IMG/VR virus record: IMGVR_UViG_3300045988_006728
Direction: 5' to 3' (one strand)
Source of the DNA: a virus
Lineage: Duplodnaviria; Heunggongvirae; Uroviricota; Caudoviricetes
Length of the DNA stretch: 64,000 bases
Shown here: piece after piece, positions 1 through 64,000 of the stretch
Layout of the letters: each line of letters begins with the position of its first letter
Numbering within the stretch: the first letter of the stretch is position 1
The notes under the pieces: model-generated
The model's input: only the letters and a program-made list of their open reading frames with translations
Told to the model about the DNA's origin: nothing
The model's database searches: none
Translations under genes and position numbers: made by a program

Positions 1-190
1 TTAAAAAAGTTGTTGACAAAGTACTTGACAAGGTGTAGGCTTCTAAATACTTAGAAGATAACTTAAAAGGTTCCTCTAAAAAGGCTATTTAAACAGATAT
101 CTTTCTGGATATCTATCTTTTATCTTAAAAGCCTTTTAAGAGGTCTTATAAGAGGCATACCAATGAAAAACAGAACAAACAAAGGCCAGT
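1..190. repeat. Tandem direct repeat, copy 1 (190-bp unit)
   Basis: Positions 1-190 are identical to 191-380; the unit carries two TTGACA hexamers, palindromes CTTCTAA-ATAC-TTAGAAG and AGATATC-N6-GATATCT, and the first 12 codons of the ORF at 353. Confidence 0.9.
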
Positions 191-389
191 TTAAAAAAGT
201 TGTTGACAAAGTACTTGACAAGGTGTAGGCTTCTAAATACTTAGAAGATAACTTAAAAGGTTCCTCTAAAAAGGCTATTTAAACAGATATCTTTCTGGAT
301 ATCTATCTTTTATCTTAAAAGCCTTTTAAGAGGTCTTATAAGAGGCATACCAATGAAAAACAGAACAAACAAAGGCCAGTTTAAAAAAG
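191..389. repeat. Tandem direct repeat, copy 2 plus 9-nt start of a third copy
   Basis: Exact repetition of 1-190; sequence diverges after ttaaaaaag at 381-389. Confidence 0.9.
203..243 (+). promoter_or_regulatory. Sigma70-like promoter with duplicated -35 (TTGACA-N6-TTGACA); identical copy at 13-53
   Basis: TTGACA at 203-208 and 215-220 inside the conserved 12-mer CTTGACAAGGTG; the -10 region is weak (TAGGCT/TACTTA). Confidence 0.4.
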
Positions 390-724
390 GCCAATCTGGA
401 AACCCATCTGGAAGACCAAAAGGCTCTCGTAACAAAAGCTCACTTGTAAAAGCTCAACTGACCATTGATAATTCTGCTGAGTTTGCTGCAAAACTGTTTG
501 AGGCGATTGTTACAAGAGATGCTGCTAAGCTTGCAGAGTTCGGGTTAAACACAGACGACGTAACCATCAAGAGCATGATTGAGGTCGGTAAAACTATCAT
601 GACTCACTCAGCAGGTGAGATGAAAGCGATTGCAGCAGACACTAAGAAGACACCTGATAATGGTGGTCAGTCTCAGACAGATAACAAACCAACGTTCTCT
701 GCTGTAGCGATTCTCAAAAAATAA
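353..724 (+). CDS. Hypothetical basic protein with N-terminal Gly/Pro/Arg-rich motif (GNPSGRPKGSRN)
   Basis: 123-aa ORF; its start codon and first 12 codons lie inside the tandem repeat. Confidence 0.5.
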   Translation: MKNRTNKGQFKKGQSGNPSGRPKGSRNKSSLVKAQLTIDNSAEFAAKLFEAIVTRDAAKLAEFGLNTDDVTIKSMIEVGKTIMTHSAGEMKAIAADTKKTPDNGGQSQTDNKPTFSAVAILKK

Positions 725-736
725 TTTTAAAAGGTG

Positions 737-771
737 TTGACAGACTCTACAAAGTTGCTCTAAAGTCTGTC
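737..771 (+). promoter_or_regulatory. Promoter overlapped by an 8-bp inverted repeat (GACAGACT-N17-AGTCTGTC)
   Basis: TTGACA at 737-742; perfect inverted repeat 739-746/764-771 spans the spacer and -10 region upstream of the ORF at 807. Confidence 0.45.
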
Positions 772-806
772 ACATCAACAAACAAAATGAGAGAAGAGAG
801 TAAAAT

Positions 807-2222
807 ATGAGCGAATTATTCAAACATGCGCACCTTCATGCAGGTCGAACTGAAAATGGTGCTGTAAACCATACTTCATCAATGTCTGCTCTTGTAGACT
901 TTTACAAAGCTGCTGGTTCAAGCCGTAGCAACGTAGAAATCTTACCAGACCTGTTCTACAAAGCTTTGCGTGAGGATGTTGATGTTGCAGTTCGTATTTT
1001 GCTTCATATGCGAGATGTACGAGAAGGTATGGGTGAGCGTAAAGCCTTCAGAACTGTTTTACTTCAAGCGATTGAAGACAAAGTTTTAGAGCCTACGCAG
1101 GTTCTTCGCATTATGGATAAGATTGCAGAACTTGGTCGTTTTGATGACTTCAAAATCTTCGTAGGTACTCGTTTCGAGACAGATGCCTTCAAACATCTAG
1201 AAGCAGCATTACTAGACCCTGCAACAGCAGGTTTGGCGGCTAAGTGGTTACCACGAGTCAAACCACGTCATAAGCAGTTTGTAAAACGTTTCTGCAAGTT
1301 TGCCAACTTGAGTGAGAAAGAGTACCGCACACTGTTGTCTGCACTATCTGATACAGTTGAGCAAAAAATCTCTGCTAATGAGTTTGGTAAGATTGACTAC
1401 AGTAAGATTCCTTCACTTGCTGCTGCACGTTACCAAAAACTGTTTAACCGCAAAGATGGAGAACGCTACAAAGCTTACATCGAGTCCTTATCAAAGGGTG
1501 AGGCTAAGATTAATGCTGGTGCTGTTTACCCATACGATGTAATTAAATCTGTTAAGCATGGTAATGCAGATGTTGCTAATGAGCAGTGGAAAGCACTACC
1601 AAACTGGATGGCAGAGGGTGAAAACATCTTGTGTATGTCTGATGTTTCAAGCTCAATGTCTTGGGTGAATTTTGGTTCAATTACTGCTCTTGATATTGGT
1701 GTTTCACTTGCATTGTATGTAGCAGAACGTAATACAGGTTGCTTTAAGAATGAGTTGATGGTTTATTCAACAAACCCTCACTTCATCGAACTGAGTGGTG
1801 ATTTACGAAACCGTAATCGTCAGGTGATGCGACACGTTGAATATGGCTCAACTAACTTACAAGCAGCTTTTGACCGCATTCTTGAGATAGGTAAGAGAAA
1901 CAACTTGACTCAGAAAGATATGCCAAGTAAGCTTATCATCTTCTCCGATATGGAGTTCAATCAGGTTGATGGGGCTAACGGTCGTACAAACTTTGAAGCA
2001 ATTCAGAGTAAGTACAAAAAAGCTGGATACGAAATGCCTCAACTGGTATTCTGGTACTTAGCAAACCGTAATGGTACTTGCGAAGTGTCTGTTAAGGATA
2101 ACGGTGTAGCAATGGTATCTGGTTTTTCTCCAGCTACTTTAAAAGCTCTGCTTGGTGGTGAGAAGTTTGACCCAATCAGCGTAATGCTCAAAGCAGTAAT
2201 GATTGACCGTTATATCTGGTAA
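807..2222 (+). CDS. vWA-domain protein with MIDAS motif (D-V-S-S-S); possible TROVE/Ro60-like RNA-binding protein
   Basis: 471-aa ORF; DxSxS at ILCMSDVSSSMS about residue 276 with hydrophobic beta-strand context; helical N-terminal domain beginning TENGAV...LVDFYKAAGS, loosely like the Ro60 N-terminus as recalled. Confidence 0.45.
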   Translation: MSELFKHAHLHAGRTENGAVNHTSSMSALVDFYKAAGSSRSNVEILPDLFYKALREDVDVAVRILLHMRDVREGMGERKAFRTVLLQAIEDKVLEPTQVLRIMDKIAELGRFDDFKIFVGTRFETDAFKHLEAALLDPATAGLAAKWLPRVKPRHKQFVKRFCKFANLSEKEYRTLLSALSDTVEQKISANEFGKIDYSKIPSLAAARYQKLFNRKDGERYKAYIESLSKGEAKINAGAVYPYDVIKSVKHGNADVANEQWKALPNWMAEGENILCMSDVSSSMSWVNFGSITALDIGVSLALYVAERNTGCFKNELMVYSTNPHFIELSGDLRNRNRQVMRHVEYGSTNLQAAFDRILEIGKRNNLTQKDMPSKLIIFSDMEFNQVDGANGRTNFEAIQSKYKKAGYEMPQLVFWYLANRNGTCEVSVKDNGVAMVSGFSPATLKALLGGEKFDPISVMLKAVMIDRYIW

Positions 2223-2237
2223 AAAGTTTTAAAAAGG

Positions 2238-2275
2238 GTATTGACAATGTGTTTGATACCCTTTAATATGTTCTA
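2238..2275 (+). promoter_or_regulatory. Sigma70-like promoter (TTGACA-17-TAATAT)
   Basis: Good -35/-10 match with 17-bp spacer upstream of the tRNA array. Confidence 0.5.
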
Positions 2276-2330
2276 CATAGAAACGAAACGAGAGCTTTTC
2301 TAAGATACTGAAAAATATTTTAAAAAAGTT

Positions 2331-2368
2331 CTTGACAATCACTAAAAAATAATGTTAAAGTGGTTACA
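2331..2368 (+). promoter_or_regulatory. Sigma70-like promoter (TTGACA-17-TTAAAG)
   Basis: Second promoter in tandem directly upstream of the first tRNA. Confidence 0.4.
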
Positions 2369-2387
2369 TAGAGTTTGAAAAGTTTAT

Positions 2388-2464
2388 CTCTGTTTAGCTC
2401 AGCTTGGTAGAGCGTTCCGTTTGGGGCGGTAAGGCCGGAGGTTCAAGTCCTCCAACAGAGACCA
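2388..2464 (+). tRNA. tRNA-Pro (anticodon TGG)
   Basis: Acceptor ctctgtt/aacagag, D-arm gctc-agcttggta-gagc, T-arm ggagg-ttcaagt-cctcc, anticodon loop tttgggg, encoded CCA. Confidence 0.7.
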
Positions 2465-2471
2465 AATTAAT

Positions 2472-2549
2472 GTTCCAGTAGACAAAATGGTAAAGTCACC
2501 ACTCTTTCAAAGTGGATATCTGAGGGTTCAAATCCCTTCTGGAACGCCA
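2472..2549 (+). tRNA. tRNA-Glu (anticodon TTC)
   Basis: Acceptor gttccag/ctggaac, anticodon stem ccact/agtgg with loop ctttcaa, T-loop ttcaaat, CCA. Confidence 0.7.
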
Positions 2550-2556
2550 GTTTTGA

Positions 2557-2628
2557 CAGAAGACCAATTACAGCAAACTTAATCTACTCATCTGACACGA
2601 AATCGGACAAAGAAGATATTTGGTCTGG
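2557..2628 (+). ncRNA. Structured inter-tRNA element, unit 1 (A box CAGAAGACC ... B box GGTCTGG); candidate Y RNA-like stem-loop
   Basis: AGACC of the A box pairs with GGTCT of the B box; conserved TaCAGCAA follows the A box; same framing repeated at three other sites. Confidence 0.35.
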
Positions 2629-2639
2629 TCATTGAGAAT

Positions 2640-2716
2640 TGCGGGTATAGAGAAAGGGCGTCTCACATGTCTCATTAGCATGGTATCGGCAGGTTCGACT
2701 CCTGCACCCGCCTCCA
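2640..2716 (+). tRNA. tRNA-Met (anticodon CAT)
   Basis: Anticodon stem catgt/gcatg with loop ctcatta, T-arm gcagg-ttcgact-cctgc, CCA; first acceptor pair mismatched and position 37 is T. Confidence 0.55.
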
Positions 2717-2722
2717 ATTTTG

Positions 2723-2782
2723 CAGAAGACCGTATTCAGCAACAAAATACTTTTTGCGGATAAAAGAAAAAACACGGTCTGG
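2723..2782 (+). ncRNA. Structured inter-tRNA element, unit 2 (A/B box framed)
   Basis: CAGAAGACCgtaTtCAGCAA at 2723 and GGTCTGG at 2776; the inner helix shows compensatory changes relative to unit 1. Confidence 0.35.
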
Positions 2783-2793
2783 CAATGTATTAA

Positions 2794-2870
2794 GGTTAGG
2801 AAGCACATAAGGTATGTGCGGTCGCCTGTTAAGCGAATGGCACAGGGTTCGAATCCCTGACTAACCGCCA
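2794..2870 (+). tRNA. tRNA-Asn (anticodon GTT)
   Basis: Anticodon loop ctgttaa, T-arm caggg-ttcgaat-ccctg, acceptor 3' strand actaacc, CCA. Confidence 0.65.
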
Positions 2871-2879
2871 AATTTAAAT

Positions 2880-2967
2880 GTGTCGTTATCCCGTAGATGG
2901 TAGCGGTGGGGACTGTAAATCCCTTGTCATTGAGACTCGGTAGGTTCGACTCCTACACGGCACACCA
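2880..2967 (+). tRNA. tRNA-Tyr (anticodon GTA), class II with long variable arm
   Basis: 88 nt; anticodon stem gggga/tccct with loop ctgtaaa; T-arm gtagg-ttcgact-cctac; CCA. Confidence 0.65.
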
Positions 2968-2972
2968 ATAAA

Positions 2973-3050
2973 GGTTATGTAGTTTAATTTGGTTAAAATA
3001 CTCCCCTGTCACGGGAGATGATGAGGGTTCAAATCCCTTCGTAACCGCCA
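2973..3050 (+). tRNA. tRNA-Asp (anticodon GTC)
   Basis: Anticodon stem ctccc/gggag with loop ctgtcac; T-loop ttcaaat; CCA. Confidence 0.65.
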
Positions 3051-3111
3051 ATTTTGAGAGGGCTATTTAGCCCCTCCCTTAAAGGGTTCTTACGAGTATC
3101 CTTTAAAGGAG

Positions 3112-3184
3112 CAGAAGACCAAATACAGCAAGAACGTATGAAATTTCAAGCCAATTTAATTTTGAAAATTTAAACTTGGTCTGG
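3112..3184 (+). ncRNA. Structured inter-tRNA element, unit 3a (A/B box framed)
   Basis: CAGAAGACCaaaTaCAGCAA at 3112 and GGTCTGG at 3178. Confidence 0.35.
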
Positions 3185-3197
3185 CTCAACAAATTTA

Positions 3198-3329
3198 CAG
3201 AAGACCGTTTACAGCAAAACTTAAACAATCTATTTCTCCGGTAAAGAAAAGGCGAAGGTTCGATTCCTTCACTCGGCAGATGTCGAGTTGGTGTAATGGT
3301 AGCACTTAAGATGATAAACAACGGTCTGG
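3198..3329 (+). ncRNA. Structured element, unit 3b, with internal tRNA-mimic domain; candidate YrlA-like Y RNA
   Basis: A box at 3198 and B box at 3323 frame a T-arm (gaagg-ttcgatt-ccttc, 3254-3270), a 7-bp acceptor-like helix closed by a 4-nt loop (actcggc-agat-gtcgagt, 3271-3288) and a D-arm (gtg-taatggtag-cac); there is no anticodon arm. Confidence 0.4.
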
Positions 3330-3330
3330 T

Positions 3331-3474
3331 AATTATCTTTGTAGATAAGTTATTAAGCTTACCTGTGAGTATGCGACCACAAAGGGTGAAAGGGTAAATT
3401 CTAGATTTAAACCCAAAAAGGCACATCGCTACAGACCTTAAGCAAGTCTGGGTAGCTTATCTACAAAGATAATT
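3331..3474 (+). repeat. Perfect 19-bp inverted repeat (AATTATCTTTGTAGATAAG) flanking a 106-bp structured segment
   Basis: 3331-3349 is the exact reverse complement of 3456-3474; the interior holds further hairpins (cagac-N8-gtctg); ends 4 nt before tRNA-Lys. Confidence 0.6.
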
Positions 3475-3478
3475 TAAT

Positions 3479-3554
3479 GGAAGTGTAGCAGAATGGTGAT
3501 GCGGCAGACTTTTAATCTGACAGGCGATGGGTTCGAATCCCTCCACTTCTACCA
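3479..3554 (+). tRNA. tRNA-Lys (anticodon TTT)
   Basis: Anticodon loop cttttaa, D-loop aatggtga, T-loop ttcgaat, acceptor ggaagtg/cacttct, CCA; paralog of the tRNA at 5201. Confidence 0.7.
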
Positions 3555-3558
3555 ATAT

Positions 3559-3635
3559 GGTTCAGTCGCAGATAAGGTAATGCAGGGGTCTCATAAGCCC
3601 TATGAATGTGGGTTCGATTCCCATCTGAACCTCCA
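3559..3635 (+). tRNA. tRNA with anticodon CAT (Met, fMet or Ile2)
   Basis: Perfect acceptor ggttcag/ctgaacc, anticodon loop ctcataa, T-loop ttcgatt, CCA. Confidence 0.7.
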
Positions 3636-3636
3636 A

Positions 3637-3712
3637 GCTGGTATAGTTAAGAAGGTTATAACACTCCCCTGATAAGGGAACATCGGTGGTTCGATTCCAC
3701 CTACCAGTACCA
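3637..3712 (+). tRNA. tRNA-Ile (anticodon GAT)
   Basis: Anticodon loop ctgataa, T-arm ggtgg-ttcgatt-ccacc, CCA. Confidence 0.7.
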
Positions 3713-3723
3713 ATTTCAATAAA

Positions 3724-3759
3724 GTTGTTGACATTGAGATGTGACTACTTTATAGTAAC
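3724..3759 (+). promoter_or_regulatory. Sigma70-like promoter (TTGACA-17-TATAGT)
   Basis: Strong -35/-10 match; followed by about 230 nt of structured non-coding sequence before tRNA-Arg. Confidence 0.5.
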
Positions 3760-3987
3760 CTTAGTTTTCGTTGCGTAGCGTCTATTTTGCAAATTTAAAA
3801 TAAATGCAAACGACAATGTTTTTCTGGCAGTAGCTTGATAGGCTAAACACCAGTGAGGTCTTCCAATCCCTCATCAAAGAATTTGGCGTACTCGCCCACG
3901 GTATGATTAATAATGTGGGCAACACTCTAAAGGGTATCCCTTATGGGTCTTGGCTTAAATGCAATAAGTACCCTTTAAAATGTTAAT

Positions 3988-4064
3988 GCACCCTTAGTTC
4001 AATTGGATAGAGCAACGGTCTTCTAAATCGTTAGTTACAGGTTCGAATCCTGTAGGGTGTGCCA
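3988..4064 (+). tRNA. tRNA-Arg (anticodon TCT)
   Basis: Anticodon stem acggt/atcgt with loop cttctaa; T-loop ttcgaat; acceptor gcaccct/agggtgt; CCA. Confidence 0.7.
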
Positions 4065-4207
4065 ATTTAGTTAGCAGATTGCTTAGACGACCTTATCGGG
4101 TCTCCGTGTAAGGAGGTGGTCTGTATCTCATGTTTTCCAGAACATGTAAATAATCTGAGAAGGTGCTTTACAGTGTTGAGATAATACGGTAAGCTTCGAA
4201 TTATAGT

Positions 4208-4290
4208 GTGGGACGATGTTAAGACTCTAAGGCATGAGCAACGGCCTCCAAAACCGTTTCAAAGTGGTTCAACTCCTCCGTCCCATGCCA
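4208..4290 (+). tRNA. Atypical tRNA-like gene, anticodon loop ctCCAaa (Trp?), 8-bp acceptor helix
   Basis: 8-bp helix gtgggacg/cgtcccat, discriminator G, CCA and T-loop ttcaact are present, but the D-region is about 8 nt too long for a canonical fold. Confidence 0.35.
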
Positions 4291-4303
4291 AAGTCTTATT
4301 AGG

Positions 4304-4393
4304 GGTAGGTAGCGGCTAATGGTAGCCAAACTGTCTTGAAAACAGTTGCCACTGTAGAGATACGGTGAGGGTTCGACTCCTTTACTTACCGCC
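4304..4393 (+). tRNA. tRNA-Ser (anticodon TGA), class II
   Basis: 90 nt; anticodon stem actgt/acagt with loop cttgaaa; long variable arm; T-loop ttcgact; discriminator G; only CC of CCA encoded. Confidence 0.65.
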
Positions 4394-4662
4394 TAATAAG
4401 ATTTAAAGCCAAGCTTCATTCGGATGTTGCTTTGGTATCCCTCGTGTATTGTCGTACACGCACAGTAAAGCACCTAGTAGGTGTCACGGAGAAGAGATAA
4501 TATCAAGCTCTCCAAAGGTTCTAGTCACCGGATTAAACAAGACTATGCAAAGACCTTTTTAGGTCTTTTTAGAGGGCTTCTAAGGTTATTACAGCTTGTT
4601 GTGGAACCTTGTTGCTTAGGTTCTTAGAAGTTCTCTAAAAAGATTTAATGGGAGATTGACAT

Positions 4663-5115
4663 ATGGCACGTAGCAGTTTGACTAAAGATATTCTTGAACC
4701 TTTAGTAAAGGGTTCAGTATCATTCAGAGAAGTGCTTATAAAGCTTGGGAGAAAACCATCAGGTGGTTCTCAGTCACATCTAAAGCGTGTTATAGAGAAG
4801 TTTGAAATAGACACTTCTCATTTCCTCGGACAAAAGGCTGGTAAGATTAAAACTGTACCAAAAAGAAAGCCTGAAGAAATCTTAATTCTACGTGAATCTG
4901 GTGAAAGAGCAAGGTCTTCACAACTAAGAAGAGCTTTAATAGCATCTGGTATCGAATACAAATGCTCTAAATGCGGTCAGTTACCGGAGTGGTTGGGCAA
5001 CCCTCTAACTCTTGATGTTGACCACATTAATGAGAACTGGTTAGATGATAGAAAAGAGAATCTTCGGTTCTTATGTCCAAATTGCCACAGTCAATTCTCA
5101 AGGCATTTGATTTAA
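4663..5115 (+). CDS. HNH homing endonuclease inside the tRNA array
   Basis: 150-aa ORF with C-terminal HNH signature DVDHINENW...RFLCPNCHSQ; stop codon lies 2 nt before the next tRNA. Confidence 0.7.
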   Translation: MARSSLTKDILEPLVKGSVSFREVLIKLGRKPSGGSQSHLKRVIEKFEIDTSHFLGQKAGKIKTVPKRKPEEILILRESGERARSSQLRRALIASGIEYKCSKCGQLPEWLGNPLTLDVDHINENWLDDRKENLRFLCPNCHSQFSRHLI

Positions 5116-5116
5116 T

Positions 5117-5193
5117 GCACCTATAGCCCAACTGGTAGAGGCAGCAGACTTAGAATCTGCTCAGTGTGAGTTCGAATCTCTCTAGGTGTACCA
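5117..5193 (+). tRNA. tRNA with anticodon TAG (decodes Leu CUA) but class I, short-variable-arm fold
   Basis: Acceptor gcaccta/taggtgt, anticodon stem gcaga/tctgc with loop cttagaa, T-loop ttcgaat, CCA; variable arm only 5 nt. Confidence 0.55.
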
Positions 5194-5200
5194 AATTAAT

Positions 5201-5276
5201 GCAGGTGTAGCAAAATGGTTATGCGGCTGACTCTTAATCAGTAAGACGATGGGTTCAATTCCCTCCACCTGTACCA
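5201..5276 (+). tRNA. tRNA-Lys (anticodon CTT)
   Basis: Paralog of tRNA-Lys(TTT) at 3479 with a compensatory change in the anticodon stem; loop ctcttaa; CCA. Confidence 0.65.
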
Positions 5277-5282
5277 GACATT

Positions 5283-5358
5283 GGGGATGTAGTTTACATG
5301 GTTAAAACATAAGTTTTGCAAACTTAAGTACAGGGTTCAATTCCCTGCTTCTCCACCA
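5283..5358 (+). tRNA. tRNA-Ala (anticodon TGC)
   Basis: G3-U70 wobble pair in the acceptor stem (ggggatg/cttctcc), anticodon loop tttgcaa, T-arm caggg-ttcaatt-ccctg, CCA. Confidence 0.7.
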
Positions 5359-5364
5359 ATTAGT

Positions 5365-5439
5365 GCATCCATAGTTTAAACGGGAAAATTACAGTCTTCC
5401 AAACTGAGGTTGAGGGTTCGAGTCCCTTCGGATTCTCCA
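5365..5439 (+). tRNA. tRNA-Gly (anticodon TCC), acceptor stem imperfect
   Basis: Anticodon loop cttccaa, T-arm gaggg-ttcgagt-ccctt, CCA; two mismatches in the acceptor helix. Confidence 0.5.
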
Positions 5440-5477
5440 AGTTATTTTACTCTCTCTCAATTAAAATAATAATAATG

Positions 5478-5528
5478 CCCTGCTATAAGTATTCTTCCTT
5501 TCGCTACCGAAGAGTATTTTTAGACAGG
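5478..5528 (+). terminator. Hairpin plus T-run at the end of the tRNA array
   Basis: gccctg...cagggc followed by tttttt. Confidence 0.35.
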
Positions 5529-5661
5529 GCTTTTTTACAGAGTTATACTTTATAGGAAGACTTATACAGTATGTCTCTGACGTACATTGTGGTTTCTCCT
5601 TGACGGTCTCTGTGCCGTCTTTTTTAAGGGGAAACATGGTTAATTATTTGGAGAAAACATA

Positions 5662-5862
5662 ATGAGTGAGACCGTTTACAAAGAACTTTATGAAGCTAAT
5701 AAAAAGCTAGAATTTATGCAGAACACTATCATGGCAATTGCAGATAGATTATCTGTAGCAACAGGTATTGATATTAAAGAAGCATCTATGGATGCACTTC
5801 TTGATGCTGTTGATGCAAAGTTCGAAGTTAAGAAAGAAGAGACTGCTACAGACTCTGAATAA
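5662..5862 (+). CDS. Hypothetical small protein upstream of the large terminase (small terminase role unproven)
   Basis: 66-aa ORF tightly coupled to the terminase gene. Confidence 0.35.
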   Translation: MSETVYKELYEANKKLEFMQNTIMAIADRLSVATGIDIKEASMDALLDAVDAKFEVKKEETATDSE

Positions 5863-5883
5863 TTCTATTTGCGGAGGCGCTTA

Positions 5884-7485
5884 ATGGACTTAAATGCTGT
5901 TAAGCAGAAGCGAGTGGAAGATGTTAGGAAAGTCCTAGCTGGAGAGTTGGGGCTTTCTGATGAAGTAAAAGAAATTATTAAATCATTCGGTAAAGACCCC
6001 TCTAAATTCCTTCCAACTCAAATTCTGACTTTATTAAGATACACACCAGACCAAGTTCGCCTTATCTTTAAATTGATGACTGATAAGAACTATGTAGCCC
6101 CTCAGCCGGGTTCTCAAGAGGTCTTTTTAAATACTAATGCTGACTTGGTTCTCTATGGTGGTGCTGCTGGTGCTGGTAAGACTGCCGCATTGTTAATGGA
6201 CTCTTTAAGATTTATTGAAGACCCTAACTATAATGCTGTATATTTCCGTCGAAATACAACACAGTTACAAGGTGGTTTATGGCCTGCTGCAAAGAAACTA
6301 TTTGGTAAGTTTGGTGGGATTCCTCACGAGCAGAAAATGACTATCACATTCCCTTCTGGGGCAACTATCAAGTTTACCTACCTAGAACTTGAAAAGCACG
6401 CTGAAGGTCATCAGGGTATTGAATACTCAGCTATTTACTTTGACGAAGGTACACACTTCTCTGCTTCACAGATTTCATACCTACAAACCCGTCTACGTTC
6501 TGGTGCTGAAGGCGATTCATACATGAAGATTTCCATGAACCCAGACAGAGACCACTTTATTTACGATTGGGTAGAGCCATTCTTAGATGAAGAAGGCTAC
6601 CCAGACCCTGAAAAATGTGGTCGTATTCGTTGGTATGTAATGAACGATGGCGTGATGGTTTCTGATTGGGAGAGAGACAAGATTCTTGAAATGTTCCCCC
6701 TTGAGATTCCTCAAACATACACCTTTATTTCTGGTACGATTGATGATAACCCAATCCTTGACTTCTTAGAGCCTAAGTACCGTGGTAAGCTGGAAAACAA
6801 CACTCCTTTAAACGTTGCAAGACTTCGTTTCGGTAACTGGAAGGCTCGTGCAGAAGGTTCAAACTATTGGCAAAGACAATGGTGTGAAATTGTTGATTCA
6901 CTCCCAGAAGATGTATTTGATGTTAGAGCATGGGACTTAGCAGCAACTTTACCATCTGAGATTAACCCTAATCCAGACTGGACAGCAGGTGTTAAGATGG
7001 GTAAATCTAAAAAAGACGGTTGCTATTATATCATTGATGTAGTAAGATTTAGAGATAGACCCTCTGGAGTCGAAACACAAATTAATTTGACTGCTGAAAG
7101 TGACGGTAAGCGAACTGGTATTTTTATCCCTCAAGACCCAGGCGCTGCTGGTAAATCCTACGCAACATCCCTCATCAGGAAACTTGCCGAGAAAGGTTAT
7201 CGAGCAAGAGCCAAACCAACAAATAAAGATAAAGTTACCCGCTTTGCGGGATTTTCTGCTGCTTCTGAAGCTGGACTTGTAAAAGTCTTGAGAGGTAGTT
7301 GGAATGAAGCTTACTTTCAAGAGCTTGAAGGCTTTTGTGGTGATGGCAAAACTAAAGATGACCAAGTGGATGCTACCAGTGATGCTTTCAACAGTCTTAA
7401 CGAAGTTAAATTATTCAAGCCACCATCAATGGGCGCTCACACAGACTTAGTGAGGGGAAACCCATATGAGGGGCTTAGACGTTGA
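5884..7485 (+). CDS. Terminase large subunit
   Basis: Walker A LYGGAAGAGKT and a C-terminal nuclease-like region; GGAGG RBS before ATG at 5884 (the track ORF begins at 5869). Confidence 0.8.
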   Translation: MDLNAVKQKRVEDVRKVLAGELGLSDEVKEIIKSFGKDPSKFLPTQILTLLRYTPDQVRLIFKLMTDKNYVAPQPGSQEVFLNTNADLVLYGGAAGAGKTAALLMDSLRFIEDPNYNAVYFRRNTTQLQGGLWPAAKKLFGKFGGIPHEQKMTITFPSGATIKFTYLELEKHAEGHQGIEYSAIYFDEGTHFSASQISYLQTRLRSGAEGDSYMKISMNPDRDHFIYDWVEPFLDEEGYPDPEKCGRIRWYVMNDGVMVSDWERDKILEMFPLEIPQTYTFISGTIDDNPILDFLEPKYRGKLENNTPLNVARLRFGNWKARAEGSNYWQRQWCEIVDSLPEDVFDVRAWDLAATLPSEINPNPDWTAGVKMGKSKKDGCYYIIDVVRFRDRPSGVETQINLTAESDGKRTGIFIPQDPGAAGKSYATSLIRKLAEKGYRARAKPTNKDKVTRFAGFSAASEAGLVKVLRGSWNEAYFQELEGFCGDGKTKDDQVDATSDAFNSLNEVKLFKPPSMGAHTDLVRGNPYEGLRR

Positions 7486-7492
7486 TAGCTAG

Positions 7493-8968
7493 GTGAGAAG
7501 AATGGCAGATATTACAGAAACACAAGAAAGCTTACCACCATTTAGGATGGGTGAAGTAGGTTCTTTGGGTCTGAAGGTTAAGAATGGAAGAATCTATGAA
7601 GAACCTCGTCAGGCACTAAGGTTCCCTGAAAGTATTAAAACTTTCCAATTAATGATGCGTGACCCCGCTGTAGCAGCATCTGTAAATATTATTAAGATGT
7701 TTGTCAGAAAAGTCAACTGGAGATTCGTACCTCCAAAGGGAAAAGAGCAAGACCCTAAAATGCTTGAAAGAGCAGACTTCTTTAATTCTTTAATGGATGA
7801 CATGGAGCATGATTGGGCAGATTTTATTAACTCTGTAATGTCATTCTGCACTTATGGGTTCTGTGTTAATGAAAAGGTTTATAAGAAGCGTCAGGGTAAG
7901 AAAGGAAAGTACCAGTCTAAATTTGATGATGGTCTAATTGGATGGGCTAAATTACCAATCAGAAACCAATCAACACTTGATAAGTGGTATTTTGACGAAG
8001 ACTTTAGAAAAGTTACTGGTGTTAGACAGAATCTGAGAAATGTTTCACATATTGCTGGAGCAATTAATCTTGGAGAAAGACCACTAACAAGAAAACTCCC
8101 ACGAGCTAAATTCATGCTGTTTAAGTATGACGATGAATATGGAAACCCAGAAGGTCGTTCACCATTACTTAATGCCTATGTGCCGTGGAAGTATAAAGTT
8201 CAGATTGAAGAGTACGAAGCAGTCGGTGTTTCAAGAGACTTGGTAGGTATGCCAAAAATTGGTTTACCACCAGATTATCTGGATGAAAATGCAGAACCTG
8301 AAAAGAAAGCTTTCGTACAATACTGCAAAACTGTTGTTAACGATATGATTGCTAATGATAGAGCAGGTTTAATCTGGCCTAGATATATCGACCCAGATAC
8401 TAAAGAGGATATTTTTGAGTTCTCATTAGTTTCTAGACAGGGTGCTAAAGCATACGATACAGGTTCTATTATTGACAGATATTCCAAGCAGATTATGATG
8501 GCATTTATGTCAGATGTTCTTGCTATGGGTCAGTCAAAATATGGTTCATTCTCTCTTGCAGATTCTAAGACAAGCTTACTAGCAATGTCAGTAGATATTC
8601 TGCTGAAGCAAATTAAGAACGTAATTAACCGTGATTTAGTTGCACAGACTTATGCTCTTAATATGTGGGACGATGAAGAACATGTGCAAATCACATATGA
8701 TGATATCGAAACCCCAGACCTTGAAGTAATTGGTTCTTATATCCAGAAGACTGTTGCAGTAGGTGCTTTGGAAGTTGACAAAGAGCTATCTAACAAGCTT
8801 AGAGAGCATATTGGTCTTCCTCCTGCTGATGAGTCTCAGCCAGTATCTGAAAAGCTTTCTCCAAATAGCCAAAGCCGTTCAGGAGATGGTTATAAGACCG
8901 CTGGAGAAGGTACTGCAAAGACACCTTCAGCGAAAGACCCAAGCACAGCAAATAAGGCAAATAAATAA
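7493..8968 (+). CDS. Portal protein
   Basis: 491-aa ORF immediately after the terminase, acidic/Gly-rich C-terminus; call rests on position and size. Confidence 0.6.
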   Translation: MRRMADITETQESLPPFRMGEVGSLGLKVKNGRIYEEPRQALRFPESIKTFQLMMRDPAVAASVNIIKMFVRKVNWRFVPPKGKEQDPKMLERADFFNSLMDDMEHDWADFINSVMSFCTYGFCVNEKVYKKRQGKKGKYQSKFDDGLIGWAKLPIRNQSTLDKWYFDEDFRKVTGVRQNLRNVSHIAGAINLGERPLTRKLPRAKFMLFKYDDEYGNPEGRSPLLNAYVPWKYKVQIEEYEAVGVSRDLVGMPKIGLPPDYLDENAEPEKKAFVQYCKTVVNDMIANDRAGLIWPRYIDPDTKEDIFEFSLVSRQGAKAYDTGSIIDRYSKQIMMAFMSDVLAMGQSKYGSFSLADSKTSLLAMSVDILLKQIKNVINRDLVAQTYALNMWDDEEHVQITYDDIETPDLEVIGSYIQKTVAVGALEVDKELSNKLREHIGLPPADESQPVSEKLSPNSQSRSGDGYKTAGEGTAKTPSAKDPSTANKANK

Positions 8969-9468
8969 TGGCTGAAGTTATCTCTATTTCAAATGCTACA
9001 CGAGTGCATTCGTATAGAGGTGTTCTTATTATCACTGACAAATTATCTGTAGAGGCTGGCTCAAGGGTCAGCCTTTCAGGTTATGTAAGTGATGGTGGAA
9101 CCTCTGACGTTTTCACTATTTGCAGGTTACTTGATGCACCAATGAGTGGAAAACCGTTTATTTTAGGAAATTGTAGTGAAATTGTTAAAATTCCATTTGA
9201 CAGTTCATGCCTTTTGGGTGTAAAGTTATATAACTGCGAGAATAAACGTATCAATGTTAATAGCATTGAAGCCGCTTTCATTACCCTCGACACTGCATTT
9301 CAATCTCCAATGACAGTTAATAAAGAAACAAACAGACTTGAATACATTTTTTCACAAAATGATTACAAAGTACTTGTCAAAGGCAAAGTATATGATATGA
9401 TTGTAAATGTGGTAGATGAATCTGGTAACCATTCAACAGTCCTTAAACAAAAAGTAAGGTTTAATTAA
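8968..9468 (+). CDS. Hypothetical head-module protein
   Basis: 166-aa ORF, start overlaps portal stop. Confidence 0.4.
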   Translation: MAEVISISNATRVHSYRGVLIITDKLSVEAGSRVSLSGYVSDGGTSDVFTICRLLDAPMSGKPFILGNCSEIVKIPFDSSCLLGVKLYNCENKRINVNSIEAAFITLDTAFQSPMTVNKETNRLEYIFSQNDYKVLVKGKVYDMIVNVVDESGNHSTVLKQKVRFN

Positions 9469-9800
9469 TGGGAACATTAACTATTGATGGTAAGAATAAA
9501 ATCCTCGCCACGCTAACCCCAACGACTATTATTTTACACAATGTAGACCCAACGGCAGACCCTACAGCAAATAAGGTTACTCAGCCAGTGGCTATTTATT
9601 TTTCTGAACCGGATAATGGCTTAATTGCCTCAGAAGATACAGTTAATATTACTGTTCCAGCTTCTGCAACGGTCTCACACTATAGCTTGTGGGATGCTAA
9701 CGATAAATGCGTGGCAACTGGTGCTCTTAGCAAACCTCAATTCTTCGCTGAAGAAGGTATCTATGTTATCTCTTCAGTCTCTGTAGATTTAAACAAATAG
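9468..9800 (+). CDS. Hypothetical head-module protein
   Basis: 110-aa ORF, start overlaps previous stop. Confidence 0.4.
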   Translation: MGTLTIDGKNKILATLTPTTIILHNVDPTADPTANKVTQPVAIYFSEPDNGLIASEDTVNITVPASATVSHYSLWDANDKCVATGALSKPQFFAEEGIYVISSVSVDLNK

Positions 9801-9811
9801 GGTGAGTAAAA

Positions 9812-11158
9812 ATGAGTTCGAATATCTTCAGACTTGCTGATAGATTATTCAACCAACCTTTACTAGCCACTGAATCATTAGCTCACTCAGCAGCAACTTA
9901 TGTGAATAACAGATTGCTGGGTGATGTCCAAGCAGCAGTAAACTTTGATAAACCCAAAGGTGAAGCAAGAAGTCTTTTAAAAGTGAAAGATGACATTGCT
10001 ATTATCCCTATTATGGGTGGTTTAACCCATCGTATGACATTCATTGATGCAATGTGTACAGGTGGATTAAGCTCTTATGAAGGTTTGCGTAGAGGCTTTG
10101 ACGAAGCTTTAGCAGATGAGTCAATCAAGACTATTGTTCTGCACATCGATTCTGGTGGTGGTGAAGCTTCAGGTTGCTTTGAATTAGCACGTCACATTAT
10201 GGCTTCAAGAGGCCAAAAGAAAATTATTGCTTATGTAGATGAGTTCGCTTGTTCCGCTGCATACGCTCTTGCATCTTCTGCTGAAGAAATTATTGCATCA
10301 CCAGATGCAGATGTTGGTTCTATCGGTGTAATCATGGTTCATCAGGAATTAACTAAGGCATTTGAAAAGAATGGCGTAACAATTAACGTCATCAAAGCTG
10401 GTGAGTTTAAAGGTATGGGTTCACCATTCCAAGCACTCTCAGAAGAAAGCAAAGAAAGACTTCAAAAGAGAATTAATGATACCTACGCAACCTTTACAGG
10501 TTTTGTAGCTGAATCTCGTAATCTCTCTGAAGAAGCTGTAAAGAATACTGAGGCGAATGTTTATTCTGCTCAGGAAGCTCTTGAACTTGGTTTAATTAAC
10601 TCAATCATGTCTCAAGATGATTTCTTAAATTACTTACAAGGTTCTGAAGAGGCTCCTGTAAGTTTAAACGTTAACAATTCAGGTGAAGAAATGACTGAAC
10701 AAGAAAAGCAAGAACTAGAAGCTTTGCGTCTTCAGGTTGCTCAAATGAAAGCTAAAGAACAGGAAGCTGCTTTGTCAGATTTGACTAATAAGATTTCTGC
10801 TTCTGCTGAAGCTTTTGGATTTGATGCAAAAGAAGCTGCAACGACTATTTTAGGTGCTGGTCTTGATAACCCTCTGAGTGTTCTGTTTATGAATGCTATG
10901 GAAGGTGCTAACCAGAAACTTAATGAAACTATCGCGTCCCATGCTTCTGCAATGGAAGAAAAAGAATCAGAAATTACCAAGCTGAAAGAAACTGCTGGTG
11001 CTGTTCTTGAACATTCTAATGCTATGGAAGAAATGGGTAATGACGGCGAAGCTGATTTGGTTGAAGAAGAAAAAGAACCAGCTAAGAATGCTTCCGAAGA
11101 CACCGCTGAACAACGCAAACTGGCTCTCCAGAATGCTCTAAAATCTCTTATCAAATAA
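9812..11158 (+). CDS. Prohead serine protease (S49/ClpP-like) fused to a scaffold-like C-terminal domain
   Basis: IVLHIDSGGGEASG motif in the N-terminal half; C-terminal 150 aa are Ala/Glu/Lys-rich and coiled-coil-like. Confidence 0.6.
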   Translation: MSSNIFRLADRLFNQPLLATESLAHSAATYVNNRLLGDVQAAVNFDKPKGEARSLLKVKDDIAIIPIMGGLTHRMTFIDAMCTGGLSSYEGLRRGFDEALADESIKTIVLHIDSGGGEASGCFELARHIMASRGQKKIIAYVDEFACSAAYALASSAEEIIASPDADVGSIGVIMVHQELTKAFEKNGVTINVIKAGEFKGMGSPFQALSEESKERLQKRINDTYATFTGFVAESRNLSEEAVKNTEANVYSAQEALELGLINSIMSQDDFLNYLQGSEEAPVSLNVNNSGEEMTEQEKQELEALRLQVAQMKAKEQEAALSDLTNKISASAEAFGFDAKEAATTILGAGLDNPLSVLFMNAMEGANQKLNETIASHASAMEEKESEITKLKETAGAVLEHSNAMEEMGNDGEADLVEEEKEPAKNASEDTAEQRKLALQNALKSLIK

Positions 11159-11169
11159 GGAACACAATA

Positions 11170-11547
11170 ATGGCATATCAAGGTTTTACTAAGTTAGGTA
11201 ACAGAGAACCTCTGAATGATATCATTCTTTGGGAACAGATTACCCCAACAGGCCACTCTCGTAAAGAGTACACTCCACAGGCATCTACAGAGTATCGTGT
11301 AGGTGAAGTTCTGAAAGCAGATGGTACTAAGGTACAAGCTGGAGAAGAAGCCCAAGCAGACTCTGTATGTATCGTTAATTTCTACGCAGACCTGCAACTG
11401 TCTTATCATGGTCAGTTGAAAGTAGTAGGTATCCACCGTGATGCAGAACTGAAAGACCTGCTAACTCTTGAATCAAGAGTTGATGCTACTAAAGTCAAGA
11501 AAGCTCTGGCTGCTAAAGGTATTGATTTCGTACCAACTGGCCTGTAA
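11170..11547 (+). CDS. Hypothetical head protein (decoration-like position)
   Basis: 125-aa ORF between protease and capsid genes. Confidence 0.4.
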   Translation: MAYQGFTKLGNREPLNDIILWEQITPTGHSRKEYTPQASTEYRVGEVLKADGTKVQAGEEAQADSVCIVNFYADLQLSYHGQLKVVGIHRDAELKDLLTLESRVDATKVKKALAAKGIDFVPTGL

Positions 11548-11580
11548 TAACAATAATAAGACATTCTGGAGAATTTTACA

Positions 11581-12687
11581 ATGTTGACTAATTCTGAAAA
11601 AAGCAGATTTTTCCTTGCTGACCTGACTGGTGAAGTCCAGTCTATCCCAAATACTTATGGGTATATTTCCAACTTAGGTCTGTTCCGTTCAGCACCAATC
11701 ACCCAAACTACTTTCCTTATGGACTTGACTGATTGGGATGTTAGCTTGCTTGATGCGGTAGACCGTGATAGCCGTAAAGCAGAGACTAGCGCACCTGAGC
11801 GTGTTCGTCAAATCAGCTTCCCAATGATGTACTTCAAAGAAGTTGAAAGCATCACTCCTGATGAAATTCAGGGTGTACGTCAGCCAGGCACTGCAAACGA
11901 ACTGACTACTGAAGCTGTAGTACGTGCTAAGAAGCTGATGAAGATTCGTACCAAGTTCGATATTACTCGTGAGTTCCTGTTTATGCAAGCTCTGAAGGGT
12001 AAAGTTGTTGATGCTCGTGGTACTCTGTACGCTGACCTGTACAAGCAGTTCGACGTTGAGAAGAAGACTATTTACTTCGACCTTGACAATCCTAATGCTG
12101 ATATCGACGCTTCTATTGAAGAACTGCGTATGCACATGGAAGATGAAGCTAAGACTGGCACTGTAATCAACGGTGAAGAGATTCACGTAGTTGTTGACCG
12201 TGTATTCTTCAGCAAACTGGTTAAGCATCCTAAGATTCGTGACGCTTATCTTGCACAGCAGACTCCACTGGCTTGGCAACAGATTACTGGTTCTCTGAGA
12301 ACTGGTGGTGCTGACGGCGTTCAGGCTCATATGAATACTTTCTACTACGGTGGTGTTAAGTTTGTCCAGTACAACGGTAAGTTCAAAGACAAGCGTGGTA
12401 AGGTTCACACTCTGGTTAGCATTGACAGCGTAGCAGACACTGTTGGTGTTGGTCATGCTTTCCCTAACGTAGCTATGCTGGGTGAAGCTAACAACATCTT
12501 CGAAGTTGCATATGGTCCATGTCCTAAGATGGGTTACGCAAATACACTTGGTCAGGAACTGTACGTATTCGAATACGAAAAAGACCGTGACGAAGGTATT
12601 GACTTCGAAGCTCACTCTTACATGCTGCCATACTGTACTCGTCCTCAGTTGCTGGTAGATGTTCGCGCTGACGCTAAAGGCGAATGA
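11581..12687 (+). CDS. Major capsid protein
   Basis: 368-aa ORF following the protease/scaffold gene; identified by order and size. Confidence 0.6.
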   Translation: MLTNSEKSRFFLADLTGEVQSIPNTYGYISNLGLFRSAPITQTTFLMDLTDWDVSLLDAVDRDSRKAETSAPERVRQISFPMMYFKEVESITPDEIQGVRQPGTANELTTEAVVRAKKLMKIRTKFDITREFLFMQALKGKVVDARGTLYADLYKQFDVEKKTIYFDLDNPNADIDASIEELRMHMEDEAKTGTVINGEEIHVVVDRVFFSKLVKHPKIRDAYLAQQTPLAWQQITGSLRTGGADGVQAHMNTFYYGGVKFVQYNGKFKDKRGKVHTLVSIDSVADTVGVGHAFPNVAMLGEANNIFEVAYGPCPKMGYANTLGQELYVFEYEKDRDEGIDFEAHSYMLPYCTRPQLLVDVRADAKGE

Positions 12688-12708
12688 TATTCTTAAGGAG
12701 GGTTATGA

Positions 12709-13158
12709 ATGTGTTATACAGGCGCCCCAGCCAATAACCCTCTTGATAGAGTAAGAATCCTCTGCACAGACACCAATAATGATGAAATTCTTATTGAACA
12801 GTCTGTGCTAGAGTGGTTCTATCTAGAATCTGGAAAGGATGAAAAGAAAGCAGCCATCAAAGCTCTTAAATATTTACTCTTTCAAGTAGCCAAGATGGGA
12901 GATGAGAAGGTTGGTGGTGTTTATTTACGTAATTCTTCCAGATTCAAATCTCTGAAAGCTGTTTATGACGACCTTGTTAAAAGCTCTGTTTCAGGACTAC
13001 CCTATGCAGGTGGTATTAATCAGTGTGATATTGACATGCGTCGTCAGAATCCTTGCTCTGTCAAGAAATACACAGAATATGGTGATGCTGCCAGATACGA
13101 AGGCAGAGATTACTGCAACCGTGTTAATGGCGTATTTATTATCGAGCGAGATGAATAA
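12709..13158 (+). CDS. Head-tail connector/neck protein (hypothetical)
   Basis: 149-aa ORF in the morphogenesis operon. Confidence 0.4.
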   Translation: MCYTGAPANNPLDRVRILCTDTNNDEILIEQSVLEWFYLESGKDEKKAAIKALKYLLFQVAKMGDEKVGGVYLRNSSRFKSLKAVYDDLVKSSVSGLPYAGGINQCDIDMRRQNPCSVKKYTEYGDAARYEGRDYCNRVNGVFIIERDE

Positions 13159-13640
13159 TGGTTAAAAGGGTTATTCACCCCGCGAGAGCAAAATTAGTCG
13201 GGGCTATGAAGAACTTGCAAACGGCTAATGCTCAAGTTGGGTATTTTCAAGAACAAGGTCAACATAGCTCTGGTTTTTCTTATCCTGCTTTAATGTATTT
13301 ACAAGAAGTTATTGGGGTTCCTTCAGCTTCTGGTAAAGTATATCGTAGGTTGTTTGAAATCACTATGATGCTAAACAAACAGACCTTGTTAGAGCAGACT
13401 AAGAAGAATCTATATAAGCAACTTAGCAGTCTCAACACAGACCCTTCAAATACCTTAGAAGCATTTGCAAAGAATGCTCAAAAGGCAATTAAAAGAGGTT
13501 TTGGTAATTCTGCTATCCTCCCTCCTAACGCACCTTCCACAGTCAAGAAAAAAGGCTTTAACGCACCTCTTGTTGAGACAGGTGACTTAAGAGATAACCT
13601 TGCTTATAAAATTTCTACTAAGAAGGGTATTAAAAAATGA
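13158..13640 (+). CDS. Head-tail joining protein (hypothetical)
   Basis: 160-aa ORF, translationally coupled. Confidence 0.4.
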   Translation: MVKRVIHPARAKLVGAMKNLQTANAQVGYFQEQGQHSSGFSYPALMYLQEVIGVPSASGKVYRRLFEITMMLNKQTLLEQTKKNLYKQLSSLNTDPSNTLEAFAKNAQKAIKRGFGNSAILPPNAPSTVKKKGFNAPLVETGDLRDNLAYKISTKKGIKK

Positions 13641-14038
13641 GACTCTTAAACAGACACAGCTTTGTAGTAAAGCGTAAAGTCTCTGAAGATGGTTATTATA
13701 ATGCTGATGGTGATTGGGTAGCTTCACAAGATATTGTAGAGGTTAACTGTAAAGGTAATATTCAGCCATATATCAAAGGTTCTGTAAAGAATGGTACACA
13801 GATTGCTTTACCGGAAGGTATTAGGCTTACCGATACAAGAATCCTGTATACCACATATAAACTTAGAACTTCAGATGATGTAGAGTGGAATGAGTCTGAT
13901 ATTGTTATGATTGATGGTCATGAGTATGAAGTATTTATGACTATGGATTGGTCACAGCAATTAGCCCATACGTCCCATTATGAATATATCATTATTAGAA
14001 GGGATAAAATGAATGCAGTTAGAAACAGCAGAACTTGA
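13637..14038 (+). CDS. Neck/tail completion protein (hypothetical)
   Basis: 133-aa ORF, overlapping stop/start. Confidence 0.4.
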   Translation: MRLLNRHSFVVKRKVSEDGYYNADGDWVASQDIVEVNCKGNIQPYIKGSVKNGTQIALPEGIRLTDTRILYTTYKLRTSDDVEWNESDIVMIDGHEYEVFMTMDWSQQLAHTSHYEYIIIRRDKMNAVRNSRT

Positions 14039-14612
14039 AAAAGGTCTAGTTAGAACCTTAGTGGATGTTATTGGTCACAGACTAGCTCGTGATAAAAATA
14101 ATAGACCAAATGTAATTAGAGCTTACCCTTCTGATAACTCAAATGACAAAGGTTTAAAACCTGACCAGCCATTTATTACCGTATATTGTCAAGATGCTGC
14201 AACACCTTATGGTTGGGTTCTTGATAAGTTTGTTGAGGATGATGTAGTTTGCTACAGAATTGCTTTTCAGATTCCAGTATTAATTACGGTGAATGGTAAA
14301 GGTGCTCACAGTATTATGCTTGAGCTTAAACAACGATTAGAGATGAGTTCAGTCAGGGATTTAATTCTTGAAGAGACAGGAGCTACAGTACTAGACACTG
14401 GAGCCATCCCAAATGACTACACTTATCTCAATACAGATTTCGAAAATTCTGCGCCTCTTGTTGTAACTCTTGTAAAAAATTCAGTCCTGAAAGATGAACG
14501 TGGAAGTATTATTGAGCGTGTCATTGTTGATGGTGAGTTGGTTTATGAAGAAGGACAAGAGCCACCAGAATATACTATCCATCTAGATGTAGACTCCAAA
14601 GGGGTAAAATAA
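14013..14612 (+). CDS. Tail completion protein (hypothetical)
   Basis: 199-aa ORF. Confidence 0.4.
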   Translation: MQLETAELEKGLVRTLVDVIGHRLARDKNNRPNVIRAYPSDNSNDKGLKPDQPFITVYCQDAATPYGWVLDKFVEDDVVCYRIAFQIPVLITVNGKGAHSIMLELKQRLEMSSVRDLILEETGATVLDTGAIPNDYTYLNTDFENSAPLVVTLVKNSVLKDERGSIIERVIVDGELVYEEGQEPPEYTIHLDVDSKGVK

Positions 14613-15965
14613 ATGTGGAATCCAATTGTTAATGTAGATATTACATTGAACACCGCAGGAACTACAAGAGAAGGTTTTGGTTTGCCACTATTCTTAGCTT
14701 CAACAGATAACTTTGAAGAAAGAGTCCGTGGTTACACTTCCTTAACTGAAGTTGCTGAAGATTTCGATGAAAACTCTGCTGCATATAAGGCTGCTAAACA
14801 ACTTTGGAGTCAGACTCCTAAAGTAACTCAGCTTTATATTGGTAGACGTGCTATGCAGTACACTGTATCAATTCCTAATGCCGTTGCTGAAAGTACAGAC
14901 TACTCAATTACTGTAGCTGCTGGCGGTGGAATTTCTCAACCATATCAGTATACAGCGCAAGCTGAAGACACTGCTGAAAACGTGTTGCAACAGTTTAAAA
15001 CACAGATTGAAGCTGACCCAACAATCAAAGATAAGGTTTCTGTGAACGTAACTGGTAGCAATGGCTCTGCCACAATGATTATTACCAAAGCTGGTGATAA
15101 TGACTTTGTGAAAGTAACAACTACAGCACAGACTGTGTATATTGCAAGTACAACTGCCGATACAGCATCAACTGCTCTGGCAGCTATCGAAGCTTACTCT
15201 ACTGACTGGTATTTCATTGCAGCAGAAGACAGAACTCAACAGTTTGTCTTAGCAATGGCTTCTGAGATTCAGGCTCGCAAGAAAATCTTCTTTACAGCTA
15301 ACTCCGATGTAACAGCCCTGCAAGGTACAGAATTAGCCAGTGCAAATGATGTTCCAGCACAGCTTGCTAAGAGTATGTACACTCGTACAGTTTGCTTGTG
15401 GCATCACGCAGCAGCAGAAGACTACCCAGAGATGGCATACATTGCTTATGGTGCTCCATATGATGCAGGTTCAATTGCTTGGGGTAATGCTCAGCTAACT
15501 GGTGTAGCAGCTTCTCTACAACCATCTAATCAGAGACCTCTGACAAGTATTCAGAAGTCTGCTTTAGATGTACGTCACTGTAACTTTATTGACCTTGATG
15601 GTGGTGTTCCAGTGGTTCGTAGAGGGATTACTTCTGGTGGGGAATGGATTGATATCGTCCGTGGCGTTGACTGGTTAGAATCAGACCTGAAAACTTCTCT
15701 GAGAGACTTGCTAATTAACCAGAAGGGTGGTAAGATTACTTATGATGATACTGGTATTACCCGTATTCGTCAAGTCATTGAAACCTCTCTACAAAGAGCA
15801 GTCAACAGAAACTTCCTGTCATCTTACACAGTTAATGTTCCTAAAGCCTCTCAAGTTGCTTTGGCAGACAAGAAAGCTCGTATCCTGAAAGATGTTACCT
15901 TCGCAGGTATCTTAGCAGGGGCTATCTTGGATGTTGACTTGAAAGGTACAGTGGCTTACGAATAA
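14613..15965 (+). CDS. Tail sheath protein (putative)
   Basis: 450-aa ORF directly before a 148-aa tube-sized gene; a P2-like baseplate set downstream supports a contractile tail. Confidence 0.5.
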   Translation: MWNPIVNVDITLNTAGTTREGFGLPLFLASTDNFEERVRGYTSLTEVAEDFDENSAAYKAAKQLWSQTPKVTQLYIGRRAMQYTVSIPNAVAESTDYSITVAAGGGISQPYQYTAQAEDTAENVLQQFKTQIEADPTIKDKVSVNVTGSNGSATMIITKAGDNDFVKVTTTAQTVYIASTTADTASTALAAIEAYSTDWYFIAAEDRTQQFVLAMASEIQARKKIFFTANSDVTALQGTELASANDVPAQLAKSMYTRTVCLWHHAAAEDYPEMAYIAYGAPYDAGSIAWGNAQLTGVAASLQPSNQRPLTSIQKSALDVRHCNFIDLDGGVPVVRRGITSGGEWIDIVRGVDWLESDLKTSLRDLLINQKGGKITYDDTGITRIRQVIETSLQRAVNRNFLSSYTVNVPKASQVALADKKARILKDVTFAGILAGAILDVDLKGTVAYE

Positions 15966-15980
15966 TAGAGGTAAATTGGA

Positions 15981-16427
15981 ATGGCTATGTATCAGCAATA
16001 TTCCCCTAAAGACGTTGTATGTAGCTGGAATGGTATTGCCATTGAAGGCTTTGCCCCAGATTCATTCTTGCGTCTACAGAGAACATCACCGCTTGTGACA
16101 CCAGTTGTTGGTGCAGGTGGTCAAGTTGCTCTGACAAGAAATGCAGACAAGACAGGTACTATTGAGATTGAGTTAATGCAGACTTCTCTCTCTAACCAGA
16201 TGCTTTCTGCAATTCAAGCTAAACAAGACAATATGGAACTTGAAGAAGATATCTCTTCTAACTTCGTAATCTACGACCCATCAGGCTCTGTTCTGGCAAC
16301 TGGTATTAATGCTTGGTTGCAGGAATTACCACAGATTGAACTTGGTCGTGACCAGAACTCTAAAACTTGGATTTTTGGTTGTGAGAAGCTAGACTACACT
16401 TCTACAATTCCAGCGTCAAGTGTTTAA
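15981..16427 (+). CDS. Tail tube protein (putative)
   Basis: 148-aa ORF followed by a rho-independent terminator. Confidence 0.5.
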   Translation: MAMYQQYSPKDVVCSWNGIAIEGFAPDSFLRLQRTSPLVTPVVGAGGQVALTRNADKTGTIEIELMQTSLSNQMLSAIQAKQDNMELEEDISSNFVIYDPSGSVLATGINAWLQELPQIELGRDQNSKTWIFGCEKLDYTSTIPASSV

Positions 16428-16438
16428 TAAATCCTATA

Positions 16439-16476
16439 AGGGGGAGACTTTAAAAGGTCTTCCCCTTTTTTGTTTC
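16439..16476 (+). terminator. Rho-independent terminator
   Basis: ggggagac-tttaaaag-gtcttcccc hairpin followed by tttttt. Confidence 0.6.
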
Positions 16477-16500
16477 TTTTAAAAGTATTAAGGAATCACA

Positions 16501-16899
16501 ATGAAAACAGAATCTAGAGTAATTAATGGTAAGAAAGTAAATATCGTTCTGCTTGGGGCAAGAGATGGTATTAAGATGTCTATGAAGTTGGGTAAAATTG
16601 TTGTTCCAACTTTTGCACAGATGCTGTCAAGTCTGACTGACAAGGGTAAGAAAGAAGCTCCAATGGTTCCATTTAAAGAACTTGTTGAAGCTTGTTTTGA
16701 CAGAATTGAAGAAATTAACCTTGAAGAAATGGCTACCCTGTTATTTCAAGGAGCAACTGTTGATGACTTCCCACTTAATATTGATACATACTTCCAAGCA
16801 AACTATGGTGAATTTATTGATTACTTAGCATTTGCGCTGGAGGCAAACTTCGGAAGTTTTTTCGAAGCAAGCATTTTCAAAAGCCTAACTTCTCAGTAA
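16501..16899 (+). CDS. Tail assembly chaperone (G-like), upstream frame
   Basis: 132-aa ORF immediately before the tape measure gene; contains the slippery heptamer near its 3' end. Confidence 0.6.
   Translation: MKTESRVINGKKVNIVLLGARDGIKMSMKLGKIVVPTFAQMLSSLTDKGKKEAPMVPFKELVEACFDRIEEINLEEMATLLFQGATVDDFPLNIDTYFQANYGEFIDYLAFALEANFGSFFEASIFKSLTSQ
16857..16863 (+). promoter_or_regulatory. Programmed -1 ribosomal frameshift slippery site T_TTT_TTC
   Basis: Heptamer sits in the zero frame (agt ttt ttc) 12 codons before the stop; a -1 shift reads into the 16902-17141 ORF. Confidence 0.6.
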
Positions 16900-16901
16900 A
16901 C

Positions 16902-17140
16902 ATGGGTAACACTCTACAGACACCACTGACTGATGCTGCTGTAGAGGCAACCTATGAAGAAGCAGACGAGATGAAATTTGTGCTTGCTATTTATGGTATG
17001 GAAGGGTGTAAAGAAACACTTGACCAACTCTTTGCTATGACATTCTCTGATTTATTATCATTGAGACAATTTCTTGAAATTCAGAGGTCGTATAAAGAGG
17101 AAATTGCTTACAACGAACTTAGAAGAGCAGGAAAAATGTA

Positions 17141-17141
<1 letters not shown>
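16902..17141 (+). CDS. Tail assembly chaperone extension (GT-like), reached by -1 frameshift
   Basis: 79-aa ORF in the -1 frame relative to 16501-16899; ends at the tape measure start. Confidence 0.55.
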
Positions 17142-25157
<8,016 letters not shown>

Positions 25158-25159
25158 TA

Positions 25160-26347
25160 ATGGCGGTAGGTGAAATTCAAATTAGTGCCTTGCCTCAAGC
25201 AGCCTTACCAATTGACCTTAGTGATATCTTCCATCTTAAGCAGGGTATTGAGGATAAGAGATGTACTCTTGAGCAATTACTTGCTCCACACTCAAGCCTA
25301 AGAAATAACCCTCATGGTGTTACTAAAACACAAATTGGTTTAGATAACGTTATCAATGCTCTTCAGTTAGTTGCTGCAAATAACTTATCAGACGTTACTA
25401 ATGTAGCTCAGGCAAGAGCAAATCTACAGATTATGTCTTCAGAAGAGGTTAATAATCTTGTTCAACAGCATATTCAGGACAAGAGCAACCCACATAATAC
25501 AACTAAGGTACAGGTAGGATTGAGTAATGTTCAGAACTGGACAACATCTAACCTTTATAACGAAGATGCAGATAAGTATGCTACAGCAAGAGCAGTAAAT
25601 AACTTGTACAAGGCTGTTCAGGCTTCCTATCCAGTAGGTACTATCCATCTTTCCATGAACTCTGCAAACCCTTCTACATATTTAATTTGTGGAGGAACTT
25701 GGGAGTTAGTTTCAAAAGGTAGAGCATTGGTTGGTTATGACTCTGATACAAGACCAACAGGCTCTGTATTTGGTGCTTCAACTGTCACTTTGTCAGTTAA
25801 TAACATGCCACAACACTCACACTCTGTGTCTCTTAGTGGTGGTGGTCACACCCATAATGCAACGGTGTCAATTTCAGCTTTTGATTATGGAACTAAGACT
25901 ACCAACTCTTTTGACTATGGAACAAAGACCACTAACACGACTGGTAACCACAACCATGTGGGCAGTGGGTCAACAAATGCGGCTGGTGCTCACAACCATA
26001 GATTGACCTATGAAGCAGGTGGTGGTTTATCGGAAAGACCTGCAATGGTTTGGTCTACAAGGAATGACCAATCATGGTACTCAGCAGATGCTGTCTGTGA
26101 AGTCGCTGGTTCACACACTCACTCTTTCAGTGTTACCACTAACACGACTGGTAACCACAGCCACACGGTTGGTATTGGTGCTCACAGCCACACGGTTGGT
26201 ATTGGTTCACATACACACAATGGTACTGTAACAGTTTCTTCTTCTGAGCATACGCATAGCGGGAACACTAACAGTATTGGTGGTGGACAAGCTTTTAACA
26301 TTGAGCAGCCATCCTTCGTACTGTATGTATGGCAGAGAACAGCTTAA
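25160..26347 (+). CDS. Tail fiber protein with His-X-His repeat tip domain
   Basis: 395 aa; repeated HTHS/HSHT motifs and in-frame tandem DNA repeats; C-terminal motif shared with the next gene. Confidence 0.65.
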   Translation: MAVGEIQISALPQAALPIDLSDIFHLKQGIEDKRCTLEQLLAPHSSLRNNPHGVTKTQIGLDNVINALQLVAANNLSDVTNVAQARANLQIMSSEEVNNLVQQHIQDKSNPHNTTKVQVGLSNVQNWTTSNLYNEDADKYATARAVNNLYKAVQASYPVGTIHLSMNSANPSTYLICGGTWELVSKGRALVGYDSDTRPTGSVFGASTVTLSVNNMPQHSHSVSLSGGGHTHNATVSISAFDYGTKTTNSFDYGTKTTNTTGNHNHVGSGSTNAAGAHNHRLTYEAGGGLSERPAMVWSTRNDQSWYSADAVCEVAGSHTHSFSVTTNTTGNHSHTVGIGAHSHTVGIGSHTHNGTVTVSSSEHTHSGNTNSIGGGQAFNIEQPSFVLYVWQRTA

Positions 26348-26393
26348 TTTCTTTACAGGGGCTTGATAGCCCCTTTTAAGAGGAAAATTTATA

Positions 26394-28781
26394 ATGGCAG
26401 ATTACAAGTTGAGTGAATTAAACTCAATCAATACAATCCGTTCAGATGACCTTCTTCATGTCAGAGTTAAAAAGAGACCTGAAATGCTGGGTGATGAAGA
26501 CCGTCGAATGACCTATCAAGACTTCTTAGCATCTTTTAAACTTGAAAGGTTTGTTCAGATTGCTGGTAGCACTATGACGGGTGACTTAGGAATTGTTAAG
26601 TTACTTTATGGTGGTAAGGTAGTATTTAACCCAACAGGCTCTTCTGAGATTACTATTGGGGATGTTTTAAAGACTTTTAAAATCAACGCAAACGGCCTTA
26701 GATTAACTATTGCAGATGCTTCAAGGTCGGCAACTGTTTATCATACTCTGAATAAGCCAAGCCCTAATGAGCTTGGGATGAGAACTAATGAAGAGAATGA
26801 TGCAAGATATGCAAGGTTGGCTGTAAATAACACCTTTAGAGGCACTCAAGCTATTCTCTCTGACAATGAAGCTCTTATTGCTAAGAATATTACACAAGGG
26901 ATGCCACTCTATATTCGTGGTCAAGATGCAGATGGTACTAACAGGTGGTATCTAGGTAATGATAACAAGGGTACAGACAATCTTGTTTTAAAAAACGTTA
27001 AATCTGGTGCATATGTAGCTATTTTAGCTAACCTAATCTCCGTGAACAAATCAATCCAAATCACTGGGCAAGTTCAACCTTCTGATTGGACTAACTTAGA
27101 TGCTAGGTATTTTACTCAGACAGCAGCTAATCAGAGGTTTGCACAGTTAGCTGGTAATAATACCTTTAGAGGCGTGAATACATTTAATCAAATCCTATCA
27201 ATTAAGACGAATAGTGCAGCCTTAAGGTTAAAAAACACTGTAGCTAATGGTGCACTGTACATTAAAGCCGAAGCTAATGATGGCTCTGGTAAGTGGTATG
27301 TAGGTAATGGTGATAATACACCTGCTGTATTAATCCACAACTATACGTATGGTTCTAATCTTAGACTCGACAATGGTTATGTTGAGGTTAATAAGCAACT
27401 TAAAGTCGTTGGTCAAGTTCAACCTTCTGATTGGACTAACATTGACTCTAGATATATTCCGGCAGGAACTTTGAGTAATCTTGCCAAGCTGAGTGATGCA
27501 AACACTTTCAGGTCTACACAGGTTATCAATCTGAATGGCTCATTGTTACAGCTAAAGAACACTACACAAGACAGAGAGCTTTACTTTGCTGGCCATAATG
27601 CTGATGGTGTTAGAAGGTGGTACATCGGTAATGGGGAACCATCCAACCCAACAAGATTTACTATCCGCAACGACAGAACTGCAACTACGCTTTATATGCA
27701 AGACGATTTCTTGTTGGATAAAACTGTCAGAATTACTGGTCAAGTTCAACCTTCAGATTTCTCTAACTTAGATGCTAGATATTTCTTAAAAACAAAACTG
27801 TTAAACCAATCTTTAATGACAAGGACAGCTAATAGACTGGATGACCCATCATCATTCAACAAAGATTGTTCAGGGTTTGTAAGAAACAACGCTATTGAGC
27901 AGGGTCTGAAAGATTTAGCCATCCATGTAGCACATTCTGCTGGTATTGCTCATGCCAGAGGTATTGCTTTTACATATGGGTCTAAAGGTCTTGATGTCTT
28001 CACATACGCTTATGGGTCAGATGGAGCATATGTTGGAGAGGCACAGTTGTATTCAACGGCATTTAAACCAACCCCTTCAGGTATTGGTGCATATACTAAA
28101 GCTGAAACTGACCAGAAGATTGCACAGGCAGTAAGTGACTCTACAGACCTTAATAAAATCTATCCAGTAGGTATTGTGACATGGTTTAACAGCAATGTTG
28201 ACCCTAATACAGCACTTCCTGGTCTAACTTGGACGTACCTGAACAATGGTGTTGGTAGAACTATCAGAATTGCAGCAGCAAACGGTTCAGATGTTGCTAC
28301 AACTGGTGGTTCAGATTCTGTAACGTTATCTGTTGGCAACTTACCATCACACACCCATAGTTTCTCTGCTACCACTTCATCTTTTGATTATGGTACGAAG
28401 AACACTAATAGCACTGGTGGTCATACTCACTCTGTAAGTGGCACAACAAGTGCTGCTGGTAAACACGCTCACCACTTAGGTCTGCTATTGGTTAATGGTG
28501 GTGATGCTCAGTACGGTTATACAACTGTTAGCAATAACAAGACGAGAACTCTTGACTGGCTTGACAGAACTGATAACAAGTTCCCTAACACTAACACAAC
28601 TGGTAACCATACACACACATGGTCTGGTACTACAAGTAACACTGGTGCTCACACCCACTCTGTAGGTATTGGTGCTCACACCCATACAGTTAGGGGTAAC
28701 ACTGGTGGTACAGGTTCTGGTTCAGCATTTAGTGTCACTAACCAGTTCTACAAGTTGATGGCTTGGGTGAGAACTGCTTAA
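26394..28781 (+). CDS. Long tail fiber protein with three internal repeats and His-X-His tip domain
   Basis: 795 aa; three roughly 100-aa repeats each containing NTFR...DG..RWY.GN...QVQPSDW(F)...LD(A/S)RY; C-terminal HTHS repeats. Confidence 0.7.
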
Positions 28782-28792
28782 TCCTTGTTGAC

Positions 28793-28830
28793 TGATTGTT
28801 AAGATGGTGTTAATATTCTTTATGGGTATT
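28793..28830 (+). promoter_or_regulatory. Sigma70-like promoter (TTGACT-17-TAATAT) overlapping a 9-bp inverted repeat
   Basis: aagatggtg ... caccatctt flank the -10 region upstream of the gene at 28860. Confidence 0.45.
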
Positions 28831-28859
28831 CTCACCATCTTGGCTGATGAGGTGATTAA

Positions 28860-29057
28860 ATGCCTACAATCCTAGCAATTCTTCTAAAAAATCTAGGTAG
28901 CTTCTTCTGGAAACTCATTTTATCCCTTCTAAGTGAATACATGATTGAGAAAGTGTTCTTTAGGCTTGCAAGATACCTTGCGAGTAAAACAGACACACCT
29001 ATTGATGATGAGTTCGTAGATAACTTAGAAAAAGCTTTTAAGGGGGAGAATAAATGA
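28860..29057 (+). CDS. Small hydrophobic protein (holin-like candidate)
   Basis: 65-aa ORF with a hydrophobic N-terminal segment at the end of the late operon. Confidence 0.35.
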   Translation: MPTILAILLKNLGSFFWKLILSLLSEYMIEKVFFRLARYLASKTDTPIDDEFVDNLEKAFKGENK

Positions 29058-29425
29058 AGTGGCTAGAGGAAGCTTTTAAAAATAATATTGGTGCAATTGT
29101 AGTTGGTATTTTTAGTGTTATTGGGATGTTTACCACGATGCAAGTTTCAAGTGGTAAACAAGAAGTGTCTGTCACAACAAAGTTACAGCAGCTAGATAAT
29201 TATTCCAAAAGTAACTATTCAGCTATTCGTGATTTACAGTCTGACATGAGACTGATTCAGCTAGGGATGGAGAACCAGAAAGTTCAGTTAGAGAATGTTA
29301 AGGGTGAAAACGCAAAACTTACCAAAACTCTTGATAAATTCTCTGACAGTGTGAATAATCTGGCTCAATCAGTATCAGCCCTCCAAGCTATTACTGAAAA
29401 GAACACAAAGAATACTGAAAAATAA
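29054..29425 (+). CDS. Membrane-anchored coiled-coil protein (spanin- or holin-like candidate)
   Basis: 123-aa ORF with one N-terminal TM helix (IGAIVVGIFSVIGMFTT) and a helical C-terminus. Confidence 0.35.
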   Translation: MKWLEEAFKNNIGAIVVGIFSVIGMFTTMQVSSGKQEVSVTTKLQQLDNYSKSNYSAIRDLQSDMRLIQLGMENQKVQLENVKGENAKLTKTLDKFSDSVNNLAQSVSALQAITEKNTKNTEK

Positions 29426-29430
29426 AGTTT

Positions 29431-29461
29431 AAGGCTCCTTTTTACGGGAGCCTTTTTTGTT
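29431..29461. terminator. Bidirectional rho-independent terminator
   Basis: aggctcc-tttttacg-ggagcct with T-runs on both sides, between convergent operons. Confidence 0.6.
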
Positions 29462-29462
29462 T

Positions 29463-30362
29463 TTACTTGCCTACTGACAGAGGTGCTTCAATCTTTCCTG
29501 CATGTTGGTAGTTGTTAATGCCACCAATAAAATCACTTGCAGTAAGATGTTTCAGGTCACTTAAAGTATTAAGTGGTAGACCAATCTCAAAAGTTGGTGC
29601 ATGGAACTCTTCATTGTTCAGTAGTTCATAAACCTGTTTCATGTGGTTCTGATAAATCTGAGTATCTCCAAAGACACCTATCAAGTACCGTGGAGTGTAT
29701 CCAGTCATCTTACAAAGAACTTCCAGAATAAAACCATAAGATGCAATATTAAACGGGAGTCCTAAAAAGGTGTCTACTGAACGCTGATACCATTGTAAGT
29801 CAACTTCACCCTCGTTAGTGATATAAATCTGAAACAGAACATGACAAGGTGCTAAAGCCATTGAGTTTGCTGCAATATCTGCTGCATTCCAAGCATTAAC
29901 AAGCATGTAACGGTCTGTGATATCACCCTTCATCTTCGTTACTAAGGTCTCTAGTTGGTCTACAACACAGCCATTATGACCTTCAAAGTTTCTCCACTGA
30001 ACCCCATAGATTCTTCCACCTGCATCCTCTAACCAATCTTGTTCAGAAGAATAATTAGAGCTTAACCAGCGTTTAAAATCATCTGACCAGATAGTCCAGC
30101 GTTCTCCGTCATTTTCACCCCAAGTACGGTAACGAAGTTCACCAAGCTTATTCTCGCCATTCAGGAACCATAAAGCTTCCCCAATAACTTGCCGTGTAAA
30201 CACCTGTTTAGATGTTAAGAGCGGGAAACCAGTTCGCATATCAAAACGAAACTGAGGTGGAGCAAATGCAGATATAACATCTCCAGTTCGTGTAGTACGC
30301 AGTTCACCAACGGATAAAACATGGTTCAGGATATTTTTGTAACTTGTATCTGCTTGTGACAT
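29463..30362 (-). CDS. thyA: Thymidylate synthase
   Basis: 299 aa; N-terminal TRTGDV...FDMRTGFPLLTSK and active-site LAPCH motif. Confidence 0.85.
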   Translation of the reverse strand: MSQADTSYKNILNHVLSVGELRTTRTGDVISAFAPPQFRFDMRTGFPLLTSKQVFTRQVIGEALWFLNGENKLGELRYRTWGENDGERWTIWSDDFKRWLSSNYSSEQDWLEDAGGRIYGVQWRNFEGHNGCVVDQLETLVTKMKGDITDRYMLVNAWNAADIAANSMALAPCHVLFQIYITNEGEVDLQWYQRSVDTFLGLPFNIASYGFILEVLCKMTGYTPRYLIGVFGDTQIYQNHMKQVYELLNNEEFHAPTFEIGLPLNTLSDLKHLTASDFIGGINNYQHAGKIEAPLSVGK

Positions 30363-30363
30363 A

Positions 30364-30909
30364 TCAAAAGTGTCCTTTCACTTGTGGAACATAAATTTCA
30401 AAAGTTGCTTTACCATCCTCTGATGGTTTTGACTGTACCTTTGTAAATACACGGTTATCATACAGCTTCTCAAAGAAGTTTTCAAAAGGTAAATGCACAG
30501 TGGCCTCTTCAGTAACTTTATGGAAAACTGTATGGAAAACTACACCAGCATACGGTAAAGCATTGACAAGGACACCTGCACCACCAATTACAAAGACATC
30601 TTCATCAATAGAGCTATCAAGATAGTTCAAAAATGCTCCAAATGACTCTTTACTGGCTTTAGCATACATTACATCATCTTTGCCAAAGTCTATACCTAAG
30701 TATGGTACAGAATTTGTTAAGATGAGGTTTGCACGTTCTGGTAGAGGTTTACTACCCAGAGTCTTAAAAGTCTCATTACCCATGACTACTAAGTTATTTT
30801 TAGTGAGTCTCTTAAACTCTTGCATGTCCTGTTTATGTCGAGGCCACGGCATACCAGTTGGAGTACCAAACTCCCCATTTTCACCACTTGCAAAGATTAA
30901 TTTAATCAT
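30364..30909 (-). CDS. frd: Dihydrofolate reductase
   Basis: 181 aa; IFASGENGEFG...MPW...VVMGNETFKTL pattern; adjacent to thyA. Confidence 0.75.
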   Translation of the reverse strand: MIKLIFASGENGEFGTPTGMPWPRHKQDMQEFKRLTKNNLVVMGNETFKTLGSKPLPERANLILTNSVPYLGIDFGKDDVMYAKASKESFGAFLNYLDSSIDEDVFVIGGAGVLVNALPYAGVVFHTVFHKVTEEATVHLPFENFFEKLYDNRVFTKVQSKPSEDGKATFEIYVPQVKGHF

Positions 30910-31166
30910 TTTGTAAATCCTTTCTTAATGAACCAGTTGATAACATTCTTCACAGCTTTATTGCTATGGTAGATTAAGTGTGGTGTAGGTTGGTATGAAC
31001 CATAAGCCCAGAAAGCAATGATTTCATTACATCCTGTACACCTTGTACTCTCTTCAGCAATATGACCGTTGACTATTTCACTTACCTCGCCTTGTAAGTC
31101 TGTACACCCACAATGTGGACATCGGATAGGTGTTCCATCAGACTCATAGCAGTGTTCAATTTTCAT
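30906..31166 (-). CDS. Zinc-ribbon protein (CxxC...CxxC)
   Basis: 86-aa ORF with CPHCGC and CTGC pairs. Confidence 0.45.
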   Translation of the reverse strand: MKIEHCYESDGTPIRCPHCGCTDLQGEVSEIVNGHIAEESTRCTGCNEIIAFWAYGSYQPTPHLIYHSNKAVKNVINWFIKKGFTK

Positions 31167-31682
31167 CTATTTAACCTCAAAAACTGGCTCAAGAACCAAT
31201 ATAAAGTCTACACAGTCATCTTCTTCATCCAGAATACCATCAAAGTTCTTAGGAACGAAGTCGAAGAGGCTCATCACAAAGCAGTCAGAAGTGACCTTGA
31301 TAGTTCCTCCCATGTTCTCTACAGTTAACACTGTACGACTTTCTTTTACCTCCCTCAGAAGATTACCCACAAAGTCATCTAAGAAGTACTTCATCAGTGA
31401 CTTAAAACCTTTAGGATAATCTGTACCAGAGTATGTTTCAATCTGAGGCACAAGCTTAACATTTATACTAGTCTTTGTTAAGAACGTGTTAGAGAACATA
31501 CTATCAGGTAACTTACAAACACTCTTTCCAGTACCTTCATGTTCAATCTCAACAAAACCAGCTTCGTCGCCACATGTAACTATTTTAAAAGATGCTTCAT
31601 TCTCATACTGTGAAGCCATAAACTTTTTAAGCATCTCTTTAAGGAAATCTGCATGAGCATCTTGTAAGTAGATATCAATCAT
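31167..31682 (-). CDS. Hypothetical protein
   Basis: 171-aa ORF in the minus-strand operon. Confidence 0.4.
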   Translation of the reverse strand: MIDIYLQDAHADFLKEMLKKFMASQYENEASFKIVTCGDEAGFVEIEHEGTGKSVCKLPDSMFSNTFLTKTSINVKLVPQIETYSGTDYPKGFKSLMKYFLDDFVGNLLREVKESRTVLTVENMGGTIKVTSDCFVMSLFDFVPKNFDGILDEEDDCVDFILVLEPVFEVK

Positions 31683-31695
31683 AGTTAATCACCTA

Positions 31696-32055
31696 TTATG
31701 GGAACAAACACTTAATGTCATCGTTTTTGAAAACGAAACTTGTGTAGTTATGACCATCAACATCCAACCAAACAGCCTGAACATCTACACCATCAAGATT
31801 CTGGTAAAGCTCTTTGATGAAGTGGTCTTTCACAATCTGGCTACTAGTGGTTTCCAGCTTGATGTTTGAGATTGCTGAACCTACAGCCATATAGCCCATG
31901 ACACGTTTCTTCTCAGTATGCTTAATCTTACCATCTTTGTAAGCCATAATGAGATTGGAAAGAATCTTTACACCATAATACTTTTCAAGGTGAGTAGGTA
32001 CACCATAAAAGCCTAATGCGAAGTTTTCAGAGTGGATAATGTTTTCACGTTTCAT
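31696..32055 (-). CDS. Hypothetical protein
   Basis: 119-aa ORF. Confidence 0.4.
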   Translation of the reverse strand: MKRENIIHSENFALGFYGVPTHLEKYYGVKILSNLIMAYKDGKIKHTEKKRVMGYMAVGSAISNIKLETTSSQIVKDHFIKELYQNLDGVDVQAVWLDVDGHNYTSFVFKNDDIKCLFP

Positions 32056-32056
32056 A

Positions 32057-32386
32057 TTAGTCTGCCAACCTTAAATTGAAATTAACACCAAATTTTTCAC
32101 ATACTTCCAACATATACTCAAGGGAAACATTACCAGTGAGGTGGATTATGTTGGATACACGAGCCTGAGAGATACCACAAATTTTAGCAACTTGCTCTTG
32201 AGAAAGACCTCTGGATTTAATCTCTCTCTTAAAACGATGTGCAACGAAGTCTCTCATTTCGTCTACATCCATTGGACAAATATAACTCTCCATTTCAGCC
32301 TCTCTATCAGCCTCCCAATCATCTTGTGGGGCATAAGGGTCAAAAACCTCATTCATCTTTCTTCTTCCGTTTGCGTGAAGTGTCAA
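32057..32386 (-). CDS. Helix-turn-helix DNA-binding protein (XRE-like)
   Basis: 109-aa ORF with LSQEQVAKICGISQARVSNI. Confidence 0.45.
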   Translation of the reverse strand: MTLHANGRRKMNEVFDPYAPQDDWEADREAEMESYICPMDVDEMRDFVAHRFKREIKSRGLSQEQVAKICGISQARVSNIIHLTGNVSLEYMLEVCEKFGVNFNLRLAD

Positions 32387-32562
32387 TCAATGAATCTATG
32401 TTTGTAGCCCTAACCTTTTCACGTTCATCATTAAGATAATCATCAAGAGCCTTTTCAATCTGTGAATCATCTTGACAGATAACTGTAAAGACTGTAAATC
32501 CGTCTGTATCGTCAATTATCTTACCATAACCGCTTCTGGGATGTAACTTTTTAAGAGCCATA

Positions 32563-32946
32563 TCAAATACCTGTGCAGCTTCTGTTTTCTAAGAAATACT
32601 CCACACCATACATAGCTTTTTGCATCAAATCTTCTTTAAACTGGATACGGTGGTTGAGCATCGCCTGTACATCAATATCGTCATGGTGTTTCTCTTTAAT
32701 GTTTGCAGATTGCAGGAAATACTCTGCAAGAACACGATACTGGTAGTCAGTCACCTTATCAGTCATCTCTGTCAAAGACTCTTCAGAGATGGGTTTCAGT
32801 AGCTCACCATTAGCTAGAGCAACACCTTTTACAATCTGGCAAGTATCTTCTGGAACACCTGACAAGTCCACATTTGGGAGTTCTGTTGCATTGACTGGTA
32901 AATTCATTGCCATAACCATTGCAGCAGCTAATAAAATCTTTTTCAT
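32563..32946 (-). CDS. Secreted protein with N-terminal signal peptide
   Basis: 127-aa ORF; MKKILLAAAMVMAMNLPVNA followed by an acidic mature region. Confidence 0.5.
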   Translation of the reverse strand: MKKILLAAAMVMAMNLPVNATELPNVDLSGVPEDTCQIVKGVALANGELLKPISEESLTEMTDKVTDYQYRVLAEYFLQSANIKEKHHDDIDVQAMLNHRIQFKEDLMQKAMYGVEYFLENRSCTGI

Positions 32947-33039
32947 AATGACCTCAAAGTTATATTAAATTTTGTATTACATTGAGTATAAAAATAAGCT
33001 ATAACACCTGACTTGTCAACAGATTTTATAGCTTATTTG

Positions 33040-33300
33040 GCAGATTTTTTATAAGGCTACTGCCATCCTTCCATACCAAACCTCACCTGACCTCGCCTAA
33101 CCCTACCTTACCCCACCATACAGCACCTTATTAAAACACCCTGTTTAAAGACCTTTTAAAAAGGTAAGTCTCATTTTAATGTAGCTGAGACTAACTACCC
33201 ATACCGAACCTCACCGCACCATACTACACCTGACACCACCTTACACCACCGCACCATACCTGACCGAGCTACACATCACTTAAAAACCCTTTTCAAAGAC
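33040..33300. repeat. G-depleted, CA-rich non-coding region with two similar blocks of about 60 bp
   Basis: Plus strand 33061-33120 and 33191-33270 are almost G-free; blocks begin ccataccaaacctcacc and cccataccgaacctcacc. Confidence 0.6.
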
Positions 33301-33554
33301 TCTTAAGTGATGCTGGTGAGTACCCGTTGGTTTATGCTGCTCAGCATACTCACCAAATTTTCTATGTCAACAACTTTCTAATAAAGTTTTATGAAGATTT
33401 TGCTTAACAACCCGCCTCACATGCCTGTGCTCTTTCTTAATAAAGAGTGACCTCTTCTTGATAGAGCGCCTATTCTTGTAAGTATTACTAGGATACTTAT
33501 CATGAACCGGACAACAGCTACCCGGATTGGTAAACTTGATAATCTCTCTTTTCA

Positions 33555-34655
33555 CTATTCATAATCCCTAATAACTAACCCGACAGGGAACTGTAAAGAA
33601 CCCTTACGAGTCATCTTCTGAAACTGAACCGTTAAAGGCTTCCCGATAAACTCTTCAGGATGTTCAGCAAGATACTGTTTCTTCTCGTGTGTAGTCTTCC
33701 ATGAGACATCTACAAAGACGTTAGGAAGCGTCTCTACAACGAACTTACCATGACCACGTTTATCGGTCTTGACACCAGTAACTTTAAACTCTTCAGTGTG
33801 CATCTTCTTGTGCTTAATCAAGAAGTATGAACGGTGACTACACTCGTAGAAAGATTCTTCAGAGATTGAACGGTACATTGCACCTTCAAACTTAGCTTCA
33901 ACCCACTTATCATGGGCTTCATCAAACTCTTCCCAAGAATTTACACGGATAGTCTGTACAGGAACAACTCTACAGGTATCCCCAAGCTCAACAATTGGTG
34001 AATTATCAATAACTTCACGACGCTCAGGCCAAGTTTTTGAATTGTCGCAGATATCATACCAGTAGAATTTAAGAAGGTGACGGTCTGGATTGTCAGCATT
34101 CTTAATCATAGATACAATATCTTCTAAGTCCCAACCATGAGCATAAATCTCTCCATCAAAGTCTTCCACTTGCGGATGTAATTTAAGCAACAAAAGCAAA
34201 TCTGGGATTAGTTCTGTTGGAACGTTGTAAACAGTATTCTCACGAGAATAGGCTGTGAAACTAACTGAATCAGCATCTCTTGAAATCCTACAACGTACAC
34301 CATCAAGTTTTGGTTGAGCATCAGCAGGGAACTTCAGATACTTTGCATGGCTAACCTTTGCAGCATCATGAGCAAGCTGTACACCTACCTTCTCAGTATT
34401 CTGTGCAGATTCTTTTGTATAAGCATAACCTTTACGGTCAACTTGCTTTTTATACTTAGCAGCAACTTCAAAGAGAGCTTGCTGTTCAGCGTTACGCTCA
34501 TTCTTTTTACCGATGTTCTTAGGCTCTGCTGTATACTCTTCAAACATCATCTTGCCATTCTCTTTACCGTAGGTTGTAATAACTTTGTCACCTACAGCAA
34601 CACATGACCAGACGTTAAAAGAGCCGTCTTTATTTTGTTTGTACAGAATTGTCAT
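33555..34655 (-). CDS. ATP-dependent DNA ligase
   Basis: 366 aa; adenylation motif I PKLDGVRC (KxDG). Confidence 0.7.
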   Translation of the reverse strand: MTILYKQNKDGSFNVWSCVAVGDKVITTYGKENGKMMFEEYTAEPKNIGKKNERNAEQQALFEVAAKYKKQVDRKGYAYTKESAQNTEKVGVQLAHDAAKVSHAKYLKFPADAQPKLDGVRCRISRDADSVSFTAYSRENTVYNVPTELIPDLLLLLKLHPQVEDFDGEIYAHGWDLEDIVSMIKNADNPDRHLLKFYWYDICDNSKTWPERREVIDNSPIVELGDTCRVVPVQTIRVNSWEEFDEAHDKWVEAKFEGAMYRSISEESFYECSHRSYFLIKHKKMHTEEFKVTGVKTDKRGHGKFVVETLPNVFVDVSWKTTHEKKQYLAEHPEEFIGKPLTVQFQKMTRKGSLQFPVGLVIRDYE

Positions 34656-34957
34656 TTTCTCTTACCACCAATCTCTACGTCGATAACTTGAACATCGCCA
34701 GCAACATCAAACTTATGTATGATGCTTTCCACAGTATAAGTCCAACCATCAATGCGAACCATCTCACCTTCTCGTGGAACTATTGGATTACGTTGAGCTA
34801 CAGTTGTAGTGGAGTGAACAACATCATAACGATAGATATAGTTTACTAGGACTTCCATCGTGAAAACCTCACTCAATAACCGTAGTATGTGATTGTCCAT
34901 TTTTGCCATAGCTGTAAGATGTTGTTGTTTGAGAGTTTGGACATCTGACAACAACAA
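34652..34957 (-). CDS. Hypothetical protein
   Basis: 101-aa ORF, start overlaps the next gene. Confidence 0.35.
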   Translation of the reverse strand: MLLSDVQTLKQQHLTAMAKMDNHILRLLSEVFTMEVLVNYIYRYDVVHSTTTVAQRNPIVPREGEMVRIDGWTYTVESIIHKFDVAGDVQVIDVEIGGKRK

Positions 34958-35105
34958 TATCTCTGCTTATAGCATCACCATGTAACTTGTATACTCTGCA
35001 ATCTTGCATCTCTGGTGGGAGGCTATAAGAAGCATTTTTATCTTCATAAGAAGGGTTGCAGCCAGATAGAAAAATAACACCAAGCGCAATTACCACTTTC
35101 CACAT
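34869..35105 (-). CDS. Small lipoprotein (signal peptide plus lipobox LSGC); candidate superinfection-exclusion protein
   Basis: 78 aa from the internal ATG preceded by an AGGAG RBS; MWKVVIALGVIFLSGCNP. Confidence 0.5.
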   Translation of the reverse strand: MWKVVIALGVIFLSGCNPSYEDKNASYSLPPEMQDCRVYKLHGDAISRDIVVVRCPNSQTTTSYSYGKNGQSHTTVIE

Positions 35106-35760
35106 AACACTACTCCTATTACTGTTCACGATGTTCTACTTCTCTGTACGTTCGTCGATAGTATATAATAAGCTGTGCTAACTCGTTGCTTTTAACATCT
35201 GAACGTAGCAGTTGCCAATCAAAACCTTTACCGACTCTTCCATATAAACTAAACAGTTTTACTTTGCGTTTCATTTTGGTATACCAATACTCAGAAGTCA
35301 ATATTAATACGTTCGCCCTTAAGGACTCCAGTACGGTCTCTTGCAATCTTGCCGTCAACAATAAGGATATGTGCAGCCCTTAAAGAGTCACTATTAAAAG
35401 CTTTTACGAACTTACTAGGCATCACTACAATGGGCATCTCCTGAATCAACTCTGGAGTATAGCAATTGTCGTGAAGTTGCTGAATAACGTCTGCAAGTGT
35501 CATTTTTGATGTCTCCAATACTCAATGTCAATAAGTTCTTGTGCAATGCTTTTAAGGTTACCTTTCAAGAAAACCTTCTCAGAACCTGAAAGAGATGAAT
35601 TGTCAATTAACCTGTTCATTCTCTCAAACAACTTCTGCTTACGATTTTTGATAGTCTCCTTTGAAGCACCTTTCATCATTGCTGCATGGGTTCTTCCACG
35701 ATGGCTCATAATCCCTCCTATACAAGATGTAGTATAAGGTACTCTTCCCTGAGCACCTTG

Positions 35761-36324
35761 TCAACTTAGTTTTGCAAACTCTCCGTGGAGTTTAATAGCA
35801 GCTTCACAGTAAGCTTTATGGGCTTCTTCTGGTGTGTCAAACATACCAAGATGATAGTTTTTACCTTGTAAACGTATCATTGCTCGAAACCTTTTACTTA
35901 TCTTCTGTACACCTTTTGGCAACCCAGATGGGGACTTTCTTGACCGATTGCAAGAGTTTTGTGAAGCTGTACAAACCCTTAAATTCAAGTACCTATTGTC
36001 CCAACCGTCCCCATTCTTATGGTCAACCTGTAAGTTTTTATCAGGCAGGTATCCATCCACATATAGTATTGCTAGACGGTTAGCTTGGTAGCCTTTACCA
36101 TCAAGCAATAACTGAACAGACTTGTGACCATCTGTGTTTATCCTATAATTTCCTGCCTTTTTACCTCCAAAACGAGAGTTGAAGTTCTTATTGCCTCGTG
36201 ATACCGGCTCTCTAAACTTCCAAGTAAAGACCCCTGTTTCGGGGTCGTAGTCCAATAGCTCCTTAAGACGAATTTCTGTAATCATTTCAACACCATCAAT
36301 GTACTTCCAACCAGCTCTTACCAA
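35761..36324 (-). CDS. HNH homing endonuclease with AP2-type DNA-binding domain
   Basis: 187 aa; HNH region QVDHKNGDGWDNRYLNLRVC...N.CN; overlaps the 3' end of the polymerase gene by 29 nt; paralog of 45864-46388. Confidence 0.7.
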   Translation of the reverse strand: MVRAGWKYIDGVEMITEIRLKELLDYDPETGVFTWKFREPVSRGNKNFNSRFGGKKAGNYRINTDGHKSVQLLLDGKGYQANRLAILYVDGYLPDKNLQVDHKNGDGWDNRYLNLRVCTASQNSCNRSRKSPSGLPKGVQKISKRFRAMIRLQGKNYHLGMFDTPEEAHKAYCEAAIKLHGEFAKLS

Positions 36325-38995
36325 CCTTACCTGTGCCAGTTACAAGCGTCTCACTCTTCAAACCTAAATTCTTAGATGCCTGACCATACATCCAGTCAGT
36401 TATGGCTTTCACTTCTTGAGTCATACTTTCTGGACATTCCCAACTGTTTTCATCGTGGTATGCCAGCAAAAGCCTAGCACCAATTGCTGGTTTTCGTCCA
36501 TTTAATTTTGTCAACCCTTCTTCACATGCTCTTCTACAAGCAAGGTTAATTGCCTCATTTTGAATCTGAGCCTCCGAACCCATGAGCAAATAATTCAATA
36601 ACTTATGTGGAGATTTACACCACAACCAAGCTCCAGCAACCTTTACAAAACCCCCTTTAGAGATTGCAGCAGTCTTACCAAACACCTCTTCAAGTGCCTT
36701 TTTAGTTGCTTTGTAGTCAGCTTCCAAGTCATCTAACAGCTTCTTAATTTTAGGCAAACGGATAAAGTAAGTCTGTTTAGTCAGCGCACCTTCCTGAGTA
36801 GTTGCAGCCTTAATCGTCTTAGCAAACTTCTCATCACCTGCACCGAACAGCAGTGCATAGATACCATTCTTAGCTTTCTTACGGCCTTTGCTAATCTCAT
36901 GAAGAAGATTCTCATCCTGAGTAGCTCGACAAGTCAAGATATCCTGCTCATCATTCAAGCTAAAGTAAATACTGTTCAATGTATGTGCATCAGTCCCTGA
37001 ATAGACAACGTACAGGTCATTCTCAGAGTCATAGCGAAGGTACTTATCAATCTCTGGGTTGAGGTACTCATCAAAATGTTTGCAGTAATAGCGTCCATCT
37101 TCTTGACGAATGAACTCAATTTCTTCTTTACCTTGCGTTACCGCTTTGGTGAAGTCTTTATCACCCATAAAGTTACAAAGAAGAACTAGCTGGGCTGAGT
37201 TCATATCTACAGAGACAACGTTAGTACCTTCCTCACAAATCCATACTGCCCTCATTGGTTCTCCATAGACAGCAGCACCAGACGGTACGTTTACAATACC
37301 ATACTGTGTCATACGTCCAGTTGAAGTACCAAACACCATTGCACCAGCACTAAGGCGACCATCAGGACGAATCTGGTTAAGCCAACCTTTTTCATCATCC
37401 TTTGAGTTCTCAATAGTTCTGCGTCGGTGCATCAAAGTATAGTACTTAGCAATCTTCTGTCCAAGCTCACCTTCAATCGTATCATAAGATGATTCAGTAA
37501 GTTTTGGTGAAGTACGGATTAAGCAAGGTTCAAGCAAATCTGTGTATTTCTTCACAGACCAGTTATGCTCGATGTACTGTACACCTTCATGTTCAACATA
37601 ACTCAAACCACACCGCTCAACCATTTCCTGCCACTTAGGATGCTTTGTAATCATCTTTTTATTGTCTTTGAAACGACAAACTTTGACAGGGCGACCATCT
37701 GAGTCTTTCTTGTAATTCCAGTCATCTGGAACCCAACCAACTGATTTCAAGTAGTCTTTAACAACTGCTACCTGAGTCATACGAGAAACTTCAAACTCAA
37801 TTGGTGTATATGGCGCATCAATCAAACCTGTGTAGCGACTTGACTCAAGTTCAAAGTGGTTAACAACGTGGCTGTTATAGTACTTCACAGTTTTGACTGT
37901 TTTTACTGGTTTCCAGTCTTTGCATTTCTTACCAATCTTTGCGTTCAACTCATTGCAAATTGCACGAGCATCCTTCATTGCTACAAAACCCTCCTTGTAC
38001 TCTTCACCAGTTACAGAGTTGGTTGGTGTATAGCAATTTCTCTTTTCAATGTTAAAAATCTTTGTAGTTGGCTTACCAAATGGTTTGATTTCATAAGTCT
38101 GCATCTCACCATTACGCACCTGCTGACGATACTTCGTCTTAGGGTACTTGGTAATTCTTTTCAGTCCATCTGCATGACCAAATGCTTCAACATACTCATT
38201 CCAAGCTTTTGCAAACTCTTCTCCAGTGACTTTACCTTTGGTCTTAATAGTTGGAGGTAGATGCGGTTCAACTTCTGAAGCAAGCTCATTAGTCAACTTG
38301 TCAAGTTCCTTTACATGGAACTCCATAAGCTCTTTATCAGCTTTCCAGCCATTGATAGCTTGTTGACTCATCCAGAAAGATGTTTCTTTAGCTCGCATGT
38401 AGGTTTCATAAGTGTCTATGCCACACTTCTTAAGCTTGAGATATTCATTATCAAGTGCCCGTTTAGTTTTGGCGTTAATACGGATATCTTCTACAACACG
38501 AGTGAAGATTTCTGCATTCCACACACCCCAATGTTCAATCTCTGGTTTACGAACACCAACACGAGCACCCCATGCAGCCAAACCATGAGCACCTTTATAG
38601 CCCTTTGGAGTTGGTCTATCCATCCACTGAACACGAGACTGGATAAGAGAATCCTGAAAGAAATTACTCCACGGTTTACACTTTGGATTATCAAAGTTCC
38701 ATAAATCAGGTGCAATGTGATTGAAAACCCACCAGTCATAACCGAGACCATTATGGATGCAAAGACGTTTTGCCTTTAACGCAAACTCAATGCCTTCACG
38801 TAAGCCACCCTTAATGTACTTGGTATACTTGTGACCGAGGATAGGCTCATCTGTAAAGACCCATACAGGCGGCTCTTCATCGTCAGATTTATAGTCTGCG
38901 AAAGCCATTACGTGCACTTTAGTGAACTCAAGGAGTAAACCATCAGTTTCTGTATCACCAACTAAATGTAAGTTTTTAAAATCTACGTTTTCCAT
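36296..38995 (-). CDS. DNA polymerase, family A, with 3'-5' exonuclease domain
   Basis: C-terminal motifs VVSVDMNSAQL (A), KKAKNGIYALLFGAG (B) and LLAYHDE (C); likely start at 38995 with a GAGGGAG RBS (track ORF extends to 39025). Confidence 0.8.
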   Translation of the reverse strand: MENVDFKNLHLVGDTETDGLLLEFTKVHVMAFADYKSDDEEPPVWVFTDEPILGHKYTKYIKGGLREGIEFALKAKRLCIHNGLGYDWWVFNHIAPDLWNFDNPKCKPWSNFFQDSLIQSRVQWMDRPTPKGYKGAHGLAAWGARVGVRKPEIEHWGVWNAEIFTRVVEDIRINAKTKRALDNEYLKLKKCGIDTYETYMRAKETSFWMSQQAINGWKADKELMEFHVKELDKLTNELASEVEPHLPPTIKTKGKVTGEEFAKAWNEYVEAFGHADGLKRITKYPKTKYRQQVRNGEMQTYEIKPFGKPTTKIFNIEKRNCYTPTNSVTGEEYKEGFVAMKDARAICNELNAKIGKKCKDWKPVKTVKTVKYYNSHVVNHFELESSRYTGLIDAPYTPIEFEVSRMTQVAVVKDYLKSVGWVPDDWNYKKDSDGRPVKVCRFKDNKKMITKHPKWQEMVERCGLSYVEHEGVQYIEHNWSVKKYTDLLEPCLIRTSPKLTESSYDTIEGELGQKIAKYYTLMHRRRTIENSKDDEKGWLNQIRPDGRLSAGAMVFGTSTGRMTQYGIVNVPSGAAVYGEPMRAVWICEEGTNVVSVDMNSAQLVLLCNFMGDKDFTKAVTQGKEEIEFIRQEDGRYYCKHFDEYLNPEIDKYLRYDSENDLYVVYSGTDAHTLNSIYFSLNDEQDILTCRATQDENLLHEISKGRKKAKNGIYALLFGAGDEKFAKTIKAATTQEGALTKQTYFIRLPKIKKLLDDLEADYKATKKALEEVFGKTAAISKGGFVKVAGAWLWCKSPHKLLNYLLMGSEAQIQNEAINLACRRACEEGLTKLNGRKPAIGARLLLAYHDENSWECPESMTQEVKAITDWMYGQASKNLGLKSETLVTGTGKVGKSWLEVH

Positions 38996-39054
38996 TTTTA
39001 CTCCCTCTAAAATCATTAACCTCATACATTACTGCAAAAAATTATAAAAAGCAA

Positions 39055-39095
39055 GTTGACAATGCACTTGACAAGGTGTTAATCTTTGCGAAGTG
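39055..39095 (+). promoter_or_regulatory. Promoter with duplicated TTGACA and conserved CTTGACAAGGTG 12-mer in a divergent AT-rich control region
   Basis: Same TTGACA-N6-TTGACA architecture as in the terminal repeat; ACTTAAAAGGTT motif follows at 39106. Confidence 0.45.
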
Positions 39096-39252
39096 GGTTT
39101 TTACTTAAAAGGTTACTTAACAGTTTAACTATACAGATACTTTAAAACTCTTAAAAGATTATTTAATAGCTTTTAAAAAGCTTTAAAGTATAACGTATAG
39201 AATACGTTAAGATAAAAGATTAAAACTTAATAGTTACTTAAAAGAGGCTTAC

Positions 39253-39675
39253 ATGCAGAAAATGTTTGTTCACCCAGACATAGCTGACTTTGTTAGAGCT
39301 TTGCAGAAGTTGGAAGAACTTGACATTGCTGCTCAACGGGAATATGCTCACCATCACAGGAGAATGGTTGATATACAACATGAAATAGAGTTGTCTGAAA
39401 ACTATGAAGATGACTTAAAATGCTCTGTATTTGAGCATATGAAAGATGTTGCTACAGCTAGACGTAAAGCTAAAGACACAGTTGCTTTACTAGATTCTCT
39501 TAAAAAGAGGTTGCAAAGTGGTACAGACTTGTGTAATCTAGCGTCACTGATTAACGATGTTGAAACTTCTTGGGATAGGCACTATTATCCACGTTCTGAA
39601 AAGACACTTGACTTTTCTTCATCAGAAAACTTAAAATGTTCTAGAAAGAAACTTAACCAACTGAGAGAGAAATAA
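39253..39675 (+). CDS. Hypothetical protein
   Basis: 140-aa ORF. Confidence 0.4.
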   Translation: MQKMFVHPDIADFVRALQKLEELDIAAQREYAHHHRRMVDIQHEIELSENYEDDLKCSVFEHMKDVATARRKAKDTVALLDSLKKRLQSGTDLCNLASLINDVETSWDRHYYPRSEKTLDFSSSENLKCSRKKLNQLREK

Positions 39676-39676
39676 T

Positions 39677-40477
39677 ATGAATATCAATGTAGAAAAGATG
39701 CTTGAAGAAAAAGGTATTAACGAAGCATTTTTAATCAATGCCGTAGAAAGCATGGCTATGATTCTTCGTGGGAACAACTACACAGAACAGTTTATGCCTG
39801 CAAGCTACAACTTGCCTGAAGACAAGTCTGATAACGGTGCTTTTGCAGAACAGGTCAACATGATGCTTTGTGACAAAAAACTTGCTTTAGCATCTATTGT
39901 TGTAGGTGTCGATGCTCTTGCAGAGTTCATTTTTTATGAGATGCAGAAAAATGACTATATTGCCATGACCTCTGAAGAAAAAGACTCACTACTGCTCTTA
40001 GATAATAATGAGCTAATTGACCTGTTAATTTCGTCAACGAGTGCTGTTATGGCTGCGCTTGAGAAGCGCATGGAAGAGAAACTTTCACGATATGAAAAAC
40101 TTGATTGGGGCGTAGAAGAATTAAACCCACGAATCAAAGAGATTATACAGCAAACTAAAGAGTCTTTGGAAGAAGCTGTTGAAAATGACTCTGTAGCTGA
40201 TATAGAACCACTTCAGGTGAAAGTTACACTGATGATTCCAGCTATCTCCACGATGATGAAAATCGTTGCACTAATCCAACTTTCACAGATGATGGGTGTG
40301 AGTATTGAGTTAATTGAGGAGATGACTGGTGGCGTTAGTATGCAAGCAATCAATGATGTTTTGGTGAACATTGGTGCTTCAATCATTGAAGAGAAACTAC
40401 GCATTAACTTCGGTGATGATTTTGTGAAGCAAATCTCAGCTATGGCTGAAAAAGAGTCTGCTGAGCAACTGCACTAA
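39677..40477 (+). CDS. Hypothetical protein
   Basis: 266-aa ORF followed by a terminator hairpin. Confidence 0.4.
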   Translation: MNINVEKMLEEKGINEAFLINAVESMAMILRGNNYTEQFMPASYNLPEDKSDNGAFAEQVNMMLCDKKLALASIVVGVDALAEFIFYEMQKNDYIAMTSEEKDSLLLLDNNELIDLLISSTSAVMAALEKRMEEKLSRYEKLDWGVEELNPRIKEIIQQTKESLEEAVENDSVADIEPLQVKVTLMIPAISTMMKIVALIQLSQMMGVSIELIEEMTGGVSMQAINDVLVNIGASIIEEKLRINFGDDFVKQISAMAEKESAEQLH

Positions 40478-40538
40478 GTCTTTATAAATCTTACAAGCCT
40501 CCTTAGTTGGGGGCTTTTTAGTAATTAAGGGAGATAAA

Positions 40539-41282
40539 ATGAGTAATATTATCGCATTTACTGGAAAGGCACGTTCTGGAAAAGACACCTCATGTTCTAT
40601 TGTGAAGAACATCTTAGAGGATGAGTATGGCTACAATGTTGCTGTAATGGCCTTTGCAGACAACCTTAAACTATCTGCATCAAAGATATTTGACTTGACT
40701 TGGAATGACCTGTACGGTGAAACTAAAGAGACTCCACAGGTTTTTGACTTATCATACTCTGAACTGATGTTTAAAGTTACGGAAGCTATGGAGTTCACCT
40801 TCAGAGATGAACGTTACCATATGGACTTCAAGCTTATGTCAGAGTTAACCGGACGATTAATCATGGAGCTTAAGAAGGTTGCTAAACCGACTCTATTGAC
40901 ACGTCTGGGGTTTAGTAAAAAGTATAAATTCTCATCAAGACAAATTCAACAGATTTGGGGTACTGAAGTTGTCCGTAAAGTAATGGGCGACAAGTTCTGG
41001 TCTAAAGACCTTGAAAAAAGAATGGTTAGATTCCATGAAATGTGCTCACTTAGAAATCAATATGGTTTTGTCTTAATCAGTGATTTAAGATTTGACTCTG
41101 AAGCTGAATGGCTGAGTAGATTTGCACACCAAACTATTGAAGTAAAAAGAGACAATGTGGACAAAGTTTCATCACATGTTTCAGAAAATGGGATTTCTAC
41201 AAAATATGAGCGTGACATTATTCATAATAATGGTACTCTTGCAGACCTTGAGAACAAGCTAAGAGCCATCATTAAAGTTTAA
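40539..41282 (+). CDS. Deoxynucleoside monophosphate kinase
   Basis: 247 aa; N-terminal P-loop AFTGKARSGKDT matches the phage dNMP kinase signature as recalled. Confidence 0.7.
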   Translation: MSNIIAFTGKARSGKDTSCSIVKNILEDEYGYNVAVMAFADNLKLSASKIFDLTWNDLYGETKETPQVFDLSYSELMFKVTEAMEFTFRDERYHMDFKLMSELTGRLIMELKKVAKPTLLTRLGFSKKYKFSSRQIQQIWGTEVVRKVMGDKFWSKDLEKRMVRFHEMCSLRNQYGFVLISDLRFDSEAEWLSRFAHQTIEVKRDNVDKVSSHVSENGISTKYERDIIHNNGTLADLENKLRAIIKV

Positions 41283-41477
41283 AAGAGAGAATGAAGATGA
41301 GAGTAAAAGACAATTTTAAAGTTATTGACCACCGTTTAGTGGAACTCTCATCTCTTTCCAATGAGGTAATGATTGAACGTCTTAAGAGAGTTGAATCACG
41401 AAGGAAAGAGATTGCAGATGAAATTCATGAACTGGACAAGATTGAAAATGGATTGAAGGCAGAACTACAACGAAGAG

Positions 41478-43469
41478 GTGCTAATGTCTAAAGGTCGTAA
41501 ATTGAAAGAGGCTGGTCAGTTTGTTGGTCATTGCGCATGTCCACGTTGTGGTTCATCAGATGCTGGTTCAATCTATCATCATGACGATGATTCTTATTCA
41601 ATGACTTGCTTTAGTTGTAACAAAGGTTTCCCAGAGTGGGATTTTGATAAAGGACAAATCGTGAGCACTTATTCTACTGGTTCAGACAATAAAAACCGTA
41701 CTTTCCGTGGAATGGATTTAGACGATGTGAAAGAAAACCTTGAAGCAATGGACTTAAAGGATAGGAAGATTCCTGCAAAAGTCCTTGAACGCTTAGGTAT
41801 CAAGGTTGACATTGACAGTGACGGTGAAATTGATGCGCACTTCTATCCAACTTACAAACGTAATGAAGATGGTAAGCTAGAACATGTTGGCTACCGTGTT
41901 CGTCACCGTTACCCAGAAGACCATCCAAAAGAGCACCTACGTGGTAAGTTAAAAGACTTTTCTGGTGGTGTTGGAGACATTAAAGGTGAACTAGCAATGT
42001 TCGGTTCATGGATTGCTCCAGAAGGTGGTAACCGTCTATTCATCTGGGAAGGTGAGATGGAATGTGCGACAGCAATCTATATGACTTCTCTTGCGATTAA
42101 GGACAAGTCTCGTCGTAAGAATTACTGTCACGTATCTGTTCCATCAGGTGCAAACATTAAGTCTATCAAAGACAACTATCAGTACATCACATCATTTGAT
42201 GAGATTTACTTGTGCTTTGATAACGATGAAGCAGGTGCTAAAGCTACCAAAGAGGCTGCTGGTATCCTACCTATTGAGAAGGTTCGCTTATTCCAGTATC
42301 CAGAAGGTGTAAAAGACCTTAACGAGTGGTGGACAAAGTTCTATAAAGAGAAAGATACAGTTCTGGAAGGATTTAAGCAGCGTATCTACAATGCACCTCG
42401 TTACTGTCCTGCTGGTATCAAGAACTTTGCAGACGGTTTTGAGGCAATGAAGAATCGTGGTCAGATTCCATTGATTCCTTTCCCAGAATCTTTCGGGGAT
42501 TTGAACAGGCTGACTTATGGTGGTTACGGTTTAGGTGAGATTACAACTCTGGCAGCACCATCTTCAGTGGGTAAATCTGCATACACTCGTGAAATGATTT
42601 ATACTGCTTGGAAGGAAACCGATTACAATATTGGTGTAATTCCAGTTGAAGATACCTATGAAGAGTTGATGGAGATGCTCTGTGCAATTCACCTGAGCAA
42701 GCAGATTTCTGAGATTCCTTATGACGAACGTGATTGGGATGAATTGAAGGAAGCACACGCAGAACTATCTAAAGGTCGTCGTATCCACATCGTAGACCAT
42801 CAAGGGGCAATTGACCAAGATAACTTGCTGGAGTTTGTTGACTATCTTGTTAATAGTTTAGACTGTAAGATTATTATTCTTGACCCTATTACATTGGCCC
42901 TGTCACGTTCAGATACGGATGAAGAGGAAGTTTTATCTGAGCTATTGCGTCGTTGCAAACGCTACCAGTACGCACAGGTGAACGTCTGTCACGTTCGTAA
43001 GAGTGCAGGTGGTCAGAAGGCTAACTCCGAAGGTGGAGATATCTCTGAAGAGGATATTAAAGGTTCTGGTGCGTATTTCCAGATTTCTATGAACAACATT
43101 CTGTTAATGCGTAACAAGGTTGACCCAGACCCTGTTAAGAAAAACTTGACAAAAATCAAGTTAACTAAGTGTCGTCGTCATGGTAAGTCAACAGGTATTG
43201 CTGGTCATACTTGGTACAATCCAGATACAGGACGTCTTATCAAAGCTTCTGGATGTGGTGTTGATATTGATGGTGCAGCAGAAAATATTCGCCAGCAGTT
43301 TGGTATTGGTGAAGCTGAAGACCATTACGATGACTCTTTGCCACATTATGAGGACGAAGTGTTTGACCGTGAGACTGGTGAAGTCTATACTGAAGAGCAG
43401 CGTCAAAGCTCAACGATTCCACCTGTATTAAGTGAGGATGCAGATGACTGCCCGTTCGAAACTGAGTGA
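41478..43469 (+). CDS. Bifunctional DNA primase-helicase (T7 gp4-like)
   Basis: Zn-binding CACPRCG...CFSCN, TOPRIM region (FIWEGEMECATAI, CFDNDEAGAKA), helicase Walker A APSSVGKS and Walker B IIILD. Confidence 0.8.
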   Translation: MLMSKGRKLKEAGQFVGHCACPRCGSSDAGSIYHHDDDSYSMTCFSCNKGFPEWDFDKGQIVSTYSTGSDNKNRTFRGMDLDDVKENLEAMDLKDRKIPAKVLERLGIKVDIDSDGEIDAHFYPTYKRNEDGKLEHVGYRVRHRYPEDHPKEHLRGKLKDFSGGVGDIKGELAMFGSWIAPEGGNRLFIWEGEMECATAIYMTSLAIKDKSRRKNYCHVSVPSGANIKSIKDNYQYITSFDEIYLCFDNDEAGAKATKEAAGILPIEKVRLFQYPEGVKDLNEWWTKFYKEKDTVLEGFKQRIYNAPRYCPAGIKNFADGFEAMKNRGQIPLIPFPESFGDLNRLTYGGYGLGEITTLAAPSSVGKSAYTREMIYTAWKETDYNIGVIPVEDTYEELMEMLCAIHLSKQISEIPYDERDWDELKEAHAELSKGRRIHIVDHQGAIDQDNLLEFVDYLVNSLDCKIIILDPITLALSRSDTDEEEVLSELLRRCKRYQYAQVNVCHVRKSAGGQKANSEGGDISEEDIKGSGAYFQISMNNILLMRNKVDPDPVKKNLTKIKLTKCRRHGKSTGIAGHTWYNPDTGRLIKASGCGVDIDGAAENIRQQFGIGEAEDHYDDSLPHYEDEVFDRETGEVYTEEQRQSSTIPPVLSEDADDCPFETE

Positions 43470-43943
43470 TAGCTATAAAAGAGAGGGGTTCACACCCTTC
43501 TTTGAAGAAAAAAGTTTAAATAAATTTCATGAAGAGTGTTTGACAAAGATTGATAGGTTCTATAGAATGCTCCACATGAAATGCGATGGAGAAGTTGAAA
43601 TAGAACAACAGTTCCATCAAAGTATGATTACAGTCATCATTACACTGCCTCAGCATAATATTGGTTGGCTGTTTATAATGAAAGAAAATGTGTTTGAATA
43701 TCAAGTATATCGGAGAATATCATGAAACACTCTAAAGCATTTGAAAAAGTTTTTGGGGATTCCTTAAAAGCCACTGCTGGAAAACCAGCAAAATACTATG
43801 AAGAAAAACGTGTAAGAACTGGAAAAACTGCACGTAAAGCAGCTTCTAAAGATAAGCACAACTTCCAGTAATTAGTATTTGACAATAGAGTATCAACAAA
43901 TTAGAATTGGTACTCTTCATAAATTGAGATAGAGGTTTAAATA

Positions 43944-44801
43944 ATGTCTAAAGTTGTTAAAATGAAAGCTCCGGTAGAGAAGTACAACGGTACTGAACGT
44001 CAAACTCTGCGTTACCTGCTGAAAGATGTCTGGTTTTATTACCTGAACACTTCACCACGTCCGGGTAAAGGTAAATCTATTGACAAGAAATTCCCAGGAA
44101 AAGATTGTAACTACAGCGTATCAATTCTGGCAGAAGACGGTAACAAACTCTTTAAAGAGTTTACTAAGTCTAAGAAGAACCCAGAAGGTTGGGATAAAGT
44201 TACTACTGAAGCAGTTGATGCAGATGACTTCGAAGAGAAGTTTGGTTGCAAACCACCTTTTGAAGCAGACACTTACTACATCTTGAAAGTAAGTCGTGCA
44301 GCAGCTTATAAAGATGGTGCTGTATGGACAGCTAAACAGTCATTCCCTGTTATGCTTATTGAAGAAGTAAATGGTAAGCGTGTAGCTGTTAAACAGCCGA
44401 TGAAGAAAATTAAAGCTCAAGCATCTGATAAACACGAAGATGACAAGAACTATGATGTAATTCATCCAGATATTGCAGTTGGTAACGGTTCTTTTGGTAG
44501 TGTGATTCTTTCTACTCACTTCTACACTTTTGAGAACAATGTTCTGACAAAACCTATTCAGGAACAGTTTATCATTGATACTCTTGTACCTTACACTGGT
44601 GGTAACGGTGCTAATGGTGAACCTGAACTGGATGAAGATGAACTGGCTATGCTTGGTCTTGATGGTGTTGAAGATAACGGTGAAATCACTGAAGAAGACG
44701 CAACAGACCATAAATCTTCGAATGATTCTGATGATGGTGATGATGAAGACTTGCCAGACCCAGATGACGAAGAAGATGAAGACTTCGATACAGAAGACTA
44801 A
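43944..44801 (+). CDS. Single-stranded DNA-binding protein (putative) with acidic C-terminal tail
   Basis: 285 aa; C-terminus DDGDDEDLPDPDDEEDEDFDTED; preceded by a strong promoter (TTGACA-17-TAGAAT). Confidence 0.45.
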   Translation: MSKVVKMKAPVEKYNGTERQTLRYLLKDVWFYYLNTSPRPGKGKSIDKKFPGKDCNYSVSILAEDGNKLFKEFTKSKKNPEGWDKVTTEAVDADDFEEKFGCKPPFEADTYYILKVSRAAAYKDGAVWTAKQSFPVMLIEEVNGKRVAVKQPMKKIKAQASDKHEDDKNYDVIHPDIAVGNGSFGSVILSTHFYTFENNVLTKPIQEQFIIDTLVPYTGGNGANGEPELDEDELAMLGLDGVEDNGEITEEDATDHKSSNDSDDGDDEDLPDPDDEEDEDFDTED

Positions 44802-44863
44802 TCTCTAAAAGTTACTTTAAAGCCCTGTACTTAGTATGGGGCTTTTTCATATGGAGAGCCATA

Positions 44864-45910
44864 ATGGAGAAGTACACATTAACAAAACTTCCCGATTCAG
44901 TTACACATGTTTTTATTGACTCTGACAGTATTGCCTATAAAGGCGCTTGTGTAGTTGAGAAAGCAAAATATAAATATGTCAATAAACTCACAGCAGAAGA
45001 ATCTGAATCATTTGATAATGCAAAAGATGCTGCAAGATGGTTAGCAGACCAGAGAATCCTTGTGGAAGAGCTTGGCCTGACATTTGATGAAGATGAATGG
45101 GAAAGACAGACTTGGAAAGAAGCTAAGAGTGAAAAAGAAGCTATCATGGCTACTCAACAGGTGCTTCAGGAATGGCTTAAGATTGTTGGTAAAGAGAGAA
45201 CTTGGGTAGGTTATTTAACAGAGAAAGGTGTGCATAAACATAAAGACATTAAAGGTCTTGAGCACCAATATCAAGGTAACCGCAAAGATGCTGTCACACC
45301 AACACACTTAGTTGCTTGTCGTGAGTATCTTCTGTCAAGACCAGAGTTTAAATTGATTCTTGATGGATTTGAAGCTGACTCTATCGTTATCGCTAAAGCT
45401 GAAAAGATGGGAAAAAAGGCTGCCTTAATGAGTATTGATAAAGACCTTCGCCAAGCTGAAGGTACTTACTGCATTGATATGACCTATGAAAAATCACCTT
45501 TAATTTTCATTGCTGATAACAACGTTGGTGAAATTTGGGATTGTCCAATAAAATCGACACCAAAAGCTAAGAAGACAGTTGGTGTAGGTTTTAAATTTCT
45601 TTGTTATCAAGCTGTGGCTGGTGATAATGCGGATAATTACTTTGGTTTAAAGGGTGTTGGCAAAGCTGCTGTGATGAAGGCTCTTGAAGGGAAAACAACT
45701 TACAAAGAGTGTCTTGATGCAATTTACGAGCTATATGCTAAGAAAGACTCCTACACTTATGTATCATGGGATGGTCAAACAATTACCAGAACACCTTTAG
45801 AATTAATGCAGCAACACTTTTTCTTAGCTTATCAGGAAAGAAATAAAAAAGACGATTTTACTTTTGATAAGTATGGGTGGACACCAAATGTTAACTCAAC
45901 AAACTCTTAA
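44864..45910 (+). CDS. RNase H / flap endonuclease-like 5'-3' exonuclease
   Basis: 348 aa; segments HVFIDSDSIAYKGA and GFEADSIVIA...MSIDKDL resemble the T4 RNase H acidic clusters as recalled. Confidence 0.5.
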   Translation: MEKYTLTKLPDSVTHVFIDSDSIAYKGACVVEKAKYKYVNKLTAEESESFDNAKDAARWLADQRILVEELGLTFDEDEWERQTWKEAKSEKEAIMATQQVLQEWLKIVGKERTWVGYLTEKGVHKHKDIKGLEHQYQGNRKDAVTPTHLVACREYLLSRPEFKLILDGFEADSIVIAKAEKMGKKAALMSIDKDLRQAEGTYCIDMTYEKSPLIFIADNNVGEIWDCPIKSTPKAKKTVGVGFKFLCYQAVAGDNADNYFGLKGVGKAAVMKALEGKTTYKECLDAIYELYAKKDSYTYVSWDGQTITRTPLELMQQHFFLAYQERNKKDDFTFDKYGWTPNVNSTNS

Positions 45911-46388
45911 AGAATACCTGCACTATGACCCCGAAACAGGGGTCTTTACTTGGTTAGTTGGTAGAAGAGGTAAGGCCAAAGCTGGCTCAGTAGCAGGTCT
46001 TAAACACCATAGTGGTTATATCTATATAAAACTCTTCGGAAAAAGATATGCAGCACACAGACTGGCAGTCTTGTATATGAAAGGCTACCTCCCAAAATTT
46101 GTTGACCACAAGAATGGTATCAGGCACGACAACTGGTTCGACAATTTGAGAGAGTGTAGCAGGTCAGACAACAACTGCAATGCAGTCAAAAGAAAAGATA
46201 ATAAGTCTGGTGTGAAGGGTGTATATTACCACAAGCAAAGAGGTAGATGGGCTGCACAAGTCAAGCATAATAAAGTATGCTACCATCTAGGTTTATTTGA
46301 CTCTATCACTGAGGCTGAATCAGTTGTCAAAAAGAAAAGAGAAGAACTACATAAAGAGTTTTCAAATCACGGAGAAGCTTATGAATGA
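45864..46388 (+). CDS. HNH homing endonuclease with AP2-type domain
   Basis: 174 aa; VDHKNGIRHDNWFDNLRECSRSDNNCN; shares the N-terminal motif YDPETGVFTW with 35761-36324. Confidence 0.7.
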   Translation: MISMGGHQMLTQQTLKEYLHYDPETGVFTWLVGRRGKAKAGSVAGLKHHSGYIYIKLFGKRYAAHRLAVLYMKGYLPKFVDHKNGIRHDNWFDNLRECSRSDNNCNAVKRKDNKSGVKGVYYHKQRGRWAAQVKHNKVCYHLGLFDSITEAESVVKKKREELHKEFSNHGEAYE

Positions 46389-46882
46389 AGATTAAAGGAT
46401 TTGGCAATTGCCCTACCTATGGTCATTGGGTGTCTTTATGTGGGGAAGTTGACCCCACTAAACATTTTGGCTTTGTCTATTTAGTGCACTGTAAGAAGAC
46501 TGGACAATATTATATCGGAAAGAAACAGCTTAACAGTGTGACCAAAAGAAAAGTTGCTGGGAAGACTCGGAAGAAGGTAGTCACTAAGGAAAGTGATTGG
46601 ATGACTTACGAAACCTCTTCTGAGTATATTAAAAAAGATATTGAGAGCTTTGGAAAAGAATTTTTTGACTTTTACATTATCCAAACCTACTACACAAAAG
46701 GTGGCCTAGTCTATGGTGAAGCAAACCTTCAACATAAATTCGATGTAATGACAAAAAGGATTGACTCTAAGCTCAGACTCTTCTACAATGCCAATATTGC
46801 AGCAATTAAGTTTATTACTAAAGAAACTTATGAAGATGCTGAAAAAAGAATCCATAAGGTAATGAAAGCAAATTGTGCTTGA
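46385..46882 (+). CDS. GIY-YIG-like nuclease (putative homing endonuclease)
   Basis: 165 aa; N-terminal FGFVYLVHCKKTGQYYIGKK fits the GIY...YIG pattern. Confidence 0.4.
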   Translation: MKIKGFGNCPTYGHWVSLCGEVDPTKHFGFVYLVHCKKTGQYYIGKKQLNSVTKRKVAGKTRKKVVTKESDWMTYETSSEYIKKDIESFGKEFFDFYIIQTYYTKGGLVYGEANLQHKFDVMTKRIDSKLRLFYNANIAAIKFITKETYEDAEKRIHKVMKANCA

Positions 46883-46888
46883 TAACTA

Positions 46889-47134
46889 TTGAGAGAGAAT
46901 AAAATGTTTAACAAAAGCAAAGCTGTGAGTCATGTAGCAAAAGTTGACAGTAAGATTGAAGAACTTGAGCGCATTCTTGCAAATGCTAGAGAGTCAATAA
47001 TTAAAGAAGTTGAAGCTGTTGAATCACAAATGCAGCATCTAATACTTAAACGCCAAGAGCTACGTGAGCATCTGGAATATATTGAAACACGAGAGCTAAA
47101 GGTTAACAGATTTTTAAGGAGTCCAAATGTTTAA
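46889..47134 (+). CDS. Hypothetical coiled-coil protein
   Basis: 81-aa ORF. Confidence 0.35.
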   Translation: MRENKMFNKSKAVSHVAKVDSKIEELERILANARESIIKEVEAVESQMQHLILKRQELREHLEYIETRELKVNRFLRSPNV

Positions 47135-47882
47135 CTCAAGAGAAGCAGTAAAAAACTGGAATCTTCGTTGTGGAAACACTCAAAAGCAACCTTACAGTGA
47201 TGAGTATTGGGAATCTTTAAAATCCCAGTCTCTGTGTATGCTGGAAGAAGCAAAAGAGCTTGTAAAAGCAATTGAAGAGAAAGACCCCATTGAGACACTG
47301 GATGCTCAGGCAGATTTGCAATATGTTCTTGACGGTTTGATTTACCTGTCACAACATGACCATAACGGTGCTATGAAAGCTGTTTGCCGTAATAATGACC
47401 TGAAGTACACAGATGACTATGAAGAAGCTTTAAAACGTCTTGCAGATATTGAGAAGCGTACTGGTCAAGAGTGTATTATCAGAATGTCAGTAGTTGATGG
47501 TAAAGAGTGGTATGCCATTGTTCGTGCAGCAGATGGGAAGATTATGAAGCAATCGAATCTCCCTAAAGTACAGCTTGGTGAATACATTGTAGAACTTGAA
47601 AGCCAAGAACTTTTTGTGGTAGTATCTGAGACATGCGTTATCTGCAAAGGTATTGTAGATAGTTTAAAGGATTTAGGTGTAGATGGTTTTGTAGAAGTTA
47701 ATCCAATTACCTCTAAAGCAGATAAAGACTTCTGTAAAGAGAATGGACTATGGATTGCAGACATTATCTACTATGATGGTGAGCAGTTCCATGTAACCTC
47801 ATACCCGAAACTGAATTATGATGCTAATAACCTGAAGTGCTGGTTAAAAGGGGTTGGTTATAATGGATTCACAGAACATTAA
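47127..47882 (+). CDS. MazG-like nucleotide pyrophosphohydrolase domain protein (putative)
   Basis: 251 aa; N-terminal helical EE..E...D motif cluster (LEEAKELVKAIEE...DAQADLQYVL). Confidence 0.35.
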   Translation: MFNSREAVKNWNLRCGNTQKQPYSDEYWESLKSQSLCMLEEAKELVKAIEEKDPIETLDAQADLQYVLDGLIYLSQHDHNGAMKAVCRNNDLKYTDDYEEALKRLADIEKRTGQECIIRMSVVDGKEWYAIVRAADGKIMKQSNLPKVQLGEYIVELESQELFVVVSETCVICKGIVDSLKDLGVDGFVEVNPITSKADKDFCKENGLWIADIIYYDGEQFHVTSYPKLNYDANNLKCWLKGVGYNGFTEH

Positions 47883-48186
47883 TAAAGAGGGTGTGGCTCA
47901 GAAGAGCCACTTCTCAAACTACAATATTTCTATGACGGTGTTTATGAATGACCCGTTACTAGAAAAATATGGTGAGACTCCAGATACACTTCTGGACAAT
48001 GAACAAGTTTTAAAAGCAGTCCTGTACAAATACGGGATTGATATTGAGAAAGAATATTCCTTTGAAATCTGCCAACACAGGAATACTTTCGGTAAAGTTG
48101 TGATGGCTCCACTCTTTATGGGTGTAGAAAGGACTGACTATGGTTGGTTGTATCTAAAAAGAAACTTGGAGAAATACCGTGTCTAA
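47854..48186 (+). CDS. Hypothetical protein
   Basis: 110-aa ORF. Confidence 0.35.
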   Translation: MVIMDSQNINKEGVAQKSHFSNYNISMTVFMNDPLLEKYGETPDTLLDNEQVLKAVLYKYGIDIEKEYSFEICQHRNTFGKVVMAPLFMGVERTDYGWLYLKRNLEKYRV

Positions 48187-48517
48187 AGCAAAAAAGCTAT
48201 CTTATGATGATATTGTCTCAGGTGCTAAGTTAGGCGTTGACAGCCTCGGACAAGATGTTAAGCACGGGGACACAGTTATGTACTGTGATGACCGAAGAGG
48301 TAGAAGTGCAATCTTGTTTGGAAGAATTGTTTGCAAGATGCGAGGCAATTACGTTGTTGCAGACATGGATGTGAACGTTACACAAAAACTTGAAACACTT
48401 ATGGATGATAATACATCATCATGGTTCTCCCTGAATTGTATGCACACTTCTTCAGTCACAAAAGTAAGTGATAAGTTTTACGATATGTGGCAGAATGAGC
48501 AAATTTTCAAGATTTAA
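48179..48517 (+). CDS. Hypothetical protein
   Basis: 112-aa ORF followed by a terminator (ggagcctc-ttcg-gaggctc). Confidence 0.4.
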   Translation: MSKAKKLSYDDIVSGAKLGVDSLGQDVKHGDTVMYCDDRRGRSAILFGRIVCKMRGNYVVADMDVNVTQKLETLMDDNTSSWFSLNCMHTSSVTKVSDKFYDMWQNEQIFKI

Positions 48518-48563
48518 ACTAGGGAGCCTCTTCGGAGGCTCTTTTCATCTGTAGGATTCAAAA

Positions 48564-50798
48564 ATGATTAAGACAATTAAAAAATCAAACGGTACAGTAG
48601 TAAGCTTTGACCCAGAAAGACTGAATAAGTGGGCATCATGGGCAGATAAACGTGGAATTATCTGGTCAGAAGTCACTATGGAAGCTATGAAACGTGTCTA
48701 TGAGGGTTGCACTACAAAAGAGATGCACCAAGCCATGATTGATGTTTGTGTTGATAAACAAACTCAAGAGTACTCAGATATGGCTGGACGGCTACTTCTA
48801 GGAATTATCTACAAAGAAGCCTTTGGAGGCTTTACTAAGGTTCCTACGCTGGTTACCTTCGTTAAAAATATGGAGAGAGCAGGACTTTGGGAGAAGATGG
48901 ACTATTCCCAGGAAGAGCTTGAATACCTGCAAGGGTACATTGTGCACTCAAAAGATATCTCTTATGGTTATGCAGTCCTGAAACAGTTCAGAGACAAGTA
49001 TGGTATCCGTGATATTAAAACGGGAAGACTTTTTGAGTCACCACAGTTTATGTTTATGGGTATGGCTATGAAAGCCTTTGAGAAGCAACCAAAGCACCGT
49101 AGACTGCAAGATGTTATCAAGCTGTACACTTACCTATCTGACCTGAAGATTAACGCTCCTACGCCTTATTTAAACGGTTTGAGGGCAACTAAATCAGGTT
49201 ATGCGTCATGCTGCTTGATTAAGGCAAACGATACTGCTGAATCACTTGGTATTGCTGCAAAGGTTGCTTATGATATGACTACAAAGCAAGCTGGTATCGG
49301 TATGCTGATGGAGACTCGCACTATTGGTGATGGTATCCGTCAAAACACTATCGAACACATGGGTAAACTGCCTTATTACAAGCTTGTACGTTCATCTGTA
49401 GAGGCAAACAAACAGAAGAGTCGTGGTGGTTCAGCTAATAACTTCTACACTGCTCTAGACCCGCAGATTGAAGATTTACTGCGTTTGAAGCACCCTACAA
49501 CGGTTCCTTCTAAACGTATTAATGAGATGGACTACTCATTCGGCACAAACGATTATTTCTGGCAGTGTGTTCAGTATGATACAGATTGGTTGCTATTCTC
49601 TTACAAAGATGCACCAAAACTCTATGACATGTTCTACACAGCATCTGCTGATGAGTTTGCTATGGCAGTTGGTCACGCAGTACATTCAGGAGTTAAGCAC
49701 AGACGAGTCAAGGCTCGTGAAATTGCTAAGCTGTTTATTCAACAGCGTTATGCTACAGGTCGTGTGTATCCATTCTTCACTAACAACGCAAACACACATA
49801 CACCATTTAAAGAACCATTGAAGATGTCAAATCTTTGTATGGAAATTGTATTGCCAGTGTATGGTTTTGAGAAAGAGACAGACCTTTACAGAGACGATGC
49901 TGTGAAAGAGGATGGTGAGGTGGCTCTTTGCTTCCTAGCTAGTTTGGTTGCAGGGAGAATTTCAGAAGATGAATACGCTGACGTTGCTTATTATGCTCTT
50001 GCAATGGTTGACTCCGTTATTGACCTTATGGATTATCCGTATCCGTCGATGCGTAACCATGTTCAGAAGCGTCGTTCTGTTGGGATTGGCCTTACAAATG
50101 TGGCTCATTACCTTGCGAAGAACTACGTGAACTACTCTTCACGAGCAGGTAAAACGAAACTCCATGAACTGGCAGAGATGCACTCTTACTACTTACACGA
50201 AGCTTCTTTAAGACTTGCTAAAGAACGTGGTGTACCTGAGTATATGCAGTTCACTAAGTACCCTGAAGGTTGGGTTCCTCCAAAGACAGCCAACAAGAAG
50301 ATTGATGAGAAGCATGATGCAAAACTAAGATATGATTGGGATGACTTAGCACAACGTATCAAAGAAAATGGTGGAATCCGAAACTCTGTATTAGAAGCTT
50401 ACATGCCTAATGAGAGTTCTTCACTAGCAACTAATACGACAAACGGCTTGTACCCAATTCGTGACTTTATTTTAACTAAAAAGTCTGCAACTGGTAACGT
50501 GCTGTTTATTGTTCCAGATTATGAAGAGTTGAAGTATGTATATGAAATTGCTTGGGGTATTGACACCTTTGACCTGATTGATTGTTATGCAATTGTTCAA
50601 AAGTTCACTGGTCAAGCTATCTCTTCAGATTTCTATGTTGACTACGCAAAAGCTAAGAAGGTATCATTGGCTCAAGCTTTGAAGTACATGATTTATGCCA
50701 ACTCGGTAGGTATGAAAACCATGTACTACCTTAACAGTCGCATTGGTGTAGGTAAATCTGCACTGCAAGATGCTTATTGCGAGGGTTGTGGTGTTTAG
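48564..50798 (+). CDS. nrdA: Ribonucleotide reductase class I, alpha subunit
   Basis: 744 aa; N-terminal ATP-cone-like region, NLCMEI active-site segment, C-terminal CEGCGV redox pair. Confidence 0.85.
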   Translation: MIKTIKKSNGTVVSFDPERLNKWASWADKRGIIWSEVTMEAMKRVYEGCTTKEMHQAMIDVCVDKQTQEYSDMAGRLLLGIIYKEAFGGFTKVPTLVTFVKNMERAGLWEKMDYSQEELEYLQGYIVHSKDISYGYAVLKQFRDKYGIRDIKTGRLFESPQFMFMGMAMKAFEKQPKHRRLQDVIKLYTYLSDLKINAPTPYLNGLRATKSGYASCCLIKANDTAESLGIAAKVAYDMTTKQAGIGMLMETRTIGDGIRQNTIEHMGKLPYYKLVRSSVEANKQKSRGGSANNFYTALDPQIEDLLRLKHPTTVPSKRINEMDYSFGTNDYFWQCVQYDTDWLLFSYKDAPKLYDMFYTASADEFAMAVGHAVHSGVKHRRVKAREIAKLFIQQRYATGRVYPFFTNNANTHTPFKEPLKMSNLCMEIVLPVYGFEKETDLYRDDAVKEDGEVALCFLASLVAGRISEDEYADVAYYALAMVDSVIDLMDYPYPSMRNHVQKRRSVGIGLTNVAHYLAKNYVNYSSRAGKTKLHELAEMHSYYLHEASLRLAKERGVPEYMQFTKYPEGWVPPKTANKKIDEKHDAKLRYDWDDLAQRIKENGGIRNSVLEAYMPNESSSLATNTTNGLYPIRDFILTKKSATGNVLFIVPDYEELKYVYEIAWGIDTFDLIDCYAIVQKFTGQAISSDFYVDYAKAKKVSLAQALKYMIYANSVGMKTMYYLNSRIGVGKSALQDAYCEGCGV

Positions 50799-50853
50799 TT
50801 TTAACAATTATGAGGGTCGTAAAAGACCCTCTAAAAATAACTTTGGAGAGACC

Positions 50854-51111
50854 ATGAAAGATTTAATAGAAAAACATGAGCGACCTATATACTTGCTCCA
50901 CAAGCCTCGGAAAACGATGTACTATGTGAGTAGCACAGACATGATGATAAAACAAAATGATGACTCATGGGTTGCTGGTATCTCTTACATCTCTACAGCA
51001 GATGGTAAAATCTACGCAAGACCTTATGAGATGTTTAACAAAGAAAATTGGGAAGTTTTAGACAGAAAACAAGCCTTAGAAATGATAAAGAAAGGAGAAA
51101 TCACGCTATGA
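50854..51111 (+). CDS. Hypothetical small protein between nrdA and nrdB
   Basis: About 85 aa from the ATG at 50854 (track ORF 50770-51111). Confidence 0.35.
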   Translation: MKDLIEKHERPIYLLHKPRKTMYYVSSTDMMIKQNDDSWVAGISYISTADGKIYARPYEMFNKENWEVLDRKQALEMIKKGEITL

Positions 51112-52181
51112 TTAACCAGCACCCAATCTTTTTAGGTGGTGAGAGAAAAACTTTTGACTCACTTAATAAACACTACCCAAAAATCTTTGAACTTTATAAA
51201 CAACAAAAAGCACAAGACTGGTCAGAAGATGAGTTTCCTTTTGAACAATCACGTCTTGATTTTGAGAGTGTTCCAGCATCAATGTCAGGTGTAATGCTTG
51301 AGATTCTTAAGTGGCAATGGGAAGCAGACACTCAAGTTGCTAAGAGCTTGGCATTTGCCTTTGCACCTTTTATCTCTGATGACATTTATGCAACTGCAAT
51401 TATGAAGCAGTCTGAGATTGAAAACCTACATGCTCTTACTTACTCAGAGATTGTAAGACAATGTATTAAAAACCCTGAAACAATCTTAGATGAGATTAAC
51501 CAGAATGTTGCTGTGCAAGACCGATTAAAAACTGTGAATCGTGTTCTTGAAGAATTACTGGATGAAGGGATAAACTACCGACTGAGTTATGTCCGTGATT
51601 CACTTCTGGACAAAGACCCTTTACACTTCCATAAAGTGATTTTAAAAGGTCTATTTGCAGTGACTGCACTTGAAGGTATATCTTTTATGGCATCCTTTGC
51701 ATGTACTTTTGCACTTGATGCTCAAGATAAATTTCAGGGTATTGCTCAAGCTGTCCAGAAAATTATGCTTGACGAAATCCTTCACACTAAAATTGATATT
51801 GAAGTTTTAAAAGAAACTTTAAGAGATGATGAGTGGCAGAAAGCTTTTCAACAAATTCTTCCAGAGATTAAAGTAATCTTAGATGAAGTAGTTGAAAGTG
51901 AAGAGAAATGGTCGTATTATATCTTCTCCGAAGGACGTGCTGTAGTTGGCTTAAATACAAAGCTTCTCCATGAGTGGGTTTACTATAATGCTGCCCCACT
52001 GTATGACATGTTTGGCATTCCCAGAGATTTTGTAGCTCCTAAAGAACCACCTTTGAAGTACATGATTAAGAAGATGGAAATTGATAAAGAGCAGAATGCT
52101 AATCAGGAGCAACAGAACGGTGCGTACCTGTTGAATACTGTTGTAGATGATTTGAATAGTGGATTTTTAGAGGTTCCTTAA
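51108..52181 (+). CDS. nrdB: Ribonucleotide reductase class I, beta subunit
   Basis: Start taken at the ATG after AAAGGAGA RBS (track ORF starts at 51048); ferritin-like helices with E/H-rich metal-site segments. Confidence 0.75.
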   Translation: MINQHPIFLGGERKTFDSLNKHYPKIFELYKQQKAQDWSEDEFPFEQSRLDFESVPASMSGVMLEILKWQWEADTQVAKSLAFAFAPFISDDIYATAIMKQSEIENLHALTYSEIVRQCIKNPETILDEINQNVAVQDRLKTVNRVLEELLDEGINYRLSYVRDSLLDKDPLHFHKVILKGLFAVTALEGISFMASFACTFALDAQDKFQGIAQAVQKIMLDEILHTKIDIEVLKETLRDDEWQKAFQQILPEIKVILDEVVESEEKWSYYIFSEGRAVVGLNTKLLHEWVYYNAAPLYDMFGIPRDFVAPKEPPLKYMIKKMEIDKEQNANQEQQNGAYLLNTVVDDLNSGFLEVP

Positions 52182-52423
52182 TGACTTATGTAATTTACTC
52201 CAAAACTGGATGCCCTCAGTGTGAGACTGCAAAGAATTTTGCAAAAGCTCGTGGTATTGACCATGTTGTGAGAATGTTAGGGCAGGACTATGAACTATCA
52301 GACCTGATGGATATTGCACAGATGCCAGTTCGTCAGATGCCGTTCATCATGAAAACTGATGGACAAAACCTAAAACCTGTTGGGACGCTACAGAATTTTA
52401 TGGCAGAGGTGAATAATGCTTAA
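52181..52423 (+). CDS. Glutaredoxin/NrdH-like redoxin
   Basis: 80 aa; CPQC active site near the N-terminus; immediately downstream of nrdB. Confidence 0.65.
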   Translation: MTYVIYSKTGCPQCETAKNFAKARGIDHVVRMLGQDYELSDLMDIAQMPVRQMPFIMKTDGQNLKPVGTLQNFMAEVNNA

Positions 52424-52670
52424 ACGCATTTGGGAAGGTTTGGTTGTCGATGCACCAGCTATTGTGATTGGTATGCTGATTGTTAACCTATTTACTGATT
52501 TTGAACAAGGTTCATTGTTTGGGGCCATGTTACTATGGGTTATCTTTGAAATATTAGAGATACAGCTAGGCATCACTGAAAAACTGAGAAAACTCGTTTC
52601 TAAGTTTTCTAAAAAGATTTAAAATGAAAGGGTCTCTTCGGAGACCTTTTTAGCATGTAAAGGGGCAATA

Positions 52671-54815
52671 ATGAACAAAGTACAGATTATTAAAAAGAAT
52701 GGCTCACTTGAAGAACCTAATATCAAAAAAGTTTTAGCAGCAGTCACAAAGTCAGCTAACAGAGTTGGTTATAAAGAGCTTCCACCAGATGTTACTCAAG
52801 CTCTTGAGTCAGCATTTATGAGGATTCTGGTAAAGTCCACTAAGCAGAATAATTTGCTAATTTCGGTAAATGATATTCACAGTATTGTTGAGGGTGCTTT
52901 GGCAGAAGTCAATCACGAGATTTATGAGTCTTACTCAACATATAGAAATTACCGTAAAGAGGTTGCTCAAAATTGGGATGAGCTTTACAAAAAGACTAGA
53001 GACACGCTCTTCTTAGGTGACCGTGAAAACGCTAACTTTGACAGCAGTTTAATTTCTACAAAAGGTTCAATTATTCGTGGTTACCTGACTAAAGAAATCT
53101 TTAAGCAGTACCATTTAACACCAGAGGAACTTGAAGCCATTGAAAAAGGGTTTATCTATATCCACGATTTAAGAGACCTGATTTTTGGCGGCATTAACTG
53201 TTGCTTGTTTGACATTGGTAAAGTACTGAAAGGTGGCTTTGAGATGTCTGGCATCGAATACTGTGAACCGAAGTCTGTGCTGTCAGCCTTACAGGTTATT
53301 GGTGATGTAGTTCTTTCAGCAACTGCACAGCAATTTGGTGGATTTACTTTAGCAGAGATTGATAAGGTGCTTGTACCGTATGCTAAAAAGTCTCTACGCT
53401 ACCATGCTGAGAAAGCAGCATCTTACGGTATTCCTAAAGAACATTACCACAATTATGTCATGGAGCAGCTACAGCTTGAATTAACTCAGGGTTTCCAGTC
53501 ACTCGAAATGAAACTGAACACTGTACCTTGTAGCCGTGGTGATTTTGCATTTACAACTTTGACATTTGGATTACTTGACTCAGATATGTCTAATGAAGAC
53601 AACCGACTGCAATACATGATTGCAAACACCATTCTTGATGTTCGCATGAATGGACAAGGTAAGAGTAAGAAGCCTGTTGTATTCCCTAAACTGGTTTATA
53701 TTCATGACCAGAAGAGACACGATGAGAATATCTGTCAAGGCCAACTGTACAGCAAAGCTATTGAGTGTTGCTCTAAAGCGATGTATCCAGATTTCTTAAG
53801 TGTATCTGGTCATGGTGCTGTAGCAGAAGCTTTTGAGCGTTCTGGCAAGGTAATTTCACCGATGGGTTGCAGAGCTTTCTTATCCCCATATCTTAACGAG
53901 AATGGAGAAGAGTTCTACGTTGGTCGTGCTAATATTGGTGCTGTATCTTTGAACTTACCAATGATTTACCAGTATTCTAAAGAGAATGGTTTAGATTTCT
54001 GGAAAGAGCTTGATAAGTACCTAGAAATGATTCGCAGCTTCCATAAGAAACGTTACGAAATGATTGCCAATATGCCAGCAAGTTCTAACCCTCTTGCATT
54101 CACACAAGGTGGTCTGTATAAAGGGACTAAGAAGCCTACTGACAAGGTTGGTTGGGATATTGTGAAGTCCTTCACAGCTTCTTTTGGGGTTACTGCTCTT
54201 GATGAGTTATCTGTTCTTGCTGAAGGTAAACGACTTCATGAAGTTGGAAGTTCCAGTTTTGCATACGATGTTCTGGCATACATTAACATGAAAACTGAAG
54301 AGTTTAAGAATGAAGATGGCTTCCTGTATGCAGTATATGGCACTCCAGCAGAGTCATTGTGTGGAACTCAGCTAAAACAGTTCAGAGATATGTTTGGTGT
54401 TATTAAAGGCGTTTCTGACAAGGAATACTTTACAAACAGTTTCCATATGAATGTTGCAGCAAACATCTCACCATTTGAGAAGCAGGACTTAGAAGAGCCA
54501 TTCTTCCATATCTGTAGAGGTGGCAGAATCCAGTATGTAAGGGTAGCTAACCCAGAAAACTTACCAGCACTTAAAAGTTGTATTACCAGAGGGATGTTGA
54601 AGGGTTTTTATCAGGGGCTTAACTTTGACTTAGCAATCTGTGAACATTGTGGTAACAGACCAAAGGCTGATGTTGAAGAATGTGAGGTTTGTCATTCACA
54701 TGATATCTCTGTGATTAACAGGGTGTGCGGATATCTGGGATGGACTAAGATTAAAGGTGAATCCCGAATGAACGATGCAAAAATCGCTGAGATTCGTGAT
54801 AGAATATCTATGTAA
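52671..54815 (+). CDS. nrdD: Anaerobic ribonucleotide reductase (class III)
   Basis: 714 aa; C-terminal Zn site CEHCG...CEVCH and glycyl-radical motif RVCGYLG. Confidence 0.8.
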   Translation: MNKVQIIKKNGSLEEPNIKKVLAAVTKSANRVGYKELPPDVTQALESAFMRILVKSTKQNNLLISVNDIHSIVEGALAEVNHEIYESYSTYRNYRKEVAQNWDELYKKTRDTLFLGDRENANFDSSLISTKGSIIRGYLTKEIFKQYHLTPEELEAIEKGFIYIHDLRDLIFGGINCCLFDIGKVLKGGFEMSGIEYCEPKSVLSALQVIGDVVLSATAQQFGGFTLAEIDKVLVPYAKKSLRYHAEKAASYGIPKEHYHNYVMEQLQLELTQGFQSLEMKLNTVPCSRGDFAFTTLTFGLLDSDMSNEDNRLQYMIANTILDVRMNGQGKSKKPVVFPKLVYIHDQKRHDENICQGQLYSKAIECCSKAMYPDFLSVSGHGAVAEAFERSGKVISPMGCRAFLSPYLNENGEEFYVGRANIGAVSLNLPMIYQYSKENGLDFWKELDKYLEMIRSFHKKRYEMIANMPASSNPLAFTQGGLYKGTKKPTDKVGWDIVKSFTASFGVTALDELSVLAEGKRLHEVGSSSFAYDVLAYINMKTEEFKNEDGFLYAVYGTPAESLCGTQLKQFRDMFGVIKGVSDKEYFTNSFHMNVAANISPFEKQDLEEPFFHICRGGRIQYVRVANPENLPALKSCITRGMLKGFYQGLNFDLAICEHCGNRPKADVEECEVCHSHDISVINRVCGYLGWTKIKGESRMNDAKIAEIRDRISM

Positions 54816-54816
54816 A

Positions 54817-54862
54817 ACTTGACAAGGTGATGTAGGTCTTGATAGGCTTACATCACCTTTTT
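54817..54862 (+). promoter_or_regulatory. CTTGACAAGGTG promoter-like 12-mer followed by hairpin and T-run
   Basis: ggtgatgtagg ... cttacatcacc inverted repeat then tttttt, immediately after nrdD. Confidence 0.4.
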
Positions 54863-54969
54863 TATTGGATGTTAGATATGGCAGAGAGTATTATTGGATT
54901 GTTCATAGGTTCTGTCTTACTAGGGTTCTTTTTAGGACTCTCTTATTGTGAATTGAAAGGTAAGTTAAA

Positions 54970-55170
54970 ATGTTTAAGATATCAAAAGCGTTGATATACA
55001 TACTCCATATTCTAGTCTTCTTCTTTGGGGTTAGCGTTATGGTATGGGGCTTTTCAGACCCACAATGGGGTTTCTCATATCATGGTCAGATGGATTTATG
55101 GTCATGCTTCAAACCATTTTTAGGGTTAGCTATAGCATTCAGTGCATTACCAACTAAGGTGAAATTATGA
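54970..55170 (+). CDS. Small membrane protein
   Basis: 66-aa ORF with two hydrophobic segments. Confidence 0.4.
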   Translation: MFKISKALIYILHILVFFFGVSVMVWGFSDPQWGFSYHGQMDLWSCFKPFLGLAIAFSALPTKVKL

Positions 55171-55562
55171 TTAAGTTGAGCCAAAAACAGTTAGAGTGGA
55201 TTAAAGATTACGCCTCAGAGTGTGGCTCTTGCGAAAAGAATCACGTAAGATACTCAACATTCCACACGACCTTCACATTGTATATTGGCGACAATGTTCT
55301 AAGTGATTCTGTAGAAGATGGCGTAGCATTGCCTAACGAATTGCTTGACAAATTAGCTGTAGTCACTGGAACTTGGTCTGAAGAAGACGGTCATGAACTA
55401 TCTAATGATATTGTCTTCTACAGTCTTGAAAACATTATGAATCCAGAGTACATTATGCTAATGACTTGTGCACAAGACTGTGTGCCATTACAAAGCTTCA
55501 TTAAAGAGCACTGCGAAGAGTTTATTACTAAACAGGTTCCCTGTCAGGTGGTGTTTGAATGA
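55167..55562 (+). CDS. Hypothetical protein
   Basis: 131-aa ORF. Confidence 0.4.
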   Translation: MIKLSQKQLEWIKDYASECGSCEKNHVRYSTFHTTFTLYIGDNVLSDSVEDGVALPNELLDKLAVVTGTWSEEDGHELSNDIVFYSLENIMNPEYIMLMTCAQDCVPLQSFIKEHCEEFITKQVPCQVVFE

Positions 55563-55858
55563 GTAAAACAATTCGAAGAAAAGGTTTAAAGAACGTTCAT
55601 GGACTCTATGAGTGGAGAAATGAGGTACGTAACAGAGAAAATGCTTCAGATGTCTACTTCCATTCTGATATGATGTCCAGAAAAGGTGGCTCTTACGACT
55701 TCACAAGCCAGCCTTGTAGAGAGATTAAGAAGGCCACTAAACGTCTTACAAGAACACAAATAAGGCAGCTTTCTAAGACATCCTTCTTAGATGAAGACTT
55801 TGATATTGATAGCAAGTCTCCAAAGAAAGCCGCTAAGAACACTTATATGTATTGGTGA
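55559..55858 (+). CDS. Hypothetical basic protein
   Basis: 99-aa ORF. Confidence 0.35.
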   Translation: MSKTIRRKGLKNVHGLYEWRNEVRNRENASDVYFHSDMMSRKGGSYDFTSQPCREIKKATKRLTRTQIRQLSKTSFLDEDFDIDSKSPKKAAKNTYMYW

Positions 55859-55867
55859 GGTAACTAG

Positions 55868-56353
55868 ATGAATTACATGGAGATTAGGCCATTTGACACA
55901 GCTAATGGTGAAGGGGTTCGTGTAAGCCTCTTCGTAGCTGGTTGTAAGCATCACTGTGAAGGCTGCTTTAACAGGGAGTCTTGGAAGTTTAATGCTGGTA
56001 AAGTATTTACTTATGCAAACCTCTACGGCATCATTAAGCTAATGGATGATGAGGCCATCAGTGGGTTGTCAATACTTGGTGGGGAGCCTCTGGATGATAG
56101 AAACATTCAAGAGGTCACCAACATATGCAAGCGTATTAAAACTGTTTATCCAGAAAAGTCTATATGGCTTTGGACAGGTTTTCAACTGCACGAAAAAATC
56201 CACTTAGATGTGATGAAATATGTTGACGTGGTGATTGATGGTAAGTATGATTCATCTAAACCAACAGTTAAACCATATCGTGGTTCTGATAACCAAAACC
56301 TCTGGAGAAAAGAGTATGGGTGGCAAGGTGATTGCCAATGGCGAGCAGAATGA
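55868..56353 (+). CDS. nrdG: Anaerobic ribonucleotide reductase activating protein (radical SAM)
   Basis: 161 aa; CKHHCEGC cluster near the N-terminus. Confidence 0.7.
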   Translation: MNYMEIRPFDTANGEGVRVSLFVAGCKHHCEGCFNRESWKFNAGKVFTYANLYGIIKLMDDEAISGLSILGGEPLDDRNIQEVTNICKRIKTVYPEKSIWLWTGFQLHEKIHLDVMKYVDVVIDGKYDSSKPTVKPYRGSDNQNLWRKEYGWQGDCQWRAE

Positions 56354-56590
56354 TTATTCTGGTAAGTGGACTTATGACATCAACAAGTTAGATGCCTGGA
56401 TGATTTATACGAGAGAAAAATTTGGTGCACGTTCATTATGTGCTCTTGCAACGATGGTGAAGAACGTTACCTTTGAAATTCATGAATCAGATAAGTTTGG
56501 AGACTTCTACAGGATTCAAAACATCAGAGAAGGTATAACTCCAATCGGTATCACTGAAGAAGAACTTCATAAGTTCTGTATTAAACTTTA

Positions 56591-56872
56591 ATGAGAGAGA
56601 CTAAAATGGGAATTTTAGGCAATATTAAAGCTGGCTTTTTGAAGGCACTGGCAAAAGCAGCAGCAATCATTTCTATGACTGGGAAGCAGGTTGGTGTAGA
56701 TGCTTCAGCAATTGCACAGGTTCTTGCAAGCCAAATTGAACAGCAGCCTTACATCCACGTTGGACGTGGTAAAGGTGGTAAAAAACAAGCACATCGACCA
56801 ACTGGTGCAGCAGCAATTAAACGTGCAGCTAAGAAAGCTCGTAACCGTAAACGTAATAAGAAGGCTAAATAA
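56591..56872 (+). CDS. Small protein with highly basic C-terminal tail
   Basis: 93 aa ending RAAKKARNRKRNKKAK. Confidence 0.4.
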   Translation: MRETKMGILGNIKAGFLKALAKAAAIISMTGKQVGVDASAIAQVLASQIEQQPYIHVGRGKGGKKQAHRPTGAAAIKRAAKKARNRKRNKKAK

Positions 56873-56874
56873 TC

Positions 56875-57186
56875 ATGAGCAAAGTTTATAACACTCGTAA
56901 GATTCAGATTGCAGTTCTGTGTCAGTTTATGGTTGAGCAACATAACGCACATTATTGTGGTACGGGATTTCTAACCTTTGGTGGCGAACACATCCCATTT
57001 AAGAAAGCTGTGAAGATGTACAACGAATCTCTTGATGGTAGTAAAGAGCTAGAACAGCTTAAACTAACTTACAATAAGAAAGACAAGAAGATTGTATGTC
57101 TAAACCACTCTATTAAACCTACAAATTACATTATAAGCAACATTGGCGAAGAAGGCTTCCTCAAAGTGTTGAAAATCTCACAGTAA
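56875..57186 (+). CDS. Hypothetical protein
   Basis: 103-aa ORF followed by a terminator (gggaac-tgtaaag-gttccc). Confidence 0.4.
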   Translation: MSKVYNTRKIQIAVLCQFMVEQHNAHYCGTGFLTFGGEHIPFKKAVKMYNESLDGSKELEQLKLTYNKKDKKIVCLNHSIKPTNYIISNIGEEGFLKVLKISQ

Positions 57187-57237
57187 TATTATATGATTAG
57201 GGAACTGTAAAGGTTCCCTTTTTATTTTGGAGATAAC

Positions 57238-57753
57238 ATGTATCTGTCAAACCTGAAACGTTCGGCTGCAATGTCAGTTCTAAGACTCAGCTTTGAGGAA
57301 CGTCAAGAATTTATAGACTCCCACAAATATGACCCTTCAAATTCTAATCACATGGTTCTTTGGAATCGTGATAACTTCCGTGAAAGAGCACTTGTCCGTT
57401 ATTACCCACACTACACAATAGATAACCTGTATGAATGGTGTGTTGTGAAGAACACCATTGCAACACTGAACAATCTTTGCAGGTATACGGGTAAGCAAAC
57501 ATTTACACTAGGCCACCACAAACCTGTTACAAAAGGTGGTGAACATCACTGTGCGAACTGGTTTATCCAAACTAAAGCTGATAACCAGAAGCAAGGAGAT
57601 AGCCTCCTAAGTATCCCTAAGATGACCTATGAAGAGCAAGAGAAATATATCAAAAATAATATGCCAGATGTGCTTGACAACAACTATACAGATTTGGCAA
57701 TATCTCTCCTGTTGAAGTTCGAGACAGTTTATAGGGCAACTTATAATGGCTAA
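57238..57753 (+). CDS. Hypothetical protein with possible HNH-like His/Asn cluster
   Basis: 171 aa; GHHKPVTKGGEHHCANW segment; weak. Confidence 0.3.
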   Translation: MYLSNLKRSAAMSVLRLSFEERQEFIDSHKYDPSNSNHMVLWNRDNFRERALVRYYPHYTIDNLYEWCVVKNTIATLNNLCRYTGKQTFTLGHHKPVTKGGEHHCANWFIQTKADNQKQGDSLLSIPKMTYEEQEKYIKNNMPDVLDNNYTDLAISLLLKFETVYRATYNG

Positions 57754-58020
57754 AGAAAAGTGGGAGATTTTACCATTAGTCAGTGAAGGAGGTAATGGTT
57801 GTGAAATGTACATGATACGTGGTCATGTTCCAGAGCCAATTGCACTTGAGATGGTAAACAACTTTACAGATGGTTCTTACAAAGACTTAGGCGAACCAAC
57901 TGTCAAGCAACAATGGGTTAAACCTGTACCAGACAGCACAGGTAACTGTAGTGTACTTTATCACGTTGTAGACCCTGCAAAATGCAAATCTGCAATGGCA
58001 GTAACAAACGTAACTTTTGA

Positions 58021-58371
58021 TTGAGAGAGAAAACTATGAAAATCAAAGAGATGAACATCAACATTGTCTTAGAAGAACGTTGGGAGAACATCAAGAAGCC
58101 TGAAGATGGCCATAAGTTTCTTAACAAAATTTTAGTAGCAGCTAAAGAAGAACTAACTGGCAAGGTCGCAGCAGCAATTACAATAAAGGTCTGTGTAAAA
58201 GGTCTTCCAGATAATCACCAATTTGCACTTGACGAGTTTAAAGAAAGCTTCTACAATCCAAACAAACAGATGCTTGAAAGTAACTTTGCAGTGTCTACAA
58301 GTATCGTCCATGACAGAAGCTTTATCCTTTACAAGAATATGAGAGGTGAGTCATGCAAGCATATTGGATAG
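58021..58371 (+). CDS. Hypothetical protein
   Basis: 116-aa ORF. Confidence 0.35.
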   Translation: MREKTMKIKEMNINIVLEERWENIKKPEDGHKFLNKILVAAKEELTGKVAAAITIKVCVKGLPDNHQFALDEFKESFYNPNKQMLESNFAVSTSIVHDRSFILYKNMRGESCKHIG

Positions 58372-58557
58372 AAATTTTACTGTCACTTGGTAGTGTAGCA
58401 GTATTTGTCTACCTCCTTTGTAAGTACTTTGCAGAGCACAAAAAATGTGACTACTGTAATGGAGAGGGGTACATAAGGGCAGGTTGTTGCCCTATGTGTG
58501 GTGGTTCTGGTAAAATGTTTAATAAGTAATTTAACAGTAAACTAAGAGGAAAGTATT

Positions 58558-60924
58558 ATGCGCATGGTAAACGACCACGCAGAAGTGATTAAGAGTTCAA
58601 CTTCTTTAGAGACGTCTCAAGCACAGATTACAATGACACCTGAAATGTTCAGCCTTTTGAGTTCCGGTGTATACACATTTAAAGAAAGGGCAGTGATTCG
58701 TGAACTGTCATGTAACGCAGTAGATGCTCAAAAAGAAGCTGGAAAAGAGAACATCCCGTTCCATGTGCATTTACCTACTCGATTTGAGCCTTACTTTGAA
58801 GTCCGTGACTTTGGAACTGGTTTAACCCATGACAAAGTAATGAGTTTGTATCTGAACTATGGGGCTTCTACGAAGAATGACTCTAATGACTACATTGGTG
58901 CAATGGGTATCGGCTCAAAGTCACCGTTTGCGATTGCTCAGTCATTCACAGTGTCTAGCTATGTTGATGGTGTTGTTAATAAGTACTCTGTTTACCTTGA
59001 GAATGGTATTCCTCAAGTAACTAAGCTTACTACTAACCAAACAAATGAACCTAATGGTTTAGCTGTACGTGTGGCAGTTGCTGACCACCGTATTTCAAAG
59101 TTCTTTGAAGAGGCTGGTAATGTATACTCATACTTTGCTGTAAAACCAGAGAGTAATGTGGAGTATAATGATATATTAGCAGATATGGATGTGATTGCTC
59201 GTGAAGAAGGTGTCTATGATGCCATGACTCATAAGCATAGCTGGCGTTCAAGCAGCAATAGAACAGAGTTTAACGTGGTTATGGGTAATATTGCCTACCC
59301 AGTTAATATGGAGGTATTACTTGGTGATGATTTCTTCAAAGTATTACCAGAATTTTTCCGCAGGAGCATAGACCTTGTAAACATCTACATGCCTATTGGT
59401 TCAGTTGCTTTTGCAGCTTCTCGTGAAGCATTGCAGATGAATGACACGACAAAAAATGTTATCATCGAGGCTACTAAAAAGATAACTGAAGCAATTACAA
59501 AGGATGTTATCAAGAAAGTTAATAGTCAACCTACACTCATGGATGCTGCACAGGCTTATGCTGAGTTACGCTTGAACTCACGAGAGATGTTTAATGTTGT
59601 GTGTCCAAAGCTAGAGTGGGGAGGTGTTAAGCTTGATTCTCTGGAAGAAGAATTACTAAACATTCGTTGTGGAATTATCTACGCAGAGGACGGCTCAGTC
59701 ATCTATGAACGTGACGGCAAAGGTAATATTAAGGTTGACAGTAAAGGAAACAACATTCCTAAAGTGGACTACCTATACAATCCAGTTGCTTATGTTAAGT
59801 TCAACTCTTTAGAGAGTAAGATTCGTGCAACAGCACTTTCCTACACTCAAGAGGCGAGCATGTTCAATATCTTTGGTGCAATGCGTAAAAGCCAAATTGA
59901 ACAGTTTTTGTTCGTGATTAATGACCGTCGCAATAAAAACGGTACTGAAAAGACTGTAGGCCGCAATCAGATTCTGCGTGATGCATGTCGAGACTACGCC
60001 AGTGAGTCAAGTCTGTTTCACAGATATAATGGTATTGTGTTTGTATTCTCGACTGAAAAAGAGTTAGACGACCTAATCAATCTACACAAACTTGATAAAA
60101 GCTTGTTAAAGATTGTGAAGATGTCTGATAAGGAACATTACTATCAGCGTAAAGAAGCTGTAAGGGGTGTTGTAAAACTCTGGAAAGCTGTTCCAGCAGA
60201 AGGTGTAGCTTCCTATAAAGAGGTTTCAGAGGACTTCGATACAATTGAAGAACCTCAGCTTTACATTAAGGCAGTTGGTGATACAGTTGATGGCGAATGT
60301 TTTTGCTCATCTCCAGAAGATGTAGCCAAGTCAGTTGCTAATGTTACAGGGAAGACAGTCTATGTTTTCCGAAAAGCAAATTGGAAAAAGATACCAGAAG
60401 ACTGGATTGAAGTAGATGAGAAGCTCTTGAACGACAGCTTAACTGATGTTCACTGGATTAATCATAACAGGTATATGACACGTATCTATATGAATGGTGT
60501 TCTTGACCTTACAAGCAGTTGGATTATCGCCAGAAACTTTACATTCAATAACAGGAAGATTTCTCGTGGTTATTGCTATTCACGAGATACTAACAAAACT
60601 ATCTTCCTAGAAGGCAATGAAGATGCTGTAGAGGCAATGTTCGGTAAAATCCAATACGTTGCTGCACCATTTGCATACACTTATACTGTTAGTGTATTGA
60701 AAACTTTGAAAGACTGTCTTGACAATGATACAAAGCTTTACAAGAAAATTAAGAAAGCTGGTGACCGCATGGTCATTAAGGTGACAAACTACCTTTCAAA
60801 AAGAAAACAAGAAAACTTCTTGCTTTCTCATTTAGATTGGAATAAAGTGTCACCTATCGAAGTGAGTAAGTTCTTAGGCTTTGATGTGAAGTGTGTTCCA
60901 GAAGGGACTACAATTTTCGATTAA
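58558..60924 (+). CDS. rIIA: rIIA-like protein (GHKL ATPase fold)
   Basis: 788 aa; N-terminal block RELSCNAVDA, RDFGTGL, DYIGAMGIGSKSPF...SY closely follows the T4 rIIA N-terminal pattern as recalled. Confidence 0.8.
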   Translation: MRMVNDHAEVIKSSTSLETSQAQITMTPEMFSLLSSGVYTFKERAVIRELSCNAVDAQKEAGKENIPFHVHLPTRFEPYFEVRDFGTGLTHDKVMSLYLNYGASTKNDSNDYIGAMGIGSKSPFAIAQSFTVSSYVDGVVNKYSVYLENGIPQVTKLTTNQTNEPNGLAVRVAVADHRISKFFEEAGNVYSYFAVKPESNVEYNDILADMDVIAREEGVYDAMTHKHSWRSSSNRTEFNVVMGNIAYPVNMEVLLGDDFFKVLPEFFRRSIDLVNIYMPIGSVAFAASREALQMNDTTKNVIIEATKKITEAITKDVIKKVNSQPTLMDAAQAYAELRLNSREMFNVVCPKLEWGGVKLDSLEEELLNIRCGIIYAEDGSVIYERDGKGNIKVDSKGNNIPKVDYLYNPVAYVKFNSLESKIRATALSYTQEASMFNIFGAMRKSQIEQFLFVINDRRNKNGTEKTVGRNQILRDACRDYASESSLFHRYNGIVFVFSTEKELDDLINLHKLDKSLLKIVKMSDKEHYYQRKEAVRGVVKLWKAVPAEGVASYKEVSEDFDTIEEPQLYIKAVGDTVDGECFCSSPEDVAKSVANVTGKTVYVFRKANWKKIPEDWIEVDEKLLNDSLTDVHWINHNRYMTRIYMNGVLDLTSSWIIARNFTFNNRKISRGYCYSRDTNKTIFLEGNEDAVEAMFGKIQYVAAPFAYTYTVSVLKTLKDCLDNDTKLYKKIKKAGDRMVIKVTNYLSKRKQENFLLSHLDWNKVSPIEVSKFLGFDVKCVPEGTTIFD

Positions 60925-61003
60925 AGTGTTTGACAAGGGGCTTCAAAACCCCTTAGAATAGCATCACAAAATGATTTATTAACTAACAAGAGAGAGTAAT
61001 AAG

Positions 61004-62113
61004 ATGACTACCAAAACTAAAGCACAGATTGACGCAGAAATTTACAAACTGGTTAAAGAAGGTAAGTTGACTAAAACAGCTATTGCACAGAAATTTAATA
61101 CTTCAACCCGTTCAGTCGGTCGTGCTGTAGAGCGTCATGAAGCAACCTTAAAAGGGAATAAGAAGGCAACTTCTACACCAGCTACGAAGACTTTGAAGCA
61201 AGTTGCTAAGACCTTTAAAAAGAAAGCTGACAAACCAGTTGAAAAGGTTGTTAAAGATGCTGTACAGAAAGCTCCGGTAAATAAACTGCATGAAGCTATG
61301 CAGAAAGATGACAAGATTGAGTACATGATTACTGGTGACTCTGTAATTATGACTTATGGTTCAGAATCTGAAATTGTTGAGTCTACTCATCCGAACTATC
61401 AAGAGATTGTAGTTCATGTTGTGAAAGGTGAGTTCAAAAAAGCCTTTGAATTGATGAACATTCGTAAGTCTATCGAAAACTTCACTCAGGGCGCTATCAC
61501 AATCAAAGGTGACAAGTTATTCTACGGTGCTGTTGAGATGCGTTCTACTCTGGTTGACCGTATTCTTCACATGATGAAGACTGGAGATAAAGGTTTCGAA
61601 CGCCTTGTGATGTTCTTCGAAAAACTGATGGAAAACCCATCTAAAGACTCTGTAGAGCAACTTTGGGGCTTCGTATCTCACCTTGATGTTGAAATTGATG
61701 AAGAAGGCTACATCATTGGTTGGAAGAAAGTATCTACTCGTGAAGGCAAGCTGGTTGACTCCCACACCTACAGAGTACCTAATGATTTGGGTAACATTGT
61801 AGAAATGCCACGTTGGATGGTTGATAATAACCGTAACGTGACTTGCTCTCAAGGTCTTCATGTTGGTGCTTGGGATTATGTTCGTTGCTTCTCAGGTGAT
61901 ACAATTCTGAAGGTTCGTGTCCATCCACGAGACGTTGTATCCGTACCAACTGATTACAACGATATGAAGATGCGCTCGTCTCGTTATGAAGTTGCAGCAA
62001 TCGTTGATAATCAACGTAAAGTACTGAAAGCATGGGATGGCAAGACTGAAGCTTTGCATGTCATCGTTGGCACTGCTGGGGAACTTATCTCTCAGCGTAA
62101 ACGTGAAATCTAA
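61004..62113 (+). CDS. rIIB: rIIB-like protein
   Basis: 369 aa; blocks LFYGAVEMRSTLVDRIL, FEKLMENPSK, CSQGLHVGAW, KVRVHPRDVVSVPTDYNDMKMR match the T4 rIIB pattern as recalled; directly downstream of rIIA. Confidence 0.8.
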   Translation: MTTKTKAQIDAEIYKLVKEGKLTKTAIAQKFNTSTRSVGRAVERHEATLKGNKKATSTPATKTLKQVAKTFKKKADKPVEKVVKDAVQKAPVNKLHEAMQKDDKIEYMITGDSVIMTYGSESEIVESTHPNYQEIVVHVVKGEFKKAFELMNIRKSIENFTQGAITIKGDKLFYGAVEMRSTLVDRILHMMKTGDKGFERLVMFFEKLMENPSKDSVEQLWGFVSHLDVEIDEEGYIIGWKKVSTREGKLVDSHTYRVPNDLGNIVEMPRWMVDNNRNVTCSQGLHVGAWDYVRCFSGDTILKVRVHPRDVVSVPTDYNDMKMRSSRYEVAAIVDNQRKVLKAWDGKTEALHVIVGTAGELISQRKREI

Positions 62114-62122
62114 TAAGTAATT

Positions 62123-62148
62123 TCTTAAAAGGCTGCTTCGGCGGCCTT
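62123..62148 (+). terminator. Rho-independent terminator
   Basis: aggctgc-ttcg-gcggcct followed by tttttt. Confidence 0.55.
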
Positions 62149-62213
62149 TTTTATTTGTATTTTGTGCAGAGTGCTGTATAATTGTTTTCACGATAAACTA
62201 AACAGGAGAACCA

Positions 62214-62762
62214 ATGAAGAAATTGATTCTAGGTTTGTGCTTAATGTTTACAGCACACTTATCTTATGCAGTTGACTGCCCAGAGCTATCAATTAGCCAA
62301 AAAGTAAACATGTTAAAAGCTTACCAGTATGGTGAGAATAACATGGGTAAAGGTTGGGGTATCACTCTAGCTGCTATAGCCTTACAAGAGTCAGAGTTAG
62401 GTCTGAAGGTAGAGAATAAAAAGACCCATGACTATGGTATCTTCCAGAATCACTTGAAGACTGTTGTAAAGCGTAACAAAATTAGTCCTAATGTGGCTAA
62501 AAAGAAACTCTTAAAAGACTTTGACTATGCTGCGAAGGAAACTCACAAAGAGCTTGAGTTTTGGACAAAGGTGCATGGTCAGCCAAAGTCAAAGAAGACT
62601 TTACAAAAAGTTTTAGCATCATATAATGCTGGGTATTCGTACAGAATCCCTAAAGCTAAGAAATATTCTCAAGATGTCTATAACAACATGAAAGTTATTG
62701 CTCAATGTGAATTTGCAACAAACATTTCTAAGGTAAACCATGAAAAAATTAAAAAAGTCTGA
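62214..62762 (+). CDS. Secreted lytic transglycosylase (SLT-domain muramidase)
   Basis: 182 aa; signal peptide MKKLILGLCLMFTAHLSYA; catalytic E-S (ALQESELG), YGIFQ and SYNAGYS motifs. Confidence 0.5.
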   Translation: MKKLILGLCLMFTAHLSYAVDCPELSISQKVNMLKAYQYGENNMGKGWGITLAAIALQESELGLKVENKKTHDYGIFQNHLKTVVKRNKISPNVAKKKLLKDFDYAAKETHKELEFWTKVHGQPKSKKTLQKVLASYNAGYSYRIPKAKKYSQDVYNNMKVIAQCEFATNISKVNHEKIKKV

Positions 62763-63435
62763 TGAAGTACTGTGTCATGCTTACGACTTACATCCTCATG
62801 AGTTAGGTCTTGATTCCTGTGTATGGACTCCAGAACAGTGTAGGGATTTTGAAGACACTGCAAGAGAAGTTGTATGTTCACTCGAAGAGTTCCACACATC
62901 AGAACCAATTGTGAATGTTGTAGATAAAGAGACTGGACAAACTATAGGTGTAAGTCGTGATAGCTTAGTCATAGTCAATAAAGACCTTGTAGAAAAAGGG
63001 AATCTCATCTTAGCAGATATTGATGGTGTTCTTACAAATTTTAATCACGAAGATTGTTCAACGGAATTGACTGACGGTTCATTCTCGCAGTACACTAATC
63101 TTCTTGACTCTGTAAGAGCAAAACCAACGTATGTTTTCAATATCATTGATGCAATTGCTAATCATGCTGCTGTTGGACTCTTGACAGCGAGAGGTGAATC
63201 TCAGAGAATACCTACTGAGATGTTTTTAAGGCATAACACAGAGCATGACTACATGCTTTTTATGCGTGGTTTTGGGACTAACTCTATAAGCGCAGAAAGT
63301 TTGAAAGTGAGGATGATTCAGTCTTGCATTCTGCCTTACTTTAATATAGTATGTTTTATAGAAGACACAGAGAAGAATGTGCAGAAGGTGAACAGAATCC
63401 TTCCACACATTAAAACCATGTTAGTTAAACATTGA
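62740..63435 (+). CDS. HAD-family hydrolase (putative nucleotidase/phosphatase)
   Basis: 231 aa; HAD motif I LADIDGVL. Confidence 0.4.
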   Translation: MKKLKKSDEVLCHAYDLHPHELGLDSCVWTPEQCRDFEDTAREVVCSLEEFHTSEPIVNVVDKETGQTIGVSRDSLVIVNKDLVEKGNLILADIDGVLTNFNHEDCSTELTDGSFSQYTNLLDSVRAKPTYVFNIIDAIANHAAVGLLTARGESQRIPTEMFLRHNTEHDYMLFMRGFGTNSISAESLKVRMIQSCILPYFNIVCFIEDTEKNVQKVNRILPHIKTMLVKH

Positions 63436-63445
63436 GAGAAAACTT

Positions 63446-63910
63446 ATGAACAATATCATTACGGTAGCACTGGACGATACGGTAAACAAATCTGCAATAG
63501 TTCGTAAAATGATTCAAGGTAACTTTGAAGGTAAAATTTTTCGTGCTGTTAATGTAAAAGCTGATGGCAGCATTCGTGAATATCGTGCATTATTGAATGT
63601 TAAAAAACACGTAAAAGGTGCTGGTTCAACGACTGCACACAAAGAAAACCTGATGACTATCTATGATATGGGTAAGGCTTCAGAGTTAGGTGCTGAAGGT
63701 ATCGTTAAAGAAGGTGCTCCGTATCGCTCTTTCAATCTGGAAACTACTCTTATGCTTTCCTTTACAAGTGGTTCTAAAACAATCACTTATCTCTTTACTG
63801 ATGCTGCAACGGTATCTGCTATTAAGGATAGCACTGTCAAAGCTGGCGTAGTTGCTGCTGCAAAAGCTTCTTCGATGGCTGCGAATATCCTTGCTAAAGT
63901 CCTCGGTTAA
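63446..63910 (+). CDS. Hypothetical protein
   Basis: 154-aa ORF followed by a terminator (ggctcc-ttcg-ggagcc, T-run). Confidence 0.4.
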   Translation: MNNIITVALDDTVNKSAIVRKMIQGNFEGKIFRAVNVKADGSIREYRALLNVKKHVKGAGSTTAHKENLMTIYDMGKASELGAEGIVKEGAPYRSFNLETTLMLSFTSGSKTITYLFTDAATVSAIKDSTVKAGVVAAAKASSMAANILAKVLG

Positions 63911-64000
63911 GGTTAAGATACAGGCTCCTTCGGGAGCCTTTTTCATTTTAGGAGATTGTTAAATGACATTTAAAGAGTTCTGTCAAGCTACTTTCATAAT

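Follow-up and report, generated by a model that had tools for sequence, protein, structure and literature searches.

A probable isolate-specific tandem duplication of a conserved 190-bp rightward control region at the start of a Felixounavirus genome record

The window analysed here, a 64,000-nt stretch of the virus record IMGVR_UViG_3300045988_006728, opens with two identical, adjacent copies of a 190-bp control region that is single in the relatives inspected. We consider a real tandem duplication, carried by all or some of the sequenced DNA, to be the probable explanation, and the event was apparently a recent one within one lineage of Felixounavirus. The duplicated unit comprises an A-tract, two TTGACA boxes, a conserved leader of ~100 nt with a nested hairpin, a ribosome binding site (RBS) and 12 codons of the gene that follows. 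In relatives, the single unit is bracketed on both edges by the 9-mer TTAAAAAAG, and the copies in the window meet on this same 9-mer. The event belongs to a well-known class, the microhomology-mediated tandem duplications of phages, and is new only as an instance of it.

TRF reported an exact tandem array at positions 1-389, with a period of 190, 2.0 copies, 100% matches, no indels and a score of 778. Direct comparison revealed that 1-199 equals 191-389 exactly and that identity ends at precisely 199 nt (2.05 copies), and a repeat search of the window recovered 1-190 and 191-380 as head-to-tail copies with 100% identity. The layout is thus 9mer-181-9mer-181-9mer, with TTAAAAAAG at 1, 191 and 381 (Table 1). 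A sequence-only reading of this DNA had described an exact 190-bp tandem duplication followed by 9 nt of a third copy, and both TRF and the direct comparison agree with it. The sub-features that it listed within the unit (a TTGACA pair, two palindromes, AT-rich motifs and the first 12 codons of the downstream gene) are all present in the sequence. Because the gene at 353 has its first 12 codons inside the duplicated segment, copy 1 yields the truncated 21-codon ORF that was also claimed, as opposed to the full 123-codon ORF. Apart from the array, the 64 kb contain no long exact repeat, and the remaining repeat families are at most 70 nt long and diverged.

Table 1. Features of the 190-bp array and of related loci (window coordinates).
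Feature	Position	Strand	Remarks
Unit, copy 1	1..190	+	Rightward promoter boxes, leader, RBS and first codons; 100% identical to 191-380
Unit, copy 2	191..380	+	Predicted to drive the intact gene at 353; collinear with the single copy of relatives
Microhomology 9-mer TTAAAAAAG, first occurrence	1..9	+	A-rich tract 5' of the first TTGACA; left unit edge in relatives
Microhomology 9-mer TTAAAAAAG, copy 1/copy 2 junction	191..199	+	Novel junction consists of base 190, the 9-mer and bases 200 onward
Microhomology 9-mer TTAAAAAAG, right edge	381..389	+	Codons Phe-Lys-Lys of the gene at 353
Novel copy 1/copy 2 junction sequence			GGCCAGTTTAAAAAAGTTGTTGACA
Left-edge sequence of the unit			ATTGCAAGTTAAAAAAGTTG
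Right-edge sequence of the unit			CCAGTTTAAAAAAGGCCAATC
Double -35-like box, TTGACA-N6-TTGACAAGGTG	13..35 (copy 1), 203..225 (copy 2)	+	
Palindrome CTTCTAA-ATAC-TTAGAAG	40..57, again 230-247	+	Overlaps AATACT (46-51), the -10 annotated in relatives, with a 15-nt spacer
Nested inverted repeat/leader hairpin	73..143, again 263..333	+	Outer arms CCTCTAAAAAGGC and GCCTTTTAAGAGG
Truncated 21-codon ORF, MKNRTNKGQFKKVVDKVLDKV	163..228	+	ATG at 163; RBS AAGAGG at 150-155; TAG stop inside the copy-2 promoter boxes
Intact gene, Felix O1 gene-41 homologue, DUF5681	353..724	+	123 aa; Pfam PF18932, E = 2e-14; phrog_4114
Large terminase gene	5869-7485		
Paralogous promoter module, TAAAAAG..GTTGACAATGCACTTGACAAGGTGT ... 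ACTTAAAAGGTT	39045..39122	+	Outside the duplication

The window belongs to Felixounavirus, the Felix O1-like myophages, with 96-98% identity over 3 kb and 20 kb to many phage records; the matching records are of Escherichia, Salmonella and Shigella phages. The unit forms the rightward half of a divergent intergenic region located 5' of the Felix O1 gene-41 homologue, which encodes a DUF5681 protein. Downstream of this gene follow, in order, a vWFA/DUF2828/DUF7788 protein (named "RNA-binding protein" in PHROGs), 15 tRNA genes, an HNH endonuclease ORF and the large terminase. The tRNA cluster extends from 2388 to 5439 and is split by the HNH endonuclease ORF (4663-5115), and it includes weak tRNA-like remnants, for example at 3221-3271. 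An Rfam search of positions 1-6000 detected the tRNA cluster only, with no match inside the 190-bp unit.

The DUF5681 protein has the N-terminal motif KGQSGNPSGRPKG and gave no match in a PDB sequence search or in NCBIfam. Look-ups with the exact DUF5681 and vWFA protein sequences retrieved no record of either. No small terminase subunit was identified among the examined ORFs upstream of the large terminase. A 66-aa ORF (5662-5862) lies directly before the large terminase. Speculatively, either this ORF or the DUF5681 protein, which might be small-terminase-like, could be a candidate for the small terminase. Further into the window, the ORF at 25160-26347 contains short in-frame tandem repeats with periods of 27-30 (at 25878-25936 and 26149-26218), and a 795-aa ORF (26394-28781) contains three diverged 70-nt repeats spaced ~330 nt apart within 27043-27784. 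The repeats in these two ORFs probably correspond to repeated domains of tail or fibre proteins. A 68-nt inverted repeat (36220-36287 and 45886-45953) is 75% complementary and has its arms 9.6 kb apart.

With positions 1-389 as the query, we retrieved 253 matching phage records, 251 of which covered it. All 60 of the matches listed show a single-copy footprint of 199 bp, equivalent to one unit plus the 9-mer. Among the same matches, VpaE1 and JLBYU32 are 100% identical to the unit and have it in single copy. The left edge in relatives (boundary marked by a slash) reads ...ATTGCAAG/TTAAAAAAGTTG..., or, with flank and 9-mer separated, ...ACTATTGCAAG/TTAAAAAAG/TTGTTGACA...; the right edge reads ...CCAGT/TTAAAAAAGGCC..., or ...GGCCAGT/TTAAAAAAG/GCCA... 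when the 9-mer is set apart. In the comparison with these single-copy relatives, homology to the duplicated segment begins at position 1 of the window. The earlier claim that the window starts exactly at a unit boundary therefore holds more strongly than it was made, as the first duplicated base can be judged from relatives.

The copy 1/copy 2 junction is the sequence that distinguishes two units from one. We probed for it with a 34-mer centred on the novel junction, each half of which is below the megablast word size. This probe had no match among 50,697 phage records, and a matched control 34-mer over the normal right-hand edge was found in 208 phage records. Exact junction patterns likewise had no match in IMG/VR, JGI metagenomes or GTDB genomes. 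The suggestion that this is a copy-number-variable region thus found no support in the comparison: the unit is single in the 60 relatives listed, from ~250 matching records, and the junction occurs in no public collection searched.

We propose that the ancestor had one 190-bp segment between two 9-mers, TTAAAAAAG, as is the case in every relative inspected. One of these ancestral 9-mers would have been in the A-rich tract 5' of the rightward promoter and the other within the first gene, at codons 10-12. Replication slippage or unequal recombination involving this pair would have generated the arrangement with three 9-mers and two 181-nt intervals. The array has the features of a T4-type microhomology duplication, in that the units are identical and head to tail, a short repeat flanks them, and the junction is new relative to relatives. 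In T4, segmental amplifications are bounded by 6-10 bp of microhomology, one copy of which is kept between neighbouring repeats (PMC9391042).

The unit has perfect TTGACA hexamers, matching the sigma-70 -35 element, at 13-18 and 25-30, and again at 203-208 and 215-220 in copy 2. The second hexamer sits inside CTTGACAAGGTG (24-35). Exact matches to the twin box TTGACA-N6-TTGACAAGGTG occur in the window only at 13, 203 and 39056. Both hexamers are invariant in nine phages of three genera, and the trailing AGGTG varies in Mooglevirus and Suspvirus. A strict sigma-70 scan (spacer of 16-18 nt and a -10 with at least four of six matches) found no promoter inside the unit. The best -10 candidates are AATACT, with a 15-nt spacer, and TAGGCT, which is located 17 nt after the first box and has 3/6 matches. 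The palindrome that overlaps AATACT is perfect in the window, and this form is a minority allele: four aligned Felixounavirus relatives have CTTATAA, not CTTCTAA, and only VpaE1 and JLBYU32, among the matches listed, carry the perfect version.

The ASO1A record has an annotated promoter at the position equivalent to window 25-51. Previously, a promoter of Felix O1, P41 (TTGACA-N15-TATAGG), was predicted in the intergenic region of genes 40 and 41, and the temporal control of the gene-41 transcription unit was called not understood (Whichard et al. 2010, PMC3185647). The presence of a promoter in the unit is thus supported indirectly, by conservation, by position and by the annotation with its 15-nt spacer. 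Where the sequence-only reading saw a promoter/operator module, the promoter part stands on the boxes and leader, which are near-invariant in three genera, on a paralogue at 39.05 kb, and on the P41 and ASO1A annotations.

Downstream of the boxes, the leader contains a nested inverted repeat, inside which are AGATATC-N6-GATATCT at 95-114 (285-304 in copy 2) and CTTAAAAG-C-CTTTTAAG at 124-140. RNA folding of 248-365 returned a long hairpin with an MFE of -28.4 kcal/mol (z = -3.7 relative to shuffles). When nine phages from Felixounavirus, Suspvirus and Mooglevirus are aligned, 85 of 105 leader columns are invariant, and both of the internal elements are among the invariant sequences; the adjacent coding sequence is variable at 20 of 29 third codon positions. 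Across the three genera, the leader is therefore more conserved than the DUF5681 coding sequence next to it. As the leader is invariant, there is no covariation with which to test the hairpin, and the leaders of Erwinia and Hafnia Kolesnikvirus are too diverged for such a comparison. The leader may act as a DNA operator, as an RNA element or as both.

The CTTAAAAG motif is present three times per unit. In the window as a whole this octamer occurs 20 times, compared with 5.3 expected, and none of 100 shuffles reached 20. It clusters in both divergent intergenic regions, for example at 62, 124, 133(-), 39104, 39150 and 39237. The terminal-repeat region of Ro111lw likewise has TTAAAAG-like motifs, which resemble CTTAAAAG.

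The other divergent intergenic region of the window (39045-39252) separates a family A DNA polymerase gene (36296-39025, minus strand) from an ORF at 39253. It includes the paralogous promoter module, and ACTTAAAAGGTT is at an equal distance from the twin box in the unit and in this 39.05-kb module. Three CTTAAAAG motifs lie within 140 bp in this region, and the first TTGACA of the module has a good extended -10 (TGtTAATCT) 18 nt downstream. Two sites before the tRNA cluster, at 2230 and 2309, also consist of an A-tract followed by TTGACAA, and the one at 2309 includes the 9-mer TTAAAAAAG at 2320. Given that the twin box recurs at 39.05 kb and that A-tract-TTGACAA sites precede the tRNAs, the unit appears to represent a promoter type that this phage uses repeatedly. 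Both rightward transcription units begin with one and the same promoter architecture.

The relatives have a leftward promoter-like site (TTGACT-17-TACCAT) for a small leftward ORF, at a distance of 13 bp upstream of the unit. As this site is outside the unit, the duplication copies the rightward control region only. The ~90 nt directly upstream of the unit, which fall outside the window, are ~94% invariant across three genera (L001, MZ726791, 2905-3000). This segment of L001 includes the leftward promoter-like site with an RBS and the start of the small leftward ORF (~53-60 aa). The ORF is annotated in some records (e.g., Ro111lw 8423-8605) and absent from the ASO1A annotation.

The base that precedes the unit is G in relatives and T before copy 2 of the window, so the placement of the window is no coincidence and position 1 would be a contig start. 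Most likely, the window begins at the first base of the repeat because an assembled contig starts at position 1. When a genome assembles as a circle in a de Bruijn graph, the paths that enter a repeat meet at the (k-1)-mer whose first letter is the first repeated base, and this is the in-branch node. The array is the only repeat longer than the assembler k and would therefore be the branching node of the assembly graph. An assembler may also write a loop into the consensus although only part of the population, a minority variant, has it. Thus, some of the sequenced population may lack the duplication. Because an assembler cannot count copies beyond the read span, the copy number of the unit is at least two.

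These properties of contig ends bear on whether the array could have been produced during assembly or finishing, either by joining or rotating a circular contig with an untrimmed end overlap or by unrolling a spurious loop. Artefacts concentrate at contig ends, which is where the repeat is, and the window starts on its first base; moreover, the two copies have zero divergence and the junction was seen in no relative inspected and in no public collection searched. However, the copies lie side by side at a single contig end rather than one at each end, and neither the period of 190 nor the repeat length of 199 nt matches a usual assembler k (odd values up to 127 or 141 in assemblers such as SPAdes and MEGAHIT). 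For a de Bruijn graph to contain such a loop, the reads must truly include the junction k-mers. If the overlap were arbitrary, only chance could have placed its end on a pre-existing 9-nt direct repeat, and the probability of a 9-nt match beyond the period is ~6e-6, which disfavours an untrimmed overlap. For the end-overlap form in particular, we judged the adjacent copies, the lengths of 190 and 199 nt and the edges on the pre-existing 9-nt repeat to make it unlikely. An artefact of some kind is an unlikely explanation overall, if one that deserves to be kept in mind. A reading of the array as a physical end of the genome, where a terminal repeat or a packaging start would reflect terminal redundancy, seems barely credible. 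The window does begin exactly at the repeat, the region is upstream of the terminase gene (5869-7485), and short terminal repeats do exist in Felix O1-type phages; a 613-bp direct terminal repeat was determined by PhageTerm for the Felixounavirus vB_EcoM-Ro111lw (PMC6454146). The two ends of MH571750, read directly, bear this out: record positions 1-613 are identical to 86338-86950. Homologues of this repeat occur twice in 27 records and are located at the record ends of MW481326, OR498728, OQ743992 and ON540300; the annotation of MW481326 names a short direct terminal repeat, and some MN850xxx records have a repeat_region. However, the direct terminal repeat of Felixounavirus, at ~580-613 bp, differs in sequence from the array, and its homologue is found 8.3-9 kb before the unit (ASO1A 15120-15710, compared with the unit at 24050), in a large convergent non-coding region outside the window. 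Terminal repeats occupy opposite ends of the molecule and are not head to tail, whereas the copies here are adjacent at 1-380, and the unit is internal in every record inspected. The proposal that the array could mark a genome terminus is thus contradicted by a genus-wide terminal repeat at another locus. The terminal-repeat region is itself full of short CTTGTTAG/CTGTTAAG-type repeats, and most GenBank records of Felixounavirus are not opened at the physical end.

A further possibility, itself a sub-case of a real duplication, is an adaptive and copy-number-variable "promoter accordion" that was selected for higher downstream expression in the propagation host. Perfect 190-bp direct repeats are expected from established genetics to be unstable, yet one is present in the consensus. 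The unit amounts to a complete control module, cut away precisely from the leftward promoter, and the contig start leaves room for further copies. Phage amplifications selected under host pressure also share this junction structure (PMC9391042). On the other side, the relatives inspected, from ~250 matching records, show no change of copy number here, the duplicated segment is without a complete gene, and a neutral duplication can be fixed by a single plaque bottleneck. We therefore regard an accordion as improbable. Also quite improbable is a version in which the accordion is possibly still expanding and owes its selection to growth on some particular host or to a defence directed at tRNAs or translation. 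Neutrality, with fixation in a plaque bottleneck, appears at least as likely as adaptation.

If the tandem duplication is real, as we think probable, the phage would have a pair of identical promoters separated by 190 bp. Transcripts that start at the first of them would carry the 21-codon ORF as a decoy and read through copy 2. Transcription of the genes for the DUF5681 and vWFA/DUF2828 proteins, the 15 tRNA genes and possibly the packaging genes would then be equal or moderately higher. Most likely, the downstream unit would be expressed as before or at a moderately raised level. Were the accordion true, it would have raised the output of an ultra-conserved module, made up of the A-tract, the twin TTGACA boxes and the 70-nt nested hairpin leader, at the start of the DUF5681, vWFA/DUF2828 and tRNA (and packaging) unit. 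A duplication that is both real and selectable would offer a ready comparison of one unit with two for this control region. For users of the record, the implication is that an isolate-specific 190-bp duplication at the first base should be verified in the reads before it is taken for a biological feature, a genome end or a signal of completeness.

The single unit has a close counterpart in Felix O1 P41, with which it shares the intergenic position between genes 40 and 41, the -35 hexamer and, according to the ASO1A annotation, the 15-nt spacer. Unlike P41, which is itself a prediction, the putative promoter of the window is present twice, its candidate -10 is AATACT, and it has a second TTGACA and an A-tract upstream. 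The array is similar to the terminal repeats of Felixounavirus (613 bp in vB_EcoM-Ro111lw, ~581 bp in Pr103Blw) in being a short exact direct repeat in non-coding DNA. Those repeats, however, have another locus and sequence, occupy opposite ends of virion DNA and are genus-wide, whereas the 190-bp array is in one isolate. The terminal k-mer or overlap repeats left by assemblers are also exact and tied to a contig end. Unlike the array, they are found at two opposite ends, have a length equal to k or to the read overlap, and are unrelated to microhomology.

In the poxvirus "gene accordion" (K3L amplification), a whole gene is expanded to many copies under demonstrated selection. An accordion in the window would resemble it as a transient gain in the copy number of a locus and a fast route to higher dosage. 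Unlike the poxvirus case, with a whole gene in many copies, it is the control region that is doubled here, and the doubling may equally be neutral. Close parallels are the duplications of T4, at rII and in the dmd-tifA amplification (Srikant et al. 2022, PMC9391042). As in T4, the units are head to tail and identical, and their boundaries fall on a short direct repeat that flanks the parental segment (6-10 bp in T4 and 9 bp here). The differences are that the 190-bp unit is without a complete gene (it has a promoter, a leader and 12 codons), that two copies are seen, and that Felixounavirus has fixed terminal repeats, unlike T4, which is a headful packager. If real, the array would be a clean natural example, outside T4, of duplication via a 9-bp microhomology.

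What the first reader, a model, noticed from the sequence alone, without database searches (positions are those of the whole stretch)
807..3329. Candidate Ro60-like protein plus Y RNA-like elements embedded in the tRNA array
The ORF at 807-2222 pairs a helical N-terminal domain with a C-terminal vWA domain carrying a clear MIDAS motif (DxSxS). That is the architecture of Ro60/Rsr (TROVE plus vWA), and the N-terminus loosely echoes the Ro60 N-terminal pattern. Just downstream, four stem-loop units (2557-2628, 2723-2782, 3112-3184, 3198-3329) share a 5' box CAGAAGACC-N3-TaCAGCAA and a 3' box GGTCTGG that pair (AGACC/GGTCT), with compensatory changes in the adjoining helix. Unit 3b contains a T-arm, a 7-bp acceptor-like helix closed by a 4-nt loop, and a D-arm but no anticodon arm. 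That matches the tRNA-mimic design described for bacterial YrlA Y RNAs, where the terminal helix takes the place of the anticodon stem. Together this suggests a phage ribonucleoprotein module tied to the tRNA array, possibly for RNA quality control or countering host RNA-targeting defences.
Basis: partly seen in the sequence, partly recalled or inferred. Interest (0 to 1): 0.85.

Follow-up and report, generated by a model that had tools for sequence, protein, structure and literature searches.

The report
Phage Ro60-like protein with partner RNAs
A Felix O1-type phage encodes a ring-shaped Ro60-like protein and, just downstream among its tRNA genes, four small structured RNAs of a previously undescribed family that travels with this protein's gene in phages, bacteria and archaea, so the two probably form an RNA-protein particle related to the Ro60/Y RNA complex.

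Summary

The four RNA units are real (4 box matches against 0.04 expected). Each closes its ends into a 7-8 bp helix followed by UWCAGCAA. The same module, with a freely covarying helix, an almost invariant CAGCAA and a G after the 3' strand, lies beside DUF2828 genes on the gene's strand. A covariance model gave 80 of 81 hits on that strand in IMG/VR phage loci. In an independent set of 80 bacterial and archaeal genome loci, all 96 hits were on that strand.

Some copies, including unit 3b, carry a T arm, closed acceptor hairpin and D arm, the YrlA design. The units fail Rfam's YrlA and Y_RNA thresholds and lack the canonical GNCGAA motif. I read this as a new, widespread variant of the Ro60/Y RNA ribonucleoprotein. 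Binding, expression and function of the RNAs are inferred, not shown.

The parts
807..2222 (+). Gene for a 471-aa Ro60-like protein (Pfam DUF2828 + DUF7788): a HEAT-repeat ring up to about residue 265, then a vWA domain with MIDAS residues D279, S281, S283, T349 and D381. Ortholog of Bas63 gp130.
737..766 (+). Sigma-70-like promoter match upstream of the Ro60-like gene.
   Evidence: 10 of 12 consensus matches. This is a consensus match only.
2241..2361 (+). Two sigma-70-like promoter matches (2241-2269 and 2332-2361) at the head of the tRNA array. They probably drive the transcript that contains units 1 to 3b.
   Evidence: and the direct repeat D17. No terminator-like site was found on the + strand between here and 3712. 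Co-transcription is inferred.
2555..2630 (+). RNA unit 1, between tRNA-Glu and tRNA-Met. Helix 2561-2567 with 2620-2626, box TACAGCAA at 2569-2576, G2627, outer pairs GAC/GUC, and a small internal hairpin.
   Evidence: Covariance model R1 scores 43.8 bits, E 4e-6.
2721..2784 (+). RNA unit 2, between tRNA-Met and tRNA-Asn. Helix 2727-2733 with 2774-2780, box TTCAGCAA at 2735-2742, G2781.
   Evidence: R1 scores 46.0 bits, E 1.3e-6.
3110..3186 (+). RNA unit 3a. Helix 3116-3122 with 3176-3182, box TACAGCAA at 3124-3131, G3183, and an internal AU-rich hairpin.
   Evidence: R1 scores 36.5 bits, E 1.8e-4.
3196..3331 (+). RNA unit 3b, the long form. Helix 3202-3209 with 3320-3327, box TACAGCAA at 3210-3217, G3328, and a connecting stem 3220-3224 with 3306-3310 that encloses a tRNA-like domain.
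   Evidence: R1 misses it because of the roughly 100-nt insert. It was found by the register-anchored scan.
3233..3305 (+). tRNA-like domain of unit 3b. It comprises a V-arm or anticodon-arm-like hairpin at 3233-3249, a T arm at 3254-3270, a closed acceptor-like hairpin at 3271-3288 (7 bp, loop AGAT) and a D-arm-like hairpin at 3291-3305 (loop AATGGTA).
   Evidence: RNAfold. The tRNA model gives a partial hit of 22 bits. The same order of arms is seen in homologous units of other loci and in the Rfam YrlA consensus.

Best explanation
The 471-aa protein is a divergent Ro60 homologue: a HEAT-repeat ring closed by a vWA/MIDAS domain, in the DUF2828 family. The four units are its cognate small RNAs, functionally analogous to Y RNAs.

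Proposed mechanism. The units are transcribed with the tRNAs from the promoters at about 2241 and 2332. The nucleases that process tRNA precursors release them. Each RNA has two parts. The first is a constant docking module: the 5' and 3' ends pair into a 7-8 bp helix that begins A-R-G and ends Y-C-U followed by G. Next to the helix is an internal loop made of the near-invariant strand UWCAGCAA opposite an A-rich strand. The second part is a variable payload: a small hairpin in units 1, 2 and 3a, and a tRNA mimic in unit 3b. The Ro60-like ring binds the docking module. The payload then gates the ring or tethers it to tRNA-recognising host factors, such as RNase P, the CCA-adding enzyme, modification enzymes or PNPase. 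The ring's cavity is expected to bind single-stranded 3' ends.

Proposed biological role. The particle protects or surveys nucleic-acid ends during infection. The one experimentally known output is relief of the Ppl defence.

What is shown. The fold of the protein is shown. The existence, conservation and covariation of the RNA module are shown, as is its strict linkage to the gene and its strand. The tRNA-like payload is shown. The anti-Ppl phenotype of the ortholog comes from the literature.

What is inferred. Transcription and processing of the units, physical binding to the protein, and every functional step after binding are inferred.

For: RNA in the window. There are 4 box matches against 0.04 expected.

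RNA in IMG/VR phage loci (DUF2828 39-48% identical to the window protein). A register-anchored scan found 110 helix+box+G units on the gene's strand and 5 on the other strand. Covariance model R1 gave 80 of 81 hits with E<=1 on the gene's strand.

Independent test on 80 bacterial and archaeal genome loci not used to build R1. All 96 hits with E<=1 were on the gene's strand, and most lay within 500 nt upstream of the gene. Helix pairs 1-7 were paired in essentially every one of these 62 hits, with 3-5 pair types per position; position 8 pairs in only about half, which gives 93.2% over all eight. CAGCAA was 57-62 of 62 invariant, and the trailing G was 61 of 62. By the scan, 52 of 75 phage loci and 67 of 80 genome loci have at least one unit.

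Linkage to the gene rather than to tRNAs. Locus L087 has no tRNAs, yet a unit lies 12 nt after the DUF2828 stop codon (E 5e-9). The T4 tRNA cluster has no hit (best 15 bits).

tRNA-like payload. The T stem covaries. The order T arm, closed hairpin, D arm is seen in window unit 3b and in L011, L023, L036, L070 (three units) and L077. Thirty T-arm-bearing units were found, none on the opposite strand. Rfam YrlA aligns the tRNA-like core of the L070 units (38.9 bits, E 4e-6).

Function. Bas63 gp130 is 97% identical and syntenic. Its deletion sensitises the phage to Ppl and complementation rescues it (preprint 10.1101/2024.10.10.617714). RNA-repair-type neighbours occur in some loci: T4 Rnl1-type ligase and Metallophos phosphoesterase. 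Canonical phage Ro60 binds adjacent Y-like RNAs and PNPase (PMC12135203).
Against: There is no transcript, processing or binding data for any unit. No RNA-seq study of a Felixounavirus was found.

gp130 expressed alone from a plasmid or from the T7 genome rescues T7 from Ppl. The RNAs are therefore not needed for the only known phenotype.

The units do not reach the Rfam thresholds for YrlA or Y_RNA and lack the GNCGAAN0-1G motif that marks the Ro60 site of YrlA.

The N-terminal domain has no detectable sequence similarity to Pfam TROVE.

Single-sequence folding energies are only weakly better than shuffles (z -1.1 to -2.1).

The seed alignment for R1 was picked with a pairing filter, so its pair counts are circular. 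Only the independent set and the strand asymmetry count as evidence.

By the anchored scan, 23 of 75 phage loci and 13 of 80 genome loci showed no unit; by the model, 23 of the 80 genome loci had no hit at E<=1.
Confidence: 0.68

Rival explanations
1. The helix+UWCAGCAA module is a cis-acting element of the DUF2828 transcript rather than a free small RNA. It could be an autoregulatory operator, a leader or trailer that controls translation or stability, or a processing signal. The protein may still bind it, but only to regulate its own expression.
For: In the genome loci, most copies lie within 600 nt upstream of the gene start on the same strand. In phage loci, many lie immediately after the stop codon, for example 12 nt after the stop in L087. 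No transcript ends are known.
Against: Copies come in sets of 2 to 7 per locus. In this window they lie 330-1100 nt downstream of the gene, behind two promoter-like sites and separated from the gene and from one another by tRNAs. In Vibrio phage phi-pp2 the unit is 7 kb from the gene, inside the tRNA array. Payloads such as a complete tRNA-like domain have no obvious role in a leader.
Confidence: 0.15
2. The units are processing or spacer elements of phage tRNA arrays, or decayed and rearranged tRNA genes, with no specific relation to the protein.
For: In the window they sit between tRNA genes. Unit 3b contains T- and D-arm sequences. Some GenBank records label parts of this region tRNA-OTHER or tRNA-pseudo (rows H29 and H30).
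Against: The module follows the DUF2828 gene into loci without any tRNA. It is absent from the T4 tRNA cluster and from the other 60 kb of the window. The box is nearly invariant and the helix covaries across loci whose proteins are only 33-48% identical to the window protein, which is not what decay would leave. Units 1, 2 and 3a have no tRNA-like sequence at all.
Confidence: 0.05
3. The module acts at the DNA level, for example as an inverted-repeat recombination or attachment site of a mobile DUF2828 gene cassette, or as a homing-endonuclease target.
For: The gene is patchily distributed across very different phages and cells, suggesting mobility. Homing endonuclease genes sit in these arrays (window 4663-5115).
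Against: The asymmetry is strictly strand-specific (0 of 96 and 1 of 81 hits on the other strand). A conserved single-stranded box sits on one arm only. G-U pairs are tolerated in the helix. The helix sequence varies freely, which would not suit a sequence-specific DNA site.
Confidence: 0.04

Closest known systems
Bacterial Ro60 (Rsr) with YrlA-type Y RNAs (Chen et al. 2014, RNA 20:1715, PMC4201824; Rfam RF02553)
   Same: Both have a ring-shaped HEAT+vWA protein. The small RNAs are encoded within a few kb on the same strand. The RNA ends pair into a stem next to a conserved motif. At least some RNAs carry a tRNA-like domain with the permuted order T arm, closed acceptor stem, D arm, where the stem towards the protein site replaces the anticodon stem. 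Shorter partner RNAs without the tRNA-like part (YrlB-like) also exist.
   Different: The protein family differs at sequence level: DUF2828/DUF7788 with no TROVE Pfam hit. The docking module differs: a 7-8 bp covarying helix plus UWCAGCAA and a trailing G, instead of the bulged helix with GNCGAAN0-1G. Rfam YrlA aligns only the tRNA-like core, at 25-39 bits against a threshold of 69, and does not align window unit 3b at all. The genes here are embedded in a phage tRNA array and not in an rtcBA repair operon.
Bas63 (Escherichia phage JohannRWettstein) gp130, counter of the Ppl defence (PhageMaP preprint, bioRxiv 10.1101/2024.10.10.617714)
   Same: It is the ortholog of the window ORF: 97% identical, same length, same position upstream of tRNA-Pro/Glu/Met/Asn/Tyr/Asp. 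The authors already noted its structural similarity to Ro60.
   Different: [quoted passage not shown] The actual candidate RNAs are the unannotated units between the tRNA genes. In the Bas63 record, two of them (3a and 3b) are overlapped by the minus-strand hypothetical CDSs bas63_0137 and bas63_0138.
Thermus phage phiLo Ro60 with Yrl1/Yrl2 (NAR 2025, PMC12135203; PDB 9KOP, 9L5Y)
   Different: phiLo Ro60 is a sequence-recognisable TROVE protein. Its RNAs carry the canonical CGAA motif and lie upstream of the gene, not in a tRNA array.
Deinococcus radiodurans Yrn1
   Same: It is a Y RNA in which the tRNA-like elements are arranged in the unpermuted order. One unit found here (L029 5729-5838) likewise encloses an ordinary-order tRNA-like sequence between the two strands of the docking helix.
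   Different: The sequence motifs and the protein family differ.
Phage T4 stable RNAs species 1 and 2 (rnaC, rnaD) in the tRNA cluster
   Same: They are small stable non-tRNA RNAs, co-transcribed and processed with phage tRNAs, of unknown function.
   Different: They have no helix+UWCAGCAA module (best R1 hit in the T4 cluster is 15 bits). To my knowledge T4 has no DUF2828 gene.

Membership tests
Ro60 / TROVE protein family | Ring of HEAT-like helical repeats closed by a C-terminal vWA domain | tested here: met
Ro60 / TROVE protein family | MIDAS motif (DxSxS plus distal T and D) in the vWA domain | tested here: met
   D279, S281, S283, T349 and D381 are invariant in 54 homologues. They align with DVSAS of Ro60.
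Ro60 / TROVE protein family | Sequence-profile match to Pfam TROVE (PF05731) | tested here: not met
   There is no TROVE hit at E<=1 for the protein, or at E<=10 for any of 54 homologues. Only weak vWA_Ro60 hits were found in 9 of 54. HHalign to human Ro60 covers only the last helix plus the vWA domain (E 2.6e-4).
Ro60 / TROVE protein family | Binds Y RNA on the ring surface and single-stranded RNA ends in the central hole | not testable with these tools
   This needs biochemistry or a complex structure.
Pfam DUF2828 / DUF7788 | Scores above the curated Pfam cut-offs | tested here: met
   DUF7788 scores 148.8 bits against a cut-off of 27.1. DUF2828 scores 104.1 bits against a cut-off of 29.
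YrlA / Y RNA (Rfam RF02553, RF00019) | Reaches the family's gathering score with the Rfam covariance model | tested here: not met
   There is no Y_RNA or YrlA hit in the window at the gathering threshold, at E<=10 over 2200-5500, or over unit 3b alone. Related long units in L070 reach 25-39 bits against a threshold of 69.
YrlA / Y RNA (Rfam RF02553, RF00019) | Conserved GNCGAAN0-1G (CGAA) motif in the Ro60-binding region | tested here: not met
   The conserved strand here is UWCAGCAA. The motif definition is taken from Chen 2014 and PMC12135203.
YrlA / Y RNA (Rfam RF02553, RF00019) | 5' and 3' ends pair into a stem adjoining an internal loop | tested here: met
   RNAfold of all four units. Helix covariation in independent loci.
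YrlA / Y RNA (Rfam RF02553, RF00019) | Encoded within about 4 kb of the Ro60 gene on the same strand | tested here: met
   In the window the units lie 330-1100 nt downstream on the + strand. In related loci, 80 of 81 and 96 of 96 model hits are on the gene's strand and mostly adjacent to it.
YrlA / Y RNA (Rfam RF02553, RF00019) | tRNA-like domain with T arm, acceptor-like stem and D arm | tested here: met
   The feature is met in unit 3b and in 30 related units. It is not present in units 1, 2 and 3a, which resemble the shorter YrlB type.
YrlA / Y RNA (Rfam RF02553, RF00019) | Stable RNA physically associated with the Ro60 protein | not testable with these tools
   No expression or pull-down data were found.
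tRNA genes | Complete cloverleaf recognised by ARAGORN or the Rfam tRNA model at threshold | tested here: not met
   None of the four units is called a tRNA. Unit 3b gives a partial hit of 22 bits against a threshold of 29.

The most novel reading that the evidence does not exclude
DUF2828 proteins and the helix+UWCAGCAA RNAs form a second, so far unrecognised and very widespread branch of Ro60/Y RNA ribonucleoproteins. It is present in many phage lineages and in bacterial and archaeal genomes. It has its own RNA docking code and interchangeable payloads: small hairpins, permuted or unpermuted tRNA mimics, and larger domains of about 160 nt. In phages the particle would be an anti-defence device. 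The ring would cap single-stranded 3' ends, the signal sensed by the Ppl exonuclease, and the RNAs would gate or target this activity.
Probability: 0.45. Interest if true: 0.85.

Novelty: new variant of a known kind. Interest (0 to 1): 0.76.

Why it matters
Ro60 and Y RNAs are a long-studied but functionally puzzling RNP, known as a human autoantigen, in RNA quality control, and as the bacterial RYPER machine. Three consequences follow if the finding holds.

First, it would give the DUF2828 family a concrete RNA partner.

Second, it would make the open hypothesis of the Bas63 study directly testable, because it names the actual RNAs rather than 'some tRNA genes'.

Third, it offers a natural experiment in how a Ro60-type ring recognises RNA. 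The fold and the tRNA-mimic payload are the same as in YrlA systems, but the docking motif is different.

It also ties a Ro60-like RNP to a defined phenotype, escape from the Ppl defence, in a genetically tractable phage. Finally, it flags spurious protein-coding annotations that lie over these RNAs in GenBank records.

Tried and rejected
Rfam at gathering thresholds, on the window and on ten related loci, gave only tRNA, tmRNA and one group I intron. Weak hits to Dicty_Class_I_RNA, plant miRNA families and plastid UTR families were dismissed as chance, because they are far below threshold and of the wrong biology.

Sequence searches of the protein against PDB chains gave nothing significant. 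The single sequence gave uridine kinase at E 1.3. The profile gave the Ro60 vWA domain at E 0.3. Only fold comparison was decisive.

The exact Felixounavirus 5' box is not found outside the genus. The family became visible only after the box was relaxed to WWCAGCA and a complementary 3' strand was required.

The pair counts on the seed alignment A2 were set aside as circular, because those sequences had been selected for pairing.

MAFFT plus RNAalifold on the long units recovered only the terminal helix and the T arm. The acceptor-like and D arms vary too much in length to align, so they were examined sequence by sequence.

Literature searches for DUF2828, Ro60-like and Y RNA-like phage RNAs, and Felixounavirus transcriptomes found no description of these RNAs. 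The Annual Review on bacterial Ro60 was not held in the library.

Gene neighbourhoods of five homologues showed no constant partner gene. RNA ligase and Metallophos recur in only some loci.

I did not pursue a conserved outer helix. Three base pairs outside an AGA/G loop are seen in the four window units, but the flanks of other loci do not obviously pair.


Full report
**Source and layout.** The window is a Felix O1-type myovirus (Felixounavirus). Region 807-3400 is 99.6% identical to Escherichia phage vB_EcoM_ASO1A. It is conserved at 80% identity or more, over most of its length, in 248 of 299 matching phage records. ORF 807-2222 (+, 471 aa) is followed on the same strand by an array of 15 tRNA genes (2388-5439). 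An HNH endonuclease gene (4663-5115) and several unannotated gaps interrupt the array.

**The protein.**
- Pfam assigns DUF2828 (104 bits) and DUF7788 (149 bits), with only a sub-threshold VWA_2 hit. PHROGs places it in phrog_850, 'RNA-binding protein'.
- Thousands of homologues exist, nearly all from phage-like contigs. In an alignment of 54 of them, D279, S281, S283, T349 and D381, the MIDAS residues, are invariant.
- The AlphaFold model built on that alignment is confident (pLDDT 88.7, pTM 0.89). It is helical to about residue 265 and has an alpha/beta domain after that.
- Foldseek against the PDB returns ten Ro60/TROVE structures as the ten best hits (E 1.5e-8 to 1e-6, TM up to 0.65 over about 540 columns). 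Isolated vWA domains follow.
- At sequence level the relationship is faint. There is no TROVE hit for any of 54 homologues, and weak vWA_Ro60 hits in nine. A PDB profile search touches only the Ro60 vWA domain (E 0.3). HHalign to human Ro60 covers residues 236-381 (E 2.6e-4). I wrote the human Ro60 sequence from memory and verified it against chain 9nen_A.
- I conclude that the protein is a full-length structural homologue of Ro60 that belongs to a separate sequence family.

**The four units in the window.**
- The pattern CAGAAGACCNNNTWCAGCAA occurs four times (2557, 2723, 3112, 3198), all on the + strand, against 0.04 expected.
- All four fold so that AGACCNN(N) pairs with (N)NNGGTCT at the other end, with three further outer pairs beyond an AGA/G internal loop.
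- Units 1 and 3a carry CCAA/TTGG where units 2 and 3b carry CCGT/ACGG.
- Unit 3b (3196-3331) encloses, inside a 5-bp connecting stem (3220-3224 with 3306-3310), four elements: a hairpin at 3233-3249, a canonical T arm at 3254-3270, a 7-bp hairpin closed by a 4-nt loop at 3271-3288, and a D-arm-like hairpin with GG in its loop at 3291-3305.
- Folding energies alone are unremarkable (z -1.1 to -2.1).
- Rfam has nothing for these units at threshold or at E<=10. The exceptions are a partial tRNA hit on 3b and a chance-level hit on unit 2.

**Comparative evidence from phage loci.**
- I fetched 80 IMG/VR loci encoding DUF2828 homologues. Many place the gene at the head of a tRNA array or near a tmRNA gene.
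- The exact Felixounavirus box is confined to that genus. In L007, whose protein is 48% identical, the gaps between tRNAs hold units with the same plan but different helices: AGAGCAC/GTGCTCT, AGGACAC/GTGTCCT and AGAGCAGT/ACTGCTCT. Each is followed by TTCAGCAA, and one has a T arm.
- I then scanned for WWCAGCA preceded at a fixed register by 7 bases whose complement lies 12-200 nt downstream. This found 122 units on the gene's strand and 27 on the other. With the additional requirement of a G after the 3' strand the counts were 110 and 5, although the box alone is equally common on both strands (454 and 487).
- The consensus is 5'-A-[A R G N Y R S]-N-W-W-C-A-G-C-A-A ... A-rich ... [S Y R N C Y U]-G-3'.
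- A covariance model (R1) built from 38 short units gave 81 hits with E<=1 in 0.93 Mb searched on both strands. Eighty were on the gene's strand. In the 64-kb window only units 1, 2 and 3a were hit. Unit 3b is missed because of its 100-nt insert.

**Independent test on genome loci.**
- Because the seed was chosen with a pairing filter, its pair statistics are circular. I therefore fetched a second, unrelated set: 80 loci from bacterial and archaeal genome assemblies whose DUF2828 proteins are 33-43% identical to the query.
- R1 gave 96 hits with E<=1, all 96 on the gene's strand, most within 500 nt upstream of the start codon. Thirty-four loci have a hit at E<0.01 and 57 at E<=1.
- In the 62 best hits, helix positions 1-7 are paired in essentially every sequence, with three to five pair types each, for example AU 28, UA 13, GC 12, CG 5. 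Position 8 pairs in about half, so the figure over all eight positions is 93.2%. Sliding the partner strand by one to three columns drops pairing to about 40%.
- C-A-G-C-A-A is 57-62 of 62 conserved, and the G after the helix is 61 of 62.
- By the anchored scan, 52 of 75 non-Felix phage loci and 67 of 80 genome loci have at least one unit.
- The RNA follows the gene, not tRNAs. L087 has no tRNA, yet a unit lies 12 nt after the stop codon (E 5e-9). In Vibrio phage phi-pp2 the unit sits in the tRNA array 7 kb from the gene. The T4 tRNA cluster, used as a negative control, has no hit (best 15 bits).

**The tRNA-like payload.**
- Thirty units in 28 loci contain a canonical T arm, and none of the opposite-strand matches does.
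- In an alignment of eleven long units, the T loop GGTTCRANYCC and a GG in the D loop are invariant, and the T stem shows compensatory changes.
- Individual folds show the order T arm, closed 6-8 bp hairpin, D arm in window unit 3b and in L011, L023, L036, three units of L070, and L077.
- Rfam's YrlA model, searched permissively, matches the three long L070 units over its full length (38.9, 28.7 and 25.2 bits; E 4e-6 to 0.04; gathering score 69). The alignment shows the match is carried by the T arm, the acceptor-like hairpin and the D arm. The outer stems that hold the Rsr site in YrlA do not pair.
- So the payload follows the YrlA design, but the docking module is different. Canonical YrlA is defined by GNCGAAN0-1G (Chen et al. 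2014). The phiLo Y-like RNAs are defined by CGAA (PMC12135203). Here the motif is UWCAGCAA.
- Other payloads exist. One unit encloses an ordinary-order tRNA-like sequence (L029 5729-5838), recalling Deinococcus Yrn1. A group of units of about 160 nt upstream of the gene carries a large non-tRNA domain.

**Interpretation.** The most economical reading is that DUF2828 proteins and these RNAs form a ribonucleoprotein analogous to Ro60/Y RNA. The helix plus UWCAGCAA/A-rich loop would be the protein-binding module, and the rest an exchangeable effector or adaptor. In this phage the RNAs would be made from the tRNA precursor transcript. Promoter-like sites lie at 2241 and 2332, and no terminator-like site lies on the + strand before 3712. 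These steps are inferred, and I found no expression data. gp130 counters Ppl without the RNAs, so the RNAs are not required for that activity. As with Y RNAs, they may gate, localise or retarget the ring. Ro60 threads single-stranded 3' ends through its hole (established for Xenopus Ro60), and Ppl senses 3'-OH ends, so end-capping by the ring is an attractive mechanism, but it is speculative. Neighbouring T4 Rnl1-type RNA ligase and Metallophos phosphoesterase genes in some loci hint at an RNA-repair setting like that of rsr-rtcBA, but this context is not constant.

**Rivals.** A purely cis-regulatory role fits the position next to the gene. It does not fit the multiple copies, the promoters and tRNAs between the gene and the units here, or the tRNA-like payloads. 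Decayed tRNAs or generic array spacers are excluded by the linkage to DUF2828 in tRNA-free loci and by the conservation pattern. A DNA-level site is made unlikely by the complete strand asymmetry and the free variation of the helix sequence.

**Verdict.** The protein part is already in the literature. The RNA family, its docking motif, its breadth and its linkage to DUF2828 appear to be undescribed in Rfam 15 and in the searchable literature. I class the finding as a new variant of a known kind of system.

Noticed in passing
window 3103-3426 (- strand); L086 4249-4401 and 4413-4523 (bas63_0137, bas63_0138): A 107-aa minus-strand ORF overlaps units 3a and 3b. In the Bas63 GenBank record two minus-strand 'hypothetical protein' CDSs are annotated over the same RNAs. 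These are probably spurious gene calls.
   Followed up: partly
window 4210-4284 (+): A tRNA-shaped sequence with a GCCA end is not called by ARAGORN and scores only 21 bits, on the tRNA-Sec model. It may be a degenerate or unusual tRNA. Some sibling phage records annotate 'tRNA-OTHER' or 'tRNA-pseudo' in this array.
   Followed up: no
window 4663-5115 (+): An HNH homing-endonuclease-like ORF sits inside the tRNA array. L007 has a similar insert, and T4 has segB at the equivalent place. This is notable because Ppl is reported to be triggered by 3'-OH ends made by phage homing endonucleases.
   Followed up: partly
window 3713-3987 (+): A 275-nt gap in the array has the best promoter match of the region (3728-3756, 11 of 12). 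It also has sub-threshold matches to permuted tmRNA (29 bits) and tmRNA models. Its nature is unknown.
   Followed up: no
window 3051-3110 and 3332-3478 (+): These are further unannotated spacers flanking units 3a and 3b. The first contains two short hairpins (GAGGGGCTA.../...TAGCCCCTC-like, and AAAGG.../...CCTTT). No model hit was found.
   Followed up: no
L029 5729-5838: A docking helix plus TTCAGCAA encloses a sequence that ARAGORN and Rfam call tRNA-Thr (5753-5824). This is a unit whose payload is a tRNA in normal order, a different design from unit 3b.
   Followed up: partly
L034 5486-5641, L044 5479-5642, L052 1713-1878, L061 5714-5877, L062 5458-5614, L075 4111-4275: Units of about 160 nt lie just upstream of the DUF2828 gene. 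They carry a large conserved insert that is not tRNA-like, a third kind of payload with unknown structure.
   Followed up: no
L024 1317-1767, L027 11822-12176, L028 12119-12479, L039 12694-13067, L045 12356-12709, L077 1386-1798: Several DUF2828 loci encode a phage tmRNA within a few kb of the gene.
   Followed up: no
L087 6279-7391 and 9842-10555; L172 8243-8983: A T4 Rnl1-type RNA ligase and Metallophos phosphoesterases lie next to DUF2828 in some phage contigs, an RNA-repair-like neighbourhood.
   Followed up: partly
L018 11696-11922: A group I intron (Rfam 71.5 bits) is present in a DUF2828-bearing phage contig.
   Followed up: no
window 353-724 (+): A DUF5681 protein gene lies directly upstream of the Ro60-like gene and is conserved at this place in Bas63 and typing phage 1. 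No function is known.
   Followed up: no

What the first reader, a model, noticed from the sequence alone, without database searches (positions are those of the whole stretch)
2388..5439. Large tRNA array whose repertoire overlaps known anticodon-nuclease targets
About 16 tRNA genes are packed into 3 kb: Pro, Glu, Met, Asn, Tyr, Asp, Lys(TTT), a second CAT tRNA, Ile, Arg(TCT), a Trp-like gene, Ser, a TAG-anticodon tRNA, Lys(CTT), Ala and Gly. The set includes Lys(TTT), the PrrC target, and Tyr/Asn/Asp and Arg, the classes cut by colicin E5- and D-type nucleases. Phage tRNA arrays are known both to match phage codon usage and to replace host tRNAs destroyed by defence nucleases.
Basis: partly seen in the sequence, partly recalled or inferred. 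Interest (0 to 1): 0.55.

Follow-up and report, generated by a model that had tools for sequence, protein, structure and literature searches.

The report
Phage tRNA array hiding Y-RNA-like genes
The tRNA cluster is real and is the well-known array of Felix O1-like phages, here shortened by a deletion, but its gaps hold four unannotated Y-RNA-like genes, one a tRNA mimic, that probably partner the Ro60-like anti-defence protein encoded just upstream.

Summary
ARAGORN tRNA genes, all on the + strand, at 2388-5439 and none in the other 61 kb.

The array is the conserved Ounavirinae (Felix O1-like) array. Three members are unusual:
- The "Trp-like" gene (4208-4290) is a conserved non-canonical tRNA that prediction tools miss.
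- The last gene, "Gly-TCC", is a Gly/Cys hybrid at a deletion junction. The deletion removed about 10 tRNAs that relatives carry.
- The CAT tRNA at 2640 looks initiator-like.

The anticodon-nuclease reading is a known hypothesis and is only partly supported:
- Lys-UUU, Tyr, Asn, Asp and Arg-UCU have anticodon loops identical to the host's.
- Codon usage explains about six of the tRNAs.
- Relatives carry tRNAs for nearly all amino acids, so overlap with nuclease targets is not specific.

The gaps hold the new material. Four structured RNAs sit at 2552-2632, 2718-2786, 3107-3188 and 3193-3333. Each has a closing helix followed by a CAGCAA motif. The last one carries a circularly permuted tRNA-like module, as in bacterial YrlA Y RNAs.

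The upstream gene (807-2222) folds like Ro60 and is 97% identical to Bas63 gp130, a reported counter to the Ppl defence system. The same RNA design recurs beside homologous Ro-like genes in many unrelated phages, always on the gene's strand and with strong covariation. It is absent from the T5 tRNA array.

The parts
807..2222 (+). Ro60-like protein gene (HEAT-repeat ring plus vWA/MIDAS domain; Pfam DUF2828+DUF7788); ortholog of Bas63 gp130
   Evidence: Pfam and PHROG 850 'RNA-binding protein'. AF2 model with pLDDT 88. The top 11 Foldseek hits in the PDB are all Ro60/TROVE, E down to 4.5e-8, TM 0.35-0.62 (0.51-0.62 for ten of them). 97% identical to bas63_0130. MIDAS residues D279, S281, S283, T349 and D381 are invariant.
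2241..2361 (+). two sigma-70-like promoters (TTGACA-17-TAATAT; TTGACA-18-TAAAGT with TG) ahead of tRNA-Pro
   Evidence: consensus match only
2388..2464 (+). tRNA-Pro(UGG)
2472..2549 (+). tRNA-Glu(UUC)
2552..2632 (+). Y-RNA-like element 1 (short form): UGAC-AGA-AGACCAA-UU-ACAGCAA ... UUGGUCU-G-GUCA
   Evidence: repeat family D8, fold, model R1 at 49.2 bits, E 1e-9
2640..2716 (+). tRNA(CAU), initiator-like: 1:72 mismatch, same acceptor sequence as the tRNA annotated fMet in T5, U at position 37
   Evidence: no match to a tRNA-clan model in Rfam
2718..2786 (+). Y-RNA-like element 2 (short form)
   Evidence: R1 at 46.4 bits; the outer stem covaries between phages (UUGC/GCAA vs UUAC/GUAA)
2794..2870 (+). 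tRNA-Asn(GUU)
2880..2967 (+). tRNA-Tyr(GUA), long variable arm
   Evidence: weak in Rfam
2973..3050 (+). tRNA-Asp(GUC)
3107..3188 (+). Y-RNA-like element 3 (short form)
   Evidence: R1 at 31.2 bits, E 1.7e-5 with filters off
3193..3333 (+). YrlA-like Y RNA: closing helices plus ACAGCAA, enclosing a permuted tRNA-like module (V hairpin, T arm GAAGGUUCGAUUCCUUC, acceptor-like hairpin, D arm GUGUAAUGGUAGCAC)
   Evidence: fold; orthologs with a fully covarying acceptor-like stem; R1 hits in distant phages and covariation
3331..3474 (+). conserved ~145-nt element closed by a 22-25 bp near-perfect duplex; function unknown (RNase III site or separate small RNA)
   Evidence: inverted repeat I2; z = -6.1; conserved with a compensatory change in Susp- and Mooglevirus
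3479..3554 (+). tRNA-Lys(UUU)
3559..3635 (+). tRNA(CAU), second copy; G1-C72, GGG/CCC in the anticodon stem; Met or Ile2 identity unresolved
3637..3712 (+). tRNA-Ile(GAU)
3728..3756 (+). internal sigma-70-like promoter TTGACA-17-TATAGT (11 of 12)
3988..4064 (+). tRNA-Arg(UCU)
4208..4290 (+). non-canonical tRNA-Trp-like gene (anticodon CCA, G73, C31.A39 mismatch, enlarged D loop); the window copy has one extra T-stem mismatch
4304..4393 (+). tRNA-Ser(UGA); no encoded CCA
4663..5115 (+). HNH homing endonuclease inserted between tRNA-Ser and tRNA-Leu (present in SP22 and Michonne, absent in Bas63)
5117..5193 (+). tRNA-Leu(UAG), 77 nt, short variable arm, A73
5201..5276 (+). tRNA-Lys(CUU); Shigella flexneri 2457T has no counterpart (PMC12482277)
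5283..5358 (+). tRNA-Ala(UGC)
5365..5439 (+). hybrid tRNA: Gly(UCC) 5' part fused in the T loop to the 3' part of tRNA-Cys; junction of the deletion that removed the right part of the array

Best explanation
The region is the left part of the conserved tRNA gene array of Felix O1-like (Ounavirinae) phages. It is read from strong sigma-70-type promoters as polycistronic precursors.

Contents:
- 14 ordinary tRNAs.
- One conserved non-canonical tRNA-Trp-like gene.
- One Gly/Cys hybrid left by a deletion between two T-loop sequences.
- Four unannotated Y-RNA-like genes packed between the tRNAs: three short ones and one YrlA-like tRNA mimic.

The tRNAs supply codons that the AT-rich phage uses far more than its host (AGA, CCA, GCA, UCA, AAG, CUA). 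More generally, they keep translation running when host tRNAs decline late in infection or are attacked.

The Y-like RNAs lie within 3-8 nt of flanking tRNAs. They are probably released by the same RNase P and 3'-end processing that matures the tRNAs. They would then bind the ring-shaped Ro60-like protein encoded immediately upstream (the Bas63 gp130 ortholog, reported to counter the Ppl defence system). The resulting ribonucleoprotein, by analogy with bacterial Rsr-YrlA-PNPase and phage phiLo Ro60-Yrl complexes, would redirect or tether a host RNA-handling enzyme.

Shown here: the genes, the RNA structures and their covariation, the Ro60-like fold, and the genomic linkage. Inferred: transcription and processing, RNA-protein binding, and the role of the RNAs in counter-defence.
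For: tRNA calls.

Identity with the Felixounavirus array: 97 phage records cover at least 80% of the region, and the gene order is the same in SP22, SUSP1, Moogle, Sf13, Mordin, Michonne and Bas63.

Deletion hybrid.

Codon usage: AGA 0.40, CCA 0.52, GCA 0.40, UCA 0.30, AAG 0.42 of their families.

Y-like RNAs:
- Four copies of one design.
- They are the four best hits of model R1 in window 1-9000 with filters off: 156, 49, 46 and 31 bits, with the next hit at 15 bits.
- In 957 kb around Ro-like genes of 77 other phage loci plus the window, all 43 hits with E<=1 lie on the Ro gene's strand.
- In the alignment of 28 hits, 97.4% of cells are paired and 25 of 27 pairs show compensatory changes. 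The covariation score is 0.527 against 0.134 in shuffles (0 of 500 reach it) and at most 0.066 when partners are slid.
- An independent motif scan gives 0.60 hits per kb within 700 nt of the gene on its strand, against 0.04-0.08 elsewhere. 45 of 75 loci are positive.
- Mycobacteriophage Snenia has three such elements right after its Ro-like gene. The middle one hits Rfam YrlA at 39 bits, E 3e-7.
- The T5 tRNA array, which has no Ro-like gene among its annotated features, has no hit above 13.7 bits.

Ro60-like fold. Orthology to Bas63 gp130.

The Ppl-counter phenotype, and the authors' unproven guess that Y RNAs hide in the array, are in 10.1101/2024.10.10.617714.
Against: - There are no expression, processing or binding data for these RNAs.
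- The canonical Ro-binding motif GNCGAA(N)G is not present as such. Only C-A-GAAG occurs at the equivalent position in Ounavirinae.
- Rfam's YrlA model does not hit the window even at E<=10.
- The protein has no sequence-level match to Ro60 or TROVE. The similarity is structural only (TM about 0.6).
- The alignment used for covariation was fitted to the model, which favours pairing.
- gp130's anti-Ppl effect has not been shown to need RNA.
- About 30 of the 75 Ro-like loci had no motif hit in the simple scan.
Confidence: 0.65

Rival explanations
1. Pure translation-supply array. The tRNAs exist only to match phage codon usage and to replace host tRNAs as the host genome and its tRNA supply decay late in infection. 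They have no role against defence nucleases, and the structured spacers are merely processing signals.
For: Strong codon-usage match for six tRNAs. The Sf14 study of the orthologous array favours an 'all-destructive infection' model and rejects nuclease escape. Anticodon loops of the classical nuclease targets are identical to the host's (one search compared). Bas63 tRNAs are mostly dispensable on laboratory strains.
Against: Asn, Tyr, Asp, Glu and Ile codons are used as in the host, so codon bias does not explain those genes. The spacers are not generic. Their design recurs next to Ro-like genes in phages that have no tRNA array (for example L010, L011, L020, L024, L062), and it is absent from the T5 array. 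The neighbouring gene is a reported counter-defence gene.
Confidence: 0.3
2. The array is kept mainly as a counter to anticodon nucleases, replacing or out-competing cleaved host Lys, Tyr, Asn, Asp and Arg tRNAs.
For: Demonstrated for T5-like phages and for phage tRNA-Lys against PrrC170 and PARIS. Strong promoters lie in the array, and overexpression was the mechanism proposed for T5 tRNA-Tyr. Phage Lys-UUU has U41 and Asn has G39/G41 at the AriB cleavage site (sequence compared). The initiator-like CAU tRNA has U37 beside the VapC cleavage region (the VapC site is recalled from general knowledge).
Against: Anticodon loops of the five named targets equal the host's. The repertoire is a deletion remnant of a near-complete set, so overlap with targets is uninformative. 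This genome has lost Thr-UGU, a prime PARIS target, yet appears otherwise intact. No experiment exists for this genus.
Confidence: 0.2
3. The four 'Y-like' elements are decayed tRNA genes or recombination and homing scars, not functional RNAs that partner Ro.
For: The array is clearly prone to rearrangement: a T-loop-mediated deletion, HNH endonuclease insertions and a tRNA remnant at about 3825-3880. The tRNA-like module could be read as a permuted pseudogene.
Against: Sequence and structure are conserved across three genera and, in design, across phages whose Ro-like proteins share only 30-50% identity. Compensatory changes occur in every helix. Strand and position are tied to the Ro-like gene. 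The order V-T-acceptor hairpin-D is exactly that of YrlA.
Confidence: 0.08

Closest known systems
tRNA gene arrays of Felix O1-like phages (Felix O1, wV8, Bas63, Sf14, Moogle)
   Same: Same genes in the same order at 87-97% nucleotide identity. Same position between the DUF2828 gene and the terminase module.
   Different: This genome lacks the right part of the array (Thr, Val, Leu, Arg, Gln, Leu, Gln, His, Phe and the 5' part of Cys, plus two ORFs). It ends in a Gly/Cys hybrid, and no other record in the phage collection shares that junction.
Bacterial Y RNAs YrlA and YrlB with Rsr (Ro60), e.g. Salmonella Typhimurium; YrlA in mycobacteriophages (Chen et al. 2014, PMC4201824)
   Same: Encoded beside, and on the strand of, a Ro60-type gene. 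The ends pair into a helix with an internal loop. One long form carries a tRNA-like domain in the order V, T, acceptor-like hairpin, D, alongside shorter forms without it.
   Different: No GNCGAA(N)G motif; instead a purine-rich junction (AGAAG) and U(W)CAGCAA. No hit to Rfam YrlA. The protein partner is the DUF2828 family, not Pfam TROVE. The genes are embedded in a tRNA array rather than an rtcBA repair operon.
Thermus phage phiLo Ro60 with Yrl1 and Yrl2 (PMC12135203)
   Same: A phage-encoded Ro60 ring with adjacent Y-like RNAs. The phiLo structure is among the top structural matches (9kop, 9l5y).
   Different: The phiLo RNAs lie upstream of the gene and carry a CGAA motif. They are not in a tRNA array. 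Binding and PNPase recruitment were shown there and not here.
Anticodon-nuclease-evading phage tRNAs (T5 tRNA-Tyr vs retron-Eco7; T5 tRNA-Lys/Thr/Asn vs PARIS; mycobacteriophage loop variants)
   Same: Same isoacceptors are present, driven by strong promoters.
   Different: Loops are identical to the host's for the classical targets. Only partial differences occur at the AriB site. No experimental evidence.
Small stable RNAs inside the T5 tRNA region (annotated RNAI, RNAIII, RNA1, RNA2, RNA3, etc.)
   Same: Non-tRNA stable RNAs, some called tRNA-like, interleaved with phage tRNA genes.
   Different: No similarity to the CAGCAA design (best R1 score 13.7 bits). No Ro-like gene is annotated in the T5 tRNA region.

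Membership tests
Phage tRNA gene array | Several cloverleaf tRNA genes clustered on one strand | tested here: met
   15 ARAGORN calls in 3.05 kb and none elsewhere; 13 pass the Rfam gathering score
Phage tRNA gene array | Conserved as an array in related phages | tested here: met
Nuclease-evading phage tRNAs | Anticodon-loop substitutions relative to the host isoacceptor in the targeted tRNAs | tested here: not met
   Lys-UUU, Tyr, Asn, Asp and Arg-UCU loops are identical to those of Shigella flexneri 2457T (searches compared with Table 8). Differences occur only in Pro, Glu, Ala, Leu-UAG and CAU-2640.
Nuclease-evading phage tRNAs | Substitutions at the PARIS/AriB site (positions 39-41 of the anticodon stem) | tested here: inconclusive
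   Lys-UUU reads U39 C40 U41 (host A41; T5 has A39 and C41). Asn reads G39 C40 G41 (E. coli Asn has U39 and C41)..
Nuclease-evading phage tRNAs | Resistance to cleavage, or rescue of infection on nuclease-carrying hosts | not testable with these tools
   Needs plating and cleavage assays.
Y RNA / YrlA | Encoded near and on the same strand as a Ro60 ortholog | tested here: met
   330-1111 nt downstream of the Ro60-like gene, same strand. The same holds in other phages.
Y RNA / YrlA | 5' and 3' ends form a helix interrupted by an internal loop or bulge | tested here: met
   A 4-bp outer helix, an AGA/G internal loop and a 7-8 bp inner helix in all four copies. Both helices covary.
Y RNA / YrlA | tRNA-like domain in the order V, T, acceptor-like hairpin, D | tested here: met
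   Element 3193-3333, compared with the description.
Y RNA / YrlA | Conserved Ro-binding motif GNCGAA(N)G / CGAA | tested here: not met
   The sequence reads NNNC-A-GAAG and then ACAGCAA. More distant members have AAAG... and U(W)CAGCAA.
Y RNA / YrlA | Match to Rfam RF02553 at the gathering score (69 bits) | tested here: not met
   No hit at E<=10 in the window. The homologous Snenia element reaches 39 bits.
Y RNA / YrlA | Bound by the Ro60 protein | not testable with these tools
   Needs RIP or EMSA.
Ro60 / TROVE proteins | HEAT-repeat ring followed by a vWA domain with a MIDAS site | tested here: met
   Foldseek: the top 11 PDB hits are Ro60/TROVE over the full length. DxSxS...T...D is invariant.
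Ro60 / TROVE proteins | Sequence match to Pfam TROVE or to solved Ro60 proteins | tested here: not met
   Pfam gives DUF2828/DUF7788 only. There is no PDB sequence hit.

The most novel reading that the evidence does not exclude
Many tailed phages that carry a DUF2828-type Ro60 protein also encode an unrecognised class of Y RNAs, defined by a closing helix followed by U(W)CAGCAA and often enclosing a tRNA-like module. In Felix O1-like phages these RNAs are produced by tRNA-style punctuation from inside the tRNA array. Together with the Ro60-like protein they form the ribonucleoprotein that actually carries out the reported counter-defence (anti-Ppl) activity, or protects the phage translation apparatus.
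Probability: 0.4. Interest if true: 0.75.

Novelty: new variant of a known kind. Interest (0 to 1): 0.6.

Why it matters
The tRNA array itself is textbook for this phage group, and the anticodon-nuclease idea is already in the literature.

What is new is the exact location of four Y-RNA-like genes that every annotated relative examined here either leaves blank or covers with tiny spurious ORFs. A conserved sequence and structure signature links them to a large family of phage Ro60-like proteins.

One member of that protein family, Bas63 gp130, has just been shown to neutralise a bacterial defence system. Its authors could only guess that Y RNAs might be hidden among the tRNAs. The coordinates and motif given here make that guess directly testable.

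They also offer a concrete candidate explanation for some of the small stable RNAs long known inside phage tRNA regions. In addition, the work gives a cautionary example: a "tRNA-Gly" call that is really a deletion-junction hybrid.

Tried and rejected
- Rfam at the gathering score and at E<=10 over 2200-5700 found nothing but tRNA-clan hits and chance matches for the gap elements. No YrlA, Y_RNA or tmRNA hit is credible; the 'permuted tmRNA' match at 29 bits overlaps tRNA-Ile.
- Sequence searches of the Ro-like protein and of its family profile against the PDB gave no Ro60 hit. Only the fold comparison did.
- The exact pattern AGAAGACC...GGTCT occurs only in Felixounavirus loci, so a looser design scan and a covariance model were needed.
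- A group I intron or mobile cassette around the Trp-like and Ser genes and the HNH gene was considered, because of nested long-range complementarity. No intron family matched, and this was not pursued.
- The Trp-like gene was considered as a decaying pseudogene. This was rejected because both stems show compensatory changes across genera.
- A relationship to the T5 stable RNAs was tested and rejected.
- The supplementary tables of Chen et al. 2014 and two Wolin reviews could not be read. I therefore cannot exclude that some enterobacterial phage Y RNAs were listed there.
- A literature search for DUF2828 returned only unrelated plant and animal papers.

Full report
**1. Observation.**
ARAGORN finds 15 tRNA genes between 2388 and 5439, all on the + strand, and none in the other ~61 kb of the window. 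Rfam's tRNA model passes its gathering score for 13 of them. The CAU tRNA at 2640 gets no match to a tRNA-clan model, and tRNA-Tyr matches only the related tRNA-Sec model at 29.6 bits. The "TAG-anticodon tRNA" is a 77-nt tRNA-Leu(UAG) with a short variable arm and A73.

**2. What genome this is.**
The 3.2 kb region matches 331 phage records. 97 of them cover at least 80% of it, at 87-97% identity among the best matches, and these are Felix O1-like phages of Escherichia, Salmonella, Shigella and Citrobacter. The gene order Pro-Glu-Met-Asn-Tyr-Asp ... Lys-Met-Ile ... Arg ... Ser ... Leu-Lys-Ala-Gly is the same in SP22, phiSUSP1, Moogle, Sf13, Mordin, Michonne and Bas63. The array is therefore an already known, conserved feature of the subfamily Ounavirinae.

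**3. The array is truncated, and its last gene is a hybrid.**
- In relatives the array continues after Gly with Thr, Val, Leu, Arg, Gln, Leu, Gln, His, Phe, an ORF and Cys.
- In the window, sequence identity to Bas63 tRNA-Gly stops inside the T loop. From there on the sequence is identical to wV8 tRNA-Cys and its downstream flank.
- The "Gly-TCC" gene at 5365-5439 is thus the junction of a deletion between two AGGGTTCGA T-arm sequences. Its acceptor stem has two mismatches (C2.U71 and A7.C66, read).
- No other record in the phage collection shares this junction.

**4. Non-canonical members.**
- The Trp-like gene (4208-4290) is missed by ARAGORN and weak in Rfam, but it is conserved in all Ounavirinae loci examined and in Yersinia phage P778.
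  - Anticodon CCA and discriminator G73 are invariant.
  - There is a C31.A39 (or C.C) mismatch and an enlarged D loop.
  - Compensatory changes occur in the anticodon stem (ACGG/CCGU to UAAG/CUUA) and in the T stem (G-C to U-A).
  - It is a functional non-canonical tRNA-like gene. The window copy has one extra T-stem mismatch.
- The CAU tRNA at 2640 shares its acceptor sequence and its 1:72 mismatch with the tRNA annotated as initiator in T5. It has U rather than A at position 37.
- The second CAU tRNA (3559) has G1-C72. Its identity (Met or Ile2) remains unresolved.

**5. What lies in the gaps.**
Four direct repeats of CAGAAGACC-N4/5-CAGCAA, each followed 40-110 nt later by GGUCUGG, lie at 2552-2632, 2718-2786, 3107-3188 and 3193-3333. 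All fold the same way:
- a 4-bp outer helix whose sequence differs between copies (UGAC/GUCA, UUGC/GCAA, GAGC/GCUC, UUAC/GUAA);
- an AGA/G internal loop;
- a 7-8 bp inner helix;
- then ACAGCAA.

The fourth copy encloses a small hairpin, a perfect T arm (GAAGGUUCGAUUCCUUC), a hairpin in place of the acceptor stem, and a D arm (GUGUAAUGGUAGCAC). This is a circularly permuted tRNA, in exactly the V-T-AS-D order that defines bacterial YrlA Y RNAs.

Among three Ounavirinae genera the T and D arms are invariant. The acceptor-like stem changes completely yet stays paired (CUCGGC/GUCGAG, CACGUU/GGCGUG, CCCUUC/GAAGGG). Every one of the 189 pair cells forms a standard pair.

The elements abut tRNAs with gaps of 3-8 nt. 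Maturation of the tRNAs would therefore release them (inference).

**6. The neighbouring gene.**
- ORF 807-2222 matches Pfam DUF2828 and DUF7788, weakly matches a vWA domain, and matches PHROG 850 "RNA-binding protein".
- It has no sequence match to solved structures.
- An AlphaFold model (pLDDT 88, pTM 0.88) has Ro60/TROVE structures as its top 11 Foldseek hits over the full length: Xenopus Ro60, D. radiodurans Rsr and Thermus phage phiLo Ro60. E-values go down to 4.5e-8 and TM scores are 0.51-0.62 for ten of the eleven (0.35 for Rsr). Isolated vWA domains follow.
- MIDAS residues are invariant in the family.
- The protein is 97% identical to bas63_0130.
- The PhageMaP preprint reports that gp130 resembles Ro60 and that its deletion sensitises Bas63 to the Ppl defence system. 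[quoted passage not shown]
- In Bas63 the region holding the third and fourth elements is annotated with two small minus-strand ORFs, and the first two elements are unannotated. Other relatives leave the region blank.

**7. The RNA design is a family trait of this Ro-like protein.**
- The protein has 2842 homologs at E<1e-5 and occurs in 710 phage records. These include mycobacteriophage "Ro-like RNA binding proteins" at about 34% identity.
- In mycobacteriophage Snenia, three tandem elements of the form GUGGAC-N4-ACAGCAA ... N4-GUCCAG follow the gene. The middle one has T, acceptor-like and D modules and hits Rfam YrlA at 39 bits.
- A simple scan (helix of at least 7 bp, 1-4 nt, CAGCAA, matching 3' strand) over 75 non-Felix viral loci gave the following:

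| Region scanned | Hits per kb |
|---|---|
| Within 700 nt of the gene, gene's strand | 0.60 |
| Elsewhere, gene's strand | 0.079 |
| Opposite strand | 0.04-0.05 |

  45 of the 75 loci are positive.
- A covariance model built only from seven Ounavirinae sequences found 43 hits with E<=1 in 957 kb, all on the Ro gene's strand. Many lie in phages with 40-45% protein identity.
- In the alignment of 28 hits, 97.4% of cells pair and 25 of 27 pairs show compensatory changes. Covariation is 0.527 against 0.134 in shuffles (0 of 500 reach it) and at most 0.066 with slid partners. The caveat is that the alignment was fitted to the model.
- In the window the four elements are the four best hits with filters off.
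- The T5 tRNA region has 24 tRNAs, several annotated stable RNAs and no Ro-like gene among its annotated features. It has no hit above 13.7 bits.
- About half of 40 Ro-like loci also carry tRNA clusters on the same strand, and four carry a tmRNA gene (one of them, L028, also has tRNAs). The Y-like RNAs also occur in loci without tRNAs.

**8.
- Comparison of the window's anticodon loops with the Shigella flexneri 2457T host loops tabulated for the sister phage Sf14:

| Compared with the host loop | tRNAs |
|---|---|
| Identical | Lys-UUU, Tyr, Asn, Asp, Arg-UCU, Ile, Ser, Gly, CAU-3559 |
| Different | Pro, Glu, Ala (position 38), CAU-2640 (position 37), Leu-UAG (three positions) |

  There is thus no loop-level escape signature in the classes cut by PrrC or by colicin E5- and D-type enzymes. 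That these enzymes recognise the loop is general knowledge, not tested here.
- For PARIS, AriB cuts E. coli tRNA-Lys at U36AAUC|A41, and T5 escapes through A39 and C41. The window's Lys-UUU reads UAAUCU (only position 41 differs). Its Asn reads UAAGCG (positions 39 and 41 differ from E. coli Asn, U36AAUC|C41). This is suggestive only. The deletion has also removed Thr-UGU, a prime PARIS target.
- Codon usage of 53 window ORFs (the E. coli values are approximate and recalled from memory):

| Codon | Window | E. coli (recalled) |
|---|---|---|
| AGA | 0.40 | ~0.04 |
| CCA | 0.52 | ~0.19 |
| GCA | 0.40 | ~0.21 |
| UCA | 0.30 | ~0.12 |
| AAG | 0.42 | ~0.24 |
| CUA | 0.10 | ~0.04 |

  Each of these six codons matches a phage tRNA. 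Asn, Tyr, Asp, Glu and Ile codons are used as in the host.
- The Sf14 study concluded against nuclease escape and for supply during host shutdown. PhageMaP found the Bas63 tRNAs mostly non-essential on four laboratory strains.
- Supply by overexpression from strong promoters, as proposed for T5 tRNA-Tyr, remains possible. Consensus-like promoters are present.
- Verdict: a legitimate but unproven and non-specific reading.

**9. Mechanism proposed.**
Shown:
- the genes;
- the RNA structures and their covariation;
- the Ro60-like fold;
- the genomic linkage across distant phages.

Inferred:
- The array is transcribed from the promoters at 2241-2361 and 3728-3756.
- RNase P and 3' processing of the tRNAs liberate the Y-like RNAs.
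- These RNAs bind the Ro60-like ring through the closing helix and the conserved junction and CAGCAA nucleotides.
- The tRNA-like module of the long form engages a tRNA-recognising host factor. This is by analogy with Rsr-YrlA-PNPase and phiLo Ro60-Yrl-PNPase.
- The complex contributes to the anti-Ppl phenotype of gp130, or to quality control of the phage tRNA pool.

**10. Rivals.**
The rivals are a pure supply array with inert spacers, the anticodon-nuclease reading, and spacers as tRNA relics. They are weighed in the Rival explanations section. The relic idea is contradicted by conservation, covariation and the linkage to Ro-like genes in phages without tRNA arrays.

**11. Novelty.**
- Known: the array, its possible defence role, and the Ro60-like nature of gp130.
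- Not found in the searchable literature: the four RNA genes, their signature, and its spread across the DUF2828-type Ro family. Some key reviews and supplements could not be read.
- I therefore rate the finding a new variant of a known kind (Y RNA with Ro60), found inside an otherwise ordinary feature.

Noticed in passing
window 5365-5439 (junction near 5421): The last 'tRNA-Gly' is a Gly/Cys hybrid formed by a deletion between the T-arm sequences of two tRNA genes. About 10 tRNAs and two ORFs present in relatives are missing, and no other phage record shares the junction.
   Followed up: yes
window 3331-3474: A ~145-nt element closed by a 22-25 bp near-perfect duplex (z = -6.1). It is conserved at the same place in Susp- and Mooglevirus, with a compensatory GUAG/CUAC to GCAG/CUGC change and an invariant internal AUUCUAGAUU. 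It has no Rfam match. It could be an RNase III site or a separate small RNA.
   Followed up: partly
window 3825-3880: An apparent decayed tRNA remnant (D-arm-like UAGCUUGAUAGGCUAA, T-arm-like GAGGUCUUCCAAUCCCUC) downstream of the near-consensus promoter at 3728-3756.
   Followed up: no
window 4093-4108/4485-4500 and 4161-4175/4461-4475: Nested long-range complementary segments bracket the Trp-like gene and tRNA-Ser. The 501-nt region folds with z = -3.7. The meaning is unknown.
   Followed up: no
window 2640-2716: This CAU tRNA has a 1:72 mismatch and the same acceptor sequence as the tRNA annotated as initiator in T5, plus U37 in the anticodon loop. The Sf14 paper treats the ortholog as non-initiator. 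If it is an initiator, it lies next to the region cut by VapC toxins.
   Followed up: partly
window 5117-5193 (also Bas63 L089 5235-5312 and 5976-6054): The tRNA-Leu genes examined in this phage group (the window's and two in Bas63) are 77-79 nt and lack the long variable arm typical of bacterial tRNA-Leu.
   Followed up: no
window 4663-5115: An HNH homing endonuclease gene sits inside the array between tRNA-Ser and tRNA-Leu. It is present in SP22 and Michonne and absent in Bas63. A 26-nt inverted repeat lies just upstream (4559-4584/4623-4648).
   Followed up: partly
window 353-724: A small DUF5681 protein gene immediately precedes the Ro60-like gene. An ORF of the same length occupies this position in SUSP1, Moogle and Bas63 (bas63_0129), and a smaller one in Yersinia phage P778. 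It is a possible third component of the module.
   Followed up: no
L034 5734-5833; L028, L032, L033, L044: In one distant phage, a CAGCAA-type element encloses an unpermuted D arm, anticodon arm and T arm without an acceptor stem. Four Ro-like loci carry a tmRNA gene on the gene's strand (downstream in three, upstream in L028).
   Followed up: no
L091 (T5 22000-50000): The T5 record annotates eight stable RNAs of unknown function, three of them called tRNA-like, inside its tRNA region. They do not match the CAGCAA design.
   Followed up: partly

What the first reader, a model, noticed from the sequence alone, without database searches (positions are those of the whole stretch)
3250..3305. tRNA-mimic domain with permuted connectivity and no anticodon arm
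A canonical T-arm (gaagg-ttcgatt-ccttc) is followed by actcggc, a 4-nt loop, then gtcgagt and a D-arm (gtg-taatggtag-cac). The two heptamers form a 7-bp acceptor-like helix capped by a loop, so there is no free 5' or 3' acceptor end and no CCA. This is either a deliberate tRNA mimic, as in YrlA-type Y RNAs, or a rearranged tRNA pseudogene.
Basis: seen in the sequence. Interest (0 to 1): 0.7.

Follow-up and report, generated by a model that had tools for sequence, protein, structure and literature searches.

The report
Phage Y RNA with tRNA-mimic domain
This is a tRNA look-alike with its acceptor end capped by a loop, mounted on a conserved stem and encoded about 1 kb downstream of a divergent Ro60-like protein in a Felix O1-type phage; it is most likely that protein's unidentified "Y RNA" partner, and its stem motif recurs beside the same protein family in very diverse phages.

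Summary
Window 3254-3305 holds a canonical T-arm, a 7-bp acceptor-like helix capped by AGAU, U8-G9 and a canonical D-arm. It is the only such arrangement in the 64 kb, with 0 hits in 200 shuffles. It is the head of a ~138-nt hairpin RNA (3195-3332) whose closing stem and adjacent ACAGCAA motif recur in three shorter paralogs (M1-M3) in neighbouring tRNA spacers.

Verdict: a YrlA-like tRNA-mimic Y RNA, not a decaying tRNA pseudogene. It lacks the canonical CGAA Ro60-binding motif and no Rfam family matches. A 2024 preprint noted the Ro60-like fold in Felixounavirus Bas63 and guessed at Y RNAs without identifying any. RNA-protein binding and transcript ends remain untested. New variant of a known kind.

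The parts
807..2222 (+). Gene for a 471-aa divergent Ro60-like protein (helical TROVE-like ring plus C-terminal vWA domain); the presumed protein partner
2241..2361 (+). Two sigma-70-like promoter matches (2241-2269 and 2332-2361) ahead of the first tRNA; the likely start of the transcript carrying tRNAs and M1-M4
   Evidence: Consensus scan: TTGACA-17-TAATAT and TTGACA-18-TAAAGT with TG, 10 of 12 each. No + strand terminator-like site before the next strong promoter at 3728. Consensus matches only.
2554..2631 (+). Module M1: short paralog (stem + ACAGCAA, no tRNA-like head) filling the tRNA-Glu/tRNA-Met spacer
   Evidence: CAGAAGACC at 2557 and GGTCTGGT at 2622. Folds into the common frame: outer 4 bp, AGA/G internal loop, 7-bp helix.
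2720..2785 (+). Module M2: short paralog in the tRNA-Met/tRNA-Asn spacer, with an apical hairpin CUUUUU-GCGGAUA-AAAAG
3109..3187 (+). Module M3: short paralog immediately upstream of M4
3195..3332 (+). Module M4: the full YrlA-like RNA candidate. Outer helix 3195-3198/3329-3332; internal loop AGA 3199-3201 opposite G3328; closing helix 3202-3209/3320-3327
   Evidence: Fold. Closing helix sits at -10..-4 from CAGCA in 14 of 15 family members and is followed by an invariant G.
3212..3217 (+). CAGCAA motif (with U3210-A3211: UACAGCAA), single-stranded, just 3' of the closing helix 5' strand; proposed protein-recognition element
   Evidence: C, G, C, A invariant in alignment A3. The 17-mer NGR-N5-U-WCAGCA occurs 117 times on the gene strand against 17/11/5 in controls across 75 distant loci.
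3233..3249 (+). 'V' hairpin UUUCU-CCGGUAA-AGAAA: looks like an anticodon arm but sits in the variable-arm position
   Evidence: Rfam tRNA partial alignment. The loop is 6 nt (CGGUAA) in some Felixounaviruses, CUGGUAA in Suspvirus, and different in Mordin, so it is not under anticodon-loop constraint.
3254..3270 (+). T-arm mimic GAAGG-UUCGAUU-CCUUC
   Evidence: G53, T54, Psi55 position, C56, A58 and C61 are invariant in A3.
3271..3288 (+). AS: 7-bp acceptor-like helix closed by the AGAU loop
   Evidence: All 6 scored pairs show changes on both sides and 100% of cells are paired. Relatives have ACACGU-UACG-GCGUGU (Suspvirus and the Mooglevirus phages Sf13 and 3HA14) and ACCCUUC-GCCAAACA-GAAGGGU (Mordin, Michonne).
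3289..3305 (+). U8-G9 linker and D-arm mimic GUGU-AAUGGUA-GCAC
   Evidence: U8, G10, A14, a D-loop G and A21 are invariant in A3.
3330..3477 (+). Adjacent 148-nt structured element (24-bp perfect stem enclosing about 100 nt) between M4 and tRNA-Lys; possibly a processing stem or a further RNA of the set. Its relation to M4 is unproven
   Evidence: z = -6.4. The Suspvirus counterpart has the same architecture with a different stem sequence. No Rfam hit.

Best explanation
Window 3195-3332 encodes a YrlA-like Y RNA. It is a modular non-coding RNA whose basal stem plus ACAGCAA motif binds the phage's Ro60-like protein (ORF 807-2222), and whose apical domain folds into a tRNA-like L-shape (T-arm, loop-capped acceptor helix, D-arm) that cannot be aminoacylated. 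It is probably co-transcribed with the tRNA array from the promoters at about 2241 and 2332, and released by the enzymes that process the flanking tRNAs. M1-M3 are shorter Y RNAs on the same protein-binding stem, comparable to YrlB next to YrlA. By analogy with Rsr/YrlA and with Thermus phage phiLo Ro60/Yrl, the stem would dock on the Ro60-like ring, and the tRNA-elbow mimic would tether or decoy a host tRNA-binding factor (for example an exoribonuclease such as PNPase, or a tRNA-directed enzyme). The resulting RNP would contribute to the counter-defence role reported for the Bas63 protein gp130. Shown here computationally: the anatomy, the covariation, the protein fold and the gene-RNA association. 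Inferred: transcription and processing, RNA-protein binding, the identity of the effector and the biological role.
For: (1) Anatomy equals YrlA: the T stem-loop is followed directly by a closed acceptor stem-loop, a U-purine dinucleotide and the D stem-loop, with an optional V hairpin before T (compared). (2) Every tRNA elbow or tertiary nucleotide is present and invariant in 15 family members (U8, G10, A14, D-loop G, A21, G53-T54-Psi55-C56, A58, C61). (3) The Levitt pair 15:48, which I did not select on, is G:C in 7, A:U in 3 and G:G in 1 of the distant members, as reported for YrlA. (4) Covariation: 99.1% of cells paired against 37-43% when partners are slid; 18 of 22 pairs change on both sides. 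G.U pairs make the structure specific to the + strand. (5) The neighbouring protein has the Ro60 fold and lies on the same strand about 1 kb upstream. (6) A descriptor that knew nothing about flanks found 12 stand-alone, non-tRNA T/AS/D elements in 9 distinct distant sequences (10 loci, two with the same sequence) encoding this protein at 39-48% identity, all on the gene's strand. Each turned out to sit on a closing helix with a CAGCA-type motif (CCGCAA in L033, GCAGCAU in one L053 element). (7) The stem+CAGCA module goes with the gene rather than with tRNAs: 148 on the gene strand against 50/27/14 in controls; 50 of 75 loci have one within 1 kb of the gene; 32 of 47 loci without any tRNA have one. 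It is also present beside the gene in Mycobacterium, Listeria, Campylobacter, Bacillus and Klebsiella phages. (8) M4 is full-length in 246 of 248 related records. (9) The preprint PMC11482910 reports Bas63 gp130 as Ro60-like, as a counter to the Ppl defence system, and directly upstream of the tRNA genes, and guesses that some of those 'tRNAs' are Y RNAs.
Against: There is no transcript, end-mapping or binding data. The canonical Ro60-binding motif (GNCGAAN0-1G, or CGAA) is not in the stem. The only GGCGAAG (3251-3257) sits at the V/T junction and is not conserved in distant members. The protein fails Pfam TROVE and matches Ro60 only by fold. My structural alignment was built by requiring pairing, so the percentage paired is partly circular. 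The anchored module scan has a non-trivial background: 50 hits on the opposite strand, and 6 probably chance hits elsewhere on the window's + strand. A few Felixounaviruses have lost all or part of M4 (SP116, ESCO49), so it is dispensable in some contexts. In the window position 15:48 is A:C, a non-canonical Levitt pair. MFE z-scores of the single modules are modest (-1.5 to -2.5).
Confidence: 0.75

Rival explanations
1. Decaying remnant of tRNA genes: the 3' part of one tRNA-Thr copy and the 5' part of a tandem second copy, with no function of its own.
For: It sits in a tRNA array. tRNAscan-SE-based annotations call part of it tRNA-Thr-GGT. Tandem tRNAs can mimic T...D arrangements, a caveat in PMC4201824 and seen once here in L046. 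Recombination between repeated modules or T-arms does occur in this region (SP116, warpig).
Against: It is full-length in 246 of 248 records. The capped helix is rebuilt with different sequences and stable caps (UACG, GUAA, GAAA) across genera and in distant phages. All tertiary-contact nucleotides are invariant and 15:48 covaries. Every instance sits on the same stem+CAGCA-type frame beside a Ro60-like gene.
Confidence: 0.03
2. A circularly permuted or split tRNA gene that matures into a decoding tRNA-Thr(GGU), for example by RNase P cleavage 5' of G3282, 3' trimming and CCA addition.
For: All cloverleaf parts can be found in permuted order, including a 5-bp stem with a 7-nt loop carrying GGU. 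The acceptor helix is 7 bp, and M. smegmatis YrlA with a 7-bp stem is cut by RNase P and receives CCA.
Against: The GGU hairpin sits in the variable-arm position rather than stacked under the D-arm. It has C33 instead of U33, and its loop is 6 nt in some close relatives and absent or different in Mordin and in the distant members. Acceptor length varies from 6 to 9 bp, often with tetraloop caps. A 14-nt linker and a long closing stem replace the anticodon stem. No bulge-helix-bulge junction is evident, and bacteria lack that splicing endonuclease (established knowledge).
Confidence: 0.05
3. The stems are processing punctuation or a free-standing tRNA decoy for the tRNA array: RNase substrates, or bait for tRNA-targeting host nucleases, acting without the Ro60-like protein.
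For: M1-M4 occupy tRNA spacers. A 24-bp duplex follows M4, which is RNase III-like. Phage tRNAs are discussed as counter-measures to tRNA-targeting defences. A subset of short modules carries an anticodon-stem-loop-like hairpin.
Against: 32 of 47 tRNA-less loci still carry the module beside the Ro60-like gene, usually within 500 nt and on the same strand. In mycobacteriophage Kingsolomon the gene, three modules and a terminator form a compact unit with no tRNA array. A conserved single-stranded CAGCAA next to a helix of variable sequence looks like a protein-recognition site, not a nuclease site.
Confidence: 0.12

Closest known systems
YrlA Y RNAs of bacteria (S. Typhimurium, M. smegmatis; Chen et al. 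2014, PMC4201824; Wang et al. 2018, bioRxiv 10.1101/312249)
   Same: Modular RNA with a terminal stem plus a tRNA-like domain in the order (V)-T-closed acceptor-U/purine-D. The tertiary nucleotides and Levitt pair are conserved. It is encoded near a Ro60-type protein on the same strand, with shorter sibling RNAs next to it (YrlB). The window's 7-bp acceptor helix matches M. smegmatis YrlA.
   Different: The stem carries AGR...YCU-G closure and U-WCAGCAA instead of GNCGAAN0-1G. The partner protein is DUF2828/DUF7788, Ro60-like by fold only. There are four copies embedded in a phage tRNA array. A long linker, rather than a continuous 'anticodon' stem, joins the D-arm to the closing helix.
Phage Ro60/Y RNA pairs: mycobacteriophage ET08-type YrlA, CcrColossus, Bacillus phage G (PMC4201824); Thermus phage phiLo phiRo60 with Yrl1/Yrl2 (PMC12135203)
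   Different: Those proteins are annotated TROVE proteins, and their RNAs were found through the CGAA bulge motif. Here Pfam TROVE does not match and the CGAA motif is not conserved.
Bas63 gp130 (Felixounavirus; PhageMaP preprint PMC11482910)
   Same: Very likely the same gene: Ro60-like by structure and directly upstream of the tRNA genes in a phage of the same genus. I did not align the two sequences.
   Different: The preprint reports the protein, its anti-Ppl phenotype and a guess that 'some tRNA genes are possibly Y RNAs'. It identifies no RNA. The candidates found here are not among the annotated tRNAs, apart from the occasional mis-call as tRNA-Thr-GGT.
Circularly permuted tRNA genes of Cyanidioschyzon merolae (Soma et al. 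2007; from my own knowledge)
   Same: The 3' half (T-arm, acceptor 3' strand) lies upstream of the 5' half (acceptor 5' strand, D-arm), joined by a short linker.
   Different: Those genes mature through a circular intermediate into ordinary decoding tRNAs, using a bulge-helix-bulge endonuclease. Here the acceptor cap is conserved as a cap, the anticodon arm is not in place, and the termini extend into a protein-associated stem.
tmRNA and viral tRNA-like structures
   Same: They mimic the tRNA elbow and acceptor/T-arm coaxial stack.
   Different: They have a free CCA end and are aminoacylated. This element has neither.

Membership tests
YrlA-type Y RNA | tRNA-like domain in the order (V)-T stem-loop, closed acceptor stem-loop, dinucleotide, D stem-loop | tested here: met
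   3233-3305 read directly. Folds. Matches the description.
YrlA-type Y RNA | Conserved tRNA tertiary nucleotides, pyrimidine at the last variable-loop position, Levitt 15:48 pair maintained by covariation | tested here: met
   Invariant U8, G10, A14, D-loop G, A21 and T-loop. C3253 is the pyrimidine. In distant members 15:48 is G:C x7, A:U x3, G:G x1. The window itself has A:C, which is non-canonical; some close relatives have A:U.
YrlA-type Y RNA | Encoded within about 4 kb of a Ro60 ortholog and on the same strand | tested here: met
   The gene ends at 2222 and the RNA starts at 3195, both on the + strand. The protein is Ro60-like by fold but not by Pfam TROVE.
YrlA-type Y RNA | GNCGAAN0-1G (CGAA) motif in the 5' strand of the Ro60-binding stem | tested here: not met
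   The stem 5' strand is AGACCGUU followed by UACAGCAA. GGCGAAG occurs only at 3251-3257 (V/T junction) and is absent at that position in distant members.
YrlA-type Y RNA | Match to the published YrlA covariance models or an Rfam family | tested here: inconclusive
   No Rfam 15 family other than a partial tRNA match at E<=10 over 3040-3490. Only tRNA, tmRNA and a group I intron were found in 11 distant loci. I could not verify that Rfam holds a YrlA model, and the paper's supplementary models are not held.
YrlA-type Y RNA | Bound and stabilised by the Ro60 protein; modified by TruB and DusA | not testable with these tools
   Needs RIP or EMSA and modification mapping.
Canonical tRNA gene | Contiguous cloverleaf with free 5'/3' acceptor ends and a 7-nt anticodon loop with U33 | tested here: not met
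   No ARAGORN call. Rfam tRNA 22 bits, below the 29-bit gathering score, and partial. The acceptor is capped. The hairpin loop CCGGUAA has C33 and is 6 nt in some relatives.
Circularly permuted tRNA gene (matures to a decoding tRNA) | Joining the transcript termini restores an intact anticodon or D region; the acceptor linker is removed | tested here: not met
   The D-arm is followed by a 14-nt linker and an 8-bp closing helix. The anticodon-like hairpin is in the variable-arm position and is not conserved. Acceptor caps are stable tetraloops in relatives.
Ro60/TROVE protein (for ORF 807-2222) | Ring of alpha-helical repeats followed by a vWA domain | tested here: met
Ro60/TROVE protein (for ORF 807-2222) | Sequence-level membership (Pfam TROVE) | tested here: not met
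   Only DUF7788, DUF2828 and weak VWA_2. No PDB sequence hit. Homologs in Mycobacterium, Listeria, Campylobacter and Klebsiella phages behave the same way.

The most novel reading that the evidence does not exclude
DUF2828-type Ro60-like proteins and the 'AGR-helix + U-WCAGCAA' hairpin RNAs may form a previously unrecognised RNP class spread across phages. The protein is in 710 phage records, from Enterobacteria to Mycobacterium, Listeria, Campylobacter and Bacillus phages. In this reading a common protein-binding stem displays interchangeable heads: a tRNA-elbow mimic, an anticodon-stem-loop-like hairpin, or nothing. These heads would bait or recruit host tRNA-directed enzymes and so defeat host defence systems such as Ppl.
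Probability: 0.3. Interest if true: 0.85.

Novelty: new variant of a known kind. Interest (0 to 1): 0.66.

Why it matters
Ro60-Y RNA particles are conserved from bacteria to humans, but the partner RNAs of the large DUF2828 branch of Ro60-like proteins have not been described in the literature or Rfam release searched here. This finding gives concrete, testable RNA candidates with coordinates, a structure and a recognition motif for a protein that a genetic screen already links to phage counter-defence (Bas63 gp130 against Ppl). If confirmed, it shows that tRNA mimicry by Y RNAs extends to a second protein clade with a different docking motif. It also supplies a simple signature for finding such RNAs in hundreds of phage genomes, and corrects recurrent mis-annotations (a false 'tRNA-Thr-GGT' and antisense 'hypothetical proteins').

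Tried and rejected
(1) Rfam at gathering and at E<=10 found no Y RNA or other family, only a partial tRNA match.

(2) A sequence-only search of the protein against the PDB found nothing meaningful, so fold comparison was needed.

(3) The supplementary tables and covariance models of Chen et al. 2014 are not held. I could not check whether any DUF2828-encoding phage was in their list of 22.

(4) MAFFT alignments of the full elements (A2) and of the core (A4) do not keep the capped helix in register. I therefore used an explicitly segmented, N-padded alignment (A3). I gave up on a leave-out covariance model, because with only the outer acceptor pairs modelled it would not separate this arrangement from tandem tRNAs.

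(5) Anticodon-stem-loop mimicry as the general role of the short modules is rejected. Only 12 of 63 have a 7-nt loop and 18 have no stable inner hairpin. A conserved subset exists and is listed under noticed items.

(6) The tRNAscan-SE 'tRNA-Thr-GGT' reading is rejected. It pairs GCCAAUU with ACUCGGC (5 of 7) across an approximately 55-nt insert, while GUCGAGU pairs 7 of 7.

(7) A conserved anticodon-stem analogue right after the D-arm is not supported. CUUAA/UUAAG pairs in the window but not in Suspvirus or Mooglevirus.

(8) The loose module scan was too noisy (518 hits against 138 in the control) and was replaced by anchored definitions.

Full report
**1. What is in the sequence**

The window is a Felix O1-like phage (Felixounavirus, Ounavirinae). 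It is 95-99% identical over 12 kb to about 220 phage records. Positions 2388-5439 hold a + strand tRNA array with 15 ARAGORN calls and 13 Rfam tRNA hits. Neither tool calls anything in the 428-nt gap between tRNA-Asp (ends 3050) and tRNA-Lys (starts 3479).

- T-arm GAAGG-UUCGAUU-CCUUC, 3254-3270
- ACUCGGC, 3271-3277
- loop AGAU, 3278-3281
- GUCGAGU, 3282-3288 (7 bp including G3276.U3283)
- U8-G9, 3289-3290
- D-arm GUGU-AAUGGUA-GCAC, 3291-3305

A descriptor for this arrangement hits once in 64 kb on both strands. It hits 0 times in 200 shuffles. When the 60 nt after the 13 real T-arms are shuffled, it hits at a rate of 0.0019.

**2.

(a) A hairpin UUUCU-CCGGUAA-AGAAA (3233-3249) followed by AGGC precedes the T-arm. 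The Rfam tRNA model aligns 3221-3271 as anticodon arm, variable loop and T-arm at 22 bits, below the 29-bit threshold. This explains why some GenBank records annotate a 129-nt 'tRNA-Thr-GGT' at window-equivalent 3150-3278. That call needs a poor acceptor pairing and is wrong.

(b) The domain is closed by AGACCGUU (3202-3209) pairing with AACGGUCU (3320-3327). Beyond that lie an AGA/G internal loop and an outer helix UUAC/GUAA.

(c) The same frame occurs four times on the + strand: M1 2554-2631, M2 2720-2785, M3 3109-3187 and M4 3195-3332. Each has CAGAAGACC-N3-(U)WCAGCAA ... GGUCUGG. The outer 4-bp helix covaries between copies (UGAC/GUCA, UUGC/GCAA, GAGC/GCUC, UUAC/GUAA), and so do the inner pairs of the main helix. 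Only M4 carries the tRNA-like head.

(d) The ORF just upstream of the array (807-2222, 471 aa) is Pfam DUF2828 + DUF7788 with a weak vWA match, and PHROG 'RNA-binding protein'.

**3. The neighbouring protein has a Ro60 fold**

An AlphaFold2 model built from 36 homologs is confident (pLDDT 86.7, pTM 0.88).

| Search | Result |
|---|---|
| Foldseek vs PDB | Top 10 all Ro60/Rsr/TROVE, full length, E 7e-7 to 4e-5 |

Sequence methods do not see this relationship. There is no Pfam TROVE hit and no PDB sequence hit.

A 2024 preprint (PMC11482910) reports that gp130 of Bas63, a Felixounavirus, is structurally Ro60-like, lies directly upstream of the tRNA genes and counters the Ppl defence system. [quoted passage not shown]

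**4. Comparison with YrlA**

Chen et al. 2014 (PMC4201824) and Wang et al. 2018 (bioRxiv 10.1101/312249) define YrlA as follows:
- a Ro60-binding stem plus a tRNA-like module
- a less conserved V stem-loop, then the T stem-loop, immediately followed by a closed acceptor stem-loop
- a conserved U-purine dinucleotide, then the D stem-loop
- conserved tertiary nucleotides, a pyrimidine at the last variable-loop position, and a covarying Levitt pair
- encoded within 4 kb of Ro60 on the same strand

[quoted passage not shown] M4 matches each of these points. The exception is the Ro60-binding motif GNCGAAN0-1G (CGAA), which is not in M4's stem.

**5. Relatives**

M4 is full-length in 246 of 248 matching phage records and is almost never annotated. 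Across Ounavirinae genera the capped helix is rebuilt:
- ACUCGGC-AGAU-GUCGAGU in Felixounavirus
- ACACGU-UACG-GCGUGU in Suspvirus and in the Mooglevirus phages Sf13 and 3HA14
- ACCCUUC-GCCAAACA-GAAGGGU in the Mooglevirus phages Mordin and Michonne

Over the same relatives the V-hairpin loop varies (CCGGUAA, CGGUAA, CUGGUAA, or different in Mordin).

I fetched 80 viral contigs encoding homologs of the protein, 75 of them at 39-48% identity. The flank-blind descriptor found 13 hits there, all on the gene's strand. One is a true tandem tRNA pair. The other 12 overlap no ARAGORN tRNA. Every one of them sits between a closing helix of locus-specific sequence and a conserved (U)WCAGCA-type motif immediately 3' of the helix's 5' strand; the motif reads CCGCAA in L033 and GCAGCAU in one L053 element.

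In a segmented alignment of 15 distinct elements (A3):
- The closing helix sits at -10..-4 from CAGCA with perfect pairing in 14 of 15, and is followed by an invariant G.
- 99.1% of cells are paired, against 37-43% when partners are slid.
- 18 of 22 pairs change on both sides.
- U8, G10, A14, a D-loop G, A21 and the T-loop are invariant.

Caveat: the segmentation required pairing, so the paired percentage is partly circular. Three results do not depend on that selection:
- the flank motif was found after a flank-blind scan
- the Levitt 15:48 pair is G:C x7, A:U x3 and G:G x1 in distant members
- all hits lie on the gene's strand

**6. The stem+CAGCAA hairpin is the general partner of this protein family**

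- The one-sided 17-mer NGR-N5-U-WCAGCA occurs 117 times on the gene strand, against 17, 11 and 5 in the opposite-strand, reversed and complemented controls, over 872 kb.
- Anchored closed modules occur 148 times against 50, 27 and 14 in the same controls.
- 60 of 75 loci have a module, and 50 of 75 have one within 1 kb of the gene.
- 32 of the 47 loci with no tRNA at all still have one.
- The commonest form is 50-65 nt.
- The protein is in 710 phage records.

Spot checks found the modules directly beside the gene in several named phages:

| Phage | Modules |
|---|---|
| Mycobacterium phage Kingsolomon | Three downstream, the middle one tRNA-like, then an intrinsic terminator; protein annotated 'Ro-like RNA binding protein' but also DUF2828 by Pfam |
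| Listeria phage LMTA-94 | Three upstream |
| Campylobacter phage F365 | Two upstream |
| Bacillus phage FADO | Modules plus T/AS/D elements upstream |
| Klebsiella phage KP13-26 | Four downstream |
| Vibrio phage TCU-VP03 | None under the strict definition |

No Rfam family covers these modules.

Background is not zero. Six other anchored hits on the window's + strand are probably chance, and the 17-mer alone is not specific within the window, with 5 hits on + and 6 on -.

**7. Mechanism (best explanation, confidence about 0.75)**

M4 is a YrlA-like Y RNA and M1-M3 are shorter siblings.

Shown computationally: the anatomy, the covariation, the Ro60 fold of the neighbouring protein, and the gene-RNA association across phages.

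Inferred:
- Transcription with the tRNA array from the sigma-70-like promoters at 2241 and 2332. No + strand terminator-like site is found before 3728.
- Release by tRNA-processing enzymes. M1 and M2 fill complete tRNA spacers. A 24-bp duplex at 3330-3477 could be an RNase III site.
- Docking of the stem and CAGCAA on the Ro60-like ring.
- Use of the tRNA-elbow mimic to tether or decoy a host tRNA-binding factor. This follows the example of Rsr-Y RNA-PNPase and of phiLo Ro60-Yrl-PNPase.
- Contribution to the anti-defence phenotype of gp130.

With a 7-bp acceptor helix, M4 could also be an RNase P substrate like M. smegmatis YrlA. That is speculative.

**8. Rivals**

- tRNA pseudogene remnant, about 0.03. 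It is contradicted by the conservation, the covariation and the recurrence beside the protein in unrelated phages.
- Permuted or split decoding tRNA-Thr, about 0.05. The GGU hairpin is in the variable-arm position, has C33, has a 6-nt loop in close relatives, and is absent in distant members. Acceptor caps are stable tetraloops.
- Protein-independent processing signal or decoy, about 0.12. It is contradicted by the association with the gene in tRNA-less loci and by the compact gene-RNA-terminator unit in Kingsolomon.

**9. Novelty**

Already known:
- tRNA-mimic Y RNAs and phage Ro60/Y RNA pairs
- the Ro60-like fold of the Felixounavirus protein, with a guess about Y RNAs

New as far as Rfam 15 and the searched literature show:
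- the actual RNAs
- their distinct docking motif
- the four-copy arrangement inside a tRNA array
- the wide distribution of the stem+CAGCAA hairpin beside DUF2828 proteins

I rate this a new variant of a known kind, with interest 0.66.

Noticed in passing
window 3330-3477: A 148-nt element with a 24-bp perfect closing stem (z = -6.4) lies between M4 and tRNA-Lys. The Suspvirus counterpart (L004:978-1126) keeps the architecture with a different stem sequence. Both contain a hairpin with the loop YUUWAGCAA on a covarying stem (CAGAC/GUCUG versus CAAACC/GGUUUG). There is no Rfam hit. It could be an RNase III processing stem or a fifth RNA of the set.
   Followed up: partly
L094 4164-4219; L088 7936-7990; L098 4345-4418; L096 2365-2428; window 3233-3249 and about 2750-2767: A subset of the short modules carries an anticodon-stem-loop-like hairpin. 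UUUCA-CUGYUAA-UGAAA is nearly identical in a Mycobacterium phage, a Klebsiella phage and an uncultured phage. The feature is not general: 12 of 63 short modules have a 7-nt loop.
   Followed up: partly
window 3150-3278 (equivalent in MZ726792, OQ174504-6): Some GenBank records annotate a 129-131-nt 'tRNA-Thr-GGT' here from tRNAscan-SE. It is a mis-call that fuses part of M3 with the V hairpin, T-arm and acceptor 3' strand of M4.
   Followed up: yes
window 3103-3426, - strand: A 107-aa ORF antisense to M3/M4 is annotated 'hypothetical protein' in several relatives (for example Alf5, wV8 gene 48, LMP34). It overlaps conserved structured RNA on the other strand and is probably spurious.
   Followed up: no
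L010 (SP116), L011 (ESCO49), L012 (warpig): Natural deletion variants look like recombination between repeated parts of the array. In SP116 the T-arm of M4 is fused to the T-arm of tRNA-Lys. In warpig the M2 and M4 stems are fused, removing tRNA-Asn, Tyr and Asp. In ESCO49 the 5' part of M4 is lost.
   Followed up: partly
L095 5307-6455 (Listeria phage LMTA-94); L094 231-1163 (Kingsolomon): An RtcB-type 'tRNA-splicing ligase' lies 1.3 kb downstream of the DUF2828 gene in the Listeria phage. A Band7-like membrane protein lies upstream in the mycobacteriophage. Both are gene neighbours known from cellular Ro60/RNA-repair loci.
   Followed up: no
window 4663-5115: An HNH endonuclease ORF (Pfam HNH, 7.6e-5) is inserted within the tRNA array. 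L019 has a similar insertion between tRNAs.
   Followed up: no
L072 8619-9092; L033 11696-11922: A tmRNA gene (70.9 bits) and a group I intron (71.5 bits) occur in viral contigs that also encode the Ro60-like protein.
   Followed up: no
GU169904.1 (Staphylococcus phage SA1), hits H93 and H120: A record named as a Staphylococcus phage contains Felix O1-like sequence at 96-98% identity, including the Ro60-like gene and M4. This suggests a chimeric or contaminated record.
   Followed up: no
L019 9106-9223: The closest of the distant relatives (48% protein identity, same gene-promoter-tRNA array layout) has a CAGCAA module that keeps a T-arm but has a degenerate acceptor and D part. The tRNA-like head can evidently erode while the stem is kept.
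   Followed up: partly
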